A stretch of 64,000 nt of DNA from Planctomycetota bacterium. Lineage in GTDB: Bacteria > Planctomycetota > PUPC01 > JACPCR01. A program made the translations under genes and the position numbers. This document shows, one piece after another, positions 1-64,000 of the stretch (position 1 is its first letter; each line of letters begins with the position of its first letter). The notes under the pieces were generated by a model, which had not been told where the DNA came from, did no database searches, and was given only the letters and a program-made list of their open reading frames with translations. Location of the stretch: NCBI GenBank assembly GCA_027625095.1, contig JAQBXN010000033.1, positions 2,193-66,192 on the forward strand, read 5' to 3'.

Positions 1-2866
1 GTTATGGGATGAGAAGTGGCAGCCAGTCAGGGAAATCCAGACGCCAGACGGCTGCATTACCGCGCTGGCATTTGCACCGGACAATTTTTCCATCTTTACC
101 GCGGACAGCGTTTCCGCGCAGAGTGGCACGGTGCGGCATTGGAAGCTGGCGGATGGAATGAAGCTCGCTGAATGGCTGGCCCATCCGGACAGCATATTCG
201 GGCTTGCGATAAGTAAAGATGGCAAGCAACTCGCCACAGCAGGTGGAGATGATTTAGCGAAAATATGGGAGGTGGCTACAGGCAAGGAGATAGCAAAAAT
301 CGAAGGCCACGACAGCGCTATCAATGGGTTGGCCTTCAACAGGGACGGATCTCAACTGACGACTGTGAGCGCGGGTCATGAATTGATTATCTGGGACCTG
401 AAGACAAAACTCAGACTCACCTCACTTCAAGACAATATTGGGGTAAAGGTTCATAAGGGCAGCGTGAATGCGATTCGCTGGACCCCAGACGACAAAAAGA
501 TAGTGACGGCTTGTTCGGATGGGCTGGCAAGAGTCTTCACAAACATTCAACACCACGATGGCGCTCAAAGTTCGAAGACCGCGGAGGAACGGAAGCTGCA
601 ATCAGGCGGCGGGATCCTACATTGCGTGGATGCTTCATCCGACGCGAATCTGGTAGTCGCAGGAGGGCAGGGGGGTGAGGTCTACCTCTGGCGGGGTGAC
701 ACGCTTGCCGCCACGCTCAAGGCGGAAGAACCGAAATCCCCGGAGCAAACTCGACTGAGTTTTATCAGGGATATCCTTCCGATCCTCAGCAAAGCCGGGT
801 GCAACGCAGGTGGCTGCCACGCCAAACCGCCGGACGGACAGAATGGATTCCAGCTCTCAATTTTTTCCTACGACCCCAGGAGAGACTGGATGGAAATTGT
901 CGAGGACGCCCGAGGCCGTCGGGTGTTTCCCGCGTTTCCCGAGGAAAGCCTCTTCGTCAAAAAACCAACCCTTGCCATGGCTCATGAGGGCGGTCAGCGC
1001 ATCGTGCCCGGGTCAGACTCTCACAACGCTCTGCTGCAGTGGATTCGGCAAGGGATGTTGTATCAGGCGGTAAACGAGCCGTTGCTTGTGAGAGTTACCC
1101 TTGAACCGGAACAAGGGCTCTATCAGAAGGGGCAGGAGCAGACGTTGAAATCCACTGCTCATTTCTCAGATGAGAGTACGAGAGATGTCACCCGGCTTAC
1201 CGATTTCGTATCCAATGATAGCGAGATAGCTGAAGTAAATGAGCACGGGCAGGTGAGGGTTGGCCAATTGAACGGAGAGGGCACAATTATGGCCCGTTAC
1301 ATGGGACAGGTTGGTATTGCACGGATCACCGTTCAGGCCGACCACCGGTTGCCTGCGGATAGATATGCCGCATTGCCGAGAAACAACTTCATAGATGAAC
1401 TTGCATACGCACATTTTGAGCGGTTGGGGCTCTTCCCCTCCGACCTGTGCACGGACGGAGAGTTCTTGCGACGGGCTTCGCTGGACACCATCGGCCGTCT
1501 GCCAACTGTATCAGAGACGAAGGCGTTTCTGGATGAGCCTTCTCCGGACGGACGCGCTGCACTTATTGAACGTCTTCTTAAAGACCCGGCCTATGCCGAT
1601 CATTGGGCGAACAAATGGGCCGATCTCGTGAGGCCCAATCCAGATCGGGCCGGGCTCAAAAGCGTCTACATTCTCGACCAGTGGCTGAGGGAGGCGTTTC
1701 GGGAGAATCGTCCGATGGATCAGTTCGCTCGCGAAGTGGTCACCGCTACGGGCAGTACGCAGCGTGTCGGACCGACAGTGATTTATCGCGATAAACGCAC
1801 CCCCAAGGAATTGGCGAAAATCTTCAGCCAGATATTTCTCGGTATGAGACTGGAATGTGCCAGTTGCCATAATCACCCGAACGAAAAATGGACTCTCACC
1901 GATTTCTATTCGTTTTCGGCTTACTTCGGGCAGGTGAAGCAAAAGGGCAGTGGAGTGTCACCACCGATTTCAGGAGCGCCGGAATGGTTTTTCCATGGCG
2001 GAACAGGGGAAGTGAAGCATCCGGTCAGCGGGGAAACTCTCGCTCCCAAGCCTCCTGGTGGGGCAGTTTCGGAAATTCCGGCCAAGTCGGATCCCAGGCT
2101 CGCGCTGATGGATTGGATGACCGCAGCAGAGAATCCGTTCTTTGCCAGGGCGATGGTAAACCGCGTGTGGGGCGCCTACTTCGGTCGCGGGATCGTCGAG
2201 CCGGTGGATGACATCCGTGTCTCCAACCCGCCGGTAAATCCGCATCTACTGGATGCGCTCGCCCGACATCTTGTTGAACAGAATTACGACCAGAAGGCAA
2301 TCATCCGAACCATCATGCAGAGCCGTCTCTATCAACTCAGTTCCCTGCCGAATGAGACTAACAGGAGTGATACACGCCATTTCTCACGCAGCTACAGACG
2401 TCTGCTGGGAGCGGAAGTCTTGCTCGACGCGGTGAGCGACGTCACAGGATTTCCAGAAACCTATCAAGCCACCTGGCCGGGGGCCCGTGCCATGGAGACC
2501 TGGAATTACAAGATCACCTCAGAATTCATGGATGCCTTCGGCCGGCCAAACTCCAGCAGTGATCCGCCTTGCGAGCGCAACGCAAGAGGAAACGTCGTGC
2601 AGTCCCTCCACCTTATGCATTCCGAAAAACTGAGTTCGTGGATATCGAACGAAAAAGGCCGCGCCCGAGAACTCGCCACGGGCAAGTTGCTGCCAGCCGA
2701 CATCGCTGAAGAACTCTATCTGGCGGCATTCAGCCGACGCCCGAATGAAAAGGAAAAGACGGCCATGAATGCCTACTTCGAGAAAGACAAAAACAATCGC
2801 CAGGCCGCTACCGAAGATTTGATGTGGGCAATCATCAATTCTGCAGAGTTCATCATGAATCATTGA
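1..2866 (+). CDS. WD40-repeat + Ig-like + DUF1549/DUF1553 (PSCyt2/PSD1) planctomycete protein, 5'-truncated by window edge
   Basis: Frame is open from position 2 (LWDEKWQPVREI...). WD40 repeats (HPDSIFGLAIS...KIWE, GHDSAINGLAF...IWD); SFIRDILPILSKAGCNAGGCH; NNFIDE/FLRRASLDTIGRLP; CASCHNHP; NPFFARAMVNRVW; EDLMWAIINSAEF C-terminus typical of DUF1553. Confidence 0.9.
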   Translation, partial: LWDEKWQPVREIQTPDGCITALAFAPDNFSIFTADSVSAQSGTVRHWKLADGMKLAEWLAHPDSIFGLAISKDGKQLATAGGDDLAKIWEVATGKEIAKIEGHDSAINGLAFNRDGSQLTTVSAGHELIIWDLKTKLRLTSLQDNIGVKVHKGSVNAIRWTPDDKKIVTACSDGLARVFTNIQHHDGAQSSKTAEERKLQSGGGILHCVDASSDANLVVAGGQGGEVYLWRGDTLAATLKAEEPKSPEQTRLSFIRDILPILSKAGCNAGGCHAKPPDGQNGFQLSIFSYDPRRDWMEIVEDARGRRVFPAFPEESLFVKKPTLAMAHEGGQRIVPGSDSHNALLQWIRQGMLYQAVNEPLLVRVTLEPEQGLYQKGQEQTLKSTAHFSDESTRDVTRLTDFVSNDSEIAEVNEHGQVRVGQLNGEGTIMARYMGQVGIARITVQADHRLPADRYAALPRNNFIDELAYAHFERLGLFPSDLCTDGEFLRRASLDTIGRLPTVSETKAFLDEPSPDGRAALIERLLKDPAYADHWANKWADLVRPNPDRAGLKSVYILDQWLREAFRENRPMDQFAREVVTATGSTQRVGPTVIYRDKRTPKELAKIFSQIFLGMRLECASCHNHPNEKWTLTDFYSFSAYFGQVKQKGSGVSPPISGAPEWFFHGGTGEVKHPVSGETLAPKPPGGAVSEIPAKSDPRLALMDWMTAAENPFFARAMVNRVWGAYFGRGIVEPVDDIRVSNPPVNPHLLDALARHLVEQNYDQKAIIRTIMQSRLYQLSSLPNETNRSDTRHFSRSYRRLLGAEVLLDAVSDVTGFPETYQATWPGARAMETWNYKITSEFMDAFGRPNSSSDPPCERNARGNVVQSLHLMHSEKLSSWISNEKGRARELATGKLLPADIAEELYLAAFSRRPNEKEKTAMNAYFEKDKNNRQAATEDLMWAIINSAEFIMNH

Positions 2867-3048
2867 GAGGGCTGGATCCGGTATCGTCGTGTAGCACGAT
2901 ATTGCACTTGAGCCTCCCAAGGATGCCAATCAGTGTTTTATGGAATTCCCACACTGCTCTTACTGAAGAGAATCAATCTGAGTCGGACGGTCACCTGCAG
3001 CTTTTGGTAAAGCAGTTCTTACCACTCACTCAGTCCCTGAGAAATTAC

Positions 3049-3717
3049 ATGACACCTCAAGCCATCCTTTTCGATCTTGACTGTACGCTAATCGAAAGAA
3101 GAAAGTCTCTACACAAATACGCGGAGAGGTTCATTGACGATTATCGCTCACAGCTTGATACGCACGATGTAGGCTCAACTGCCGCATTTATCATCCAGGC
3201 TGACAGAGGTGGCTATCGCGAAGAGGAACGCTATAGCGAAATAGCTTCCGGTCTCGATTGGAACAGTCCTCCATCCCCAGAAGAAATAAAAGAACACTGG
3301 TGGGAGTTTACTCCGCGGGACGCGGTCTTAATGGACGACGCTGTGGAGGTACTCGATGAACTTCAAGCTCGCAGGATAAGACTCGGCATGGTGACCAACG
3401 GCAGTATCCGGATGCAGTCCAAAAAAATCGAAACGCTCCAGATCGCTGACTATTTTCGGAAGATAGTCATTTCTGAACAGGCAGGGGTGGATAAGCCTGA
3501 CCCAAAGATTTTCAGAGATGCATTGGCTGGACTGGATGTCGCCCCAGAGGAAGCATGGTTCGTCGGCGATCATCCGGAGAAAGATATCATGGGCGCCCAA
3601 CGTCTCGGTATGCGTGCATTCTGGATGGAAGGCTGGCAGGACTGGCCGGATGGCCTGGATGTGCCGCACACAACAATACGTTGCCTTGGGGATTTGCTCC
3701 CTTTTGTTCCGGCGTAA
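3049..3717 (+). CDS. HAD-family hydrolase (YjjG/YfnB-like)
   Basis: AILFDLDCTL motif I, VTNG motif II, KPDPKIF and VGDHPEKD motifs III/IV. Start placed at ATG 3049 rather than 2824. Confidence 0.88.
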   Translation: MTPQAILFDLDCTLIERRKSLHKYAERFIDDYRSQLDTHDVGSTAAFIIQADRGGYREEERYSEIASGLDWNSPPSPEEIKEHWWEFTPRDAVLMDDAVEVLDELQARRIRLGMVTNGSIRMQSKKIETLQIADYFRKIVISEQAGVDKPDPKIFRDALAGLDVAPEEAWFVGDHPEKDIMGAQRLGMRAFWMEGWQDWPDGLDVPHTTIRCLGDLLPFVPA

Positions 3718-3904
3718 GCGGGTAATTCCCACTGAAGAATGACCCGCGAAAGTCTGAGCGGAGCTCCAGTGCTGTTGCTTCAGAAAGCTGTCAGCTTTCC
3801 TCCTGAGTGTTCAGAAGCTGGCATCCTGGGTTAGGTCTTGTTGAGGCCAGAGGCTGCCTTGGGGTCAGCGAGACTTCAATAAGTCAGTCAAAATCCACAT
3901 AACC

Positions 3905-5734
3905 TCAACTGTCAAGCTGCTCAAAGCCATCGGGCAAACCCTCGCCCTCCACCAGCGCTTCCTTCAGGGCCCGCGAGTGCTTGCATGCCCCTCGAAAATC
4001 AAAGCCAGGGCAATCGCAGTTCACGTCGGGGCCGACGACCTCCAGACAGTAAAAATTACCCTTCTTTGAACTTTCCACCCGGTAGACATCCTTCTCAGGG
4101 CCGGACAGCACTTTGGCCAGTGCGGACAGTGCCTCGATAGAGTAGGGGGCGTGCGGCTTTTGAACCTGGATCATGAGTTCTGAATTCTGTGCTTCAAAGC
4201 TTTCTGTTACCTGCCTGAGAAGTGCCACAACACTTTGTTCGTCGATCTCATCTTCAGCAATTTCGCCGAGTCGGGGGCCGATGGTTCGCATAATGGATTT
4301 GAGCTCGCTCATGACATCTGAGTTGACGTCCTTTTCAAGCGCCTTGCCCTCCAGGAGCTGGTCGATCATGTGTGCCTTGGAGATGAGCACCGAACGGACG
4401 AACTCATCGATCGTGTCGGCGCCAATCATGTAAGTGACGTTCACCGACCGGGTCTGGCCGATTCGGCAGGCACGGTCTTCGGCCTGCCAATGATTTGCAG
4501 GCACCCAGTCCAGATCATTGAAAACTACCTGCCTCGCTGCGGTCAGGTTTAGACCTGTTCCACCGGCCTGGATGTTTGCGATAAGGACCCGAACATCATC
4601 GTCCTGCTGAAACTGGTCGGCGATGTCCTGGCGCTGCGCTGCCGGGGTATCTCCCTCGATCGCCAGGCCGATCTCTTCGTAATGTTCGCGCAGACGGAGC
4701 ACCGCCTCTTTGTAACAGGAGAAGATAATCGCCTTTTCTCCTTGTTCGATAACGCCGTCTACAAAATTCCACGTGCTTCGGACCTTCGCGGTGGCCAATT
4801 TTCGACGTGCAGTACTGAGCCCGCCAAGCAGCGCGCCCTGACGCCTTCTCCTCTTCTGCAGTTCCTCTTCCGACATTTTTTTGGACGATTCACCATCCTC
4901 TTGATTCCTGTGGGAAGAGCGCATCAGCGCGTGCAGGAAACCGCGAATCTCGCGTGCGGTACCCGGCGGTACATCTACCTCAAGCCAGGTTCGAAATTTT
5001 GGTGGAAGATCCAGAACTTCGTCTTTGTTGCGACGGATCATGATGCCGTGAAGCTGGACAGCCAGCTCTCCGAGATTGCTGGCGCCATCGGAAACCCATC
5101 CATACTCGCCCTTGTACGCGTCACAATACCGGCGAGCGAAAGTCAAAAAACTTTTGCCCATCGGATGCTGCACGAGCTGTAACAGTGGAAAGAGGTCTCG
5201 TGGCCGGCTGGTCAGGGGAGTCCCCGTGAGGGCATGAATCATCGGGTCAGTGCCGACAGACTGGATTAGTTTGTTGGAAATCTGGTTCCGCTTGCTTCGA
5301 TGATTTTTCAGGTAGTGAGCCTCGTCAAAAACGATTCCCGTCCAATCATGCTCCATCAGGGCATCTGCGTGTTTGCCAAGAATGTCGTAATTGATAATCA
5401 CCCAGTCTTTCCAGTTCGGCTCAGGAGGCATCCCCGGCCCAACAATTACCGGTTCGGCCCAGGGTTTAACGACACGGATCTCACGCGCCCAGTTCCGCTT
5501 CACTGAAGCAGGGCAGACCACAAGGTAAGGCCCGAGCGGTTCGGCTTCAGTGAGAGCAACAATGGACTGCCGGGTCTTACCAAGCCCCATATCATCAGCC
5601 AGGATGGCACGACGCCGTGCGAGCAGAAATGCTACGCCTTCGATTTGATGCGGATACAGCCCCTCAGCCATTTTCCTGGCACGGCGGAGCGCCTCATCAC
5701 GCACTTCGGTCGATGGAGGAATGTGCTTGGGCAT
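3905..5734 (-). CDS. SNF2-family (SMARCAL1/HARP-like) helicase/translocase with C-terminal SWIM zinc finger
   Basis: LADDMGLGKT (Walker A), DEAH, LTGTP, GTGLNL, QAEDRACRIGQ; C-terminal CDCPGFDFRGACKH (SWIM CxC-xn-CxH). Confidence 0.9.
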   Translation of the reverse strand: MPKHIPPSTEVRDEALRRARKMAEGLYPHQIEGVAFLLARRRAILADDMGLGKTRQSIVALTEAEPLGPYLVVCPASVKRNWAREIRVVKPWAEPVIVGPGMPPEPNWKDWVIINYDILGKHADALMEHDWTGIVFDEAHYLKNHRSKRNQISNKLIQSVGTDPMIHALTGTPLTSRPRDLFPLLQLVQHPMGKSFLTFARRYCDAYKGEYGWVSDGASNLGELAVQLHGIMIRRNKDEVLDLPPKFRTWLEVDVPPGTAREIRGFLHALMRSSHRNQEDGESSKKMSEEELQKRRRRQGALLGGLSTARRKLATAKVRSTWNFVDGVIEQGEKAIIFSCYKEAVLRLREHYEEIGLAIEGDTPAAQRQDIADQFQQDDDVRVLIANIQAGGTGLNLTAARQVVFNDLDWVPANHWQAEDRACRIGQTRSVNVTYMIGADTIDEFVRSVLISKAHMIDQLLEGKALEKDVNSDVMSELKSIMRTIGPRLGEIAEDEIDEQSVVALLRQVTESFEAQNSELMIQVQKPHAPYSIEALSALAKVLSGPEKDVYRVESSKKGNFYCLEVVGPDVNCDCPGFDFRGACKHSRALKEALVEGEGLPDGFEQLDS

Positions 5735-5869
5735 GGTCTTTCTCGCTTGCCTTCAGGAAGAGGAATCACGAAGCGTCAGTATGACCGCGGCCGAAGCATT
5801 CGACCAAGAGAATTTGTCTCCATTGACGTGTATCATTCTTTCTCGTCTGCAATCCTCATTATTCATCCT

Positions 5870-6082
5870 ATGCCGTCACCTGAACCAGAATCTCAAAAAA
5901 AGGAGCGACCACGCAACCGAGGGCCGGCCTGGAAGGCAGCCGAAGATTACGGCTTTGATATGTCGCTTGTTGAAGCCAACCTTTCCAAGACGCCGGCAGA
6001 GCGAGTACGACAGCACTGTGAGGCCGTGGATTTTGCTCTTAAATTGCGCAAAGTGATGAGGGAATCCCGTGACAGATCTTGA
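5870..6082 (+). CDS. Small (70 aa) protein, putative antitoxin-like partner of the downstream nucleotidyltransferase
   Basis: ATG at 5870. GFDMSLVEANLSKTPAERV resembles small proteins found upstream of this NTase family. Overlaps the next gene by 14 nt. Confidence 0.65.
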   Translation: MPSPEPESQKKERPRNRGPAWKAAEDYGFDMSLVEANLSKTPAERVRQHCEAVDFALKLRKVMRESRDRS

Positions 6083-6548
6083 GAGACTCGTAGCCCGGCT
6101 GGTCGAGCATGAAATTGAGTTTGTAGTAGTAGGTGGTGTTGCAGCCATTGCTCACGGAGTTTCCGTCGCGACATTCGATGTGGATGTTTGCTGTCGGATG
6201 ACGGAGACAAATCTTCTCAAAATCCAGCGGGCATTGTCGGAACTCAATCCGTTCCATCGTATGACGCCACAAAAGCTTCCACTGGGGCTGACTGCCGAAA
6301 ACTGTCGCGGCCTGAAAAACCTGTACATTCAGTCAGATTGGGGGCAGTTGGATTGCCTTGGAGAGGTGGCTGGTGTTGGCGGGTATGAGGAAGCCCTGCA
6401 GCACAGCATCGAATTGGACCTGGGGTTTGGCAGTTTTCGGGTCCTTGATATTGAGAAATTGATTACATCCAAAGAAGCCATGTCCCGTCCCAAGGACATC
6501 CCGGCGATCATCCAATTGAAAGCGATCCAAGAAGAATTGGATCTTTGA
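6069..6548 (+). CDS. Pol-beta-fold nucleotidyltransferase (DUF6036/AbiEii-like)
   Basis: FVVVGGVAAIAHG...ATFDVDV (GG...DxD) motif and C-terminal LITSKEAMSRPKD. Confidence 0.8.
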   Translation: MTDLERLVARLVEHEIEFVVVGGVAAIAHGVSVATFDVDVCCRMTETNLLKIQRALSELNPFHRMTPQKLPLGLTAENCRGLKNLYIQSDWGQLDCLGEVAGVGGYEEALQHSIELDLGFGSFRVLDIEKLITSKEAMSRPKDIPAIIQLKAIQEELDL

Positions 6549-6550
6549 AG

Positions 6551-7615
6551 TCAACGATCCCTGACGCATCGAAAACCTACATGATTCGTGCTGGTGTCCG
6601 GTGAATTCTTGTCTCTTGCACTGGGGCGATAGCGAGTGCAGTAGGAATCACAGCAAAGATAGGATCCGCCCTTCATTACGCGTTTTGGGATATTGGGCTC
6701 CTGCGGGTCAAAGCTGTCCTTCGGGCCTTTCGGGTTATTCTTCGGGCTTTTAAGATAGTAGTCGGGCCGATACCAGTCCGAGCACCACTCCCACACATTG
6801 CCGGACATATCGTAAAGACCGAACGGATTCGGTTTGAAGGATTTCACCTTCGCCAAACCAGCATAACCATCATCCTCCGTGTTCACGTTTGGAAAGTCGC
6901 CCTGCCAGATATTCGCCGGCCACTTTCCATCGATAAGTTTGTGATCGCCCCAGACGTAGCGTTTGCCTTCCATCTTGCCGCGGGCCGCGAATTCCCACTC
7001 GGCCTCGGTTGGTAACCGCTTCCCCGCCCATTTCGCGTACTCGACAGCATCAAACCATGAGACGTGCACCACCGGGTAAGTCTCCTTGCCCTTGATGTTG
7101 CTTCCAGGGCCGGCAGGCTGTTTCCAATTCGCTTCTCTTTTGTATTCCCACCACTGCAGGAAATTTGTCTTACTTGTCACCTCTTCTTCGGGCGCTTTAA
7201 AACATACGGACCCGACGTAAAGATTTTCAGGCGGCACGCCCGGAAAGTCGTCGGGGTTCGGCGCTCTTTCCGCGGTTGTCTGATAATCAGTATCCTCAAT
7301 AAATCGGGCGAACTGTGCATTCGTCACCTCGTGTATATCCATCCAGAAGCCATCGACGGTTACCTCATGCTGAGGCCCCTCTTCGTTGTAACCGGGTTCA
7401 AACGCGCCCATGGCAAAAGTGCCACCGGGTATCCAGAGCATCCCCGGTGGCGTGTCTGCTCTCGAAGGAGGAATCTCTGATTTTTCAGGAGTCACCTGTG
7501 GTTTTGTGCTACCAACGTCAATTTTGGCCGCAGCCATGAACGCACCCATTGCAACGATTACGGCGATGCCGCCAATTATTTTTTTCTGAATTGGAATCTC
7601 TTGACTCGACGACAT
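6551..7615 (-). CDS. Formylglycine-generating enzyme (SUMF1/FGE-sulfatase) family protein with N-terminal membrane anchor
   Basis: PGGTFAMG, HEVTNAQF, PVVHVSWFDA, RLPTEAEWEFAAR, GLYDMSGNVWEW, KGGSYLCCDSYCTRYR (FGE-like active-site Cys pair retained), GFRC. Confidence 0.9.
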   Translation of the reverse strand: MSSSQEIPIQKKIIGGIAVIVAMGAFMAAAKIDVGSTKPQVTPEKSEIPPSRADTPPGMLWIPGGTFAMGAFEPGYNEEGPQHEVTVDGFWMDIHEVTNAQFARFIEDTDYQTTAERAPNPDDFPGVPPENLYVGSVCFKAPEEEVTSKTNFLQWWEYKREANWKQPAGPGSNIKGKETYPVVHVSWFDAVEYAKWAGKRLPTEAEWEFAARGKMEGKRYVWGDHKLIDGKWPANIWQGDFPNVNTEDDGYAGLAKVKSFKPNPFGLYDMSGNVWEWCSDWYRPDYYLKSPKNNPKGPKDSFDPQEPNIPKRVMKGGSYLCCDSYCTRYRPSARDKNSPDTSTNHVGFRCVRDR

Positions 7616-7731
7616 GCTCTCCCCAATAATATTCTGAACTCAAGTTGAAATATTTGTGAGTCAGGCATTCTATGTTTCTGGAAAAGCTTCACCTGCCACC
7701 CCTGAACAGTTAAGAAAAGTTAGGGACAAAA

Positions 7732-8286
7732 ATGACCGACAGATCCAAACCAAGACCTGCTGTCTTCCTTGACCGAGACGGGACGATTAATGTAGACCCA
7801 GGCTACCTCGGTGACCCGGCAAAACTGAAACTTCTGCCCAATGCAGTTGAGGGGATGTGCCGGATGCGGGATATGGGTTTCGAGCTTGTCCTCGTCACCA
7901 ATCAGTCGGGGATCGGACGTGGTTACTTTACGGAGAGCGACTTTCATCTGGTCCAGTCACGCCTTCGTGAACTCCTGGAACCGGCCGGCGTTACGTTTCT
8001 TGATGAATTCTTCTGTCCCTTTCACATTGAAGCCAAACTGCCGGAGTACCGTTACGTCTCAGAAGATAGAAAGCCTGAACCCGGCATGTTGTTAAAGGCA
8101 GCATCGCGCCACGGCCTGGCCACCGAGTTTTCTTTTATGATTGGTAATTCAGAGACCGATGTAGAAGCCGGCCAAGGTGCTGGATGCCGCACGATTCGGC
8201 TGTGCGTACCTGAAACCGAAACCAAGGCTGATTTCATCGCTGCAGACCTTCTTGAGGCGGCTCAAATCATTAAGGTACATAGGTAA
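7732..8286 (+). CDS. gmhB: D-glycero-D-manno-heptose 1,7-bisphosphate phosphatase (HAD IIIA)
   Basis: AVFLDRDGTIN, VTNQSGIGRG, CPFH, RKPEPGML. Motif IV reads IGNSETD instead of the usual IGD. Confidence 0.82.
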   Translation: MTDRSKPRPAVFLDRDGTINVDPGYLGDPAKLKLLPNAVEGMCRMRDMGFELVLVTNQSGIGRGYFTESDFHLVQSRLRELLEPAGVTFLDEFFCPFHIEAKLPEYRYVSEDRKPEPGMLLKAASRHGLATEFSFMIGNSETDVEAGQGAGCRTIRLCVPETETKADFIAADLLEAAQIIKVHR

Positions 8287-8813
8287 TGCCTTCGAATGAA
8301 ACTCCCTGGCTCTGCTTTTCTGATAAAGACCTCCTTTCAGATTGTACAGAGGAGTTCATTCGTTCTGGAGGTCCTGGCGGGCAAAAGCGGAACAAAACTT
8401 CTTCGGCAGTCCGGCTGACACACCTGCCCACGGGCATTATCGTCAAGGCCACAGAGAGCCGATCCAGAGAGGAAAACCGTACCAGCGCGCTCAGACACCT
8501 GCGGAGAACGATTGCTCTCGAAATACGAAGGGACCTGGATTTGGATCACTACAAATCACCCGCACTGACGATCGGGTATCAGGACGCCTCGAATCGGTTT
8601 CGTATAAATAAAAAGAATCCGCACTGGCCATTGGTTGTCAGTCACATTCTCGATCTATTGCAGGCCACCAGAGGCCGGGTCAGCGAGTGCAGTAACCTGC
8701 TTGGTTGCTCAACGGGACAACTCATTGACTTCCTGAGCATTGAACCGGACCTGCTGGCGGCAGCGAACGCTGTTCGTGCGTCTCACGGGGTAAAGCCGTT
8801 GAAAGCCAACTGA
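8286..8813 (+). CDS. Peptide chain release factor-like protein (stand-alone GGQ domain)
   Basis: RSGGPGGQKRNKTSSAVRLTHLPTGI...ESRSREEN. TAATG overlap with gmhB. Confidence 0.85.
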   Translation: MPSNETPWLCFSDKDLLSDCTEEFIRSGGPGGQKRNKTSSAVRLTHLPTGIIVKATESRSREENRTSALRHLRRTIALEIRRDLDLDHYKSPALTIGYQDASNRFRINKKNPHWPLVVSHILDLLQATRGRVSECSNLLGCSTGQLIDFLSIEPDLLAAANAVRASHGVKPLKAN

Positions 8814-8913
8814 TCTCTCCTGAAAGCGATGGGAGATACACAGGCAAATTGTGTTTCCACAGACACCACGGATTTGAGTCAACCATGCCTGCAGTGAGCG
8901 ACTCTGGGCTGAG

Positions 8914-9771
8914 TCATCGAAAGCCCCCATCCATTCCCTTCCGATAACGACTCGGGTTGATCCCGGGCGCAACGCTCCTCATTCCTGCAGGTTTGTTGTC
9001 CCCGTCGAAATTGACTTTTGAAATATTGGGGTCAATGAAAAAAGGCAGAACTTGAGCGGGCAGCCCCTTCAAGTCTTCTTCTGTCCAGGTATCAACTTCC
9101 CTCACCGGGCCACCCCATGCAGGGCGGTAGCCGATGGCGAGCATTTCCCGCGCATAGTTACCGACATTGGAGAAATTGCCATGAAAAGTCTTGTGATTGA
9201 GGAAAACAGCCGAACCAGCCTTAGCAGTGACCAAAACCTGTTCCGGGTGTTCCTTAAAACGCAGATATGGATTTCCATCTGCATGCATAGACAAGTGGGA
9301 ACGCGGAACTACACGGAATGGGGAAACCTCTGAAGTAAGGTCCTGGAGATAGTAAAGAACGCGAATCATTACCGGAACACTTCCCTCATAACCGAAAATC
9401 TTTGAACCGTATGGCTGGCCATCTGTGTGCAGGCTGATACCTGGATGCCCCGGTTCGGAGCAGGCATAGGTGTATGACATGAAAACCACATCGTCACCGA
9501 ACACACGCCCAAGGAATTCAGTGGTCGGTTTATGAGCAATTAATTTTGTGATTTCCCCGCCGTCGCGAAAGAGATGTTGTCGGACCCGTTGATGGACACT
9601 GTAATCAACGGCTCTCGTTTTCAGTGATTCTGTTTCCGCCCTGAGCATTTCTAAATGCTCAGCAGACAGGAGGTCTGGAATAACCAGATAACCCTCAACC
9701 TCCAACTGAAAGAGCTGTTCTTCGAACGGTAATAAAGACCAGTCGCGGTTATCGATTCTTTCACCAGACAT
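8914..9771 (-). CDS. Phytanoyl-CoA dioxygenase (PhyH) family Fe(II)/2OG oxygenase
   Basis: EGYLVIPDLLS, HTD (HxD), VVPRSH, AGSAVFL...HG. Confidence 0.82.
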   Translation of the reverse strand: MSGERIDNRDWSLLPFEEQLFQLEVEGYLVIPDLLSAEHLEMLRAETESLKTRAVDYSVHQRVRQHLFRDGGEITKLIAHKPTTEFLGRVFGDDVVFMSYTYACSEPGHPGISLHTDGQPYGSKIFGYEGSVPVMIRVLYYLQDLTSEVSPFRVVPRSHLSMHADGNPYLRFKEHPEQVLVTAKAGSAVFLNHKTFHGNFSNVGNYAREMLAIGYRPAWGGPVREVDTWTEEDLKGLPAQVLPFFIDPNISKVNFDGDNKPAGMRSVAPGINPSRYRKGMDGGFR

Positions 9772-9846
9772 TTTTTGTCTCTGAGTTGGGTAATTGTATT
9801 GGAGTTAGTATCTATTCGACGGTCGGGCAGTAATTCGAAGTCGGAA

Positions 9847-9911
9847 TTGGAGTAGCTGCAGTAACCGGAGCTTCCCTGCCCCAAGAGTCCGCCTGGAGGC
9901 GTGACTCCAAC
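9847..9911. repeat. Degenerate REP-like element of the TTGGAGT...ACTCCAAC family
   Basis: Ends TTGGAGT (9847) and CCGCCTGGAGGCGTGACTCCAAC (to 9911), similar to CCGGCTGAAGCCGTTACTCCAAC at 54901-54923. Confidence 0.5.
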
Positions 9912-9932
9912 CCCGGTTCTGCCTTACCTCAG

Positions 9933-10027
9933 TTCTGCGATTGGGGAGAACATTTGTAGCACAAAGTTGCACCCCGTGAAATGCCGGAATGCAACTCCGG
10001 CCTGTGATTTCGTTTCAGGCCCGCGGC
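9933..10027. repeat. Degenerate copy of the TTAG-cassette repeat family (GTAG-type core)
   Basis: GGAGAACATTTGTAGCAC...TCCGGCCTGTGATTT matches GGAGAACATTGTAGCAC...TCCGGCCTACGATT at 35847-35912, with a different internal palindrome (AGTTGCA...TGCAACT). Confidence 0.55.
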
Positions 10028-10038
10028 AAGGACGTTCA

Positions 10039-10698
10039 TCAAAGAGACCTTTCAGCATGACGCGCTGCATTCACGAAAGCGATTGCTCTCTCTTTTGAAA
10101 AAGTTCCATCCTCGTTCTCAACACCTGTATGGGAGTCCACTCCCCAGGGTCGGACAATTCGAATGGCCTCTCCAACGTTGTCCGGATTGAGGCCACCCGC
10201 AAGGATCACGGGTCTGGAAATTTCGTGAACCAGGCGTCGGCTGATTTCCCAATCGTGCGTCATTCCGGTCGCTCCGGTTTTACCTGTCGCGGGGTCGAAA
10301 GTATCCAGCAGGAAAGCATCCACTCTTTCCTGCCAGTCGTTAGCCTCGTCAATGGCGCTTTCATCTTTCATGATGATGCTCTTGATGGTCTTGATGCCAG
10401 GCCGTAAACCGCGCAGGCGTGCCACTTCAAACTGATCGATTTCCCCATGCAATTGAATGATTCGAATACCCAGGTAGTCGCATAGGTCTGCCGCTTCAAG
10501 TCCGGTGTCGATGTAAGTGATCAAAGTGGGCGATGCGAATGGTGGAAGTTGATGGATGATGTCACGTGCGCCCTCATCCTCAAGCCCGTTGTGCGGGCCT
10601 TTCGGCAGGCGAAGGGTGAACCCGAGCGAATCAACACCTGCATCAATCGCTGCGAGAGCGTCTTCAAGATTCGAGATTCCAGCGAGCTGAATGCGCAT
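10039..10698 (-). CDS. trpF: Phosphoribosylanthranilate isomerase
   Basis: IQLHG, FLLDT, GATGMTHDW, ILAGGLNPDNV, PWGVDSHTGVE. Confidence 0.85.
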   Translation of the reverse strand: MRIQLAGISNLEDALAAIDAGVDSLGFTLRLPKGPHNGLEDEGARDIIHQLPPFASPTLITYIDTGLEAADLCDYLGIRIIQLHGEIDQFEVARLRGLRPGIKTIKSIIMKDESAIDEANDWQERVDAFLLDTFDPATGKTGATGMTHDWEISRRLVHEISRPVILAGGLNPDNVGEAIRIVRPWGVDSHTGVENEDGTFSKERAIAFVNAARHAERSL

Positions 10699-12515
10699 CA
10701 GGCAGTGTCTTTCAGTAAAGCCCTCACCGCGGTCACCAGTGCATCGCCGAATGCCATTCCCAGGAATGGCAAAATGTGCAGGATAAGACGGAAATCCAGC
10801 GAGATGGCGTGAAAAAAGGCAACTGGCGCCGAAACCAGGAACATCCAGAACAGCAATCTCCTGTTCTCAGTCAAGAACCATCTGAGCCATCCAAGAATCG
10901 CCAGCCCCATCATCAAAGTCGATCCCATGAAGAGAAATTCCCATCCGTAACTGCCAATGTAGATGGATTGCAGCCCGGACATGATGTTAGTGATTGTCTC
11001 GCCTGGCGTGTGCCACTCCGTCAGAAAGTACTTTATGGAGTTGGTTTCCGGCCCTCGATACGGGTCGTCGCTTTTTGGCACAAGCTCATTGTCAACAAAT
11101 TCAATATTGCGGTAATACTTCAGATGTTTATTCACCGCGACCATCGGGTCGCCGTATTTCTGTTGCCAATAGATGAAGCTGGGCAGGTGGAACACTAGAG
11201 GAATGAGAATGGCTGCAACCAAGAGCTTTTTATTCCAGCCATTGCTCCAGTAAACGAAAAGCAGCATGACGACGAGCGTCGAGAAGCTGTTGGTTCTGGT
11301 GAGGCACATCAGAGAGCCAACGACTGCCAGCCAGATGGTCCGCTTCTTCTGGGACCAGTCTTTTTTCCCGAAGCAAAGAATTACGAACGCCAACCCAAGC
11401 ATGGCATAAAGTTCCAGCCGGTATCCCCGCACATTGATGTAGATGAAATTCCCGTTAAACGCGACGAAGGCCGCGGCGAGCAATCCCACCGGACGATTGA
11501 ACAGCTCGCGGCCGGTCAGCCAGGTCATAACGATGACGAGGAGTGAGAGACCGATAGTGGTCAGCCGGAGACTTGTTGCGCTGTGCCCCAGGAACCAGCC
11601 ACCAACCTTTACCAGGAAGGGAAATAGCGGCTCACGAAATTCGGTATCAATGAAGTAAGACGAACGCTGAGCAATCTCCAGGTAAGTCTGTGGATCGTGG
11701 TCCAGTGTTGCGGCGTGTAATTCAACGAGCTTCTCCCAACGCATGAGGAACGCCATCACAAGGATGACGCCAAGGGCCAGTGATTCAGTCCGGCATATTG
11801 TAAGCCGTTCAGTACGCTGCCACCTCCACAACAATAACGCTGCCAGAGCCAGAACAATTTCTCTGGCAAATAGTCGCAGGTCTTCAGGGAGGACGGCATG
11901 AACCGCCGCAAGACAGCCTAGGGCGGCGAGAAAACCAACTGCCCGTTCAAAGGGTGTATTCAGCGCGGAATACATCAGGAGATAAGTCAGGAGCGCGCCC
12001 GCACAGAAGCAAGCGAACAGATCCAGAGGAAACAGTGCATGAAGACGAACCACAATCAGGTGGGTCTGCCTCGCTTCACCGTCGTCTCTGGGATCGTTCA
12101 CGGCAATCCTGATCTGCGTCGGCTCTCCCACCGGGAGCAGCTCTGTAATATCCACTCCGTCACCCTTCTGTTCGTGCAGTGGCATGCTGGTTTCTCTGGT
12201 ACCATTTGCAATCGTCATCACCGCTTTGACGTTTTCGATGGGTGAAACCTCAACCATCACACGCTCGTGCTCTGCTCGAATGATGATGCTGTTCGACCGA
12301 TCTCTGTCGCCAGGTCTCAATTTCCATGTGGCCTGCGTCTCTTTGCGAACATTTTCCGTCCGACGCAGTTTTCCCAGGTCATTCCAGAAGATAACAATCG
12401 ATGCGAGCATGCCTCCTGCAAGGCAGACCGCAGTAAAACGATCAAGAGATGGGCAGCAGTTCTTGAGATTCAATACAGTGAGGTGCGAATGAAGAGGCTC
12501 GGAGGATACCTTCAT
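10698..12515 (-). CDS. Polytopic membrane glycosyltransferase (GT-C fold, ArnT/GT39-like)
   Basis: Many TM segments; DHDPQTYL, REPLFP, SLRL, GRELFNRPVGLLAA motifs typical of the PMT_2 family. 1-nt overlap with trpF. Start uncertain. Confidence 0.75.
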   Translation of the reverse strand: MKVSSEPLHSHLTVLNLKNCCPSLDRFTAVCLAGGMLASIVIFWNDLGKLRRTENVRKETQATWKLRPGDRDRSNSIIIRAEHERVMVEVSPIENVKAVMTIANGTRETSMPLHEQKGDGVDITELLPVGEPTQIRIAVNDPRDDGEARQTHLIVVRLHALFPLDLFACFCAGALLTYLLMYSALNTPFERAVGFLAALGCLAAVHAVLPEDLRLFAREIVLALAALLLWRWQRTERLTICRTESLALGVILVMAFLMRWEKLVELHAATLDHDPQTYLEIAQRSSYFIDTEFREPLFPFLVKVGGWFLGHSATSLRLTTIGLSLLVIVMTWLTGRELFNRPVGLLAAAFVAFNGNFIYINVRGYRLELYAMLGLAFVILCFGKKDWSQKKRTIWLAVVGSLMCLTRTNSFSTLVVMLLFVYWSNGWNKKLLVAAILIPLVFHLPSFIYWQQKYGDPMVAVNKHLKYYRNIEFVDNELVPKSDDPYRGPETNSIKYFLTEWHTPGETITNIMSGLQSIYIGSYGWEFLFMGSTLMMGLAILGWLRWFLTENRRLLFWMFLVSAPVAFFHAISLDFRLILHILPFLGMAFGDALVTAVRALLKDTA

Positions 12516-12660
12516 GTCTGCCGTGGCTCACGCGATCTGGCTCCCCAGCCTTCCTCCTTCAGTTCACATGGCGACACTACACCCAATTGAGCCTTTTAGA
12601 TCTGGCCATAGAGTATCCCGCTGCAAGTAATTAAAGAGCTGTTCCGATTTGTACCGACAA

Positions 12661-15357
12661 ATGTCTCGTCCCCACATCATGGTTTCATTGAAACCTCTCC
12701 TGCTTCTCGCCAGCTTTCTGCTCACGTTGAACGCCGAGCAGCCAGAAGAAGTTCGACTTTCCGTGTGGCAGTTACCACGTCCCGAATCGACCAGTATTCG
12801 GGCGATGTGTGACCGCGAGGTCATCCGCGCATTCAAGAAGAAGTATCCATACATCAATCTTTACGCTCCACAGGGAATCTCCATTCCGGAACTCGGTATG
12901 GACAGCCGCCCCCTGATGGCCATCGCCGGAGGTGTCAGCCCGGATGTCATTTACGTGAACTTTCGGCAGTCGGACACCTACATCCAGGAGGGATTTCTTT
13001 ATCCTCTGGATGAATGGCTGGAAAAGTTGCCCGACGAAGAACGGCAGGAGCGCATTCTGCCGCAGGTCGAAAAAGTTATTCGGCGTTGGGGCCCGGGAAA
13101 GGTGACCGGTGAAGACACTGAAAAACATTACTGGGCGCTGCCATATGGCAACTACATCAAGGGGATGGTCTGGCGAAAAGACCTGTTTAAGTCCGTCGGA
13201 TTGGACCCTGAGAGACCGCCTCAGGACTGGAAGGAATTGATGGATTATGCCCGTCGCTGCACAAATCCGGCAAAGGGCACTCAAGGCCTGCTGTGGGGTA
13301 AGGGCGATCACTGGTCCTGGTATTTTTACAGCATCATTTGCTCGGCAGGAGCAAGAGCTATGGAGGATCGTGGCGAAGACGAATGGTTCGCTTCCTTTAA
13401 TACACCTGAGGCCGTTGCGGCATACGAATTCATTCTTGAACTCGTCGAGGGGAAATGGCGGCATCCCAATGGCGATGTTATCGAAGGGGTGGTCAACAGA
13501 GATCTTGATGGATGGGCCCTCTGGGACAAAGGGCAGATAGCGATGATGGAAATGTACTTCACAGAAGATTTCCTGGTCGACATCAATCCCGAGCTCGTCG
13601 GGATAGCGCCGGTCCCGCTTGGGCCGGGAGGTCTCCGTGGTTCAGAATTGAATTGCACCATGTGCGGAATCTTTTCCGGCGCTGCGAAAAAGGGTCGAAA
13701 CGTTCTCGAGGCTGCATGGAAGTTTGTGCACTTTCTCGGCTCGACCGAGGCCAAGGAGATTCGGACCAAGGTCCTGGTCGAAAACGGCTACGGTATGTTT
13801 GCTAACCCCCGCTATCTGCAAAAGCTCGGATACACCGAGTACCTGCGACGTATCCCCAAGCAATGGCAGGAGTCATTTTCATCCGCCATGTCCGACGGCG
13901 AGCCAGAGCCTTACGGACGCAATTGCCAGATGGTTTACCGATTCATGAGCGAACCGGCGGATCACATGTTGCAAGCCGGAATGGCCACCAGGACTTTCGA
14001 AGCCGTGGAATCAGCTCGCAAGAAGTTGAAGGCACAGAAGCCTGGCATCTCTGATATCGAATTGTCTGCCGAGCTCGTAAAAGTTGACGCTGCCTCTCGA
14101 ACAAAAGTCAGAAAGGAAATTCAGAAATGGCTGGATGAATACGTTCGCCTGGCCAACGAAAAGATGATCGGACGTGTGCCGGAGGATGTCATGCAGAAAC
14201 GGCGGCGAATTGCCCTGGTGGTGGCCTCGGCCATTCTCGTCCTCTTCAGCGTGCTTTTCTTTTACATACTGAGAATCTTCACCCCTCCGGAGACCGCCGG
14301 AAAGGGGAGATGGCAATTCAAAAAATTCTGGTTCGCCTACCTGCTGCTTGTCCCAGCCATGGGAGCGATTGCACTCTGGCAATACTTCCCTCTTGGGTGG
14401 GGCGGTCTCATGGCATTCCAGGATTACCGGATTGTCCTGCCAACGAAGTGGGTCGGACTGGATAACTTTGCCACGGTGTTCTGGGATTCCGAATTCTGGC
14501 AGGCGCTTTCCGCTAGTCTGCGGTATGCGTTTCTGTCAATATTTTTTGGCTTTTTCACTCCTGTAGTCTTAGCCATCCTGCTGCATGAGATCCCCCAGGG
14601 CAAGGTCCTGTACCGGACCCTTTATTACCTGCCGGCAGTAATATCCGGGCTGGTTGTCATGTTGATGTGGAAAAGTTTTTTCGACCCGTCGTCCTCGGGT
14701 CTTCTGAATCAGCTAATTCTGGCTATTCCAACAAATGGGGTATGGCTCTTCGGCGGCCTGCTTTCTGTCATTCTTCTGGGTGCTGGATACTTCAATCACA
14801 ATGAAGGTAGAAAGGTGGCCGGCCCGGTCTTCGGCGCCTTGGGAATCGCCGCATGCTTATGCACCTGGCTGTTGGATAGCCTCGTCGAGTTACCTTTTGA
14901 ACCGCAGAAATGGCTGGACGATAGTACCTGGGCCATGCCCTGTATCATCCTTCCCCTCGTCTGGTCGGGCGTCGGGCCGGGTTGCCTCATCTATCTGGCA
15001 GCCTTGAAGACGATACCGGAAGACCTCTACGAAGCCGCTGATATCGACGGCGCCGGCTTCATCGCGAAAATCTGTCACATCACCATCCCCAGTATAAAAG
15101 TCTTGATCGTGATCAATTTCATCGGTGCGGTTGTCGGCGCATTCAGAGTCGCCGAATACATCCTTGCCATGACCGGTGGTGGCCCCGCAGGATCCACCCG
15201 CGTGCTTGCCCTCAAGATTTTTTACGATGCGTTCGTCTATCTGAAATTTGGATTCGCCACGGCATCCGCCTGGGTACTCGGGGCAATGCTGATCGGATTT
15301 ACCGTTTTCCAACTGAAGCGCCTATCGAATGTCGAGTTCCGCACCGCAGGAAGCTGA
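12661..15357 (+). CDS. Fused extracellular solute-binding protein + carbohydrate ABC permease
   Basis: Signal-like N-terminus; SBP_bac_1 features (AIAGGVSPDV, LYPLD, WRKDLFKSVGLDPERPPQDW); then TM domain with WVGLDNF and EAA loop IPEDLYEAADIDGAG. Start could be 12649, 12661 or 12679. Confidence 0.88.
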   Translation: MSRPHIMVSLKPLLLLASFLLTLNAEQPEEVRLSVWQLPRPESTSIRAMCDREVIRAFKKKYPYINLYAPQGISIPELGMDSRPLMAIAGGVSPDVIYVNFRQSDTYIQEGFLYPLDEWLEKLPDEERQERILPQVEKVIRRWGPGKVTGEDTEKHYWALPYGNYIKGMVWRKDLFKSVGLDPERPPQDWKELMDYARRCTNPAKGTQGLLWGKGDHWSWYFYSIICSAGARAMEDRGEDEWFASFNTPEAVAAYEFILELVEGKWRHPNGDVIEGVVNRDLDGWALWDKGQIAMMEMYFTEDFLVDINPELVGIAPVPLGPGGLRGSELNCTMCGIFSGAAKKGRNVLEAAWKFVHFLGSTEAKEIRTKVLVENGYGMFANPRYLQKLGYTEYLRRIPKQWQESFSSAMSDGEPEPYGRNCQMVYRFMSEPADHMLQAGMATRTFEAVESARKKLKAQKPGISDIELSAELVKVDAASRTKVRKEIQKWLDEYVRLANEKMIGRVPEDVMQKRRRIALVVASAILVLFSVLFFYILRIFTPPETAGKGRWQFKKFWFAYLLLVPAMGAIALWQYFPLGWGGLMAFQDYRIVLPTKWVGLDNFATVFWDSEFWQALSASLRYAFLSIFFGFFTPVVLAILLHEIPQGKVLYRTLYYLPAVISGLVVMLMWKSFFDPSSSGLLNQLILAIPTNGVWLFGGLLSVILLGAGYFNHNEGRKVAGPVFGALGIAACLCTWLLDSLVELPFEPQKWLDDSTWAMPCIILPLVWSGVGPGCLIYLAALKTIPEDLYEAADIDGAGFIAKICHITIPSIKVLIVINFIGAVVGAFRVAEYILAMTGGGPAGSTRVLALKIFYDAFVYLKFGFATASAWVLGAMLIGFTVFQLKRLSNVEFRTAGS

Positions 15358-15391
15358 TGGTTGTTCATTAACCATTAACCATTCTTAACCC

Positions 15392-17338
15392 ATGCCCCTC
15401 ATTTCAACAGTCGGCAGACGTTCACTGCACGTCAGGTTGCTCATTGCCAGCCTGTACGTGGTGCTGACGCTTGGCGCGACAACTATGGTGTATCCGTTTC
15501 TGTTGATGATTTCCGGCTCGTTTAAATCGGACGTGGATAAAAATGAGTTCGATGTAGTGCCGGCATTTTTTCGTAATCCTGACGTCCTCTTCCGCAAACA
15601 TCTCGAGTTCAAATACAACAACCTTATTACAGAGTACAAACATTCAAGCCGGGTCAGGGCATATGAATTCGCACAGGTTCAGATTCCGGGTAAGCCTGAT
15701 GCCGATACCTCCAAGCCTGCAGGTGCAAATACCCTTCAATGGTGGTCAGGTAGTATTCCCCCCGGCAAATACAACGAGCAAAAGGTTAAAGACTGGAAGG
15801 AGTTCGAAGCCGAATACAATCCCGCCCCGAGCACTTACTGGCTCGGGTATACTCAGCACTCGAATAAACTCATGCCCTGGAAGGAGCGGGAATTCCGCTC
15901 GCTGTTGCAGGAAACCACTGAAGGCGATCTCGACGAATTCAACAAACAGTTCGAAACATATGCAGAGAGCTGGATAGGCGTCGGCCGCATGACCGAGCGT
16001 TTGACTGAGCGGCGGTATCAACTCAACGAGCACCCGCTGCTGAAGGCTTACTACGAATTCAAAGAGAAGCAGCCGGTTTGGTTTCGGTTTTATCCCAGCC
16101 TTGATGGCAAGTATGTGCAGACCTACCTGGAGGCGACATATGGGCAGGAGATATCAGAATACAACAAGGCGCACAATACTGATTGGAAGCGCTACAGCGA
16201 TATCATCCTCTGGCCGACCGCACCGTCGAATGAACCGGAGCGCGGTGAGTGGGAGCACTTCGTCCGGGAAGAGCTGAACCTGCAGTTCATCCGGGTGGAT
16301 GAGGGAGCGCTTCCCCATTACCGCGAGTTCCTGAGCAAACAATACGCGGGGGACCTTGGTCTCCTGAATCAAAGATACAAGACCAACTTTCCGGCATTCG
16401 CTCAAGCGGCCTTCCCTGAGAACCTCGTCTATGCATCGGAACAACTGGTGGACTGGGCAGAATTCATCAAGAACGTTCCCCTTGAATTTCTCTACCTGAC
16501 GAGTCCGGAACTCGAATTCAGGTCGTTCCTCAAGAAAAAATATACAGAGGACCTCGAGGCTCTGATCAGCGCCCACGAGACTGAATACCTTTCATTCGAG
16601 CACGTTCCAATCTCCTCGATCGAAGTGGACTACGCGGATTTCATCGCCAATCAGGATGCCATTCGGTGGGAGTTCATAACCGCCAACTATGTGCAGGTAC
16701 TCGATTACATCGTGCTCCATGGCTACAGCCTGGCAAACACGATCATTTACTGCCTGCTCTCCATACTTGTTTCCCTGACAGTCAATCCAATCGCCGCCTA
16801 CGCACTGAGCAGGTTTCGTCCTCCGAGCTCGTATAAGCTGTTGCTCTTCTGCATGACCACGATGGCCTTCCCGGCCGCGGTGACCATGATCCCGAGCTTC
16901 CTGCTGGTAAAGAATCTCGGGCTTCTGAACACCTTCTGGGCGCTCATCCTGCCCGGCATGGCCAATGGTTTCAGCATCTTCCTGCTCAAAGGTTTTTTCG
17001 ACTCTCTTCCCCGTGAGCTTTATGAATCAGCCACCATAGACGGCGCGGGGGAGTGGGTGATGTTCTGGAATCTCACCATGTCGCTATCCAAACCCATTCT
17101 GGCGGTGCTTGCGCTTGGGGCCTTCACGCAAGCTTATGGAAACTTCATGTTCGCATTCATTCTCTGTCCCGACGAGAAGATGTGGACGCTGATGGTCTTT
17201 CTCTACAATCTTCAGTACCGAGGCCACATGGGTCTGACTTTCGCCGCTCTCCTTGTCGCCGCCATCCCCACCTTTCTGGTTTTTGTTTTCTGCCAGAACA
17301 TCATTATCAGGGGAATTGTGGTACCGGTTGAGAAGTAG
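15392..17338 (+). CDS. Carbohydrate ABC permease (MalG-like) with ~390-aa periplasmic insertion
   Basis: YPFLLMISGSFK N-terminal TM, AAYALSRF, LPRELYESATIDGAG EAA loop, LSKPILA, AAIPT...QNIIIRGI. Confidence 0.88.
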   Translation: MPLISTVGRRSLHVRLLIASLYVVLTLGATTMVYPFLLMISGSFKSDVDKNEFDVVPAFFRNPDVLFRKHLEFKYNNLITEYKHSSRVRAYEFAQVQIPGKPDADTSKPAGANTLQWWSGSIPPGKYNEQKVKDWKEFEAEYNPAPSTYWLGYTQHSNKLMPWKEREFRSLLQETTEGDLDEFNKQFETYAESWIGVGRMTERLTERRYQLNEHPLLKAYYEFKEKQPVWFRFYPSLDGKYVQTYLEATYGQEISEYNKAHNTDWKRYSDIILWPTAPSNEPERGEWEHFVREELNLQFIRVDEGALPHYREFLSKQYAGDLGLLNQRYKTNFPAFAQAAFPENLVYASEQLVDWAEFIKNVPLEFLYLTSPELEFRSFLKKKYTEDLEALISAHETEYLSFEHVPISSIEVDYADFIANQDAIRWEFITANYVQVLDYIVLHGYSLANTIIYCLLSILVSLTVNPIAAYALSRFRPPSSYKLLLFCMTTMAFPAAVTMIPSFLLVKNLGLLNTFWALILPGMANGFSIFLLKGFFDSLPRELYESATIDGAGEWVMFWNLTMSLSKPILAVLALGAFTQAYGNFMFAFILCPDEKMWTLMVFLYNLQYRGHMGLTFAALLVAAIPTFLVFVFCQNIIIRGIVVPVEK

Positions 17339-17339
17339 A

Positions 17340-17466
17340 TTAGAGTCCCAGGTTGTTACTTCTCCGCGTGGTGCGGAGATCTTCCTGGGAGCGGAAACGT
17401 CTCGCTTCCGTGCGGAGGCAAGACGCCTCCGCTCCCAGGTTTGATTGCGGCTAAAGGCCGCGTTAG
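17340..17466. repeat. TTAG-delimited palindromic cassette (MITE/REPIN-like), copy 1
   Basis: TTAG at 17340 and 17463; left hairpin TCTCCGCGTGGTGCGGAGA; core palindrome 17384-17439; right hairpin GCGGCTAAAGGCCGC. Confidence 0.75.
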
Positions 17467-17469
17467 GTT

Positions 17470-18624
17470 TTGTGTTTCACCAAAGGAGCGAATTTGAAGA
17501 CTTACAAATTTGAAAACATCAGTCTCGAAATCAGCGGGCCTTCACTTGTTGGCAGCAACGAGGGCCATTTCTGGTTTCCAACCGTTCATCCGCTGGGTGG
17601 TTCGGACGTCCTCTGTGGAGTCGTGCTGAGTGCAGATGTCGCACAGGGCGAGTGGCCTGCATCCATGTTCTTATCAAGGGACAGCGGAGACACCTGGTCT
17701 CATGCCGCAGATATCGAGAGCTACGGACATACTTCCGTACAGCGCGCTGAAGGTGAAATCCTGTTAATGCCCTACGAGACATGGCCGCGGGAGGCCGGGG
17801 ATAAAAGGAACGGCTCTGCAAAAGGAACAATCATCACCATGACGGGCAAAGGTGAAGTCGCGTCCGTTCGGGCTCCGATGCAGTTCCTTGGATTCCCCAG
17901 GGACCTTGCCGATTACCACGAGACCGAGCTCTCTCTCATGAACAACGGGAACATCCTCAAACTGCGGGATGGTTCTCTGCTCACCACCGTCTACGGAAAA
18001 TTCGCCGGTGAAGAGAAGTGCTGTGTATGGTGCCTAACCAGTGCGGACGGCGGAACGACTTGGAATTACCTGAGCACCGCCGCCTCCTGGAAAGACACAC
18101 CAGGAGCGAAGGAGGGCCCCGATGAATCTGCTACCGTCAGGATGGCCGATGGAAACCTGATGTGTGTCTACCGCATCGGCAGTGGGAGAGACCAACTGTT
18201 CCATAAATCTGTCAGTACCGATCAGGGCCGGAATTGGTCCAAACCAGAGTCAATTGAAAACGCCTGGTCCGTTCAACCTCGGCTCACCTCGATTGGTGAT
18301 CATTTACTTCTGTTGTCAGGCGGCCGTCCTGGTTTGTTCTTGTGGGTTTGCGCGGATGGCCTTGGCCAGAACTGGCATCGGATCAGCCTTGCTGCTCATC
18401 ACAACGAATTCTTTGACGATCCGGAATTTCATTATGAAGAAGGAGTCTGCTCGGGGGAGAACCAACCCACCCCAACCCAGACCACCTCATACACGGGTCT
18501 CTCGGCCATCGGGCCGGACGAAGCCGTCCTCTGCTACGATCGCCTCGCCAATGGCTGGCAACCTTCGCCGGGGCCGTGGGGTATCAAGAGCGCGGCGTTT
18601 GCGGTGCGAATTCGAGTGTCCTGA
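17470..18624 (+). CDS. Sialidase-family/BNR (Asp-box) beta-propeller protein
   Basis: Asp boxes SRDSGDTW, SADGGTTW, STDQGRNW, CADGLGQNW. Start uncertain (TTG). Confidence 0.78.
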   Translation: MCFTKGANLKTYKFENISLEISGPSLVGSNEGHFWFPTVHPLGGSDVLCGVVLSADVAQGEWPASMFLSRDSGDTWSHAADIESYGHTSVQRAEGEILLMPYETWPREAGDKRNGSAKGTIITMTGKGEVASVRAPMQFLGFPRDLADYHETELSLMNNGNILKLRDGSLLTTVYGKFAGEEKCCVWCLTSADGGTTWNYLSTAASWKDTPGAKEGPDESATVRMADGNLMCVYRIGSGRDQLFHKSVSTDQGRNWSKPESIENAWSVQPRLTSIGDHLLLLSGGRPGLFLWVCADGLGQNWHRISLAAHHNEFFDDPEFHYEEGVCSGENQPTPTQTTSYTGLSAIGPDEAVLCYDRLANGWQPSPGPWGIKSAAFAVRIRVS

Positions 18625-18634
18625 ATGCTCGTCT

Positions 18635-19777
18635 TCAACTGGCATCAACGAGCTGGAAGACACTCTCGTTGTAAGGCCTGGTTTCCCGTTCTGTACGACT
18701 GGTGACGGCACGCTGTTGCACATTTAGAATTTTGCAGCCGGCCAGTTCAGCAATCGAGGGATATAGCCCGAAGCTGTCGTGCGCCACGATGAAAATCGGC
18801 GCATTCGGTTTCAAGAATCGTTTGGTGTTTGTCAGAACTTCAGCGATGTCATTCACATACTCATCTCTCACCCTCTTTGATTTACCTCCGATTTTTGGGC
18901 CGATTTCCTGATCATCGCGTCTCTCGATTCCGAACAGTTCATACGCGTAGATGTGCTGTTGATGGTAATCAATGGCGCCGACGTAAGGCGGCGAACTGAA
19001 GATGCCGTCCAGCGTATGCTCCAATTCAAGGGTGCGAGTATCGGCATGAAACACATGAATCTCAGCATCGGTGCGAAGGTCCCGGAATTCGCGTAGCCGT
19101 TGCATGGTGTCCTTTGAGTATTTGCGCAGAAACTTCAGGCACTGCTGTATGGGCTTGCAGATACGGTTGTGCTTGTAGCAGTAATATGGCTCGGATACGG
19201 GCGCTCTGGGCGCGGCGATATCAAAATGTGCTGCCAGTCTAGAAGACCGCGCGGCACGGCTGAGGACAATCATCAGGAGGTCCTCGTGCTCGTATTCGGG
19301 GATGATGGAACGATAGAAGAGCATTTCCTGAAGGGCACGGCCGGCGAACCATGTTTTCAGGTAATCGCTTTCAGTGTGAAACTCTTTCGATTCTTCCACC
19401 AACCCTGTGCGATTGGAACTGAATCGCTCTTCGCTGAAAGCCTTCACCCGATTCAGCGAGGACTGGATTTCCTTTTCAACAGCGCCGAGGTCGTAGACCT
19501 CTGATTTTGTCCTCACTATCTTGCAGTTGAAATCCGAGATATCGCAGCCGACGGCGTGAATGCCCAGTTCGTTGGCCTGGATCAGGGTGGTGCCCGAGCC
19601 CATAAAAGGATCGAGAATCCAATCACCGGCTTTGAAATAATTCTTCAGGAAATGCTCCACGAGCTGGGGAATAAACTTTCCCAGGTAGGGGTGCAGTTTG
19701 TGCACATGCTTGGTGCGTTCCGATTCCGGAACGTCTGCAAAACCGAGCCCGGGGTTGATAATTTCGTGTCCGCTCAT
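18635..19777 (-). CDS. Amino-DNA methyltransferase (likely N4-cytosine, alpha motif order), orphan
   Basis: LHPYLGKF, ILDPFMGSGTT (motif I), FSSPPY (motif IV). Confidence 0.82.
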   Translation of the reverse strand: MSGHEIINPGLGFADVPESERTKHVHKLHPYLGKFIPQLVEHFLKNYFKAGDWILDPFMGSGTTLIQANELGIHAVGCDISDFNCKIVRTKSEVYDLGAVEKEIQSSLNRVKAFSEERFSSNRTGLVEESKEFHTESDYLKTWFAGRALQEMLFYRSIIPEYEHEDLLMIVLSRAARSSRLAAHFDIAAPRAPVSEPYYCYKHNRICKPIQQCLKFLRKYSKDTMQRLREFRDLRTDAEIHVFHADTRTLELEHTLDGIFSSPPYVGAIDYHQQHIYAYELFGIERRDDQEIGPKIGGKSKRVRDEYVNDIAEVLTNTKRFLKPNAPIFIVAHDSFGLYPSIAELAGCKILNVQQRAVTSRTERETRPYNESVFQLVDAS

Positions 19778-19927
19778 CTATCGTCCAGGTATTGGGCATA
19801 CATAAATCGTTGCCCGAACTTCACAACCCAGCTTCGTTGTAACTTCCACAAGGGTTGGAAAGTTTACTCATTGAAGCGGTACGGTACTGCCGTACTATCT
19901 TCTCATTCCACGAACGGAACTCACTTA

Positions 19928-22093
19928 ATGTCAATCAAGTTCCAATGCAGCAACCCGCAATGCGGAAAGGCGATGTCCGCGCCCGATGAATACGCGGGCA
20001 AGAAAGTTCGTTGCTCGCAGTGCAAAACCAATATGCTTGTGCCGGAGAAAACCAAGGAGGAGCGGGTTCAGCGGCTGGGCGATTACGAGCTTGTTCGCAA
20101 ACTTGGCAAGGGCGGCATGGGCACCGTCTACGAAGCAATCCAGACCAAGTTGAAACGGCGGGTCGCCCTGAAGGTGCTCTCCCGGAGGTTTTCCAAAGAC
20201 GAAACTTTCCTTGCCCGGTTTGAGCGAGAGGCGCAATCGTCCGCTGCGCTCAACCATTCAAATATCATCCAGGTTTATGACATCGGTGAAGTGCGAGGCG
20301 ATCACTTCTTTGCCATGGAGTACGTCGAAGGATGCGACCTGATGCAAAGGATTGAGACGGAGGGCCATATCCCAGAACCAGAGGTTCTGGAAATCGGATT
20401 ACAGATCGCAGAGGCACTATGTTACGCACACAAAGACCATTCGATCATCCACAGGGATATCAAACCCCACAACATCATGTTGGCCGCCAATGGCCAGCCC
20501 AAACTTGCCGACCTGGGCCTTGCCAAGAGCACCACGGAAGACAGCAGCATCACGCAGACCGGCGCCGCGATGGGTACGCCTTATTACATGTCACCTGAGC
20601 AGGCGGAAAATGCGAAAGAGGCGGATCACCGTTCCGATATTTATTCCCTTGGCATTACCATGCTTCACGCGGCCACAGGCAGACCGCCTTATGATGGCGA
20701 AAAGGCCATTTCGGTGATGCTTGCCCATATTAATAAGCCTCTACCGACCGGCGCTGAACTTGGTGTGCCGCTGAGTCCTAGCTTTGATGCTCTGATCCAG
20801 AAGATGTGCGCCAAGAAGGCAAAAGACCGATATCAGGACTATGGGTCACTCTTGTCGGATATGAATGAAATTAAGGGTTCGCAGGAAGTGGGGTTCGCAC
20901 CAACGCTCGTTGCACCTGGGTTAGCACATCCCGCGGCCCAGACCGTGACGGCCGCGGGCCTGACATCAGTATTCGAGCAACTGTCACCTCAACCGAAATG
21001 GTTGAAAATTGTCGTGGGGGCTTTGGCGTTGATTCTCATCCTGATATTTATGCTCGGGGGGAATGAACCAACAGAAGAAGCTGCCAGTCCGACGACAAGC
21101 GTCCCAGGAGACAATTCTGTTGAGTCTGTGGGGTCTACAAGTGTTCCGGGAAGTCGAAACGTCCCACAGCCGGGGAAATCATTCCAGCTTCCCGAAGGAT
21201 TTGAAGTTCCCAATCAGAGGCAGGACGGCTTTGGAAACCCAATCCTCCGGGGGAATCATCCGGGTACCGTCCGGCCCAGAGAATTGCGCCACAAGTCAGG
21301 CATTCTGTTCGTTTACATTCCCGGCGGTAAGTTCACTATGGGCAGCCCACCCGGCGAACCGGGCAGGGACGCTGACGAGGCTCAGCACGAAGTGAATGTC
21401 GAACCCTTTTACCTTGGTAAATATGAAGTGACTGTCGGCCAGTTCCGGGGGTTCGCCGAGGCCACTGGTTTCACCACTCGCGGCGGGCCTCGCTTTGATT
21501 TTGAGGCATTAAGCTGGAGCGGGCAGTCAAGATGGGACAGTCCCGGATTCAGCCAGACTGATGATCATCCGGCGTTATCGATCGGTTGGAGAGATGCACA
21601 GGCATTTATCACGTGGCTGAATGACAGCTCAACGTCGGCAAACTTCGGCCTGCCCGCCGATACGGAGTGGGAATTCGCCTGCAGGTCCGGCACAAAGACT
21701 CGTTTCTTCTGGGGGGAGGACGAGACGGAGGCGGGTCAATTCAGCAACAGTGCCGATCAGAGCATTCAGGCCGCATATCCCAATTATCCCGACAATTGGA
21801 TCTATCCTGTGAACGACGGGCACCCATTCACCGCTCGGGTTGGCACCTTCAAGCCGAACGCGTATGGTCTCTACGACATGATCGGTAATGTATTTGAATG
21901 GTGCGAGAACATGTATGGCGCCTACGTGGAAGGCGCGGTTCGTACGAACATGGCCGGCAGCAGGAATATCAGGGGCGGTGGTTTTGCGGGGGATATTCGC
22001 TGCCGCGGCCGATCCGCAATGCGTTTTGCCATGGGGGAGGACTCTCGATATTCCAGCTTGGGCTTTCGAGTGTGCTGGCGGCCGGACAAGTGA
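19928..22093 (+). CDS. Zn-ribbon + Ser/Thr protein kinase + TM + FGE-sulfatase (C-type lectin-like) domain
   Basis: CSNPQC...CSQC; LGKGGMG, VALK, HRDIKPHN, DLGLA, GTPYYMSPE; TM IVVGALALILILIFML; PGGKFTMGS, YEVTVGQF, GLYDMIGNVFEW, LGFRV. Start placed at ATG 19928, not 19556. Confidence 0.9.
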   Translation: MSIKFQCSNPQCGKAMSAPDEYAGKKVRCSQCKTNMLVPEKTKEERVQRLGDYELVRKLGKGGMGTVYEAIQTKLKRRVALKVLSRRFSKDETFLARFEREAQSSAALNHSNIIQVYDIGEVRGDHFFAMEYVEGCDLMQRIETEGHIPEPEVLEIGLQIAEALCYAHKDHSIIHRDIKPHNIMLAANGQPKLADLGLAKSTTEDSSITQTGAAMGTPYYMSPEQAENAKEADHRSDIYSLGITMLHAATGRPPYDGEKAISVMLAHINKPLPTGAELGVPLSPSFDALIQKMCAKKAKDRYQDYGSLLSDMNEIKGSQEVGFAPTLVAPGLAHPAAQTVTAAGLTSVFEQLSPQPKWLKIVVGALALILILIFMLGGNEPTEEAASPTTSVPGDNSVESVGSTSVPGSRNVPQPGKSFQLPEGFEVPNQRQDGFGNPILRGNHPGTVRPRELRHKSGILFVYIPGGKFTMGSPPGEPGRDADEAQHEVNVEPFYLGKYEVTVGQFRGFAEATGFTTRGGPRFDFEALSWSGQSRWDSPGFSQTDDHPALSIGWRDAQAFITWLNDSSTSANFGLPADTEWEFACRSGTKTRFFWGEDETEAGQFSNSADQSIQAAYPNYPDNWIYPVNDGHPFTARVGTFKPNAYGLYDMIGNVFEWCENMYGAYVEGAVRTNMAGSRNIRGGGFAGDIRCRGRSAMRFAMGEDSRYSSLGFRVCWRPDK

Positions 22094-22143
22094 GTAGCCC
22101 GTCGGGTGCGCACACTGTTTGAGGGATCAATTTTGCTTCTTAA

Positions 22144-22223
22144 GGGGGCGGAAGCGTCTCGCTCTTGTGCGGAGGCGAGACGCCTGAGTTCCCAGGTTTG
22201 GTTGGGGCCAAAAGCTACGTTAG
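22144..22223. repeat. Degenerate copy of the TTAG-cassette repeat (same core as 17340 copy)
   Basis: GGGGGCGGAAGCGTCTCGCTCTTGTGCGGAGGCGAGACGCCTGAGTTCCCAGGTTTGGTTGGGGCCAAAAGCTACGTTAG aligns to 17387-17466. Confidence 0.7.
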
Positions 22224-22331
22224 GAGATAGAGTAAGAGGGACTTATGACAGTTTGTGAGCCTGCAGAATTCATTCGGTCATTCCTTTTACTTCATCTTCC
22301 TCGTCTGTCCTGATCCTTGCGGAGCACCGTC

Positions 22332-22676
22332 ATGCCTGAAGACCATGTACTCACTGAAGAAGAACTTGCCGAAGCTCTGAAGGAGCTTCCGGGCTGGGAG
22401 GTGCGCGACCAATGGCTCCGTAAGTCCTACAAGACGCCGGGATGGACGCACACTATCATGCTTGTCAATACCATTGGTATGATCGCCGAAGCTGCGTGGC
22501 ATCATCCGGATATGAATATTGGCTACGCAAATGTCACCGTAAAAATTCAGACTCACCGCGTTCTGAATATCACTTTCAGTGACGTCGAATTGGCCAAACG
22601 AATTGAAGGAGTTGTGACCTGGCTGCCTTCCAATAATTCCCCGCTCCAGGGCTTTCCTAAAAAATGGTACCGATGA
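22332..22676 (+). CDS. phhB: Pterin-4-alpha-carbinolamine dehydratase
   Basis: LPGWEV, AEAAWHHPDM, THRVLNITFSDVELAKRI. Confidence 0.85.
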   Translation: MPEDHVLTEEELAEALKELPGWEVRDQWLRKSYKTPGWTHTIMLVNTIGMIAEAAWHHPDMNIGYANVTVKIQTHRVLNITFSDVELAKRIEGVVTWLPSNNSPLQGFPKKWYR

Positions 22677-23794
22677 AACCTCCTCTGCCTGACCCACGAG
22701 CCACAGCAAGAAAAGAAGCCGAACGCATCCTCAATGCCAGGGATGAGTTCCTGACTGGACCTCTTGAGCGAATACTTAAAGATTCACCATTCGCAGATAG
22801 AGATGCTCTTCTCAGCGGATTGACGGATTTCCATCAGGAGAGGATGTCGCGAATCCCGGATTCGACTCAGTTTCCACAATCAGGACCTTGGGTTGAATAT
22901 GCGCTCGAGGTCGATAAAGAGCTTCAAGACCTGGGGAAACTTAGTGGTCAGGAGATGGCCCTCTATCGCAGTCTCGGTGCTTACGTGACATTCCGTGGCT
23001 TTGCACGATTCCGACATACGCCACCAGAGAGGTGTCGTGTTGCCTATTTACCGAAGACAGACAAGGGCCGGATGCATATCAAGAACGTGGATGACCCGAT
23101 CCTATTCTGGAAGCCACAGCCGCCGATGGAGAAGTCCAGCCTTGAGGAGCCGCCGCTCTTCTGGGACGGTGTCGGGAACGGCATGCACATCGATGACGAA
23201 CCAGAGGAGATTTTTCCACTGCCCATCCCCCTTATGTGCATGAGCGAGTGTAAAGACGTGCCAACGGCCGTTAAATTCTTGAAACAATACTCATCCTTCT
23301 GGGGTGCGCAGAATATCGTTCTTCGAGACGATCAGAGAAATGCGGTGGCGATTGAAAAGGCGAGTTACAATTTCATCGAAATTTTTGAACCTGAGCCTGA
23401 CCGGCCGAGTTACATCAGCGGGAATTTCTGCCGGGAGTCACCGCAGGCTCAGCATCTTGAGAGAAAACGCAACGAGTACGTTGATCTCTTCGACTTGCCT
23501 GCTGATGGCACGGACAGAGCCTTTTGGCAGGCATGCGAACGTGCTCACAACAAGCTGGCAGCCCTTATGAATGAAACAGAAATCAAGGTAGATGACGTCT
23601 TGAAACTCTTTAGAACGCCCTGGCCTGAAGGCCTGAACAAGGGAGGCGTCAAGTATCATCCGGATCAGACGGGTGACGAAGAGTACACTCTGATTACATG
23701 CGCATTACTGCTCGATGAGAAAACAGCCTGCAAATGGCAGCGCGATACCAAGGGGCGTTATCCCGAGCAGCCGGAGGTGGTGCAGGCGCAGTGA
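22673..23794 (+). CDS. Hypothetical protein, probable C45/Ntn-hydrolase-like autoproteolytic enzyme
   Basis: ERC-RVAYLPKTDKGRMHIKNVDD resembles the C45 cleavage site (C...G..+.N.D); later NIVLRD...AVAIEK. ATGA overlap with phhB. Confidence 0.55.
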   Translation: MKPPLPDPRATARKEAERILNARDEFLTGPLERILKDSPFADRDALLSGLTDFHQERMSRIPDSTQFPQSGPWVEYALEVDKELQDLGKLSGQEMALYRSLGAYVTFRGFARFRHTPPERCRVAYLPKTDKGRMHIKNVDDPILFWKPQPPMEKSSLEEPPLFWDGVGNGMHIDDEPEEIFPLPIPLMCMSECKDVPTAVKFLKQYSSFWGAQNIVLRDDQRNAVAIEKASYNFIEIFEPEPDRPSYISGNFCRESPQAQHLERKRNEYVDLFDLPADGTDRAFWQACERAHNKLAALMNETEIKVDDVLKLFRTPWPEGLNKGGVKYHPDQTGDEEYTLITCALLLDEKTACKWQRDTKGRYPEQPEVVQAQ

Positions 23795-23894
23795 GTTTCT
23801 GACCGCCTTCCGGTTGGGATATATTCAGACACAGAAAAAGTTGAGGTCACTGCCCTATGGCGTATGTCCCATCAGACAGAGGTCACCCGAACAA

Positions 23895-24947
23895 ATGAAT
23901 ATGAATGTCACCATAAATTCTCTTTTTGCTTTGATCTTCTCGATTGCTCTCGTGAACGCGGAAGATGGAGCCAAACCAGGTGAGCCCGTCGATTACAGCA
24001 AGATTGCCTTCTACCCCCAACGGTGGGTCGAGAACAAGATCGATCCTCTTCTGGTGCCATGGACTGGGACCGAAGTTGTGTTTCTCACCGCGGGCACAGA
24101 GTTCGATAAAACGATCATGACGAAGATGCTCGAACGTCTCGACGGAGGCTGGAAGGTGTACGCAGAACTTACCGGTAAGCGACCGCAACCTTTCAAACAC
24201 TTGAATGGCAAACCAACTATCGCTGCCGTCCCGAAGGGTAACCTTTCGTGTGGAATCGGCTGCGGGTATATCGGCGCGACGGGCATCGAAGTCGCCGGTT
24301 TCTATGGCCACGACTACAAAATGCTGCAGGGAGATATCGAAGCGATGCCGCATTACTACTTCTACGAAATGGGGCGTAACTATTACACTTTTGGCCCGAG
24401 GCATTCCCTTTTCATAACCGGCTTTGCTGTCTTCATGCGTTACGTCTGTATGGACACCCTGAAGTGTCACGATCCCGAAGAATCGCTACGAAAGAAAATC
24501 GATGAAGCGGAAGCTCAGTTCGCCGAATCCGACATGGGCTTTCTGAGGGGATTCACCACTATGGATGGACTGGGTGAGAAGGCACCGCGATTGAAAGGTG
24601 AGAAGGGGCAGGACATACACCCCTCTGATCAACCGGTCATTTATTGTTCCGCCATGTTAAAGCTCTGGCGGGAACACGGCGGCAACGAATGGCTGAAACG
24701 TTTCTATCGTGAGCTTGCCGGATGTGAGCCTGTGGAGCCAAAAACGAAGGACGACGCCCTCCAACAAAGTCTCAACTGGTTGGCCGCAGCTTCCTGCGCT
24801 GCCAAGGAAGACCTATCGCCGACTTTCGCAGATCGGTGGAGGATGCCGCTCAGTCCTGGCGCAAGAAAGAAGATGGCAGCGGCGAATTGGGAGGACGAGA
24901 CACTGACTGCTGCCAAACTGGTGAAAGAGTTGTCGGCAGCAGATTAG
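23895..24947 (+). CDS. Secreted hypothetical protein with degenerate zincin-like motif
   Basis: Signal peptide (SLFALIFSIALVNA); FYEMGRNYY followed by ITGFAVF. Confidence 0.6.
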   Translation: MNMNVTINSLFALIFSIALVNAEDGAKPGEPVDYSKIAFYPQRWVENKIDPLLVPWTGTEVVFLTAGTEFDKTIMTKMLERLDGGWKVYAELTGKRPQPFKHLNGKPTIAAVPKGNLSCGIGCGYIGATGIEVAGFYGHDYKMLQGDIEAMPHYYFYEMGRNYYTFGPRHSLFITGFAVFMRYVCMDTLKCHDPEESLRKKIDEAEAQFAESDMGFLRGFTTMDGLGEKAPRLKGEKGQDIHPSDQPVIYCSAMLKLWREHGGNEWLKRFYRELAGCEPVEPKTKDDALQQSLNWLAAASCAAKEDLSPTFADRWRMPLSPGARKKMAAANWEDETLTAAKLVKELSAAD

Positions 24948-24979
24948 TGCTACCGGCGAGTGTAATTGGGCTCGGATGG

Positions 24980-25900
24980 TTACTTCGTTTGCGCATAGCC
25001 ATTGAGTCTTTTGAAGAAGTCCCCAAAGACAGCATCCCGGTTGGCGTCTATGGCCACCCGCATCAGGTGCCGTGACGGATCATGGCTAAAGGTGATCTGG
25101 TCAGTAAGGATGGGACTGTGCGTGAGAACGGTCGGAATCCAATCGGAATTGATGAGCCAGGCGACGGTTGAAATGTCCCAGATGACTTTCGACCAGGCGA
25201 ATTTGTCCTTGCCGTAATCTTTGAAGATCTCAAAAAGGTAATCGCCGATAGCTCCCTTCCCCTTTACGTAGCGTTCCATCTCCGGCATTGTGGTTCGCAA
25301 ATGCTCAGCAACATTCTTGCAGGGGATCTGGACCAGAGGAACGCCACAATCGAATATCAGTCGTGAGGCGTGAATGTCCTGTCCGAGATTAAATTCATTT
25401 GTGGTTCGCCAGTTGTGAGGATGTCCACCAAGCCAGACCACAACGATCCGTTCGATCATGGAAGGCTCCATGAGGATGGCCGAGGCAATATTTGTGATAG
25501 CGCCGATGGGGAGGACATACAACGGCCCCTCCCGGTCTGCCAACGCCCTTTCCACGAGGTTTCGTGCGGCTTCACTTTCAACCGGTTGGTTGGCCGCGGA
25601 AAGGTACACTTCTGAGCCCCTGTAAACAAAATTGTCCGCCGGATGATCAAGACGTTCGAGAAGCCGCAAGATCTCTTCGTAACTCCTCTCCATTCCATCC
25701 CCCGGACCGGATGAACGGTAGTTCTGAAACGGCGCAGCATAAATGGCCTCTACATCGAGTTCGTCTGCAAGGATTGAATAAACGACCGCGAACTGGTCAT
25801 CAATTTCGTTATAAGTATCGGTGTCAAGTACCAGCGAGATTTTGCCTTGTGGCGGGTTTAACGCTTCGATGCGTTGTGATTCGGTGAGTTTGGGAAACAT
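24980..25900 (-). CDS. Nucleoside hydrolase (IU-NH family)
   Basis: LDTDTYNEIDDQFA, IGAITNIASA, WLGG, EFN, IWD. Confidence 0.88.
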   Translation of the reverse strand: MFPKLTESQRIEALNPPQGKISLVLDTDTYNEIDDQFAVVYSILADELDVEAIYAAPFQNYRSSGPGDGMERSYEEILRLLERLDHPADNFVYRGSEVYLSAANQPVESEAARNLVERALADREGPLYVLPIGAITNIASAILMEPSMIERIVVVWLGGHPHNWRTTNEFNLGQDIHASRLIFDCGVPLVQIPCKNVAEHLRTTMPEMERYVKGKGAIGDYLFEIFKDYGKDKFAWSKVIWDISTVAWLINSDWIPTVLTHSPILTDQITFSHDPSRHLMRVAIDANRDAVFGDFFKRLNGYAQTK

Positions 25901-26086
25901 GGTCTATAGTGAGGTTGAAGATTCAGATCACGGGTGTGACCCAGTCTAACTTCAAGCAGGATGCATCTTCAACCGGCCGCCACCCGCGAGGCCACTTGGA
26001 TGCGAGCGGTCGGGAAGGATGATGGACTCATGCAATGAATGAGAGGTATCATTCGGGTATCCGATGACAACCATGGAAATTCACCT

Positions 26087-27121
26087 ATGCAAATCTTTTA
26101 CAGCTACAGTAGATTGCTTGAACATCTGGAGGCGAAAGGACACACAGCCCGCGTTCTTGGATTGTCGCCGGATCGTTCGCCGATTGTCGCGATCAAAAGT
26201 GGCGGCAAGAAGCTGCCGGCAATTCTTATCAGTGCGGGAAGTCATTCGACTGAACAGGCAGGGGTAAGCGCTGCGGTAGAGCTCCTCAATTCACTCGAAA
26301 CTGAACACCAGGTTTTCATCATTCCCAGCAGGGATCCGATGGGGATGAACGGACTTCGCTATGTCATTGGTTTGTCAGTCTCCAAGTGTCCCGATTTCGA
26401 TTCACCAGAGGAACTGAAGGACGTACTTCGTGAGCATGGAGATGTGGTGCTCGAAAACGACAAAGATTTCGTGGCACGAATCGGAGAATACGGGTACTCA
26501 CTTCACGGGCTTCACGGCCGTTTTCAGGCCGGTGAAGATTTTCTGAAACCGCTCAGAGGCAAACGGGTTTTCTTTCCGTCCTTAACCGACGATATTGAGG
26601 GCACCGAGCCATTTACTCGTGCCTATACACTCATCGTCACCCCTGAAGGGGAGGTGCTGCACATCAATCGATTTCATGATACGGAATGGGGGCCGGTTGA
26701 ATCCCAATGTGTCCGCAATCTGATGGCCGAAATTCATCCCGGCCTCACGCTCGACCTCCACGAGTATGACGGAGATCGTTTCTGGCTATCCGCACGTAGC
26801 CAGCGTACCAGGGAGGATGACGAGTGGGAGGAAAAGATCGCAAGGGCCACGGTCGGTGCGGCCCTTGAAGCGGGCGCATCGCTCCCAGATAACGATTACT
26901 TACCCGATACGTTTTTTACGAAGTTGGAAAACGGCGCCTACCGTCTGAACGCCGGGATCCGGGGCGAGGGGCTGAATCTGACCGATTTCGCCGCGGAGAA
27001 ATATGGACTCGCCTTCACGATCGAAACTGGCATGAAGTGCAGCTTTGAGCATCGAGTAAAGATCTCCACCCTCGCAGCGAAAACGGCTGTAAAGTTGTTC
27101 GAAGAGCGACATCGGAAATAG
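26087..27121 (+). CDS. M14-family zinc carboxypeptidase/deacylase
   Basis: AGSHSTE (HxxE), DPMG, INR, LDLHE, FTIETG. Confidence 0.75.
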   Translation: MQIFYSYSRLLEHLEAKGHTARVLGLSPDRSPIVAIKSGGKKLPAILISAGSHSTEQAGVSAAVELLNSLETEHQVFIIPSRDPMGMNGLRYVIGLSVSKCPDFDSPEELKDVLREHGDVVLENDKDFVARIGEYGYSLHGLHGRFQAGEDFLKPLRGKRVFFPSLTDDIEGTEPFTRAYTLIVTPEGEVLHINRFHDTEWGPVESQCVRNLMAEIHPGLTLDLHEYDGDRFWLSARSQRTREDDEWEEKIARATVGAALEAGASLPDNDYLPDTFFTKLENGAYRLNAGIRGEGLNLTDFAAEKYGLAFTIETGMKCSFEHRVKISTLAAKTAVKLFEERHRK

Positions 27122-27191
27122 AGGGCGGTGCTTTACCCCCAGTCTTGCCAGGGTTGCCACGCATCTGAAGTGTCTGGAAGCCCCAATGCTC

Positions 27192-28145
27192 CTAATCTTC
27201 CATGCTTCCTTCTATCTGATCGACCAGCTCGACGGTATGAATAACGTCTCGCAAGTCAGTCAGTGGCACTTCTCGCTTTTCAATAGACCCGACAAAATGC
27301 TGGTGCATGGTCAGGACGCCTTCGTATGCCGGGACGTCCTCCTTATCGACTCCCTCGATGTCCCATCCGCCGAGTAAGGTTCTCTTATTGTCCTCCAGAA
27401 TTTCGATCTCCTCAGGAATTTTCATGTAACAACCAACGCCAACGCCATGCAATTCTCCGCGGAGAACACGGCCGCCAGATGCGCGATTGCCCTCGATAAT
27501 TCCTGTCGCTTTGTTGTCGAATCGAATCAGTGCGGTGTAACAGTTTCGGCTTTCGCTGCCGAACTTATCTCGGTAGGCGGTCACTTCCGTCGCTTCGCCG
27601 CCTGCCAGATAACGCACCATGTCAACAATGTGGATGACGTCATTCCAGAGCGTCGTCGTGAACTCTTTCCCATTGCCTCCAAGGATACGTTTGTTGAACA
27701 TCCCTTTGGCCAACGTGACCTGGCCGGTGGCATCCACCCGCCGTTTGGCCTCACGATTGACGGCGGTGAAACGCCGTTGCAAACCTACCATCGCATAGAC
27801 GTCATTAGCAACTGCGGCGTCGAGGAGCTGTCGCGTTTCATCGCTGTTCGCGCCGGGGGGCTTTTCAATGAAGATGTGCTTTCCTGCGTTCAGGCAGTCC
27901 AGCGCGGGCTGCAACAGCCATTTCTCATTCATCACGCAATAAATCACGTCCAGATCCATCGTGTCGAGCATCTTGCGATGGTCGGTGAACGTCCGTTGAA
28001 TGCCATACTTCCCGGCCACCTGGCCAAGCCTCTGTTCATCCATCTCACATACGGCGACTATTTCAACATTTTGAACGCGGCTCACATTTGGATAATGCGC
28101 TCCCTGGCTGCGAGGGCCGGCGCCAATGAATCCTGCTCTCAACAT
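27192..28145 (-). CDS. Gfo/Idh/MocA oxidoreductase
   Basis: GFIGAG, GKHIFIEKPP, QRRF, NDVIHIVD. Confidence 0.88.
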   Translation of the reverse strand: MLRAGFIGAGPRSQGAHYPNVSRVQNVEIVAVCEMDEQRLGQVAGKYGIQRTFTDHRKMLDTMDLDVIYCVMNEKWLLQPALDCLNAGKHIFIEKPPGANSDETRQLLDAAVANDVYAMVGLQRRFTAVNREAKRRVDATGQVTLAKGMFNKRILGGNGKEFTTTLWNDVIHIVDMVRYLAGGEATEVTAYRDKFGSESRNCYTALIRFDNKATGIIEGNRASGGRVLRGELHGVGVGCYMKIPEEIEILEDNKRTLLGGWDIEGVDKEDVPAYEGVLTMHQHFVGSIEKREVPLTDLRDVIHTVELVDQIEGSMED

Positions 28146-28288
28146 GTTCGTTTCTCGTCTCTGAATGATCGATTCCTAATGACACCGCCTGGTTCATTCC
28201 GATCGTGAATGAGGCAAACAAGCTCATCAGGGTCCCAAGACTTGTTGGATCCAAGCCTTACCCATGGGGCCCCCGTCGGAAACCGGAA

Positions 28289-29926
28289 CTATTCAATGCC
28301 AGAGAGCTTCAGCTTGTTTTGCGCATCTGTCGCTTCCTTGCCTCCTTCACCCGATTGCACCACGTGCTTGAGGAGGTCGATACCAAACTGGCGAAGCTTG
28401 CTCATCTGTTCAACAAAGTGAAAACCCAGATAGTAGAGATCTGCAAGGTCAATAAGTGATTTCTCTTTGATCAACATGCTGGCCACATCCATCCCATCGA
28501 GTTCGATCAGCTGTGTGAAGAGAGCCAGGCTTTTATTTTTCTCGCGTTCCAGCTTCAGCAGGCCCCGGTTTGAGGTCTTAAGACGGGCGAGCGCCAGCAA
28601 AAACTTGGCATTTTTGTCCTGATTCCTTCCGCTGGTTAGAAATCGAAGCTCGGATTCCGCTTCTTCATAGTTGCCGGCTTCAATGAGTTTCTTCCCCTTA
28701 TCGAGGATCGCTTTGGAAAAAGCCTCAGGGTCGAGACTCGACAAAAGGCTGAGAATGTTATCCCCGCGTTTTGGATTCTGTTCGCGAGTCTTGATGGCTT
28801 GACCGAGATGTTTGGCGAACTGCGCTTTCGTGAGCTTGGGCTTCGCTTCCTGCACCTTGTGAGCGGCCTGGCCAAAAATGGCATCGTCCTCAATACCGTG
28901 TAACTGCGCCAGAAGCATCTCGCCAACGTTCGGACATTGCTGCAGGCTGGTCATCACCTGCTCTCGAAGTTTCCAATCCTCTACACTCAACATACCGGCA
29001 AGAGCCGCGCCGGCCTCGCTGCTGGCGATAATGCCGAGCTTCTTTACAGCATTTAATTGAACGTAAGGGTCACGATGCTCGAGAAGTTTGATCAGGTCAG
29101 TTGTAGCCGTGGCTGTCAGGTTGATGCGGGAGGTCAGATCGTTCGCTGCCTGGACAAGACCGGGATTCTCTTCGGTCAAAAGGAACTTGGACAAGACCGG
29201 CCACAATTTCGCGTGATCCTGCGGCGGCACGTGAATCTTGGCAAGACAGAGCAGGGCCTGACGTGTAACTCTAGGAGGGGTGTCCTCCGCTTGCAGCAGT
29301 TTCATATAGAGAGAAAGGGAACCCTCGTCTCTCAGAACGCCGAGCATCCGGAGCGCACCCGCGAGTGCGATCTCAGACCGCTTGAACGTCGCTTTAGATG
29401 CGGTCGAACGGATGGAGTCCGCCATTTCTGAACGCACGCTCTCGTCATCTATATCGGACAGCTTTCTGTGGAAATCTTCACAGATGCTGTCCACTGCTTC
29501 GCGATCGGCTTTGGGCAAGATTTCGAGAAGATGCTTAAGCGAGTCAGTAAGAGGAAAACGCTGCAGAATTGTCAACAGGGTGGACTTGTTAACAGGCTCG
29601 TCGTCGGTGAGTTCCTTGAGGACGGACGGAAGGACTTCAGCCCCTAGCGCAACCGTGGCCGAGACAGCCCGGTTTCGTTCGCCAAGCTGGGCAGAGGTGA
29701 GATAGGGAAGGATGTAACGCAGAGATTCGGAACGACCGCTCTTGCCGAGTGCTTCGAGAACGGAACATCGCACGGCAAGCTTTGAATCCGACAAGCATTG
29801 GCCAAGAGCTTGCACCACGTCTTTGTCGCGATGTTCGATTTCACTCAGTACTTTGGCCGCCGCACACTGCACCCCTTCGTCTTCGTGATGCAACATGGCA
29901 ACCACCTTCTTAAGGGTGTTATCCAT
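28289..29926 (-). CDS. HEAT-repeat protein with C-terminal TPR-like region
   Basis: Repeated helical units (VQCAAAKVL, VRCSVLEALG, VQLNAVKKLG, LREQVMTSL); YYLGFHF near the C-terminus. Confidence 0.75.
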   Translation of the reverse strand: MDNTLKKVVAMLHHEDEGVQCAAAKVLSEIEHRDKDVVQALGQCLSDSKLAVRCSVLEALGKSGRSESLRYILPYLTSAQLGERNRAVSATVALGAEVLPSVLKELTDDEPVNKSTLLTILQRFPLTDSLKHLLEILPKADREAVDSICEDFHRKLSDIDDESVRSEMADSIRSTASKATFKRSEIALAGALRMLGVLRDEGSLSLYMKLLQAEDTPPRVTRQALLCLAKIHVPPQDHAKLWPVLSKFLLTEENPGLVQAANDLTSRINLTATATTDLIKLLEHRDPYVQLNAVKKLGIIASSEAGAALAGMLSVEDWKLREQVMTSLQQCPNVGEMLLAQLHGIEDDAIFGQAAHKVQEAKPKLTKAQFAKHLGQAIKTREQNPKRGDNILSLLSSLDPEAFSKAILDKGKKLIEAGNYEEAESELRFLTSGRNQDKNAKFLLALARLKTSNRGLLKLEREKNKSLALFTQLIELDGMDVASMLIKEKSLIDLADLYYLGFHFVEQMSKLRQFGIDLLKHVVQSGEGGKEATDAQNKLKLSGIE

Positions 29927-30148
29927 TCACCTGTTCTCCAGTATTTAATAGGTTTGCCAATTTAAGCTGATAAAGATTGTCCAGATGCACTGTCGTCAGT
30001 CAACCACATGGTATTGGACGGCGATAAGGTAGGTTCTAATACCGGGTTCCTCGCTGCGAGGATGAGGCTTATCTTCGACGGAATACGGTCTGCGATGTCA
30101 GGCACAACCTGACGTCGTGTTGGTCACCCTGTTCCTCGGGTGATGTTC

Positions 30149-30880
30149 TTAACCTGCCAGCCCTGCCGCGTGGGCGATCCCCATCAGAGTGAGATTCGGC
30201 TGAGGATTAATCGCGTGTTCTGTGTGCTCAAGAAACCAATTCAAATCGCCGCCCGTCCCGAGGATTATGGCATCGGGCAACTCTTTGAGAAGGTTGTCCA
30301 GGATTCTGTCAAGAGCTCCCGCGCATCCCCACTGCAACCCGCTGCGGATGGCGGAGACTGTGTCCGATCCGATGGCGGAATCTACTTTTTGGGGCGCAAC
30401 CTCCGGCAGGGCTGCGGTCTGATTATGGAGAGCGCGTGCTGACATATTCAATCCGGGCGATATAGCGCCCCCGAGGAATTCACCGATCCCGCTAACTACA
30501 CTGAAGGACATCGCCGTACCAAAATCTACTACCACTACATTATCGACAGGAAAGAGATGGTGGGCCGCAAGCGCATTCAGAAGACGATCCATTCCAACGG
30601 TATCTGGTGGCCAGCACAGGTTGGTCAGTTGAATGCTTTCCCGCACGACGAGTCGTATTACCAGTTCGAATTCAGATTCCAGAGAAGCGCAGACCTGCTC
30701 CTGCATCTTGGGATTCACGCCTGCCACCGCTGCCCCTTCAGTGGCTTCCCGAACCCAGGAGGGGAACTCCTTGATCCTGAGAAAGTCATCAACAGGCAGA
30801 CGGCATGATTCTTTAATTTCGCCACTACGACAAAGGCCGAGGCTGATGTTGGTGTTTCCAATATTCGCAACGAGAGCCAT
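30149..30880 (-). CDS. coaX: Type III pantothenate kinase
   Basis: IGNTN, VGMDRL, VVDFGTA, FLGGAISPG, LHNQTAALP, IGSDTVSAIRSG, TGGD, LTLMGI. Start at ATG 30880. Confidence 0.88.
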   Translation of the reverse strand: MALVANIGNTNISLGLCRSGEIKESCRLPVDDFLRIKEFPSWVREATEGAAVAGVNPKMQEQVCASLESEFELVIRLVVRESIQLTNLCWPPDTVGMDRLLNALAAHHLFPVDNVVVVDFGTAMSFSVVSGIGEFLGGAISPGLNMSARALHNQTAALPEVAPQKVDSAIGSDTVSAIRSGLQWGCAGALDRILDNLLKELPDAIILGTGGDLNWFLEHTEHAINPQPNLTLMGIAHAAGLAG

Positions 30881-30887
30881 GGTTCGC

Positions 30888-31898
30888 CTACTGGCCAAGT
30901 TCAAAAGTGAGGGTGATGTCACGGTTCTGACGCCGCAGGTCCACACGAATCACGTCGCTGGAAATGATATCCGTCATCATGAGGACCGGATTGAACGTCT
31001 CATCGAGCGGTTTGCCGTTGACTGCCCGGACGATGTCGTTGGTTTGCATGCCATATCTGGCCAACATGGATTCATTGGTTACCCCTCCGATCTTGAAGCC
31101 GATCACCTTGTCCTCTTCACGAACGATGACGTACTTGATGCCTTTCATAACCTCAACGGGCCGTGACATGGCCTGCATGACGTCGTCACGTTTCACCACT
31201 TTGTGGAATTGGGGATCAAATTGAGTTGGTCGCTCCGGTTCAAGGTGTCTCGGCTTGTACGCGGAACTGCCGAGGCTATTCTCTTGTTCTTCCATTTTGA
31301 GGGTGATACGCCTTCCAAGATATTCGAAGACGGCTGCATCCACTTTTATCTGGACCACTTTTGCCTCCATCCCCTGCGGGCTTTCGCCGAGCATGCAGAG
31401 GCTTTGTTCTCTGGTCTTCTTGATTAACACAACCACTCCGCTGCGATTTTTTGCGGGATAGTCAAAGACGCCAATCACGCTGATAAGCGATTCCAGCGTC
31501 GGCCCTGCAGGTTCGACAATTTCTTGCTGAGGGGGAAATGCTGGTGCTGTTTCCGGGGCCTTTTCTGAAGCCACATCCAGCCCGGGAGGAGACGGTGCCC
31601 TTACCGGGACTACCTGGTCCAACATCTGCCGGGTTCGCTCGGAATCGGTCAAGTCCTTCGCTCCGGGAGGGGCGAATCGCCTGGCAAAAACCTTTAGAAG
31701 TTCCTCAGTGGAAACCTCTCTTTCCGGTTTAGCCTCAGTTGGTAGTTGGTCCTTCGTGGGCGCACTGGCCGGACGGTGTTTCTTAATCGCCGGCTGGCTC
31801 GCCTCTGAGGTAAACGCCCAATAGCCAGTGTAGGCCGTCCCCAGAATCAATCCGGTAATTAAGAGCCGCATGAACTGTAGAGAGGTTTTGGGTTTCAT
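30888..31898 (-). CDS. GspC/PulC-like type II secretion protein with C-terminal PDZ domain
   Basis: N-terminal TM, Pro-rich linker, HR-like domain (VIGVF...VVQIKVDAAVFEYLGRRITL), PDZ (GFKIGGV...GMQTNDIVRAVNG). Confidence 0.7.
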   Translation of the reverse strand: MKPKTSLQFMRLLITGLILGTAYTGYWAFTSEASQPAIKKHRPASAPTKDQLPTEAKPEREVSTEELLKVFARRFAPPGAKDLTDSERTRQMLDQVVPVRAPSPPGLDVASEKAPETAPAFPPQQEIVEPAGPTLESLISVIGVFDYPAKNRSGVVVLIKKTREQSLCMLGESPQGMEAKVVQIKVDAAVFEYLGRRITLKMEEQENSLGSSAYKPRHLEPERPTQFDPQFHKVVKRDDVMQAMSRPVEVMKGIKYVIVREEDKVIGFKIGGVTNESMLARYGMQTNDIVRAVNGKPLDETFNPVLMMTDIISSDVIRVDLRRQNRDITLTFELGQ

Positions 31899-32974
31899 CA
31901 GAAGGCCCCCTTCGAAATACCTCGAATTTCCAAATTCAGATCGTCCGGGTGATCTGAGGCCGCCAGCGCCTCTTCAAGTGAGATCACTTCTTTCCGAAAG
32001 AGATAAAGCAGGCATTGGTTGAAAGTCATGCTCCCGAAGTGCCGGCCCTCTTTCATTGCGTTCGTTAGATCGTTAACCCGCCCTTCAAGAAGCAGATCTT
32101 TGATGGTTGGCGAATTCACCATCAGCTCAAATGCCGGCACACGGCCCCTTCCGGCCTTCAACCGAATCAGCCGCAATGAAAGAATCCCAACCAGATTCAT
32201 GGCGAGTTGATGTCTAAGGAACGCATGTTGATCTGCCGGGAAGAAATTCATGATGCGTTCCAAAGTCCGGGAAGCATTAATCGTGTGCAGTGTACTGAGT
32301 ACAAAGTGGCCGGTTTCTGCCGCGGCCGTAGCGGCCTCCATAGTCTCACGGTCACGCATTTCCCCGATGAGAATAACGTCCGGGCTTTGCCGAACACAGT
32401 GTTTCAATGCCAGATAGAAATCAGAAGTGTCCCGCCCTATCTCACGCTGATTTATGATGCATTTTTTGTCCTTATAGATGTATTCAATGGGATCTTCCAG
32501 AGTGACAATGTGTTTGGGTTGGGTCTGGTTCAAATGCTCGATCATCGAGGCCAGGGCTGTGGTCTTACCACATCCAGTCGGGCCGCTGACCAGAAACAAA
32601 CCTCGCGAGGCAGAGACCAGTTTCTTGAGGCTTTCCGCGGGCAGGTTGAGCTCTTCAAGGGGGCGAACCGTGCTCATCAGGCGTCGGAGGACCAATCCAA
32701 TGTGCCCCTGCTGAAAGAAAGCGTTCACCCGGAACCGCCCGAATTCAGGATGCGTGTGGGCTGTATCTAATTCCTTCACTCTGTTCAAATCTTCCAACTG
32801 GTCTTTGCTGAAGATAGACTCTGCCACTGACCTTGGGAACTCAGGTGAAACCGGTTCCGATTGGAGAACTCGTATCTTTCCATCCACCCGAACCGAGGGC
32901 ACACATCCGACCTTGATGAAAAGATCCGATGCCGCAGTCCCTTTGCACTGTGCTAACATTTCTTCGAACGTCAT
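31898..32974 (-). CDS. PilT/PilU-family type IV pilus ATPase
   Basis: ASDLFIKVG, GRFRVNAF, SGPTGCGKTT, TLEDPIE, QREIG, PDVILIGEMRD, ETGHFVLSTLH. Start placed at ATG 32974. Confidence 0.92.
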   Translation of the reverse strand: MTFEEMLAQCKGTAASDLFIKVGCVPSVRVDGKIRVLQSEPVSPEFPRSVAESIFSKDQLEDLNRVKELDTAHTHPEFGRFRVNAFFQQGHIGLVLRRLMSTVRPLEELNLPAESLKKLVSASRGLFLVSGPTGCGKTTALASMIEHLNQTQPKHIVTLEDPIEYIYKDKKCIINQREIGRDTSDFYLALKHCVRQSPDVILIGEMRDRETMEAATAAAETGHFVLSTLHTINASRTLERIMNFFPADQHAFLRHQLAMNLVGILSLRLIRLKAGRGRVPAFELMVNSPTIKDLLLEGRVNDLTNAMKEGRHFGSMTFNQCLLYLFRKEVISLEEALAASDHPDDLNLEIRGISKGAF

Positions 32975-33338
32975 ACGCGGGATTCTATCCGCGTGGTTCC
33001 TGACGGGCAAAGCTGTGGGCGTAACACATATCGCCGCCGTAAGGCCGTAACCAAAAGGAAGAGAAGTGCTTCCAACGAATTCAAGGAAACAACGCATGGG
33101 GAAGCCAAAATCTTTCAAAGAAAACAAGAAACTCAACTGTAACCGTGCGTAGGGCGTAATTGTTGCCCGAATTCAGATCCCAAATGTTAGTGTGTGCATT
33201 AGAATGCCCGGGATGGAGCTATCGCAGCGAAGAGCTTCACAGACTATTTCACCTGTGGAGAGTCCCCCAGGAGTATTCACATAGCTGGACCTACCCTCTC
33301 CTTAAGTATTACAGATTACGCCTTACGTCTTACGTCCC

Positions 33339-34115
33339 ATGATTCTCGACGAAATTGTTGAAAATACGCGCCTGGTAGTTGAGAACTCAAAGTGGCTCAA
33401 ACCGCAGTCGCAGTTAGAGCAAGAGATTAAGAGTAAGAGGGCGCCTCGTGGTTTTGCGGTGGCATTGAAGACGCCTGGCCGAATTCGAATCATCTCGGAG
33501 CTTAAGAAGGCATCCCCTTCAGGGGGGCTGATTCGGTCAGATTTCGATCCGGAGAGCATCGCCGAGATGTACGAAAACAATGGTGCCGCTGCAGTATCGA
33601 TTCTGACCGATGAAAAATACTTTCAGGGCCGGCTTACATTTATTGAACGAGTCAAAACAGTTATCGACCTCCCAGCGCTGCGTAAGGATTTTATGATCGA
33701 TCCGTATCAGTTTTGGGAAGCCCGAGCGGCTGGGGCCGACTGCATACTCCTGATCGTTCGAATTCTTTCGGACAACCAGATTCGAGATTTTCTCAGTCTG
33801 ACGAAAGATCTTGAAATTGACGCCCTTGTTGAGACTCATTCCGCCTCCGAAATCGAGCGTGCACTGGCTGCCGGAGCGGAACTCCTGGGCATCAACAATC
33901 GCGACCTCGATACCCTCGAAGTCGATTTGGATTCGACCCGAAAGCTTCGTGCGCTCGTTCCAGACGGCCTGACGCTGGTCAGCGAAAGCGGAATCAAAAC
34001 TGCCGATGACATTCGCAGACTGCGCGACTGGGGAGTGGACGCGGCACTCATTGGCGAGTCACTGATGCGAGCCGCCAATCCCGGGGCCCTTCTTTACGAG
34101 TTTGCAAATGCCTGA
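33339..34115 (+). CDS. trpC: Indole-3-glycerol phosphate synthase
   Basis: ISELKKASPSGG, SILTDEKYFQG, LRKDF, GADCILLI, GINNRDL, SESGI, LIGESLM. Confidence 0.95.
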   Translation: MILDEIVENTRLVVENSKWLKPQSQLEQEIKSKRAPRGFAVALKTPGRIRIISELKKASPSGGLIRSDFDPESIAEMYENNGAAAVSILTDEKYFQGRLTFIERVKTVIDLPALRKDFMIDPYQFWEARAAGADCILLIVRILSDNQIRDFLSLTKDLEIDALVETHSASEIERALAAGAELLGINNRDLDTLEVDLDSTRKLRALVPDGLTLVSESGIKTADDIRRLRDWGVDAALIGESLMRAANPGALLYEFANA

Positions 34116-34578
34116 CACCAAAAAAAGCGGCCTGAGGAGGGTCGTCTCCCTGTTTCTGATCCCGGTTCTTCTCGTTGCCGGCGGCTTTTTCCTTGCCTGG
34201 GCATCTCAATCACGAATGAATGAATCATTTGACGGTATCAGTTTGTCTCCGTGCGGCTCGGCCCCGAATTGTGTCTGTTCCCAGGACGACAGTGCCTCGA
34301 AGGTCTTGCCGCTTACATTTACTGGTTCACTAAAAGATGCCGCCGAAGCGATCAGTAAAGCGATGTTAACCATCGGCCGCTCGAAATTGTTAAAACAAGA
34401 TGACCGTTACCTGCATTATGAATGCAAGAGCGTTTTCTTCGGTTTTGTGGATGACATCGAGTTCCTGATTGAAGCCCGTAAAGGGATCATCCACGTGCGA
34501 TCAGCCTCGCGAGTTGGGTATTCGGATTTTGGCGCTAATCGACGTCGTGTTGAAAGAATACGCGCTGCGATGAAATGA
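34108..34578 (+). CDS. DUF1499 domain protein
   Basis: LSPCGSAPNCVCSQ, FGFVDDIEF, IHVRSASRVGYSDFGANRRRVE. Confidence 0.88.
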   Translation: MPDTKKSGLRRVVSLFLIPVLLVAGGFFLAWASQSRMNESFDGISLSPCGSAPNCVCSQDDSASKVLPLTFTGSLKDAAEAISKAMLTIGRSKLLKQDDRYLHYECKSVFFGFVDDIEFLIEARKGIIHVRSASRVGYSDFGANRRRVERIRAAMK

Positions 34579-34686
34579 ATTTGGCTACGGAGGACTCCCA
34601 AACATCACCACCAACATTGAACATTTTCTTAAGGCTGCAATATGAAGCCTGTCCTGCTTTATGAACTGTCTGGAGCCCAAGCGATT

Positions 34687-35733
34687 ATGAAATCAATAGT
34701 TGCGATTTTTCTTCTTCTAACTTCAACGTCTTACTGCGAGGACAAACGTCTCGGCCCGCCAGCCGAACCATTGAAAGGAAGGTACTGGGATCAGGCTTTC
34801 CTGCCGACGGCAGCGTATGGCTCCTACAACTCGTTCATCAAAAGACCGGACGGAAAGTTGGAACTGTGGAACAACACCATCGGCGACGGACCGGAAGACG
34901 GCCTTGCCCGTTTCATTGGAACGAGCCCGACCGAGTGGGGTGCTCCCGAGATTGTTGTGCCTCATAACATCATCAACGATGTCTTCGACAAAGATGGCAA
35001 ACCGTCCGTCATACGGCGATACACCAGGCCATCGGTTCTGTATCACGAGAAGGATGGATACTTTCTCGTCCCTCACGTCTCTGATGGATATCCGCCGCGG
35101 CAGGGAAGTGTCTATCCGGCTTTGATTGCATCGAAGACGGGAAACCCCGGTTCATGGGTGTACCACGGCAAACTACGCGGTGAGATTGAAGAGTTCTGGC
35201 CTGGCAAGAATTCTCGCTGGGCTGATGGACGTGGCCTTTTCTACCAGCCCGACTTCACTGAGCTGAATACAAAAGAACCCACGAAGAATCGCTTTCTGTT
35301 CTTCTCAAATCAATATCCAGGCCAGGGGTGTCTGGCCCTTCTTTATTCTGCGGACGGCAAGGAATGGCACTTTTATCGCTCCGAGGGAAATATCGTAAAT
35401 CTCTTACCCGAGCCGTTGCGAACCAGGAGTATGATCTTTCCGCACGTGATGCGCGCGGGAAAACATGGCTGGTATGCGTGGATTTCTGAGAAATGGCCAC
35501 CAGAAGCTATCTGGCGGATTCATTCGATGGACGGCATGACCTGGAAGCTCTTCGGCGAGCAACCGGAGGTGGTAAGACCCAAGGATGTAACCATCAAGAC
35601 TCTGTGCGCGTGGTATGACGAGACCGCGGACCTCCTGCATGGCTATGTTTCCGTCTGGGAGAAGGTCGGGGACGATATCAACTACCGGCTTTATCACTCC
35701 AGCAGCCGGCAGTTCTCGATTGGTTCTGATTGA
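34687..35733 (+). CDS. Secreted hypothetical protein, probable beta-propeller glycoside hydrolase-like fold
   Basis: Signal peptide MKSIVAIFLLLTSTSYC; repeated SADGKEW/SMDGMTW/SKTGNPGSW blade motifs. Confidence 0.6.
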   Translation: MKSIVAIFLLLTSTSYCEDKRLGPPAEPLKGRYWDQAFLPTAAYGSYNSFIKRPDGKLELWNNTIGDGPEDGLARFIGTSPTEWGAPEIVVPHNIINDVFDKDGKPSVIRRYTRPSVLYHEKDGYFLVPHVSDGYPPRQGSVYPALIASKTGNPGSWVYHGKLRGEIEEFWPGKNSRWADGRGLFYQPDFTELNTKEPTKNRFLFFSNQYPGQGCLALLYSADGKEWHFYRSEGNIVNLLPEPLRTRSMIFPHVMRAGKHGWYAWISEKWPPEAIWRIHSMDGMTWKLFGEQPEVVRPKDVTIKTLCAWYDETADLLHGYVSVWEKVGDDINYRLYHSSSRQFSIGSD

Positions 35734-35811
35734 AATCCGCAGGAAAGCCGCCTCTCAGTGTGGGGCCCTTCCTCCCGTGTCAGGACCTCCCCAGCGGACC
35801 GCGGCCGCGCC

Positions 35812-35936
35812 TTAGAGTCTTTGGCTGTGACTCCTCCGCGAGGTGCGGAGAACATTGTAGCACGGACTGCCTAGTCCCTGACCCGGCGGACTAGGCAGTC
35901 CGGCCTACGATTGGTTGCGGCCAAGGGCCGCATTAG
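35812..35936. repeat. TTAG-delimited palindromic cassette, copy 2 (GTAG...CTAC REP-type core)
   Basis: TTAG at 35812 and 35933; hairpin CTCCGCGAGGTGCGGAG; core GTAGCACGGACTGCCTAGTCC...GGACTAGGCAGTCCGGCCTAC (35857-35908); right hairpin GCGGCCAAGGGCCGC. Confidence 0.75.
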
Positions 35937-36315
35937 AGCCCAGGCCAAAATGATATTGCCATTGTTTACAGTCCCAAGGGGCCGCTGGCGAGTAACCCCT
36001 GGTTTTGACCCTTGTCATTACCCAAACTTTTCTGCCCCGAAGGGGCTCAGGCAAGTAGCCGGTGGTTTTTAACCACCGGAAACCTGCACAAATTCGTCTT
36101 CAAGCCCCGGAGGGGCTTCAATGGTCTATCTCCACACAATCCGGTGGTTAAAACCACCGGCTACTTGCCTTTACGCCTCCGGCGTAACTGATATGAAGTT
36201 TGGGTAATGACAAGGGTCAAAACCATGGGCTACTCGCCTGTCGCCCTCCTGGACTTCGGATCGCATGTCTGCGTAGGCCGGAAGTTGGCAACATGATTTC
36301 GATCAGTGTCCTTAG
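35933..36315. mobile_element. Nested inverted-repeat (MITE-in-MITE) non-autonomous element
   Basis: 43-bp IR 35987-36029/36196-36238 (2 mismatches); inner 31-32-bp IR 36049-36080/36140-36170; GCCCCGAAGGGGC and GCCCCGGAGGGGC hairpins; weaker outer IR AAAATGATATTGCCA/TGGCAACATGATTTC. Confidence 0.7.
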
Positions 36316-36700
36316 AGATCCTTCTCTGAGTCTTACAGGCGGGACGCCCGGCAGACAGATTTGGTCTTGGGCCCCGCTTTCACTAGCCGTCTGCAACTGC
36401 TCAAAACTTAACAGAAGTGTCAAGTTTTCAGAGCGGCGGACAATCGTAGCTCTGGCTTCCAGGCCGGAGTTCTTGCGAACTGAGATTATGGCAGGTTAAA
36501 AACCTGCCCCACATTTTCGCCGCCCTGAAGGGCAGCGCTACAAGGGACCGCTCGACGGTTTGAGGCGAAGCGCTACTAGTCCAAGACGGATGAGTTTTGA
36601 CGGATTTCTGACGGGTCGGCCCGTTTTCGGAGGATGGCCGTCCTCGGCCGTCTCTTGCCCGACAACTCAAGACTGGCGGGGACTCCCATCCTACATTGCC
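36312..36700. repeat. Cluster of assorted REP-like palindromes
   Basis: ACAGGCGGGACGCCCG; GTAGCTCTGGCTTCCAGGCCGGAG; GGCAGGTTAAAAACCTGCC; CGCCGCCCTGAAGGGCAGCGCTAC; GGATGGCCGTCCTCGGCCGTC...GACTGGCGGGGACTCCCATCCTAC. Confidence 0.55.
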
Positions 36701-36735
36701 AATGCAGAAATCCGTAATAACACCTCCGTCCTGGC

Positions 36736-39700
36736 CTACCTGTTCCTTGGATATTCCACTTTTGTGCCCTGTCTCTCTAATCGTTTCAAGAATTCCACAG
36801 AGCTCTCGGTGAGGTTCTTCAAATCCGGGACGACTAATTTCTTCAGGCTGTCGGTGCCAATCAGCGGTGTCAGGTCAGCCACTTCTGTGTTCTCGAGAGA
36901 AATTGTTTCGAGAGGCATTCCCCGTAATGGGGCAAGGCTGGTCACTGGACATAAATTCAGGATGAGAGATCGAAGAGGCATTCCCTCCAGGGGTGTCAGA
37001 TCGGCGATTTTCGAATTACTGATATCGAGGTCGGTCAATTCCATTCCCTGGAGGTGTTTAAGATCATTGATTCCTGTGAACGCGAGGCTCAGAGCCCTGA
37101 GTGGGATGTCACGGAGCGGTGAAAGGTCTTTGACAAGGATCGCGGCGTTCAGATTGAGCGAATCGAGTTTCAGATCGCTCAAGACCTCAAGCTTTGCAAT
37201 GGTCGAGCCACTCAGGTTGAGGTTTGTAAGTTCGAGGGAAGCAAGGTCGCCGAAATGTTGAATATCCAAGGCTGAGAGATTCAAGGATGCGATATGAATC
37301 CCTTCAAGGGGACGTAGATCTGTCACTTCCGTTTCTGCAATATTGAGGTGAATGAGAGGCATCCCCTTCAGTGGCTCTAATCGTTGAATCGGTGTCTGCT
37401 GCGCTTCGAGATAACTCAGTGGTGCGCCTTTCAATGGCGAGAGGTCTTTCACTTTAGTCCCGCTCATCTTTAAGGATTGGAGCGGCATTCCGTTCAGCGG
37501 AGTCAGGTCGCTGATATCCAGACCGGAGATATCCAAATCCTGAATTGGATAGCCCTGCAAGCCGTCGAGACTGGTAACAGAGGTCTTCTTCAAATTCAGA
37601 CGGATCAGCGGCAGTCGGATTTTCTTTAGCGGCGTGAGATCAGAGACGGAGCTTTCCTCGAGATCGAGAGTTTCGAAATTCAGGTCGTGCAGCAAAGCGA
37701 GGTTGTTTAATTTCGTCCCCTTGAGGTCAGAAATGTTGAAGTCATCTTTGACATTGCTGGACTTGAGTTCGCAGCCTTGTCGATAAAGATCGAACAGCAC
37801 CTTGAACGACTCGGAGTTCAGTTTGTCTAGTGGCGGTGGGACCAGTTTCTGGATTTTTTTGCCTTCCAGCCATGTCAGGTCGTCTATCCCGGTTTTCATG
37901 AGGTCCAGTTCGACGAACGGCATGTGTTTGAGCTTCTGCCAATCCCAGAGGCGTTCCTGATTATCCAGAAACAGGTGTTTCAATTTCATGTCAGTGATTG
38001 GCAGCAAGTCAAAGACTTTGGTCTGTCCGACGTTGAGACTTTCCAGGGGCAGACTTGCTATAGGTTTAAGATCTTCAACTTTCTTTGAGCCCCAGAGACT
38101 GAGCTTTTTGAGGGGCATGCCTTTCAATGGTTTCAAATCCCATATAGAAGTGTTCTCCACGTGCAGGGCTCTGAGCGGCATGCCGGACAATGGCCCCAGG
38201 TCTGTCAGATTGGAAGCGTTACGAATGACAAGCTCACGCAGTGGGATACCGCGCAAGGGGCTCAGATCTTCGAGGAGATCCGATTGATTGAGTTCAAGGA
38301 GATCCAGGCGAACATTCAGGAGCGGCTGCAGGTACCCGACACCAGACAGTCTCAGAGAAGTGAGGACGCCCCGTTTGATTTCATACTGCACCCTCACCTG
38401 GCTCACGTTGGTATGAATCTCGATGAGCTTGCCTGAAATGGCCTCGATCTGCTCCCTGGCTTCCAGATCTTTGATGGACTCATAAAATCCTTCACAATGA
38501 ATCCAGGCGTTAGCGCGGCGCATCTTCCCTTTAACATAATCAATGCGGCTTATCCGAACCTGCTTTACCCCTTCCATGAGCGCAACTGACCGCTGCCAGG
38601 CAGTGAGCGCCTCCTGATACTTCTTTCGTTCGTAAAGGTGGTCACCAAGCTTTTCCATGCTCTCCCAGTCGCGTTCAGTATCTTTGGACTGATTGAGCCT
38701 CTGGATATTCCGCTGGATGTCCTGCTGTTTCTCATCCACTTCCAGCAGTGCCTTGAATGCCATCTTCATCCCCTTGCCAACACTGTTGGCCTTGTGAAAC
38801 CACCCTCGCGCGACATCAAACTGGCCCCGCTCGAACGCGATCATTCCGAGCGCGTAAGGGGCCCAGGGGCCATCGGGCGAGAGTTTCTGCACTGCTTCGG
38901 TGCGAATAAGAGCCTCCTGAAGAAAACCGTCGCGGGCGGCCTGTACTGCCTGAATTGCCAGTTCGCGAGCCGTGGCCCTTTCTGTGATGCCACGGCTCGC
39001 ATCGGCACTTTTTGCGGCGCCGAGCGCAGACCGCGCTACTATGGCGTTCTGTTCTGATATTCGGCGTTGGCGGCTGAGACGGAGGGTGAACAGACCGGTC
39101 AGCATTAACAGCGTCAGTATTGACGCACCGATGGTCAGACTGACCTTGAGATTGCGTTGGATGAGCTTGAGGATGCTGCGTCCGAATGAATCCGTACGAG
39201 CTGTCACGCCCCGCCCTGCAAGAAAAAGTCGAATGTCGCCGGCGAGCGCTTTTGCTGACGGATACCGGCGCCATCGATTCTTTTCGAGGCACTTCATCGC
39301 TATGGCGGACAGCTCCGGGGGGACGCGTAATTCAGGAGCACGCTTTTCCGGAGGAACAATGTCTCCCTCGGTGACATTGAGCAGAATTTCATGAACGGTC
39401 TTTCCTTCTACTGCCCGCCTAAGACTCAGAATCTCGTAAAGAATGGCTCCGAGCGAATAGATATCCGAACGATGACTGAGATTCTGGATCTCCCCCTCAG
39501 CCTGTTCCGGTGACATGTAGGCCGGCGTTCCAGTCACGGCGCCCACTCGGGTCTGTGAAACCTTCGAGTCCGCACGAATGGAGCCCACAGTTTCACTCTT
39601 CGCTTTATTCTTTTTGGCCTTCAACTTCTTGCCTTTCGATTCATCTTCGCCAACGACCTTGCCAAGCCCCCAGTCCATCACCAGCACTTCTCCAAAATCA

Positions 39701-40383
39701 CCGATCATGATGTTGTCCGGCTTCAGGTCGCGATGGATCACTCCCCTTGAGTGGGCGAATGAAACCCCGTCGCAGATTTTCAGAAAAACGCCAAGGAGAA
39801 CCTGGAGATCCGCTGCATCTGGTTTGCCGGATTTAACGTCATCTATCAGCTCCGCCAGCGATTTACCTTTCACAAGCTTCATGGAGAAATAGAGCCGTCC
39901 TTCAGCGTCCTTGCCCAGCTCATGAACAGGAACAATGTTCGGATGTTCGAGCTGTCCGGTTACCTGTGCCTCTTCCAGAAAACGCAGCCGGTGCGGTCGT
40001 GAGTCTGCGATCTCCGGCAGCATCAGCTTTACGGCCATGGGACGGCGCAGCGCCAGATGTGTGGTGATCAGGACTGTGCCCATGCCCCCGTGTGCGATTT
40101 CGCCCTGTCGAACGAATGCTTCACGCCTGCCTCGTTTTCGATCCAGAAATGCATTGAGGCTGTGCAGTTTCTCATCGCCATCCGGCGTGGTTTCTTCGGC
40201 CCAGGCCACGGTCACCACGGTTTCCACATTCGATACTACCTCATAGACGCTCTCCACTTCTGATGTGCTGGGTACATAAGATTCTCCTCCGCACTCAGGG
40301 CACAGAATGGCCGAGCCGGATTGGCTTTCATCAGCATTCAAAGGGTTTCGGCAATCAGACTGTGTGCAGAGGAATTCGATCAT
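36736..40383 (-). CDS. Receptor-like Ser/Thr kinase: Zn-ribbon - kinase - TM - TPR - internalin-type LRRs
   Basis: CTQSDC...CPEC; IAHGGMG, MAVK, HRDLKPDN, MDWGLG, GTPAYMSPE; TM SLTIGASILTLLMLTGLF; TPR-like YALGMIAFERGQFDVA; more than 20 LRRs (DLxPLxGMPLxxLxL). Confidence 0.92.
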   Translation of the reverse strand: MIEFLCTQSDCRNPLNADESQSGSAILCPECGGESYVPSTSEVESVYEVVSNVETVVTVAWAEETTPDGDEKLHSLNAFLDRKRGRREAFVRQGEIAHGGMGTVLITTHLALRRPMAVKLMLPEIADSRPHRLRFLEEAQVTGQLEHPNIVPVHELGKDAEGRLYFSMKLVKGKSLAELIDDVKSGKPDAADLQVLLGVFLKICDGVSFAHSRGVIHRDLKPDNIMIGDFGEVLVMDWGLGKVVGEDESKGKKLKAKKNKAKSETVGSIRADSKVSQTRVGAVTGTPAYMSPEQAEGEIQNLSHRSDIYSLGAILYEILSLRRAVEGKTVHEILLNVTEGDIVPPEKRAPELRVPPELSAIAMKCLEKNRWRRYPSAKALAGDIRLFLAGRGVTARTDSFGRSILKLIQRNLKVSLTIGASILTLLMLTGLFTLRLSRQRRISEQNAIVARSALGAAKSADASRGITERATARELAIQAVQAARDGFLQEALIRTEAVQKLSPDGPWAPYALGMIAFERGQFDVARGWFHKANSVGKGMKMAFKALLEVDEKQQDIQRNIQRLNQSKDTERDWESMEKLGDHLYERKKYQEALTAWQRSVALMEGVKQVRISRIDYVKGKMRRANAWIHCEGFYESIKDLEAREQIEAISGKLIEIHTNVSQVRVQYEIKRGVLTSLRLSGVGYLQPLLNVRLDLLELNQSDLLEDLSPLRGIPLRELVIRNASNLTDLGPLSGMPLRALHVENTSIWDLKPLKGMPLKKLSLWGSKKVEDLKPIASLPLESLNVGQTKVFDLLPITDMKLKHLFLDNQERLWDWQKLKHMPFVELDLMKTGIDDLTWLEGKKIQKLVPPPLDKLNSESFKVLFDLYRQGCELKSSNVKDDFNISDLKGTKLNNLALLHDLNFETLDLEESSVSDLTPLKKIRLPLIRLNLKKTSVTSLDGLQGYPIQDLDISGLDISDLTPLNGMPLQSLKMSGTKVKDLSPLKGAPLSYLEAQQTPIQRLEPLKGMPLIHLNIAETEVTDLRPLEGIHIASLNLSALDIQHFGDLASLELTNLNLSGSTIAKLEVLSDLKLDSLNLNAAILVKDLSPLRDIPLRALSLAFTGINDLKHLQGMELTDLDISNSKIADLTPLEGMPLRSLILNLCPVTSLAPLRGMPLETISLENTEVADLTPLIGTDSLKKLVVPDLKNLTESSVEFLKRLERQGTKVEYPRNR

Positions 40384-40984
40384 TCTGGTGGTTGCTCCTC
40401 CTTCCTATACTTCTCTTTATCCGTTTCCGCTTCCACCGCTTTCTTCAGCCCTTCATCAACGTTCTTGGAGGCAGTGTGAACTACCTTTATCGCCTCGTTT
40501 CTGAGTCGAAGAGCGATGACCGCCGACTCCCGATTCATCGACCCCAGTGCAGGCAGAGCCACATACTTCAGGGGCAGATGTTCGATGGGAGAGATGTCTT
40601 TAACTTGTGTGTCGCTGAGAGCCAGGAATGCCAGTCCCTTCATACCGGAAAGGGGTGAGAGGTCAGAGACACTGGTTGCAGAGATATTCAGCAATCGCAG
40701 CCTGGTCATCCCGCGCAGCGCTTCGATGCTGTCGATATCGGTCTTGACCGCATTCAGGTAATTGAATGGCATGCCCTTCAGGGGATCGAGGCTTTTGACC
40801 GGTGAGTAAGAACAGTCCAGGCTCTTGAGCATCATGCCTTTGAGGGGGGCAAGGTCTCGGACCGCGGTTCGGCTGATGTTCAGGTCGATCAACGCCATGT
40901 TTTCAAGAGGGGTGAGGTCTTTGACCGGCGTGTTTCGCAGAACCAGAGATTGAATCTTCAGACCCCTGATGAGGGAGAGGTCTT
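40380..40984 (-). pseudogene. C-terminal LRR portion of the upstream pseudokinase, separated by a frameshift (ORF 40380..40898)
   Basis: Reading upstream of ATG 40898 in the same frame gives IEDLSLIRGLKIQSLVLRNTPVKDLTPLEN, which continues the LRR register from the upstream ORF's last residues (SLVLSDT). Confidence 0.75.
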
Positions 40985-43900
40985 CTATGTATCGCTCAGA
41001 ACGAGGCTTCGCAGTGGCAATCGAGCGAATACTCGCATGTCAGCCACATTGGCTTTGGCCAGGCTCAGGGATCTGATTGGAGATTCTTCGAGGGGAGTCA
41101 GATCTTTGAAGCGAGTCTGATTGAGAATGAGGACTTCGACAGGTTGACCACGCAAGGCAGAGAGGTCCGTTGCCGGTACAGACGAGAGGTTCAGATGCTC
41201 AAGTTTCATTCCACGCAGGGGAGAGAGGTCCTGGACTTTTGTGTCAGCCAGACTCAGAAACTCAATGTCTTTCCCAGCCAGTGGGCTGATATCGGTGACG
41301 GGAGTTTTGTCCAGGTGCAGTTCTTTTAATTGTGCGGTCTTCAGTGGGCTGAGATCTCTTATCTTTGTGTTGCTGAGCATAAGCTTCCTGATTTTCAGTC
41401 CCGCAAGGGGACCAAGATCCTTGATTCGGGTATCCGAGAGATCGAGTTCCTCAATGGGCGCGTCCCACTCCCTGAGAGGGCTCAAGTCCGTCACCCTCGT
41501 GGATCGGAGATGCAGTTCACTCTGTTTCAGACCTTTGAGGAGCTTGAGATCACTGAACTGGGTTCGTTCCAATTCAGGCGTCGTATTCAAGGCGCGGCCA
41601 TCACGATACATGGCTACAAAAAAATTCATGGAGGCATTGTTTAGCTGGTTAAGACTGGGTGGTCTTAGTAGAAGACCGGGCATTTCCATCAGAGGAGAAA
41701 GCTCTTCTACATGCGTCGAATCCAGGTCAAGGGATTCAAGTTTCATTCCGTTGAGTGGGCTGATGTCTTTGACCTGAGAATTGGAAATCACAAATTTTTT
41801 CAGGGAAAGCCCTTTGAGCGGCAGGATGTTTCTGAGGTTCATCGAATTCGAGAGAATCAGAGTCTCAAGGGGCATTCCCGAAAGAGGGGCGAGGACTCGC
41901 AGGTCATCATTGGATGAAGCGTCAAGCTCGAGAAGGGGCATACCTTCCAATGGCGAAAGGTCTACGATCCCGCACCCTGAAATTCTGAGAATTTCGATTG
42001 GCAAGCCTGCCAGGGATGACAGGTTGTTAGCCCTCGTTCTCGATAAATGAAGCTCTTTGAGCGGCATTCCCTGAAGGGGCCCCAAGTCTCCAATGCCAGT
42101 CAGCCCCAGGTTGAGGTAAGTGAGTGGCATTCCTTTCAGCGGGCTCAGATCGCGAACCTCCGGATTGCTCGTCAGGGAGAGGTGCTCAAGCGGCATACCC
42201 TTGAGTGGGGTAAGGTCGGAAAGGAATCGCGCTGCACTGATCTCCAACTTTTCCAACGGTAGGCCAATCAACGGCTGTAGAAATCGCAGGGGACTGTGGG
42301 CACTGAAAATAATGCCGATCAGTTTGTCGTTCTCGATCACTGGATTTGCTGAAACGTGTTTGCCTTCAGTTCCGTTCAGCTCATTCAGCTTTTCGATCAC
42401 CTTGTTGAATTGCTCTTTGGCGGACAATTCACGAATCGATTCGTAGAACCCTTTCGTGCTAACCCAGGCCCGCGCCATCAGGATTTGTTCTTCCAGCGCT
42501 TCGATCTGCTGAACCTGAACGTGCCTGGACTGAGCCGCGAATTTCTTTGATCGCTGCCATGCCTCAAGAGCACGGGTATACTCGCCGATGGCATAAAATG
42601 CCTCGCCCGCAGCCTGCAGGCTGTCCGGATCATTTTCCGACGACAGTCCAGTGAGCAAAGCCCGGACCTTCTCATTCTCTCCTTTCTTTGCATACACGCG
42701 AGCAAGATAGGTACGAGAAAGCCCATGCTCAGGATCCAGTTCACAGGCTGTTTTGAGATACTCGAACGCCTCTTGTTCATTGCCCTGCTCACTGGCGTTG
42801 ATCGCCGCAGCAAAGATGCCCCATGCGGTGTCGGAAATCCTCCGTGACATCTCGATACGCATCGCTGCCTCCTGAAATAATCCACTGCGCGACGATCGGA
42901 TGGCTTCCTTCGCCAACTCACGAGCCGCCTCGTGCTCGACAGTTCGCCGGCCGGACTGGGCTCGCTTTGCCTTTATCAGGCCGAGCTCTGCATCCTGCTC
43001 CCGACGGACGGATCGGTCGGTCTCTTTCTTCAAGTCCCATAGGAAAGAGATCGTCAAACCGAAAAGAACCAGAAAACTGGCAACACTGGCAATGCTCACC
43101 GCCCTGTTGCGGCGGACAAGTTTTGCAACACTCTCCCCAAGTGTGTCGTGCTTCGCTGAAACTTCGCGGCCTTCGAGAAAGAGCCGAACGTCCCCGGCCA
43201 GTTCCGGCACACTTGAATAGCGCTCGTCCCGATTTATCGCCATGGCCTTCATGACAATGGCGTTGAGTTCCTGTGGGATGCGTAAGGAGGGCTTGCGTTG
43301 TTCAGGTGGGACAAAATCCGCATCAATTACTTTCAACAGTATTTCGTTCGTCGACTTTCCGGTGAATGCGGGGACACCAGTGAGCATTTCGTAAAGCACA
43401 GCGCCCAGCGAATACACATCCGTCCGAGGATCCAGTGGGAGCCCCTCCGCCTGTTCCGGCGACATGTAGGCTGGTGTACCGAGGACGGTGCCGTCAAAAG
43501 TTTCGGAATGGATGGAGGTCAGGGTTTGCTCGTCCGGTATTTCATTTTCATCGGTCATGACCTTGAGCGCGCCCCAGTTCATGACCACTACTTCACCGTA
43601 ATCGCCCACCATGATACTTGCCGGCTTCAAGTCCCGATGGAGCACCGATTTGGAATGAGCGAAAGAAATACCGTCACAGACCTTCAGAAAAACGTCCAGG
43701 AGATGGTCGATGTTTAATGGCTGATGTTTGATGACTCGCCGCCGCCGGACCCCGTCAACCTTTCCCCCTGAACCTTCGATTATTTCCCGAAGAATCAGTG
43801 CGAGAGAACGCCCCTTGATCAGGGTCATTGAATAATAGAGATTTCCGACCGCGTCTTTTGCCACATCGTGGATTGGAACGATATTCGGATGCTCGAGATG

Positions 43901-44149
43901 GCCAAGTACCTGGGCCTCTTGAAAAAAACGATTTCTCTTGAAATCTTTTTCTGCATCATCGGCACTCAGCACTTTGACAGCGATTGTGCGACGAATCGCG
44001 GCATCTCGGGCCGCAAAGATACTTCGCTCTTCATTTATGCTTGCCCCGCGTTCAATCGACTCGATCTCGCCGCGCTGCTCAACCAGCAGTTCAGTCAGAG
44101 CTGCAGCGTCCTGAGCGTCATCAACCAACTTTGATTTAAACTTCGCCAT
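40985..44149 (-). CDS. Receptor-like pseudokinase: degenerate kinase - TM - TPR - LRRs (frameshifted near 3' end)
   Basis: No Gly-rich loop (ERGASINEERSIF); AVK kept; HRDLKPAS (N->S); NWG for DFG/DWG; GTPAYMSPE; TM AVSIASVASFLVLFGLTISFLW; TPRs; LRRs. Confidence 0.88.
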   Translation of the reverse strand: MAKFKSKLVDDAQDAAALTELLVEQRGEIESIERGASINEERSIFAARDAAIRRTIAVKVLSADDAEKDFKRNRFFQEAQVLGHLEHPNIVPIHDVAKDAVGNLYYSMTLIKGRSLALILREIIEGSGGKVDGVRRRRVIKHQPLNIDHLLDVFLKVCDGISFAHSKSVLHRDLKPASIMVGDYGEVVVMNWGALKVMTDENEIPDEQTLTSIHSETFDGTVLGTPAYMSPEQAEGLPLDPRTDVYSLGAVLYEMLTGVPAFTGKSTNEILLKVIDADFVPPEQRKPSLRIPQELNAIVMKAMAINRDERYSSVPELAGDVRLFLEGREVSAKHDTLGESVAKLVRRNRAVSIASVASFLVLFGLTISFLWDLKKETDRSVRREQDAELGLIKAKRAQSGRRTVEHEAARELAKEAIRSSRSGLFQEAAMRIEMSRRISDTAWGIFAAAINASEQGNEQEAFEYLKTACELDPEHGLSRTYLARVYAKKGENEKVRALLTGLSSENDPDSLQAAGEAFYAIGEYTRALEAWQRSKKFAAQSRHVQVQQIEALEEQILMARAWVSTKGFYESIRELSAKEQFNKVIEKLNELNGTEGKHVSANPVIENDKLIGIIFSAHSPLRFLQPLIGLPLEKLEISAARFLSDLTPLKGMPLEHLSLTSNPEVRDLSPLKGMPLTYLNLGLTGIGDLGPLQGMPLKELHLSRTRANNLSSLAGLPIEILRISGCGIVDLSPLEGMPLLELDASSNDDLRVLAPLSGMPLETLILSNSMNLRNILPLKGLSLKKFVISNSQVKDISPLNGMKLESLDLDSTHVEELSPLMEMPGLLLRPPSLNQLNNASMNFFVAMYRDGRALNTTPELERTQFSDLKLLKGLKQSELHLRSTRVTDLSPLREWDAPIEELDLSDTRIKDLGPLAGLKIRKLMLSNTKIRDLSPLKTAQLKELHLDKTPVTDISPLAGKDIEFLSLADTKVQDLSPLRGMKLEHLNLSSVPATDLSALRGQPVEVLILNQTRFKDLTPLEESPIRSLSLAKANVADMRVFARLPLRSLVLSDT

Positions 44150-44343
44150 TTGTCTCGGCTCTACAGGAACACAGGTCTCCCAACTGCTGAAGGCAGGCCG
44201 ACCGTCAGACCGGAGGAAAATTCATGATTGCTGCTCCGGCTCAATAGCTGTTCCAGGAAACGCATCTGAAACAGACGTTCTCGCTACTTGTCTCGATCTT
44301 TAAAAGAAACTCTTGAATTTGTAATCGGCAGGGCTGGTTCCAA

Positions 44344-45600
44344 CTACTCCAAAGCAGCCTGATTCAGCTTGTGCTTTATCTTTTCAAATATCTCCGGCCG
44401 AGTTCTTCTGATGCCGGGCAGGCTCTGCCATTCTATCGCCTTGGGCATGCGGGGCACATAGTCGTCCCAGGAAGCTATATCGATGAGTTCGCCAGCCCTG
44501 ACAACTCCTGCGCAGGCGAGTCTCTTCTCACACTTTACCGTTTCTCCCTTTGTATCCATCAATTCAAAATTGCCTTCCTGTTCATCAAGAATCGTGATGT
44601 CTGCTTCGCTGCCGATGGCCAGGGAGCCGAGCGATTCTTCACGGCGAATGGCTCTTGCAGGGCTGATGGTTGTTTTCTCGATGATCGTCTCGATGGGCAT
44701 GCCCAGTGCCAGGAACTTGGACATGGTGGTCAGAAGATCGAAGACCGGCCCGCCATGATTGAGCGTGTGAAGATCGCTGCTGATGATATCCGGCAGGAAG
44801 TGCTGTTCGAAGGCCGCACGCGCCGTCTCAAACCCGAAGCTCCCGCCGCCGTGTCCCACGTCGAACAGGATCCCCCTGTCGCGGGCCTGGTGAACAACCT
44901 CCAGAACCTTCCCATCTCCGCCAAGAATCGTGTCGCTGCGGCAGTGATAGCAGTGAGTGGCAATATCCCCGGCCCGCATGAGACTCAGAACATCTCCAAT
45001 CGGGACTCCGCCGCCCAGGTGCGTCATCACGTGAGTGTTAGAAAGTTCAGCGGCCTTGATGGCGTATTTCAACGGCTCGACGCCATTCTTTTCCACCTGC
45101 GCTCCGCCTTGTCTCACTTTGATACCAATCGCTACATCCAAATTCTCGAGCACGCATTCGGCAGTCTCTTCCGGGCAGGCGTATCGGATGTCAGCCATCT
45201 CGCCGATTGGGCCATAGACCAGACCAAGACCGGAGATGTGGATATAGCAGAGCACGCGGCCTTGTGACTTGTTGATGCTCAATTCTCGAAATCCGGGAAA
45301 CGTCACCCAACTCGCACTCCCTGCATCCACTGCTGTAGTAACTCCCTTGGCCAGGCAGGTGGGGTCCGCATCGATCCCCCAGGTGGTGACCTTGGAATAA
45401 AGGTGGGTATGGATATCGATCAGGCCGGGACAGACTATCTTGCCTGAGGCGTCCAGCGACTGAGTTGCTTCGCCCTCGAGGTCTGCCTGAATGCCGGCAA
45501 CCTTCCCGTCCTGAATGCCGATGTCTGCTTTTTGATCCAGGTTATGGGCAGGATCGATAACTCTTCCGTTGCGTATGATGAGATCGTATTTTTCGGACAT
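44344..45600 (-). CDS. Amidohydrolase/deacetylase-family metallohydrolase (dihydroorotase-like)
   Basis: IRNGRVIDP, PGLIDIHTH, GVTTAVDAGS, GIKVR, THCYH, FDVGHGGGSF, ISSDLH, ADITIL. Confidence 0.88.
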   Translation of the reverse strand: MSEKYDLIIRNGRVIDPAHNLDQKADIGIQDGKVAGIQADLEGEATQSLDASGKIVCPGLIDIHTHLYSKVTTWGIDADPTCLAKGVTTAVDAGSASWVTFPGFRELSINKSQGRVLCYIHISGLGLVYGPIGEMADIRYACPEETAECVLENLDVAIGIKVRQGGAQVEKNGVEPLKYAIKAAELSNTHVMTHLGGGVPIGDVLSLMRAGDIATHCYHCRSDTILGGDGKVLEVVHQARDRGILFDVGHGGGSFGFETARAAFEQHFLPDIISSDLHTLNHGGPVFDLLTTMSKFLALGMPIETIIEKTTISPARAIRREESLGSLAIGSEADITILDEQEGNFELMDTKGETVKCEKRLACAGVVRAGELIDIASWDDYVPRMPKAIEWQSLPGIRRTRPEIFEKIKHKLNQAALE

Positions 45601-45733
45601 GAAATCTGGTCTTCCAATTGAGAAGTAATCAGGACCGCCGGGACGAATATTTGAGGCTCAGAGTTTAGTGAGTTGTGGTACCTCCAGAAAACCGTTACGT
45701 CAATAAACCTACGGAAACACTCAAGAGAGCACC

Positions 45734-46681
45734 ATGAAAAAAATAATTGTTACAGAAGACATCGCGGGAGAACGCCTCGACAGGCTCAAGACTGAGTTCG
45801 ACGTGCTTCATGATTTCGATATAGGGCGAGACCGGCCCCGTTTGCTTGCGACTGTTCCTGAATTCGAGGGAATGATCGTTCGCAATCACACTCAGGTGAA
45901 TGAGGAACTGCTCGTAGCCGCGACCAATCTCAAGGTGGTCGGACGACACGGCATCGGCCTCGATAATGTAGATGTTGCTGCTGCAAGTCGGGCGGGGGTC
46001 ATCGTTACCTACGCTCCGGATCAGAACACCGTATCTGTCGCCGAACTGACTATGTGCCTGCTCATTGCTCTGGCCCGTGACCTGGTGAATATGGATATCA
46101 GCACAAAAGCCGGTGGGTGGGAGCGCAATCGTTTTTGCAATATGGAGATTTACCAGAAGACCCTTGGCATTATCGGGCTTGGCAAGATCGGTTTTCGGGT
46201 TGCTATGCGTGCAAGAGCGTTTGGGCTGCGAATTCTGGCGTACGACAAATATCTCAGTACCGACAGCTTCAACTACACCGAATCCGGCGCCCTCGCGTGC
46301 ACGCTCGATGAAGTGTTGGAGCAATCCGACTTTGTGACAATTCATACGCCCCTGAACGATGAGACTCGTAACTTCTGTGATGAAGGGTTCTTCGCTCGAA
46401 TGAAACCGTCGGCTTATTTTCTGAATCAGGCTCGAGGCGGACTTGTCGTTGAGGATGCGATTGTGAAAGCACTTAAGGGGCGCCGCATCGCGGGTGCCGC
46501 GCTGGACGTTCGGCAAAATGAACCGCCTGGGGTGGACGAACTGGCAGGTATGGAAAACGTTATCCTTACCCCGCACATGGCCGGACTTACGAATGAGTGC
46601 CGGGAAAGGGTCTGCGGTGTAGTATGTGAAGATGTGGCCCGGGTGCTGAGCGGACTGGACCCGATCTATCCTGCGGATTAA
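45734..46681 (+). CDS. D-isomer-specific 2-hydroxyacid dehydrogenase (SerA-like catalytic core)
   Basis: GRHGIGLDNVD, SVAEL, LGIIGLGKIG, HTPL, NQARGGLV, AALDV, EP, LTPHMAG. Confidence 0.9.
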   Translation: MKKIIVTEDIAGERLDRLKTEFDVLHDFDIGRDRPRLLATVPEFEGMIVRNHTQVNEELLVAATNLKVVGRHGIGLDNVDVAAASRAGVIVTYAPDQNTVSVAELTMCLLIALARDLVNMDISTKAGGWERNRFCNMEIYQKTLGIIGLGKIGFRVAMRARAFGLRILAYDKYLSTDSFNYTESGALACTLDEVLEQSDFVTIHTPLNDETRNFCDEGFFARMKPSAYFLNQARGGLVVEDAIVKALKGRRIAGAALDVRQNEPPGVDELAGMENVILTPHMAGLTNECRERVCGVVCEDVARVLSGLDPIYPAD

Positions 46682-46685
46682 ATGC

Positions 46686-47717
46686 CTAGCCGTTCGCGAA
46701 GATCTTCCGTGTTCGGTTCGAGTTCGGAAGGCTGACAGTATTCCCCGTAAGAACACTCTCGATCCCGGCGAATCCGACCTCGTTAACGGACATAAAGTCC
46801 TGATTGGTGCAATGGGGGAGTGGGCCCCCATCCAGAAAGTTCGCCATCTGCTCGTAGGCTACTTTGAAGACGCTCTCCTCCGCAGGAATCTGAAGTTTCT
46901 CTAACTTCAAAGCTTCTCCCTTCGCATTGGCCGCATGAACATCGGTATAAATGCCCGTTCGAATGAATCCATTCGTGCCAAAGACTTCGCAGTAAAAGGA
47001 ACCAAACGGACCTTGAGAGCCAACTTGCAACCCTGTGACGCCGTTTTCAAACTGAATAACCATGTTGTCGAGGCTTGGTTCAGGCTCGAAGCCTTCAGGC
47101 ACATTCGGGCTCTCAGGGAAGGTTCCATGAGCAGTCACTGAAGTGGGGCAATAGCCCGCGAACTGACAGATCAGATCTGTGGTGTGACTGGCGAACGAAA
47201 GAAACGTCCCGCCACACCACGCGACGACAGTTTTCACTTCGCCGATGAGACCGTCTGCAACGAGTTCCTGCATTCGAAGGACCTTGTGACTCCAGTGACG
47301 GGAGTAGTCCACCATGATCGGAATGTTCCGGGCAATGGCAGCATCCATCATGCCGTCCATTTCCTTCAGAGAACAACTCGGCGGTTTCTCAAGAAAAATC
47401 GCTTTGGGCGAATGCTGAATGACTTCCGATGTCACCGAAAAGTGATGAGGTCCACGAACGCACACCGCGACAATATCCAACTCATGGTTCTCGAAAAGTT
47501 CACCTATTGACCCATAACAGGCCAGGCCTGGAAATGTTTCCCCCCACGTGCCCAAAAATTTCTGACGAGCTTCTGCGGAAAGATCGCAAACAGCCTCCAA
47601 CTTGAGCTGTTCGCTCAAACAAATACCGCCCACATGGCAATACGGTCGCGGGTCCCCCGGTTTTGCGTACATGGCTGCAATGTTGCCAAGGCCAATGACT
47701 CCTACTCTGTATTTCAT
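46686..47717 (-). CDS. Gfo/Idh/MocA oxidoreductase
   Basis: VGVIGLGNIA, IFLEKPP, GLIGEV, ASHTTD. Confidence 0.85.
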   Translation of the reverse strand: MKYRVGVIGLGNIAAMYAKPGDPRPYCHVGGICLSEQLKLEAVCDLSAEARQKFLGTWGETFPGLACYGSIGELFENHELDIVAVCVRGPHHFSVTSEVIQHSPKAIFLEKPPSCSLKEMDGMMDAAIARNIPIMVDYSRHWSHKVLRMQELVADGLIGEVKTVVAWCGGTFLSFASHTTDLICQFAGYCPTSVTAHGTFPESPNVPEGFEPEPSLDNMVIQFENGVTGLQVGSQGPFGSFYCEVFGTNGFIRTGIYTDVHAANAKGEALKLEKLQIPAEESVFKVAYEQMANFLDGGPLPHCTNQDFMSVNEVGFAGIESVLTGNTVSLPNSNRTRKIFANG

Positions 47718-47782
47718 AATGTTTGCACCAAATCTCATTGAGAAATATGACGGCAGGAGTTTGGGAAGCGTTCCAGCTTACC

Positions 47783-50700
47783 TCAATTCCTCTTGAAAAT
47801 AGTGTCCGTCGGATTGCCACCAGACTGAATGAAGGCAACGAGATCAAGGATCTCTTCCTTCGTAAGAGTGACGAGCAGGCCAGTCGGCATCTGTGAAACA
47901 TCCAACGGCTTCCTGGCCCGTATCGATTCCTTCTTCAGTTTCACCACTTGTTTTGTGTCCAGAAGGCTCGCTACGAGATGCAGGAAATTGCCGTCATCTT
48001 TGAGGATCGTGCCAACGAAGGTTTCGTCGTCTTCTGTGAGGAATGTAAATGCCTTGAAGTCCTCGTTGATTTCGGCGGAAGGCTCAAGAATTTGCTGGAG
48101 CAGTTTTTGGCCCTGGTATTTCCTGCTGACCTCTGTCAGGTCTGGGCCGAGTTGAGTACCACTGCCGGCAATTCGGTGGCACTTGTTGCATCCAACGGCG
48201 CCAAACATCCGTTGGCCGGCCGAGAAATCTCTGCCGGTCAGTGGGATTTCGATTTCCGGTGAGAAGTCAGGAAGGTTCCACATCTTTACGAATTGGCGTG
48301 ATTGTCCTTGCGGCTCTTCGTTCGAAGCGATCATCTCCTGTACCGGGGTGGTCGATTCCACCCTTTTGACCACTCGGAGGATTCCGTTCATGAGGCGGTA
48401 ATGTCCCGGGAAGGTGCAAACGAAGATGTATTCGCCCGGTTCATTCGGGGCGATGAATTGCAGTTCTTCGTCTGAGCCGGGAAGCAGCAGGGAGGTTGCA
48501 TGCAAGATACTTGGGCTATTGGGCAAATAGCCTTTCTTTTCTGCTTCAGGGCCCTGCATCTGATCGGCGGCTTCCCCGACTTCCTGGAGCGAGCCGGGTT
48601 TGATGATTACCAGGTTGTGGGGCATGGCATCAATGTTGTCGAATCTTATGACAACTGGTTGTCCCACCGCCACGGTCAGGCGTTTCGTGTCATAAATCAT
48701 CTGATGGGGAACGGGGCGAACGACGAACTTACTCACGGCCTGGTTCAACAGTTTTGTCGTGTATTCAGTGCCGCCTGGTATGGCTTTGGCCAGCTCATAA
48801 CCGAGCACCACTGTGGCGTTGATGGCCGGCGCGTTCCGATCCAGGCCCTTCTTCGACATGAGAAGTTTCAGGATGCCATCGAGAGTCGGTTTAATGGCAT
48901 CCTCTGGCCACGTCTCCTTCGGCAATCTGGCAATGGCAGCGGAAGCCGCGGCGACCTGATTGCCCGCCTGAATCAAATTGGAGAACTCTCTGAATTTCTC
49001 GGCCTCCTGACCCGGAAGTTCTGCGACGGCAATCAGGAGCTCTCCCCTTAGACTCATGCCGCCTTCGGTTCGCAGATCTTTTTTCTCAATGACTGTCTTC
49101 TTCATCTTTGGGCCTTCCCAGAAAGCTTGCAGATGGTCCCCGCCGCCGGAATCAAACATAGTTACAAGCAGCTTGTGCGGCCCGGCGGTAAGTTGAATGT
49201 TGCCGCTCTTTTCAACAGGGCCATGGTTGCCGTCATTGCTTACGACCAGCTTGTCGTCGATGTAAAGCATCGAGCCGTCATCGGAGTTTGTGTAGAAGGT
49301 GTATCTACCTGATTCCGGCACCAGGATGGCGCCGGTAAAGCGAAGGCCAAACGATCCTTTGTCCTTCAACACCTCGGTGTTGAGATCGATAGCGTCCGCG
49401 ATACCGCTGGCAGTGGGCTTCATCTTTTCAACCACTTCTCTGCTTGCAGACCGCGGAAACCGGGCGTAGTAATCGACGTTTATTCCGGATTTGCCTGAGA
49501 TTCCCTCGCCCTCTCCCTCCGCGCTGGAAAGTAATGGCGGCAATTTGGCCATGAGCGGTTTGAGAAGTGCATATGCAGCGCTCTTCAGTGTATTGTCTAC
49601 CTGCGGTAGTGCGGCGAGAAATTCGCGAACGCGGTCGGGGTCAGTGGAGGCCTCAGACCACGCTGCGTCCGGCGAGCCATCGGCCTTCATCCAGGATGCG
49701 TAACCGAGGGTCCGCATGCCTGACGTTTTAGATTGAGTGGCCATCTTCTTGATGAGCAGGAGCTGTTTTTTCAGCGCACCGGCTTCCTGTCCGCTGAAGA
49801 GCCTGCCGAGGGATTCCAGAGCCTCGGATGCATCCGGGATATTGCCGGAGTCGAGGGCATCAAGCGTCTCGATAAGCAGGGCAGTGGAGTCTTTGTTTTC
49901 GATCATGGCCAATGCGGAAAGGGCTTCCTGCCGAACTTCTGCCGGCACGCCGCTTCGAGTAAGCAGGGCGTTGTAGACGCCACGGTTACGGGGCATCTGA
50001 AGCAGTTGAGCAGTCGAGACATTTTTCAGGATGAATTGCGCCGCAGCCGGGCTTGTTGCGGTGAGCTTGCCTTCCGCGGCCGCAGGCTTCCACCATTGCT
50101 CCAGCTGCGACATAGTCTGCTTGAAGGTGAAATCAATGTAGTCATCGGAGGGTTTGTTCAGGGCGGCGATTGCTATTTCAGCGGCCTGGTAATGACGAAA
50201 GAAACTGGCTGCGCGCACGGCTTCAATGCGTACCCTCGGGTGGTCGTCGGCAACCTGAATCTTCAAAAGCTCGATGGGTTGATTCACACGGTCGCGCCAG
50301 TGGCACAACACGCGGGTAGCGGCAGCACGGGCATGGAAGTCCGGAGAACGGAGCATTCGTTTGAGAAGATATTCGTTAACGACATTAAAACTCTGGTGCA
50401 GCCAGAGAGCTTCCATCATGTGGTGTTCGAAGGCAGGATCATTTTTGTCGAGGCCGGCGATCCATTTCTCTGCGGCTGGGATCACATCGCTTTCATTGCG
50501 TCCGCTTAATTCGCTACGTGTGCGCTGCAGGACGCGTAGTTCGCGTTCCTTGAGCAAGTCGAGCAGGGCGGCGATTGGGGCTCCGGCAATTTTCTTCAGC
50601 GCGACCAGCGGACGGCCCTCACAGGTCACGCGATAGATTCGACCGTGAGCATGGTCGCGGTTGGGGTCACGCAGATTGTGTTGCATGTGGCCGATGAGCG

Positions 50701-52675
50701 GATTCTGCCAGTCAGTGAAATAGAGCGCTCCATCCGGGCCGGTCTCAAGGTCGACTGGACGAAAGCTCCGGTCATCGGAATACAGAATCTCTTTGACTTC
50801 CTCGCCGCGGAAACCGGATTCTTCATCGTGAACCTTAAACTGAAAGATGCCCTGAAAACCGATGACATTGGCGATGAGAAAGTTATCCATGTGCTCGTCA
50901 GGGAAATGCTTGCTCGACAAGATTTCCGTCGCCGGACAAGGCCGTGAACGACGCTGCAGCCACTGTCTGGGGGCGGGCACGCGTTTTCCGTAATCCAGAT
51001 ATCCGGACATCGGCGTGGCCCAATAGTGGCTGCTTCCTGTTCCGTCCGACATGAAGCTCTGCCCCCAGTAATCGAAGGCGTGCCCATGTGGATTCGGCCA
51101 GCCGTGACGCACCCAAACTTCCATCTTCTGAGTGCGGATCTCGTACCGGTAACCGCCCCCGTCGACTGTCTGGATACGTCCAAAGTATGGCGTCTCAACT
51201 TGGGTCCGGTTGAAGATGCCTTCGTTGAAATAGAGCCCGCCTCCCGGATCCATGGCGAAGCTGTTTGATGAATGGTGGGTGTCCGCGGAGTCGATACCGC
51301 CGACCACACGCTCACGAAAGTCGGCCTTACCGTCCCCGTTGGTGTCCTTCATGAACCAGAGGTCTGGCGTCTGCATGACGTAGACTCCACCGTTCCAGAA
51401 TTCAAAGCCGGTGGGGCAGTGAAGGTCATCGGCGAACGCCGTCATCTTGTCCGCCTTTCCGTCGCCGTTGGTATCCTCAAACATGAGGAGCTTGTCGCTC
51501 ATCGGATCCTTCGGCTTCCAGTGTGGGTAAGACGGCCAGGCCGCCACGAAAAGACGTCCGGCATTGTCGAAGGACATCTGCACCGGATTGACGAGTTCCG
51601 GGAACATTGCCTCGTCCGCAAAGAGATTCACCTTCATGCCTTCATGCATGTGCATCTGTTTGATCGCCTCCTCGCCGCTCAGAAACTCATAAGAGCCGTC
51701 CGGCTTAGAGCCCTTCCTGTTCGAATCAAGGTCTATGAATGCGGGCGTATTGCTGTCATCGACCTTGATGTCGCCTTTTCCCTGGGCTATCGACCAGATG
51801 CGCCTATCGCGATTGGCAGCCATCGCATCAAGGACCTGTAGCTCGCGCTGCATGACTTCGAAGTTCTTGTGAATCGTTGACCGCCCGCCGTAGACGGAAT
51901 ATCCGTCCACCGTGCGATAGCGATGCCAGTAGTAGAAGTTCTTGTCTTTGACGGATGCGCGAATCTTCTCAAGGTGGTTGGCGTCACGTTGGAGTTTCGG
52001 TGACGGGAACAACGCTGCTTCGAGCATAAAGGCAACCCGTTCGTTCCCGTATTCGTTTAGATGAATGCCGTTAACTGTGTAACGCTTTTCTGATGACTTG
52101 TAGGCATCAAGAGTGTTTTGAAACAGGCCCACGTAAGGAACCTCCGCTGCTTCCGCCACTTCTGCAATGGCCTTTGTGTAGAGCGCAAGCCTTCGATTTA
52201 TTTCCTGGCCATCGGGCAGATTTGCAGTTTTGTGGTCTTCAAAAGCAATGGGGGAGACAGCTACAATCCGGGGGGCGCCTCTGCCGCTGTAGTTTTGCCC
52301 TTTCAGGTGCTTGATTTGCGCTTTGTATTCGCCCTTGAAGGCGGCCAGTTGCTCCTCTCCGGCCCACGATTCGTTGTAACCGAAGAACATGAATACCACG
52401 GACGCCTTGTTGAGCTTCAGGTGATCGTCAGGTGATCCGAAGTTTGAGGAGCGTGCACGGGTTGCAAGCTCGTCACCATTGAAGCCCAGGTTCCGGAAGC
52501 TTAGTTCGAGGTCGGAAAAGCGGTTCTGAAGAAGAGTTTCGAGCCAGCCATGATGCTGCATACGTTCGGCAAGCGCGTTGCCGATCAGGCAAATGGAATC
52601 GCCTTTTTGAAGTTGCAGGTTTTGGGCATGAACGAAGGGACACAAAATGATGAGAGAGACAAAGCAATGCTTCAT
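47783..52675 (-). CDS. PVC-type heme-binding multidomain protein: SGNH-like - GSDH-like beta-propeller - HEAT - PA14 - cupredoxin - cytochrome c
   Basis: IGNALAERMQ/FGYNES/NGIHL; LFADE...NPVQM, DTNGDGKAD, FRPVDLETGPDGALYFTDW, HGRIYR; HEAT repeats; YTFYTNSDDGSML (PA14); MPHNLV...CTFPGHYRLM (blue copper); CNKCH and SQMPTGL. Confidence 0.9.
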   Translation of the reverse strand: MKHCFVSLIILCPFVHAQNLQLQKGDSICLIGNALAERMQHHGWLETLLQNRFSDLELSFRNLGFNGDELATRARSSNFGSPDDHLKLNKASVVFMFFGYNESWAGEEQLAAFKGEYKAQIKHLKGQNYSGRGAPRIVAVSPIAFEDHKTANLPDGQEINRRLALYTKAIAEVAEAAEVPYVGLFQNTLDAYKSSEKRYTVNGIHLNEYGNERVAFMLEAALFPSPKLQRDANHLEKIRASVKDKNFYYWHRYRTVDGYSVYGGRSTIHKNFEVMQRELQVLDAMAANRDRRIWSIAQGKGDIKVDDSNTPAFIDLDSNRKGSKPDGSYEFLSGEEAIKQMHMHEGMKVNLFADEAMFPELVNPVQMSFDNAGRLFVAAWPSYPHWKPKDPMSDKLLMFEDTNGDGKADKMTAFADDLHCPTGFEFWNGGVYVMQTPDLWFMKDTNGDGKADFRERVVGGIDSADTHHSSNSFAMDPGGGLYFNEGIFNRTQVETPYFGRIQTVDGGGYRYEIRTQKMEVWVRHGWPNPHGHAFDYWGQSFMSDGTGSSHYWATPMSGYLDYGKRVPAPRQWLQRRSRPCPATEILSSKHFPDEHMDNFLIANVIGFQGIFQFKVHDEESGFRGEEVKEILYSDDRSFRPVDLETGPDGALYFTDWQNPLIGHMQHNLRDPNRDHAHGRIYRVTCEGRPLVALKKIAGAPIAALLDLLKERELRVLQRTRSELSGRNESDVIPAAEKWIAGLDKNDPAFEHHMMEALWLHQSFNVVNEYLLKRMLRSPDFHARAAATRVLCHWRDRVNQPIELLKIQVADDHPRVRIEAVRAASFFRHYQAAEIAIAALNKPSDDYIDFTFKQTMSQLEQWWKPAAAEGKLTATSPAAAQFILKNVSTAQLLQMPRNRGVYNALLTRSGVPAEVRQEALSALAMIENKDSTALLIETLDALDSGNIPDASEALESLGRLFSGQEAGALKKQLLLIKKMATQSKTSGMRTLGYASWMKADGSPDAAWSEASTDPDRVREFLAALPQVDNTLKSAAYALLKPLMAKLPPLLSSAEGEGEGISGKSGINVDYYARFPRSASREVVEKMKPTASGIADAIDLNTEVLKDKGSFGLRFTGAILVPESGRYTFYTNSDDGSMLYIDDKLVVSNDGNHGPVEKSGNIQLTAGPHKLLVTMFDSGGGDHLQAFWEGPKMKKTVIEKKDLRTEGGMSLRGELLIAVAELPGQEAEKFREFSNLIQAGNQVAAASAAIARLPKETWPEDAIKPTLDGILKLLMSKKGLDRNAPAINATVVLGYELAKAIPGGTEYTTKLLNQAVSKFVVRPVPHQMIYDTKRLTVAVGQPVVIRFDNIDAMPHNLVIIKPGSLQEVGEAADQMQGPEAEKKGYLPNSPSILHATSLLLPGSDEELQFIAPNEPGEYIFVCTFPGHYRLMNGILRVVKRVESTTPVQEMIASNEEPQGQSRQFVKMWNLPDFSPEIEIPLTGRDFSAGQRMFGAVGCNKCHRIAGSGTQLGPDLTEVSRKYQGQKLLQQILEPSAEINEDFKAFTFLTEDDETFVGTILKDDGNFLHLVASLLDTKQVVKLKKESIRARKPLDVSQMPTGLLVTLTKEEILDLVAFIQSGGNPTDTIFKRN

Positions 52676-53208
52676 GTAAGGCTCCAGGAGTCTCGTTTCG
52701 TTGGTATTTTTTGAAGACGAGAAGATAGCCCGGTTTCTCGGAATTGCCTTCCATGCAGAGCGCGGTCTGGATTCAGTTCATGATCGGGGAAGATGCGGCC
52801 CATTATTCTCTGTTATCCAAATGGTGGATCCTCAGCCGGTGCGGTTGTATTAGAGTCGTTGCGTGCCATAGGATTCGTTTGTTCATATATGCGTTAGTAA
52901 AGAGCGAAGCGTTCTGCCTCGAACGCCCGGAAGGAATATCCCTTGAAGCGAGCATTCGTTGCACTCATCTGGTAGTCCACTTCAACGTCTGATTCGGCAT
53001 CCGAGGACTCAGAATGGTTTCCTGAAAATTTTCGCCAGAGCGAAATCCCCGGCCGGCTTTGTGGAATCGTAAAGAGCCTGAAATGTCGGCTGGAAATCGG
53101 TAGCGTTATGAACCACAAAGCGGAAGCCCCTCTGGGTATCGATGTGACACAGCATCAGATGCATGCGGTGACACTGGCATTCAGATCCATCTATCGAAAG
53201 TAACTGTC

Positions 53209-54576
53209 TTGAAGTGGGTTCCCCTTAATTCTGTCTGCCTGATCGCTGTTGGGATCCTCTGTTCTGGCTGTCTTCCGTCGGAGACCGCAAAGGCTCCATT
53301 GGTGATATCACCGACATCTCCCCCGACGATCGAGGAGGTTCTTGCACACGCTTTTTATCCTTATAACGGTCGTGGGAAACGAGGGGTGGATACTTCTACG
53401 CTGACCGGAAAGGTGATGTGTGGTTACCAGGGATGGTTTTCAGCTCAAGGCGATGGCGCCGGTAAGGGCTGGTTTCACTGGGGCAGGGGAGGGGAGTTCG
53501 GGCCGGAAAAATGCACCGTTGAGATGTGGCCAGATATGACTGAGTGCAGCGAAGCGGAAAGATTCCCGACTGGGTTCAAGCACTCCGATGGCAGCCCTGC
53601 GCAGGTGTTTAGTTCCTACAGAAAGGAAACTGTAGTTCGGCACTTCAAATGGATGGAGGACTACGGGATCGATGGCGCGTTCGTGCAGCGCTTTGTCGGT
53701 TCGATCAGCAACTACCCGATTGAGCTCAACTTCACCCAGACGGTTCTGAATCATTGTCGAGAAGGCGCGAACAAATATGGCCGGGCTTACGCGATCATGT
53801 ATGACCTCTCCGGCCAAAGTGCAGATGTCGATGAGCGATTGATTGCGGACTGGAAACGGTTAGTGGATCGCTCACATATAACAAGAGACAAGAGTGATAA
53901 GGCGTACCTCCACCACAATGGGAAGCCGGTCGTCGCAGTCTGGGGAGTGGGATTCAACGACAACCGAAATTACAACCTGGAAGACTGCGAACGCATTGTT
54001 GAGTTCTTGAAAGACGATCCAGAGTATGGTGGGAATACGGTCATGCTGGGAGTTCCGAGTTGGTGGCGAGAGCTCAAGCGTGACGCCGTCAGTGATTCCA
54101 GATTGCACAAGATTTTACTGAAGGCAGACATTATCAGTCCGTGGGCAGTAGGCCGATTCGGCCCGGACGGTGTGAAGCGACATTATGAAGAGGTCATTGT
54201 TCCGGACATTGCCTGGTGTAAAGAAAAGAAGAAAGAATTCCTGCCTGTTGTTTTCCCCGGATTCAGTTGGTCGAACCTGAAAGATGGGGCTGAATTCGAT
54301 CAGATCCCTCGACAGGGCGGAAAATTCCTCTGGTCTCAATTCGCCCATGCTAAGAAAGCTGGGGCGAAGATGGTTTATCAGGCCATGTTTGATGAAGTAG
54401 ATGAGGCCACCGCGATTTTCAAGTGCACAAATCATCCCCCAGTAAGCAACAAAAATAGATTTCTCACTTATGAAGGAATGCCAAGCGACCATTATTTGAA
54501 GATTATCGGCAAGGCATCCCAAATGATCAGAGGCGAAATTCTCTATACTGAGAAGATGCCTGACCTTGCTCCTTGA
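53209..54576 (+). CDS. Glycoside hydrolase family 71/99-like lipoprotein
   Basis: Lipobox ILCSGC; KVMCGYQGWF, HFKWMEDYGIDG, MYDLSG, KPVVAVWGVGF, PGFSWSNL, AMFDEVDEATA. Confidence 0.82.
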   Translation: MKWVPLNSVCLIAVGILCSGCLPSETAKAPLVISPTSPPTIEEVLAHAFYPYNGRGKRGVDTSTLTGKVMCGYQGWFSAQGDGAGKGWFHWGRGGEFGPEKCTVEMWPDMTECSEAERFPTGFKHSDGSPAQVFSSYRKETVVRHFKWMEDYGIDGAFVQRFVGSISNYPIELNFTQTVLNHCREGANKYGRAYAIMYDLSGQSADVDERLIADWKRLVDRSHITRDKSDKAYLHHNGKPVVAVWGVGFNDNRNYNLEDCERIVEFLKDDPEYGGNTVMLGVPSWWRELKRDAVSDSRLHKILLKADIISPWAVGRFGPDGVKRHYEEVIVPDIAWCKEKKKEFLPVVFPGFSWSNLKDGAEFDQIPRQGGKFLWSQFAHAKKAGAKMVYQAMFDEVDEATAIFKCTNHPPVSNKNRFLTYEGMPSDHYLKIIGKASQMIRGEILYTEKMPDLAP

Positions 54577-54612
54577 TTCAGTTTTCATCAGTTTGGGGAA
54601 GAGGAAGCCGGA

Positions 54613-54923
54613 GTTTGAGTAACGGCTTCAACCGGGTTCTTCTTCTTACAAGCCGGGTTCACGAACTGTTTACGACGTAAAAATTACCGTTCACTGCAAA
54701 GCTGAGCACTTTTGTAGAATAGGATCCCAGCCTGTGCCATTTGAGAGGTTTTGCGAATGGCAAAGGATTTCTAGTCAGAACGGCATATCGGCTATTGCCC
54801 ATATGCCTGGACAGGCTGGAAGCCTATCCTACGAGGTGTCTCACGAGGCAGTTTTCGCCCTGCAAACAGTTCGCGAACCCTTGTAAGTCCAAATCCAGAC
54901 CCGGCTGAAGCCGTTACTCCAAC
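54613..54923. repeat. Multi-layer nested inverted repeat with GTAG/CTAC REP core
   Basis: IR1 54613-54638/54898-54923; IR2 CTTACAAG/CTTGTAAG; IR3 54655-54671/54864-54880; IR4 GTAGAATAGGATCCCAGCCTGT (54714)/ACAGGCTGGAAGCCTATCCTAC (54811-54832). Confidence 0.75.
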
Positions 54924-54966
54924 CCTGTTTTCACGAACTGAATATCCTAACGAGTATCAGAATCAG

Positions 54967-55974
54967 ATGATGAAAGTCGCAAAATTATTGGGAAACGGAA
55001 AGGTTGAGATTGTCGCATCAGACCGCCCTTCGAGTGACGATCAGACGGTCTTGATCAAGGTGAAAGCAACCGGCCTCTGCGGGAGTGAACTGCATTCGAT
55101 TAAAGGTTCACCTGTAGAGCGCGAGGGTTTCTACAACGGAGGTCACGAGGTCGTCGGAGTCATTGAAACAGCCCCGGCAGGCTCGAATTTCGAGCCAGGG
55201 ATGCGTGTCGGCGCTAGAGTCGTGCAGGGCTGTGGCGATTGTCATTTCTGCCTGCAGGGCTACGAGACAGCTTGTAAGGCGCGTAAGATTTACGGGCAGA
55301 ATGGACATGCAGAATATTTCAGGCTTGGAATCCGTGGCATCCAACTGCTGCCGGAGGATGTCGAATGGCCGGCTGGAGTACTTCTTTCCGGGGATGGGCT
55401 GGGTGTGCCGGTCAGGGCCGCTCGGAGGCTTGGAGACACGTCGGGTCAGAAGGTGGTCGTTCTCGGTCTTGGACCGGTGGGTCTCAGCAGTGTCGTCGTC
55501 CAGGTCTCCCGCGGGGCAGAGGTCATGGGTACCGACCTCATCGATTACCGAACGAAATTTGCCGAAGCTCTCGGTGCTGCTCGCGGAGTGAATTCAACAA
55601 AGGAAGATGTAAAGGAAGCCGTTCTTGAATGGACGGAAGGCCGTGGCGCAGACATTGTGATTCTGGCAGTGGGGCACAGCGCGGCATTCCTGCAGGCAAT
55701 CGAATTGGTTCGCCAGCAGGGCACCCTGTACCAGGTGGGCGAACTCAGTGAGCTGACGTTCAATCCGTCAGAGACCTTTCTTAGAAAAGAAATCACCATT
55801 AAAGGTTCGTGGTATTACACCAGCGAGGACTGGAAGGAGATGCTTGCTTTGCACGAAAGAGGCCTCCGATATGACAAACTCATTACTCACGTCTTTCCTT
55901 TTGAAAAGGCTCAGGAAGCTGTGGATACCTTTGCCTCCGGGGAGTCCGGCAAAGTGATTTTGACTTACGAATGA
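54967..55974 (+). CDS. Zinc-dependent (MDR) alcohol/sugar dehydrogenase
   Basis: GLCGSELH, GHEVVG, CGDCHFC...C structural Zn site, GLGPVG, GKVIL. Confidence 0.9.
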   Translation: MMKVAKLLGNGKVEIVASDRPSSDDQTVLIKVKATGLCGSELHSIKGSPVEREGFYNGGHEVVGVIETAPAGSNFEPGMRVGARVVQGCGDCHFCLQGYETACKARKIYGQNGHAEYFRLGIRGIQLLPEDVEWPAGVLLSGDGLGVPVRAARRLGDTSGQKVVVLGLGPVGLSSVVVQVSRGAEVMGTDLIDYRTKFAEALGAARGVNSTKEDVKEAVLEWTEGRGADIVILAVGHSAAFLQAIELVRQQGTLYQVGELSELTFNPSETFLRKEITIKGSWYYTSEDWKEMLALHERGLRYDKLITHVFPFEKAQEAVDTFASGESGKVILTYE

Positions 55975-56084
55975 GTCGAAAGCGCTCAGGAAATCCAGGT
56001 CAAATAATTGAATTCTCAATCATCCAATTCAGACAGGCTTGCTCACCGTATTCGGTTCCTCACTGAGTGAATCCGTTTCACCTG

Positions 56085-58364
56085 ATGGAATCCAACAAAG
56101 CAAATCACAAGAAATCACTCACTGGCCTCGCGTGCCTTAACGCTCTTGGTGGCCTTTGTGCCGGCTGGTTCTTCTCCGTCTACAGCCAGGGACGCGTACA
56201 TCTGTATCAAGGGGTTGGCCAGAACGAGTATTTCGAACCCGATGGAGGGCACGTTTATCTGGACCTCAATACGTTGTTGTGGATGGTAATCGGCGCCTCT
56301 GGTGGATTGGGTTTGTTCTTTCTCTGCACCTTCTTGAATGCAAGGGCGCACAAGGTGACGCTCAATGACGCGGGTCAGCCTGGGGGCTGGCTCTGGGTAC
56401 TCCCCGCAACACTTGTCATACATCCATTGCTTGGATTATGTGGCGTGAGCGCCACCCTCATACCTGTTTTCCATTCGATATTAGTCATTGGCGGTACTGC
56501 AGGAATTGTCTTGAGCTGCACAGGTGCCAGGCTCCCACACTGGCTCGCCAGGCCGTCTGTCTGCTGGGGCCTCCTGGGTTCCCTGGGGCTGTGCCACTTT
56601 CTGATCTGCGCAAATCTGAACCTCCGGCAGTTCCATGCTCAGAACCTTGGCTACTATGACTCAGGCCAGATTGCCGAAGGTTTTCATCAGACCTTAAACG
56701 GCAACTTTATGAGGACCTATAACCAACCTCACAAACCAGAGCCGGGGCCGGGTACGAGCCTTGACCACATTTTCATTACGCGCATATGCATTCTCTTCCC
56801 GCTCTACTGTCTGTTTCCGAAGCATGAAACGATTTTGATTTTCCATGCATTGGTTCTTTCGCTGGGTGCCATCCCAGCATTCATGATCGGAAAACGAGTC
56901 ATGGAAGGGAGCTTCTGGGGACTCATGTTCGCCGTTGCGTATTTGCTTTATCCACCGCTGATGTTCCTTGAATTCCGGTCGGGATGGGGCCCATCCGAAG
57001 AAGGCCAGTTGGTTCCATTGCTGTTGGCTGCCGGGTATTGCCTCTCCGCGGGACGTCCGTGGCTGGCGATACTTTGGGCGATTCTGACCATGTGCGTAAA
57101 GGAAAATGCTGCGGTTACGATCTGCATGTTCGGATTGGTGATGGCTGTTTTCTCGCCTTACCGGAAACATGGCGGGGGACTGGCGCTCGGCGCCGCACTT
57201 TATTTTCTCATCGGCACCAAGCTCATCCTGCCGATGATTGACGAATACCCCTACCAGGGAGTGATGGGGGTGTTTGCTCATCTTGGGAAGGGCTACCTGG
57301 GCATTGCCCGGCGCACGATTACCGACCCGGTTTATGTATTGGGTATCGTGCTGGCTTACAGCAATTTCTCCCTGCTGTTGCATCTGCTTGTGCCACTTGG
57401 AGCGGCGGGGGTGATGAGCCCGTCTCGTCTGCTTATTCTTGCTCCCGCACTGCTATTCCTGATGCTGAGTGGAAGCCCTTACCACCATTCAATTCTTTAT
57501 TGGAATCATGCCATCCTGATTCCAGTTGTGTTTTTCGCTGGAATTCACGGGTTGAACAATGCCCGCGCGAAACTGATCGAATGGTGGCCGTGGAACAAGG
57601 ATCCACGGCCCGCATTGATGGGGGCAGCCGTTACGTGTTCCGTTCTCTCCTTCCTGACCTTCTTTGTGCCGATGATGTCACAAGCTACCTTTGATGTGCG
57701 GCCCCGTCATCGCATCATCAAGAGCATTCGGAATTTGATTCCTCCTGAGAGTAGCGTTTTTGCCACCTATCGGGCAGCGGGACACCTTACCGATTACGGC
57801 CGATTGGAAATGTCATGGCGATACCTTCCAGGTAATCAGGATTACCTGGTATTTGATGCGATGGATAGATGGGCTCGATACGAGAGGACGCTCGAAGCGC
57901 GGGATGTGGCGTTGCAAGATGAATCCTACGGACTTGTCTTGCGCAAGGGTCGATTCCTGGTCTTCAAGAAGGGCGCTCCGAGAGACTATCTGTGGGACGG
58001 CATTCTGCTTGATGATGTCCCACCTGTTCAGTTTGAGTCAGGCCAGGTACAAAGGGAAGGGGCTGTATTACTCGGTTGGAATCTGCTTCCGGGCAGGACC
58101 GAGAATTCTGTCCGGATCGATGCTTTCTGGAAGTGTCACAAGGTGCTGAATAAAGAATACGAAGTGGTCGTGTTCTTCAAACTTCCTGATGGTTCCGAAA
58201 TGACAGCACGTCATTTGATGGCAGATTGGATTTACCCAACGACGCTTTGGAAGCCCGGGGACGTGGTGCGCGATTCCGCGGAGATAGCGTTTGAGGGGAG
58301 GGTCCCGAAAGAGTTCAAAGTCGCTATCACCCTTGAAGAGTATTCTCTTCTTTTTAGTCAGTAA
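56085..58364 (+). CDS. DUF2079-type polytopic membrane protein (GT-C-like) with C-terminal soluble domain
   Basis: YDSG, DH, LSLGAIP, AYLLYP, CVKE motifs and many TMs; C-terminal YPTTLWKPGDVVRD. Start 56067 or 56085. Confidence 0.72.
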   Translation: MESNKANHKKSLTGLACLNALGGLCAGWFFSVYSQGRVHLYQGVGQNEYFEPDGGHVYLDLNTLLWMVIGASGGLGLFFLCTFLNARAHKVTLNDAGQPGGWLWVLPATLVIHPLLGLCGVSATLIPVFHSILVIGGTAGIVLSCTGARLPHWLARPSVCWGLLGSLGLCHFLICANLNLRQFHAQNLGYYDSGQIAEGFHQTLNGNFMRTYNQPHKPEPGPGTSLDHIFITRICILFPLYCLFPKHETILIFHALVLSLGAIPAFMIGKRVMEGSFWGLMFAVAYLLYPPLMFLEFRSGWGPSEEGQLVPLLLAAGYCLSAGRPWLAILWAILTMCVKENAAVTICMFGLVMAVFSPYRKHGGGLALGAALYFLIGTKLILPMIDEYPYQGVMGVFAHLGKGYLGIARRTITDPVYVLGIVLAYSNFSLLLHLLVPLGAAGVMSPSRLLILAPALLFLMLSGSPYHHSILYWNHAILIPVVFFAGIHGLNNARAKLIEWWPWNKDPRPALMGAAVTCSVLSFLTFFVPMMSQATFDVRPRHRIIKSIRNLIPPESSVFATYRAAGHLTDYGRLEMSWRYLPGNQDYLVFDAMDRWARYERTLEARDVALQDESYGLVLRKGRFLVFKKGAPRDYLWDGILLDDVPPVQFESGQVQREGAVLLGWNLLPGRTENSVRIDAFWKCHKVLNKEYEVVVFFKLPDGSEMTARHLMADWIYPTTLWKPGDVVRDSAEIAFEGRVPKEFKVAITLEEYSLLFSQ

Positions 58365-58388
58365 GTGCGGCATCAACACCAGACGGGA

Positions 58389-59243
58389 TTACTCGAAACT
58401 TGCGCGCACTTGCTCTCTCAGTTTTTTCATGCCTGTTTCCAAGACCACCGAAGCGGCCTGTTTCCAATAGCTCTGGTTGAAGAGTTCCAGTGAGAGCATG
58501 CCGCGATAGCCGACTCTGTGAAGGGTCTGGAAGATCTCTGCCAGTGGTGCGATCCCATCCCCGGGATAGACACGGTCTGCGTCGCCGATGGTGTCCCTTG
58601 GCGGATTGGCTGGATAATCGTTTACATGAAAAAGACCGAAGGTTTCTGCTCCTGCCAGGCGGAGGGCGGTATGGCTGCCGCCTCCTTTATAGATGTGGTA
58701 GACGTCGGCAAGGATGCATGCATCGGGATGTTCTGCTTCGGCGGCGATGTAGAGGGCTTCCCCAAAACGATACAGGCTTTTTGAAAAGCCCCAGAATTCC
58801 AACATGGGGACGACGCCGAAATCCTGGGCGATGTCCAGGAGGGCGCGGTAACGTTCTGCAGCCCGATCGAGGTTCAGCCCTGGTATGTCCTGGACACCCA
58901 TCGGGGCGGCGGCCAGCCTTTCGGCTCCGATTTTTTGTGCCATGTCGAGATTGCGTCTGGCCTCCTCGAGGCCGGCGGCCCGTTCGGCATCGTTATCAAC
59001 CGCCCACTTTGGGAAGCCGATTACATTGGGCACTCTCATCCCGGCGTCGGCGATTGTTTTCCCCAGGTCTTTCAGAGAGCCACCGTCGTCGGTGAAAGCA
59101 TCGAGTTCATTTATCCAGGGCTCTATTCCTGCGTAGCCGGCTTTGGCTGTAAGCTCGACGACCTTTTCAATGCCTAATGCCTGGCCTTTGATGGTGCTGG
59201 TGTTGAGGCTGTATTCGAATGGTTCTGATTTGGTGCTCATCAT
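58389..59243 (-). CDS. Sugar phosphate isomerase/epimerase (AP_endonuc_2 TIM barrel)
   Basis: SLNTSTI, AGYAGIEPW, LEFWG, DVYH, FHVND, PGDG, LSLELF. Confidence 0.85.
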   Translation of the reverse strand: MMSTKSEPFEYSLNTSTIKGQALGIEKVVELTAKAGYAGIEPWINELDAFTDDGGSLKDLGKTIADAGMRVPNVIGFPKWAVDNDAERAAGLEEARRNLDMAQKIGAERLAAAPMGVQDIPGLNLDRAAERYRALLDIAQDFGVVPMLEFWGFSKSLYRFGEALYIAAEAEHPDACILADVYHIYKGGGSHTALRLAGAETFGLFHVNDYPANPPRDTIGDADRVYPGDGIAPLAEIFQTLHRVGYRGMLSLELFNQSYWKQAASVVLETGMKKLREQVRASFE

Positions 59244-59307
59244 GTTTCCTGCTGTGAGTGATTTCAAAGTTGACTATAGATGGTCAGGCCATCCGAAGGA
59301 CAAAGTT

Positions 59308-60237
59308 TTAACTCCCGTACACGGCCTGAATCAAGCCGCGCATATATCCAACTGCGAACAGACGGCCCATCATTGAATATCCGGTGGCCTCGCCCTGTTC
59401 CCCTTCAAGGAGCGGTACATGATCGGGCCGGGCCGGGCCGGTGAATCCGATCTCTTTATAGGCGCGAACCGTTTCGGGCATATCTGTCTGACCACAATCG
59501 TGAAATGTTTCCTGAAATTTTGGGACGCATCCCCGCACGTCTCTGAAGTGTGCGTAAACGATACTCTTTCCAAGGGCGCGAATGCTGGCTGGAACGTCCT
59601 CGCCCATTTCTGAAAAACATCCCTGGCAAAGGCAGATACCATTAGATTCGCTTTCGACGAGATCGACGAGTCTCTCGTAATCAGCCCTGCTGCTCATGAT
59701 CTGGTCGCTGCCCCGAAAACGTGACATTGGAGGATCGTCCGGATGCATCGCCAACTTGACGCCAGACTGTTCAGCAACCGGTATGACTTGCTCAAGGAAG
59801 TTTTTCAGACGCAGCCAGAGTTGATCTGAACCAGCCCGATTTTCGGGCGGGGCGTCTTCCATGAGTGCTTCATCGAATGAACTCACGAGCGCTCCACCTC
59901 GATCTAAGGTGGTAAAACTTGTGCGACTCATATCGCCAGTCGCCATGAAATTGTAGGTGAGGATTGGGATACCCAGCTTCCCCATGTTTCGGATGAGGTT
60001 CTGAATGTTTTTGATCTGGTCATCCGTGCCATCGAGGCCGAGGACGACTTGCCGCAAGGGCACATAGCCTTCGATAACGCTGAGTTGGAGGCCCGCACTC
60101 TCAACCTGCTTTTTTAAGGTGAGGAGAGCGTCGGAATCAGAGCCCGGGTAGCGACCGACAATATCGGTAACCCCGATCTGGCTTGCGAGCTTGAGGTGGG
60201 ATTCAGTGAGCGGGGTGAGGACGGATGCGATACGCAT
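59308..60237 (-). CDS. uxuA: Mannonate dehydratase family
   Basis: YNFM, FLEQVIPVAEQSGVKLAMHPDDPP, HFRDVRG, FQETFHDCG, RPDHVP, GRLFAVGYMRGL. Confidence 0.85.
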   Translation of the reverse strand: MRIASVLTPLTESHLKLASQIGVTDIVGRYPGSDSDALLTLKKQVESAGLQLSVIEGYVPLRQVVLGLDGTDDQIKNIQNLIRNMGKLGIPILTYNFMATGDMSRTSFTTLDRGGALVSSFDEALMEDAPPENRAGSDQLWLRLKNFLEQVIPVAEQSGVKLAMHPDDPPMSRFRGSDQIMSSRADYERLVDLVESESNGICLCQGCFSEMGEDVPASIRALGKSIVYAHFRDVRGCVPKFQETFHDCGQTDMPETVRAYKEIGFTGPARPDHVPLLEGEQGEATGYSMMGRLFAVGYMRGLIQAVYGS

Positions 60238-60328
60238 GGATAGAAGTGGGTTCAGGATTCGGGATTCAGGGTGCTGGATGCGGTGAGTATAGGACTCAGT
60301 TTGCCAGGCTCGACTTGTCAGGAGATCG

Positions 60329-61426
60329 TCAAGTGTATTTGAGACCGTGGCCGGTGAATGTCGTTACGATGGTTTCGCCGCTTGTCTGGTTGCAACCAAG
60401 GTACTTTCGAGCGCCGGCAATCGTTGCCGCGGATGTCGGTTCAATATAGTGCCCGATGAGGGCCATGTCCTTAAGGGCGGACAGCGTATCAGAATCTTCT
60501 ACGGCCAGTATTGTTCCCCCGGAGGACCGGACTGCCGCCAGGATCTGTTTCGCTCGAACAGGCTGGGCGATGGCGATGCCTTCGGCTTTCGTATCTTGTC
60601 TTTCAAATTCGGCAATGTCCTCTGCGCCCGACTGGAACGCGTGAAACAGTGGGGCACAGCCACTTGCCTGGATGCCGACCAACCTTGGCATCTTCTCGAT
60701 CACCTGATCGGCCAGGAGTTCACGGAAACCGATTTCGCAGCCCAAAAGGAGAGTGCCATTGCCAACCGGAACGATGACGGTATCTGGGGCCTGCCACCCC
60801 AGTTGCTCGCATATCTCGAATGCGAACGTTTTGGTGCCGTGAAAGAAATATGGGTTCCATGAATGGCTGGCGTAGAAATGGCTTTGCGCGGCTTCCATGG
60901 CAGCGTTCGCCGTATCTTCCCGAGTGCCAGGTACGCGATTGAGTCTTGCCCCGTAGGACTTGATCTGGTTCAGCTTGGCGGGTGAGGTGGACTCGGGCAC
61001 AAAAATTTCGCATTCGATACCGGCACTCGCGCAGTAGGCAGCGATGGCACATCCGGCGTTTCCAGATGAATCTTCGACGACGTAATCAACTCCGAGTTCT
61101 TTGGCCTTGCTGATGAGAACTGACGCGCCACGATCCTTATAGGAGCCGGTGGGGAACAGGTGGTCCTGTTTGACCAGTATGTCCTTGCCTTCCAGCTTGA
61201 GAGAGGAGAGGGGAGTGAAGCCCTCCTCGAGAGAGACTGAATTCTTGTCTGACCGGATCGGGATGGCTTCCCGGTATCGCCACATATCGGCGGGTCGCCG
61301 GGCGATTTGATCGAAGTCAAAATGTGTTTCGCATTCAAGATCGAGAAGTCCTCCGCATTCACAACGCCAGCGAACGTCTGTGTCGGGGAATCCGGCCGGG
61401 CATTGTGTGCAGACGAGATGATTCAT
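60329..61426 (-). CDS. thrC: Threonine synthase-like PLP enzyme
   Basis: N-terminal Zn ribbon, MWRYR, SLEEGFTPL, PTGSYKDRG, DSSGNAG, PVGNG, IEPTSA, TGHGLK. Confidence 0.78.
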   Translation of the reverse strand: MNHLVCTQCPAGFPDTDVRWRCECGGLLDLECETHFDFDQIARRPADMWRYREAIPIRSDKNSVSLEEGFTPLSSLKLEGKDILVKQDHLFPTGSYKDRGASVLISKAKELGVDYVVEDSSGNAGCAIAAYCASAGIECEIFVPESTSPAKLNQIKSYGARLNRVPGTREDTANAAMEAAQSHFYASHSWNPYFFHGTKTFAFEICEQLGWQAPDTVIVPVGNGTLLLGCEIGFRELLADQVIEKMPRLVGIQASGCAPLFHAFQSGAEDIAEFERQDTKAEGIAIAQPVRAKQILAAVRSSGGTILAVEDSDTLSALKDMALIGHYIEPTSAATIAGARKYLGCNQTSGETIVTTFTGHGLKYT

Positions 61427-62505
61427 TTCTGTTGTTCAGGGCGTCCAGAGAATGTTGTCAATTCCTGAGCAAGGGCTGCCTTCAGGACCGGATGCTCTCC
61501 CCGGTGGTAGTCGTTCAGGGTTTGGGCCCATTCCTTCAGGTGCGTCGCCCAAATCCGGAATTCAACCCGCCCTGACATGCGGTATTTTCCAGCCGCGATC
61601 TCGATACTTGTTCGAATCTGTTCCCAGCGGGGAGTCTGCCTGATGCTCCATAGAAATTCACGAATTTGCATCCATTGCTTGATCTTGAAGTGGTGCAGTT
61701 CGTCAATTCTCGATGGTGCTTTATTGCTGCCGTCTTCAGTCATTCGTTCCAGGAATCCACGCAGTTCTTCCTCGCGAAAGAGCGACACCTGCAATCGCTG
61801 ACTTTCTATCGCTGCGACTAGGCCGACAAGTCGCATATGTGGTTCGTCTTCCCTGTAGTGAGGATCGGGGGGATTCCCTTCATAGCCGCTGGAAACCCAG
61901 GCCAGATAAGGTGAGCGGTCACCAAGATCTTCGTATGCCTCCATTACCGAAAGGCTTTTGTTCAGTTCCACGCTCCATGCATCCGCTTTGCAGCAATGGC
62001 GGCGAAGATGCCGCAGCAGGTCTCTGAAATATGAGGAATGCTCGAACAGGGTGTTTTCCGAGTTGAGTGCCACCGTGCACATGAAGAGCATGAACACCAA
62101 TCGCCTGTCTTCCTCAGTACCGGTGGCCGTTTTTGCGAGAGACTCCCTCGCGTCCCTGAAATCGCGCAGGAGGATTTCCTTGAGATTGGGAGACAGGATC
62201 GCTCGAAGAATGTTCTCCCTTGCCAGGTGGCAGTACCAATACACCTCGGTCTCGGATTCGCCGACGAGTTTGTCGTGAAACCACTCCAACTCAGTGCTGA
62301 AAACTCTGTCAAAATCAACCGCAACCGCGGCCAGGTTGTTGAAGTCGTGGAAACGAAGTAAGGCGCTTCCCTCGCAATCGAACTCTTTCCAACGCCGATC
62401 CAGCCCCTCCCGGGAATCCCCCAGCGTGGCGAACTCTTTTTGGACTTCCAATTCCCACTGGGGACTATTCAGAATCTGCTTTGGTTTTCGCTTCTTCCTG
62501 GCCAT
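61423..62505 (-). CDS. Hypothetical protein
   Basis: 360-aa ORF overlapping both neighbours (TGATG with trpD, ATGA with thrC); no recognisable motif. Confidence 0.65.
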   Translation of the reverse strand: MARKKRKPKQILNSPQWELEVQKEFATLGDSREGLDRRWKEFDCEGSALLRFHDFNNLAAVAVDFDRVFSTELEWFHDKLVGESETEVYWYCHLARENILRAILSPNLKEILLRDFRDARESLAKTATGTEEDRRLVFMLFMCTVALNSENTLFEHSSYFRDLLRHLRRHCCKADAWSVELNKSLSVMEAYEDLGDRSPYLAWVSSGYEGNPPDPHYREDEPHMRLVGLVAAIESQRLQVSLFREEELRGFLERMTEDGSNKAPSRIDELHHFKIKQWMQIREFLWSIRQTPRWEQIRTSIEIAAGKYRMSGRVEFRIWATHLKEWAQTLNDYHRGEHPVLKAALAQELTTFSGRPEQQK

Positions 62506-63512
62506 CAGCCCTGGCTGACCTCAACGAGCTTGGCGAGCGCATTCTTTGCTGCGCCGGAAGCGACTGACTCTCGTGCGGCGGCAAGCCCACCGGCCAGGTC
62601 AACAGCCTGGTCCGCGGCATAAATGGCTGCTCCCGCGTTCATACATGCGATGTCCGCCGCAGGGCCGGTCTCGCCATCGAGTAGTGTTCGAATCAGTTCG
62701 GCGCTTTGCTCTGCGTCTTCGACCTGAAGCCGCGCCAGTGGGACTCGTTTAATGCCAAATTGCTCGGGTGTAATTTCGTAGGTCGATGTTTCGCCGTCCT
62801 TGAGTTCGCTCACCTGTGTTGGGCCGGTGGTAGAGACTTCGTCGAGTCCTTCAAGGCCGTGAACCACGAGCGCATGAGTTGAGCCGAGCTCACCGAGGAC
62901 ATTCGCAAGACGTTCGGTCAGTGACTTATCGAAGACGCCGATGACCTGGTGCTTCGCGCCGGCCGGATTCGTCAAAGGGCCGAGCACGTTGAAGATGGTT
63001 CGCACACCGAGTTCCCGGCGCGGGCCGATGGCATATTTCATGGCCGCATGCATTTTGGGGGCGAACAGGAAACCGATGTTGGCCTCGGCGATACATCGCT
63101 CCACAGTTGGAACATCCGCATCAAGATTAACGCCGAGAGTGGCTAGAACGTCTGCGCTGCCACTCTTGCTTGAGACCGATCTGTTTCCGTGTTTTGCCAC
63201 TTTAATGCCGGCGCCCGCAACGATGAATGCCGCAGCAGTGGAGATGTTGAAGGTATGGGAAACGTCTCCGCCTGTGCCGCAAGTGTCGACGGAAATGCCG
63301 TCACCTGCGTTCACTCGAGTGGCCTTCTCCCGCATGACTGTGGCGCAACCGGTGATCTCGCTGACCGTCTCTCCCTTCAGACGGAGGGCAACCAGAAAAC
63401 CGGCGATCTGGGCGTCTGTAGCCTTGCCTTCCATGATCGTATTCATCGCGGCGGTGGCTTCTTCTGTAGAAAGGTCATGTCCGTCGATGAGTTTCTGGAT
63501 GGTCTTTTGCAT
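62505..63512 (-). CDS. trpD: Anthranilate phosphoribosyltransferase
   Basis: DTCGTGGD, FNISTA, KHGNRSVSSKSGSAD, RTIFNVLGPLTNP, GLDE. Confidence 0.95.
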   Translation of the reverse strand: MQKTIQKLIDGHDLSTEEATAAMNTIMEGKATDAQIAGFLVALRLKGETVSEITGCATVMREKATRVNAGDGISVDTCGTGGDVSHTFNISTAAAFIVAGAGIKVAKHGNRSVSSKSGSADVLATLGVNLDADVPTVERCIAEANIGFLFAPKMHAAMKYAIGPRRELGVRTIFNVLGPLTNPAGAKHQVIGVFDKSLTERLANVLGELGSTHALVVHGLEGLDEVSTTGPTQVSELKDGETSTYEITPEQFGIKRVPLARLQVEDAEQSAELIRTLLDGETGPAADIACMNAGAAIYAADQAVDLAGGLAAARESVASGAAKNALAKLVEVSQG

Positions 63513-64000
63513 CAGTTCAATTCTTCTGTGGTGATGAGTTCAGCCCCTTTTTCAGGTTGGCATACATAAACACTGGGAGTGATTTCGGTGCGGGCTCGAT
63601 ACTGCTTGGTAATGGTATTGCAAAAGTTCGCAACACCCTCCGGCTCGACCAGATTAACGGTTAAGCCGCCGAAGCCTTGCCCGGACATGCGGGCGCCGTA
63701 AACCATGCGCGTGTTACAGGCGATCTCCACCAGGAGGTCGACCTCTTTGCAGGAAACGCCGTAGTCGTCACGCAGGCTGTTATGTGACGCGTCGAGCAGG
63801 ACGCCCGCTCGAACGATATTCCTGTCGGCAAGCGAATCCGCACATTCATCTACTCGCTGGTTTTCGGTGACGATGTGTTTCACGCGCTCGCGAACCGGCG
63901 GTTGAAGCATCGGGCCGTAAAGATTGAAATCACGCAGCGACAGATCGTGCAGGGTCCGGATTTCTCGTCCACGAACAAACTTGGCGATCTTGCGGACACC
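63512..64000 (-). CDS. galK: Galactokinase-like GHMP kinase, C-terminal part (truncated by window edge)
   Basis: Frame open to the window end; RVKHIVTENQRV, SHNSLRDDYGVSC, GARMSGQGFGG. Confidence 0.7.
   Translation of the reverse strand, partial: GVRKIAKFVRGREIRTLHDLSLRDFNLYGPMLQPPVRERVKHIVTENQRVDECADSLADRNIVRAGVLLDASHNSLRDDYGVSCKEVDLLVEIACNTRMVYGARMSGQGFGGLTVNLVEPEGVANFCNTITKQYRARTEITPSVYVCQPEKGAELITTEELN

What the first reader, a model, noticed from the sequence alone, without database searches (positions are those of the whole stretch)
36736..44149. Coupled LRR receptor pseudokinase + LRR receptor kinase pair (bacterial analogue of receptor/co-receptor signalling)
Seen: two tandem paralogues with the same layout (cytoplasmic kinase fold, one TM, TPR-like helices, long internalin-type LRR ectodomain), joined by an ATGA stop/start overlap at 40380-40383. 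The upstream copy has lost three catalytic elements at once: no GxGxxG loop, HRDLKPxN->HRDLKPAS (~43615-43640) and DWG->NWG (~43571). It keeps VAIK-Lys, the GTPAYMSPE activation segment and the C-lobe. The downstream copy has every motif intact plus an N-terminal Zn ribbon. Known: plants use LRR receptor kinases with LRR pseudokinase regulators (e.g. BIR2 with BAK1), and animals use kinase/pseudokinase heterodimers (HER2/HER3). Inference: losses focused on ATP/Mg-binding residues with the fold preserved suggest a selected pseudokinase. The pair may be a heterodimeric surface-sensing or innate-immunity-like receptor system, which I do not recall being described in bacteria.
Basis: partly seen in the sequence, partly recalled or inferred. 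Interest (0 to 1): 0.82.

Follow-up and report, generated by a model that had tools for sequence, protein, structure and literature searches.

The report
Receptor kinase beside its degenerate, frameshifted paralogue
Two neighbouring genes for membrane sensor kinases are real, and the first has lost catalytic residues, but it has no counterpart in other genomes and is broken by frameshifts in every near-identical assembly examined, so it looks like a one-off copy on its way out.

Summary
The tandem pair is real. Two minus-strand paralogues (36% identity, E=0) share one layout: Hanks-type kinase, one TM helix, TPR, LRR. They belong to a family that is widespread in Planctomycetota, Verrucomicrobiota and Lentisphaerota.

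The upstream copy lacks the Gly-rich loop, the HRDxxxxN Asn and the DFG Asp. It keeps the beta3 Lys, the alphaC Glu and the HRD Asp, so it is a pseudokinase by sequence.

The LRRs continue in another frame, and only that tail reaches the ATGA overlap. Public contigs show this is a 4-nt deletion allele. An in-frame allele coexists in two runs. An estuary strain carries a further 1-nt deletion, matching a 728-aa database form.

No orthologue was found (best 39-48% identity). Only four other proteins among about 277 kinase-bearing relatives lack a catalytic residue, none in the same way. None of 10 credible tandem kinase pairs elsewhere includes a pseudokinase. Recent substitutions look unconstrained upstream (10 N : 4-5 S) and constrained downstream (11 N : 16 S).

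A dimer model passed (0.84 vs 0.00) with an N-lobe interface that may echo PknB.

Verdict: a lineage-specific pseudokinase, long maintained and now decaying. It is not a conserved receptor/co-receptor system.

The parts
36736..40383 (-). Downstream gene (P0002, 1215 aa). Layout: CxxxxC...CPxC N-terminus, Hanks-type kinase with all catalytic motifs, one TM helix, TPR, two LRR blocks.
   Evidence: Between strains it shows 11 nonsynonymous and 16 synonymous differences, pN/pS 0.22.
40985..44149 (-). Upstream ORF (P0001, 1054 aa). Layout: degenerate kinase domain, one TM helix, TPR, LRR. It ends at TAG 40985-40987.
40380..40988 (-). Out-of-frame continuation of the upstream gene: further LRRs and a C-terminal tail. 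It contains the 172-aa ORF P0003, and its TGA overlaps the downstream ATG.
   Evidence: (LRR_4, E 4.7e-10).
40985..40990 (-). Frameshift site. The window allele lacks 4 nt that other contigs carry (reported as 'AGCA put in behind 40988' on the + strand). With those 4 nt the LRR tail is back in frame.
   Evidence: depth with the insertion is X1 9.8 of 23.7, X2 4.61 of 9.01, X3 0 of 10.1, X5 0 of 12.1. Frames.
42022..42022 (-). Site of a second, 1-nt deletion allele in the estuary strain. It would truncate the protein after residue 709.
   Evidence: X5 12.1 of 12.1; X3 contigs stop at 42022 and restart at 42041. P0166 (728 aa, 4 Logan contigs) is in frame to residue 709 and then has 19 out-of-frame residues.
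40380..40383 (-). ATGA stop/start overlap between the tail frame of the upstream gene and the downstream gene.
40395..40405 (-). Purine-rich GGAAGGAGGAG stretch, Shine-Dalgarno-like, 12-22 nt before the downstream ATG.
   Evidence: Read from the sequence. Not tested.
44018..44056 (-). Remnant of the Gly-rich loop of P0001 (residues 32-44). Only one Gly is left, and there is an insertion relative to the family.
   Evidence: positions 37-42 deviate from the conserved columns.
43616..43639 (-). Catalytic loop HRDLKPAS of P0001. The HRD Asp and the Lys are kept. Asp-Asn of the family is replaced by Ala-Ser.
43571..43579 (-). NWG in place of the family's DWG (the DFG-equivalent metal-binding Asp is lost).
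43043..43099 (-). Single predicted TM helix of P0001 (residues about 351-369).
   Evidence: Kyte-Doolittle, 19-residue window, maximum 2.14.
39088..39144 (-). Single predicted TM helix of P0002 (residues about 414-432).
   Evidence: maximum 2.0.

Best explanation
The locus holds two co-oriented paralogues of a receptor-type Hanks Ser/Thr kinase family common in PVC bacteria. The layout is an N-terminal cytoplasmic kinase, one TM helix, then an extracytoplasmic (presumably periplasmic) TPR region and two LRR blocks.

The downstream gene is a canonical kinase under purifying selection. The upstream gene is a lineage-restricted copy. It lost its Gly-rich loop, both metal-binding residues and the N-terminal Cys-rich segment, but kept the kinase fold, the TM helix and the sensor domain.

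SHOWN
- The motif losses.
- The frameshift, and the coexistence of frameshifted and in-frame alleles.
- A second frameshift in another strain.
- The absence of orthologues and of conserved kinase/pseudokinase pairing.

INFERRED
- The frame stayed open over a long, fast-evolving branch, and the ectodomain is as conserved as its partner's. So the protein was kept for a long time as a non-catalytic pseudokinase.
- Its most likely role was as a modulatory dimer partner of active paralogues, through the N-lobe interface that Hanks receptor kinases use for allosteric activation. The obvious candidate partner is the translationally coupled neighbour.
- That role is now dispensable, and the gene is being lost by truncation.

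It is not a conserved bacterial receptor/co-receptor system.
For: PARALOGY AND LAYOUT.

MOTIF STATES. P0001 is the only one of the 7 own-genome subfamily members with losses. It is the only one of 163 kinase-bearing proteins from two searches that lacks the Asn and the DFG Asp.

FRAMESHIFT. It is seen. The window allele is present in contigs of 4 of 4 runs from 2 studies. The allele with 4 extra nt is present in X1 (9.8 of 23.7) and X2 (4.61 of 9.01) only. A 1-nt deletion at 42022 is seen in X5. Database forms are 1054 aa (P0165, from another assembly) and 728 aa (P0166, 4 contigs).

NO ORTHOLOGUE. The best non-self identity is 39% over the full length, up to 51% for the kinase region, and at most 48% among 1.84 billion representatives.

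PAIRING. None of 10 credible adjacent pairs with complete kinase domains has a deficient member. This includes 3 LRR-kinase/LRR-kinase pairs (L031, L087 twice).

LONG BRANCH: 1.15 against a median of 0.28.

KINASE-SPECIFIC EXCESS DIVERGENCE: 34/143 vs 12/135 conserved columns in the kinase domain, with equal ectodomain divergence of 10/52 vs 10/51.

RECENT SUBSTITUTIONS. Upstream has 10 N: 4-5 S (pN/pS 0.64-0.80; p vs neutral 0.38-0.76). Downstream has 11 N: 16 S (0.22; p about 1e-4).

DIMER MODEL. ipSAE is 0.84 in three runs and the best of 3 controls is 0.00. That mark was reached by 58 of 80 solved complexes and 2 of 110 mismatched pairs. Runs agree in at least 75% of contacts, and the partner's pLDDT is at least 77. 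The interface is symmetric and N-lobe centred.
Against: - The difference in N:S between the two genes is not significant (Fisher p 0.10-0.20). It rests on 14-15 and 27 differences against one other strain. One synonymous count is uncertain because one search did not list all differences.
- All run data are Logan contigs, not raw reads. The in-frame allele is carried on short pieces (138 and 475 nt), so its linkage to this organism rests on flanking identity alone. X1 may be the source sample.
- The truncated 1054-aa protein still has the kinase domain, TM helix, TPR and most LRRs, so it could be functional.
- The predicted interface is no better conserved in P0001 than the rest of the domain (7/27 vs 25/114 conserved columns deviate).
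- The dimer pass may come from likeness to solved PknB dimers, and no homodimer or non-neighbour paralogue was run as a specificity control.
- Only one genome of the same family (G001) was available, so a genus-level orthologue could exist unsampled.
Confidence: 0.55

Rival explanations
1. Working receptor/co-receptor pair. The upstream pseudokinase, full-length or truncated, is still expressed and heterodimerises with the co-transcribed downstream kinase, activating or restraining it allosterically. Its divergent LRR ectodomain adds a second ligand specificity.
For: - The in-frame allele would end in an ATGA overlap with the downstream start.
- Fold and ectodomain are retained.
- The kinase/pseudokinase dimer model passed (0.84, best control 0.00; 58 of 80 solved and 2 of 110 mismatched pairs reach the mark).
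- An in-frame allele persists at roughly 40-50% of depth in two runs.
- A second adjacent intact/deficient kinase pair exists in the same genome on C38.
Against: - No conserved pairing was found (0 of 10 credible pairs) and no orthologue.
- There are two independent truncating alleles, one removing nearly all LRRs.
- pN/pS is 0.64-0.80.
- The predicted interface is not preferentially conserved.
- P0001 and P0002 are not sister sequences, so they are not a co-evolving recent duplicate pair.
- The model pass may reflect the solved PknB dimer and had no paralogue control.
Confidence: 0.2
2. Plain decaying duplicate. The motif losses, the loss of the N-terminal Cys-rich segment and the frameshifts are all part of one relaxation of constraint. 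The copy never had a selected non-catalytic role.
For: Frameshift alleles. pN/pS near neutral. A singleton without orthologues. A long branch.
Against: - Neutral drift long enough to give a 1.15 substitutions/site branch, a rebuilt Gly-loop region with an in-frame insertion and 34 deviations at conserved kinase columns should also have produced many stops and indels. Apart from the polymorphic frameshifts, the 1054-codon frame is open. This is an inference, not a simulation.
- Many deviations are conservative (L>F, F>Y, I>V, E>D).
- The ectodomain deviates no more than the active partner's.
Confidence: 0.15
3. Atypical but active kinase. The upstream domain still transfers phosphate without the usual metal ligands, as the eukaryotic kinase CASK is reported to do (recalled, not read here). 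It keeps the beta3 Lys, the alphaC Glu, the HRD Asp and the catalytic-loop Lys.
For: Lys, Glu and HRD Asp are retained. The review PMC12599244 (sections read) notes that some pseudokinases keep nucleotide binding or have acquired other activities.
Against: The Gly-rich loop is destroyed and carries an insertion, and both metal-binding residues are lost together. Nothing here tests activity.
Confidence: 0.06
4. The frameshift is an assembly or sequencing artefact, and the upstream gene is really intact in this organism.
For: Another paralogue in this MAG (C144) is also split between two frames, so assembly errors or collapsed strain variation are conceivable. An in-frame allele exists in X1 and X2.
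Against: The same frameshifted sequence stands in contigs of all 4 runs laid, from 2 studies six years apart. It is the only form seen in X3 and X5. The 1054-aa product is also on record from another assembly (P0165). The site is not a homopolymer.
Confidence: 0.03

Closest known systems
PknB-type receptor Hanks kinases (M. tuberculosis PknB, S. pneumoniae StkP)
   Same: The closest solved structures by sequence are PknB kinase domains (1mru and others, E about 3e-40). The topology is the same: N-terminal cytoplasmic kinase, one TM helix, extracytoplasmic repeat sensor. The predicted dimer uses a symmetric N-lobe/alphaC surface, as described for the PknB back-to-back dimer (passages of PMC13434768).
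   Different: The sensor is TPR plus LRR, not PASTA. The family has an N-terminal Cys-rich (zinc-ribbon-like) segment and DWG instead of DFG. I did not superpose the model on PknB, so the likeness of the interfaces is judged by position only.
Conserved bacterial Ser/Thr pseudokinase families (ActPs1-3, GLW, CP1, DYD, DLHK; review PMC12599244)
   Same: A Hanks-type fold with degraded ATP- and metal-binding motifs. Many of these families are membrane-associated (sections read).
   Different: Those are conserved families. P0001 is a single degenerate member inside an otherwise active family and keeps the beta3 Lys and the HRD Asp. The review's text holds none of the words LRR, leucine-rich, TPR or Planctomyc. 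The underlying atlas of about 300,000 bacterial kinases (its reference 72) is not in the library, so I could not check whether it covers this PVC family.
Plant LRR receptor kinase / LRR pseudokinase pairs (BAK1-BIR2) and HER2/HER3 (recalled, not read here)
   Same: The concept is the same: an active receptor kinase beside a catalytically impaired paralogue with the same domain types.
   Different: The polarity is opposite (kinase N-terminal and LRR C-terminal here). There is no evidence of common descent of the arrangement, no conserved pairing, and no binding evidence beyond a model. The ectodomain would lie in the periplasm of a diderm cell, not on the cell surface (inference).
Other LRR-bearing kinase-deficient proteins in the same superfamily (P0279, P0248)
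   Same: They are large proteins that match P0001's LRR region and whose kinase domains lack several catalytic residues.
   Different: They are not orthologues. They are 1613 and 1682 aa, match through the LRR part, and have different motif losses. Their genomic context was not examined.

Membership tests
Hanks-type (eukaryote-like) Ser/Thr protein kinase, Pfam PF00069 | Significant match to the protein kinase domain profile | tested here: met
   P0001 scores 110.6 bits and P0002 scores 115 bits, against a cut-off of 31.7. The nearest solved structure is PknB.
Hanks-type (eukaryote-like) Ser/Thr protein kinase, Pfam PF00069 | Complete catalytic set: Gly-rich loop, beta3 Lys, alphaC Glu, HRD Asp, catalytic-loop Asn, DFG Asp | tested here: not met
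   P0002 has all of them. P0001 lacks the Gly-rich loop, the Asn (Ser instead) and the DFG Asp (Asn instead). So P0001 has the fold but is not a canonical active kinase.
Pseudokinase (sequence definition) | Lacks at least one of beta3 Lys, HRD Asp and DFG Asp (definition as in PMC12599244, Introduction) | tested here: met
   The DFG-equivalent Asp is Asn in P0001. It is one of 11 such domains among 81 complete kinase domains in the genome.
Pseudokinase (functional definition) | No phosphotransfer and/or no nucleotide binding | not testable with these tools
   Needs thermal-shift and kinase assays.
Receptor/co-receptor kinase-pseudokinase system | Pairing of an active and an inactive paralogue conserved across genomes | tested here: not met
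   None of 10 credible adjacent pairs with complete domains in 179 loci has a deficient member. P0001 has no orthologue. Flanking synteny is absent in the one same-family genome.
Receptor/co-receptor kinase-pseudokinase system | Physical heterodimer of the two proteins | tested here: inconclusive
   The model scores 0.84 against a best control of 0.00. The interface may echo the solved PknB dimer. No paralogue or homodimer control was run. The predicted interface is not preferentially conserved.
Receptor/co-receptor kinase-pseudokinase system | Purifying selection on the pseudokinase | tested here: inconclusive
   Long term: the open frame and conserved ectodomain argue for selection (inference). 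Recent: pN/pS is 0.64-0.80 from 14-15 differences, not distinguishable from neutral.
Pseudogene in the making | Frame-disrupting mutations in natural populations | tested here: met
   A 4-nt deletion allele is present in 4 of 4 runs, with the in-frame allele also present in 2 of them. A 1-nt deletion at 42022 is present in X5, and a 728-aa product is found on 4 contigs.

The most novel reading that the evidence does not exclude
The upstream gene is a working LRR-receptor pseudokinase that tunes its translationally coupled, active LRR-receptor kinase through N-lobe heterodimerisation. That would be a bacterial counterpart of receptor/co-receptor signalling. The coexisting full-length, LRR-shortened and nearly LRR-less alleles would then be standing variation that changes what, or whether, the pair senses in different strains of one population.
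Probability: 0.15. Interest if true: 0.65.

Novelty: new member of a known kind. Interest (0 to 1): 0.3.

Why it matters
The kinase-TM-TPR-LRR family is large and widespread in PVC bacteria, and none of my literature searches found a study of it. Its ligands and substrates are unknown.

A natural case with an active and a degenerate copy side by side, and in-frame and truncated alleles in one population, would be a convenient entry point. It could be used to ask whether bacterial receptor kinases use non-catalytic partners.

As it stands, the evidence points to a lineage-specific pseudokinase that is being lost, which is an ordinary fate for a paralogue. The finding does not establish a new signalling principle.

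Tried and rejected
- Promoter/terminator scan of 35700-45800: 5 promoter-like and 11 terminator-like sites, no more than in shuffles (means 4.6 and 10.6). It says nothing about operon structure.
- A remnant of the Cys-rich N-terminus upstream of the P0001 start: none in any of three frames of 44100-44420.
- Synteny with the only same-family genome (G001): the flanking amidohydrolase and the 363-aa ORF have orthologues (59% and 65% identity) on two different contigs, with no family member beside them. Uninformative.
It gave no orthologue, only more loci for the pair count.
- Earlier findings of this scan: nothing to show for this place.
- Programmed frameshifting: considered and rejected, because an in-frame allele differing by 4 nt exists and the site is not a slippery or homopolymer sequence.
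- Literature searches for a bacterial LRR kinase/pseudokinase pair found none. This covers only the held open-access library.
- I ran no structure prediction of the single domains or of the ectodomains. The LRR/LRR complex would exceed the size limit of the complex tool.
Full report
WHAT IS THERE

On the minus strand lie two long ORFs: 40985..44149 (1054 aa, P0001) and 36736..40383 (1215 aa, P0002). They align end to end at 36% identity, E=0. Both match Pfam Pkinase, TPR families and LRR_4. Each has one strongly hydrophobic 19-residue segment just after the kinase domain.

The window is part of an 8.95-Mb, 262-contig MAG (G000). P0001 gave 105 matches in it, and 91 ORFs there match a kinase-domain profile I built from the first hits. 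The nearest named relatives are annotated as Planctomycetota or Phycisphaerae MAG proteins. The same architecture turns up in Verrucomicrobiota (Chthoniobacterales, Limisphaerales) and Lentisphaerota/Victivallales genomes.

THE MOTIF CLAIM HOLDS

P0002 reads AHGGMGTV, MAVKLM, FLEEAQV, HRDLKPDN, MDWG and GTPAYMSPE. P0001 has only a remnant of the Gly-rich loop, with an insertion. It reads HRDLKPAS and NWG, and keeps the beta3 Lys, the alphaC Glu, the HRD Asp and the activation-segment motif. By the definition in PMC12599244 (Introduction read), loss of the DFG Asp makes it a pseudokinase by sequence.

It is not unusual for this genome in that respect. 11 of 81 complete kinase domains lack the Lys, the HRD Asp or the DFG Asp.

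The upstream ORF stops at TAG 40985-40987. The LRR repeats continue without interruption in another frame, from 40988 down to the TGA at 40382-40380. It is this tail frame (holding the 172-aa ORF P0003, LRR_4 E 4.7e-10) that overlaps the downstream ATG in ATGA.

I laid Logan contigs of four public runs on 36600-44300.
- The window's frameshifted form stands in all four runs: X1 and X2 from a 2016 aquatic study, X1 possibly the source; X3 and X5 from a 2022 estuary study.
- One contig each in X1 (depth 9.8 of 23.7) and X2 (4.61 of 9.01) carries 4 extra bases at 40988. These put the tail back in frame.
- X3 (0 of 10.1) and X5 (0 of 12.1) show only the deleted form.
- X5 also lacks one base at 42022 (12.1 of 12.1). 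X3's contigs break there.

The protein database agrees. The 90% cluster of P0001 holds a second 1054-aa form from another assembly (P0165, 2 differences). It also holds a 728-aa form on 4 Logan contigs (P0166) that follows P0001 to residue 709 and then runs out of frame.

So the frameshift is real and polymorphic, and a second truncating allele exists. These are contigs, not reads, and the in-frame allele sits on short pieces (138 and 475 nt).

IS THE PSEUDOKINASE CONSERVED, AND IS THE PAIRING?

No orthologue was found.
- Full-length word-indexed search: best non-self hit 39% identical.
- Kinase region alone: up to 51% over partial alignments.
- Exhaustive HMMER search of 1.84 billion representatives: nothing above 48%.

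Motif states in relatives:
- Of the 163 kinase-bearing proteins from the first two searches, 156 have the Lys, Glu, HRD Asp, Asn and DFG Asp, 6 are N-terminally incomplete, and only P0001 lacks the Asn and the DFG Asp.
- Of 115 further kinase-bearing representatives, 100 are intact, 11 are incomplete and 4 are deficient. One of the 4 has its Lys moved into the Gly-loop, one may be misaligned, and two are unrelated large LRR proteins with different losses.

In the 179 loci fetched from relatives, species-representative genomes and metagenomes, I found 219 kinase ORFs and 14 adjacent same-strand pairs. Eleven pairs have both domains complete. Ten of those have all three catalytic residues in both members. 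The eleventh (L103) is two reading frames over the same DNA, which I regard as an artefact. Three pairs are LRR-kinase next to LRR-kinase (L031, L087 twice), and all are intact.

In the window's own genome, the seven members of this subfamily include no other tandem pair. The one same-family genome (G001) has neither an orthologue nor conserved flanks.

SELECTION, PAST AND PRESENT

In a quick ML tree of 53 kinase domains, P0001 has an end branch of 1.15 against a median of 0.28. P0002 has 0.58. The two are not sisters: P0002 groups with the paralogue on C54 (SH-aLRT 88), and P0001 is unresolved.

I then looked at columns where at least 90% of 19 relatives agree.
- In the kinase domain, P0001 deviates at 34 of 143 such columns and P0002 at 12 of 135.
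- Beyond the kinase domain, P0001 deviates at 10 of 52 and P0002 at 10 of 51.
- Many of P0001's changes are conservative.

The alignment is weighted towards one clade, so both window proteins look like outliers. I infer that the copy evolved for a long time under selection that spared the fold and the sensor but not catalysis. Neutral drift of that length would have closed a 1054-codon frame many times over.

Recent history looks different. Against the estuary strain:
- The upstream gene shows 10 nonsynonymous and 4-5 synonymous differences (pN/pS 0.64-0.80; p 0.38-0.76 against neutrality).
- The downstream gene shows 11 and 16 (0.22; p about 1e-4).
- The contrast between the genes is not significant (Fisher p 0.10-0.20). 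One synonymous count is uncertain because one search did not list every difference.
- The out-of-frame tail shows 3 changes that would be nonsynonymous and 1 that would be synonymous.

Together with two truncating alleles, this leans towards present-day relaxation.

DOES IT BIND ITS NEIGHBOUR?

One complex job was available. I used it on the kinase domains of P0002 (residues 75-410) and P0001 (residues 20-347), each with my own alignment. The result supports binding at the level of the model only.
- Score: 0.84 in three runs; the best of 3 controls scored 0.00.
- Calibration: the mark was reached by 58 of 80 solved complexes and 2 of 110 mismatched pairs. These counts hold only roughly because my own alignments were used.
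- Consistency: runs agree in at least 75% of contacts, and the partner's pLDDT is at least 77.
- Interface: symmetric, centred on the N-lobe and the alphaC-beta4 region.

The nearest solved structures are PknB kinase domains. Passages of PMC13434768 describe a back-to-back N-lobe dimer of PknB that is proposed to activate the kinase allosterically. The pass may therefore reflect likeness to that complex. It says nothing about specificity for the neighbour, because no homodimer or other paralogue was run. The predicted interface is not better conserved in P0001 than the rest of the domain (7 of 27 vs 25 of 114 conserved columns deviate).

MOST LIKELY MECHANISM

The downstream protein is a canonical receptor kinase. 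An unknown ligand of the TPR-LRR domain would drive dimerisation and activation on the cytoplasmic side. In a diderm PVC cell that domain would face the periplasm rather than the outside (inference).

The upstream protein was, in my reading, a non-catalytic paralogue that could join such dimers and modulate active family members. It now appears dispensable and is being truncated out of existence. I put 0.55 on this. The rivals are:
- a still-working co-receptor pair, 0.20;
- a duplicate that never had a non-catalytic role, 0.15;
- an atypical active kinase, 0.06;
- an assembly artefact, 0.03.

COMPARISON AND NOVELTY

Receptor-type Hanks kinases and bacterial pseudokinases are both known. The review PMC12599244 lists seven pseudokinase families and says that the pseudokinase share of bacterial kinomes ranges from none to 67%. 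Its text does not mention LRR, TPR or Planctomycetes.

Five searches of the held library found no bacterial LRR kinase/pseudokinase pair. The kinase atlas behind the review is not held, and supplements are closed, so the family may be catalogued there.

I file P0001 as a new member of a known kind: a lineage-specific pseudokinase inside an active receptor-kinase family. The analogy with BAK1/BIR2 or HER2/HER3 (recalled) is conceptual only.

Noticed in passing
Loci L047, L050, L054, L071, L073, L079, L082, L084, L090, L108, L110, L115, L137; protein P0215: A clade of kinases, mostly from Lentisphaerota/Victivallales records, has no Lys in the VAIK position (AMA or AKA). Instead it carries a Lys inside the Gly-rich loop (G.GGMK.V) and reads HLD for HRD. 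This is the same displacement of the catalytic Lys as in eukaryotic WNK kinases (recalled). Several of these proteins carry the LRR ectodomain.
   Followed up: no
G000 contig C38:641-2176 and C38:2578-3798 (outside the window): A second adjacent same-strand pair in the same genome. A kinase with all motifs is followed by one lacking the HRD Asp and the DFG Asp.
   Followed up: no
G000 contig C144:73403-76311 (outside the window): Another paralogue of the same subfamily is also split between two reading frames near C144:75103-75136, with kinase-TM-TPR in one frame and LRR in the other.
   Followed up: partly
window 38764-38827: Six synonymous differences from the estuary strain fall within 64 nt of the downstream gene. 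This may be a small recombination tract, and it inflates that gene's synonymous count.
   Followed up: no
window 47783-52675 (-): A 1630-aa ORF combines GDSL lipase, DUF7133, HEAT, PA14, cupredoxin and cytochrome c domains.
   Followed up: no
Proteins P0279 and P0248: Two large proteins (1613 and 1682 aa) match P0001's LRR region, and their kinase domains lack several catalytic residues. So kinase-deficient LRR proteins appear more than once in this superfamily. Their gene neighbourhoods were not examined.
   Followed up: no
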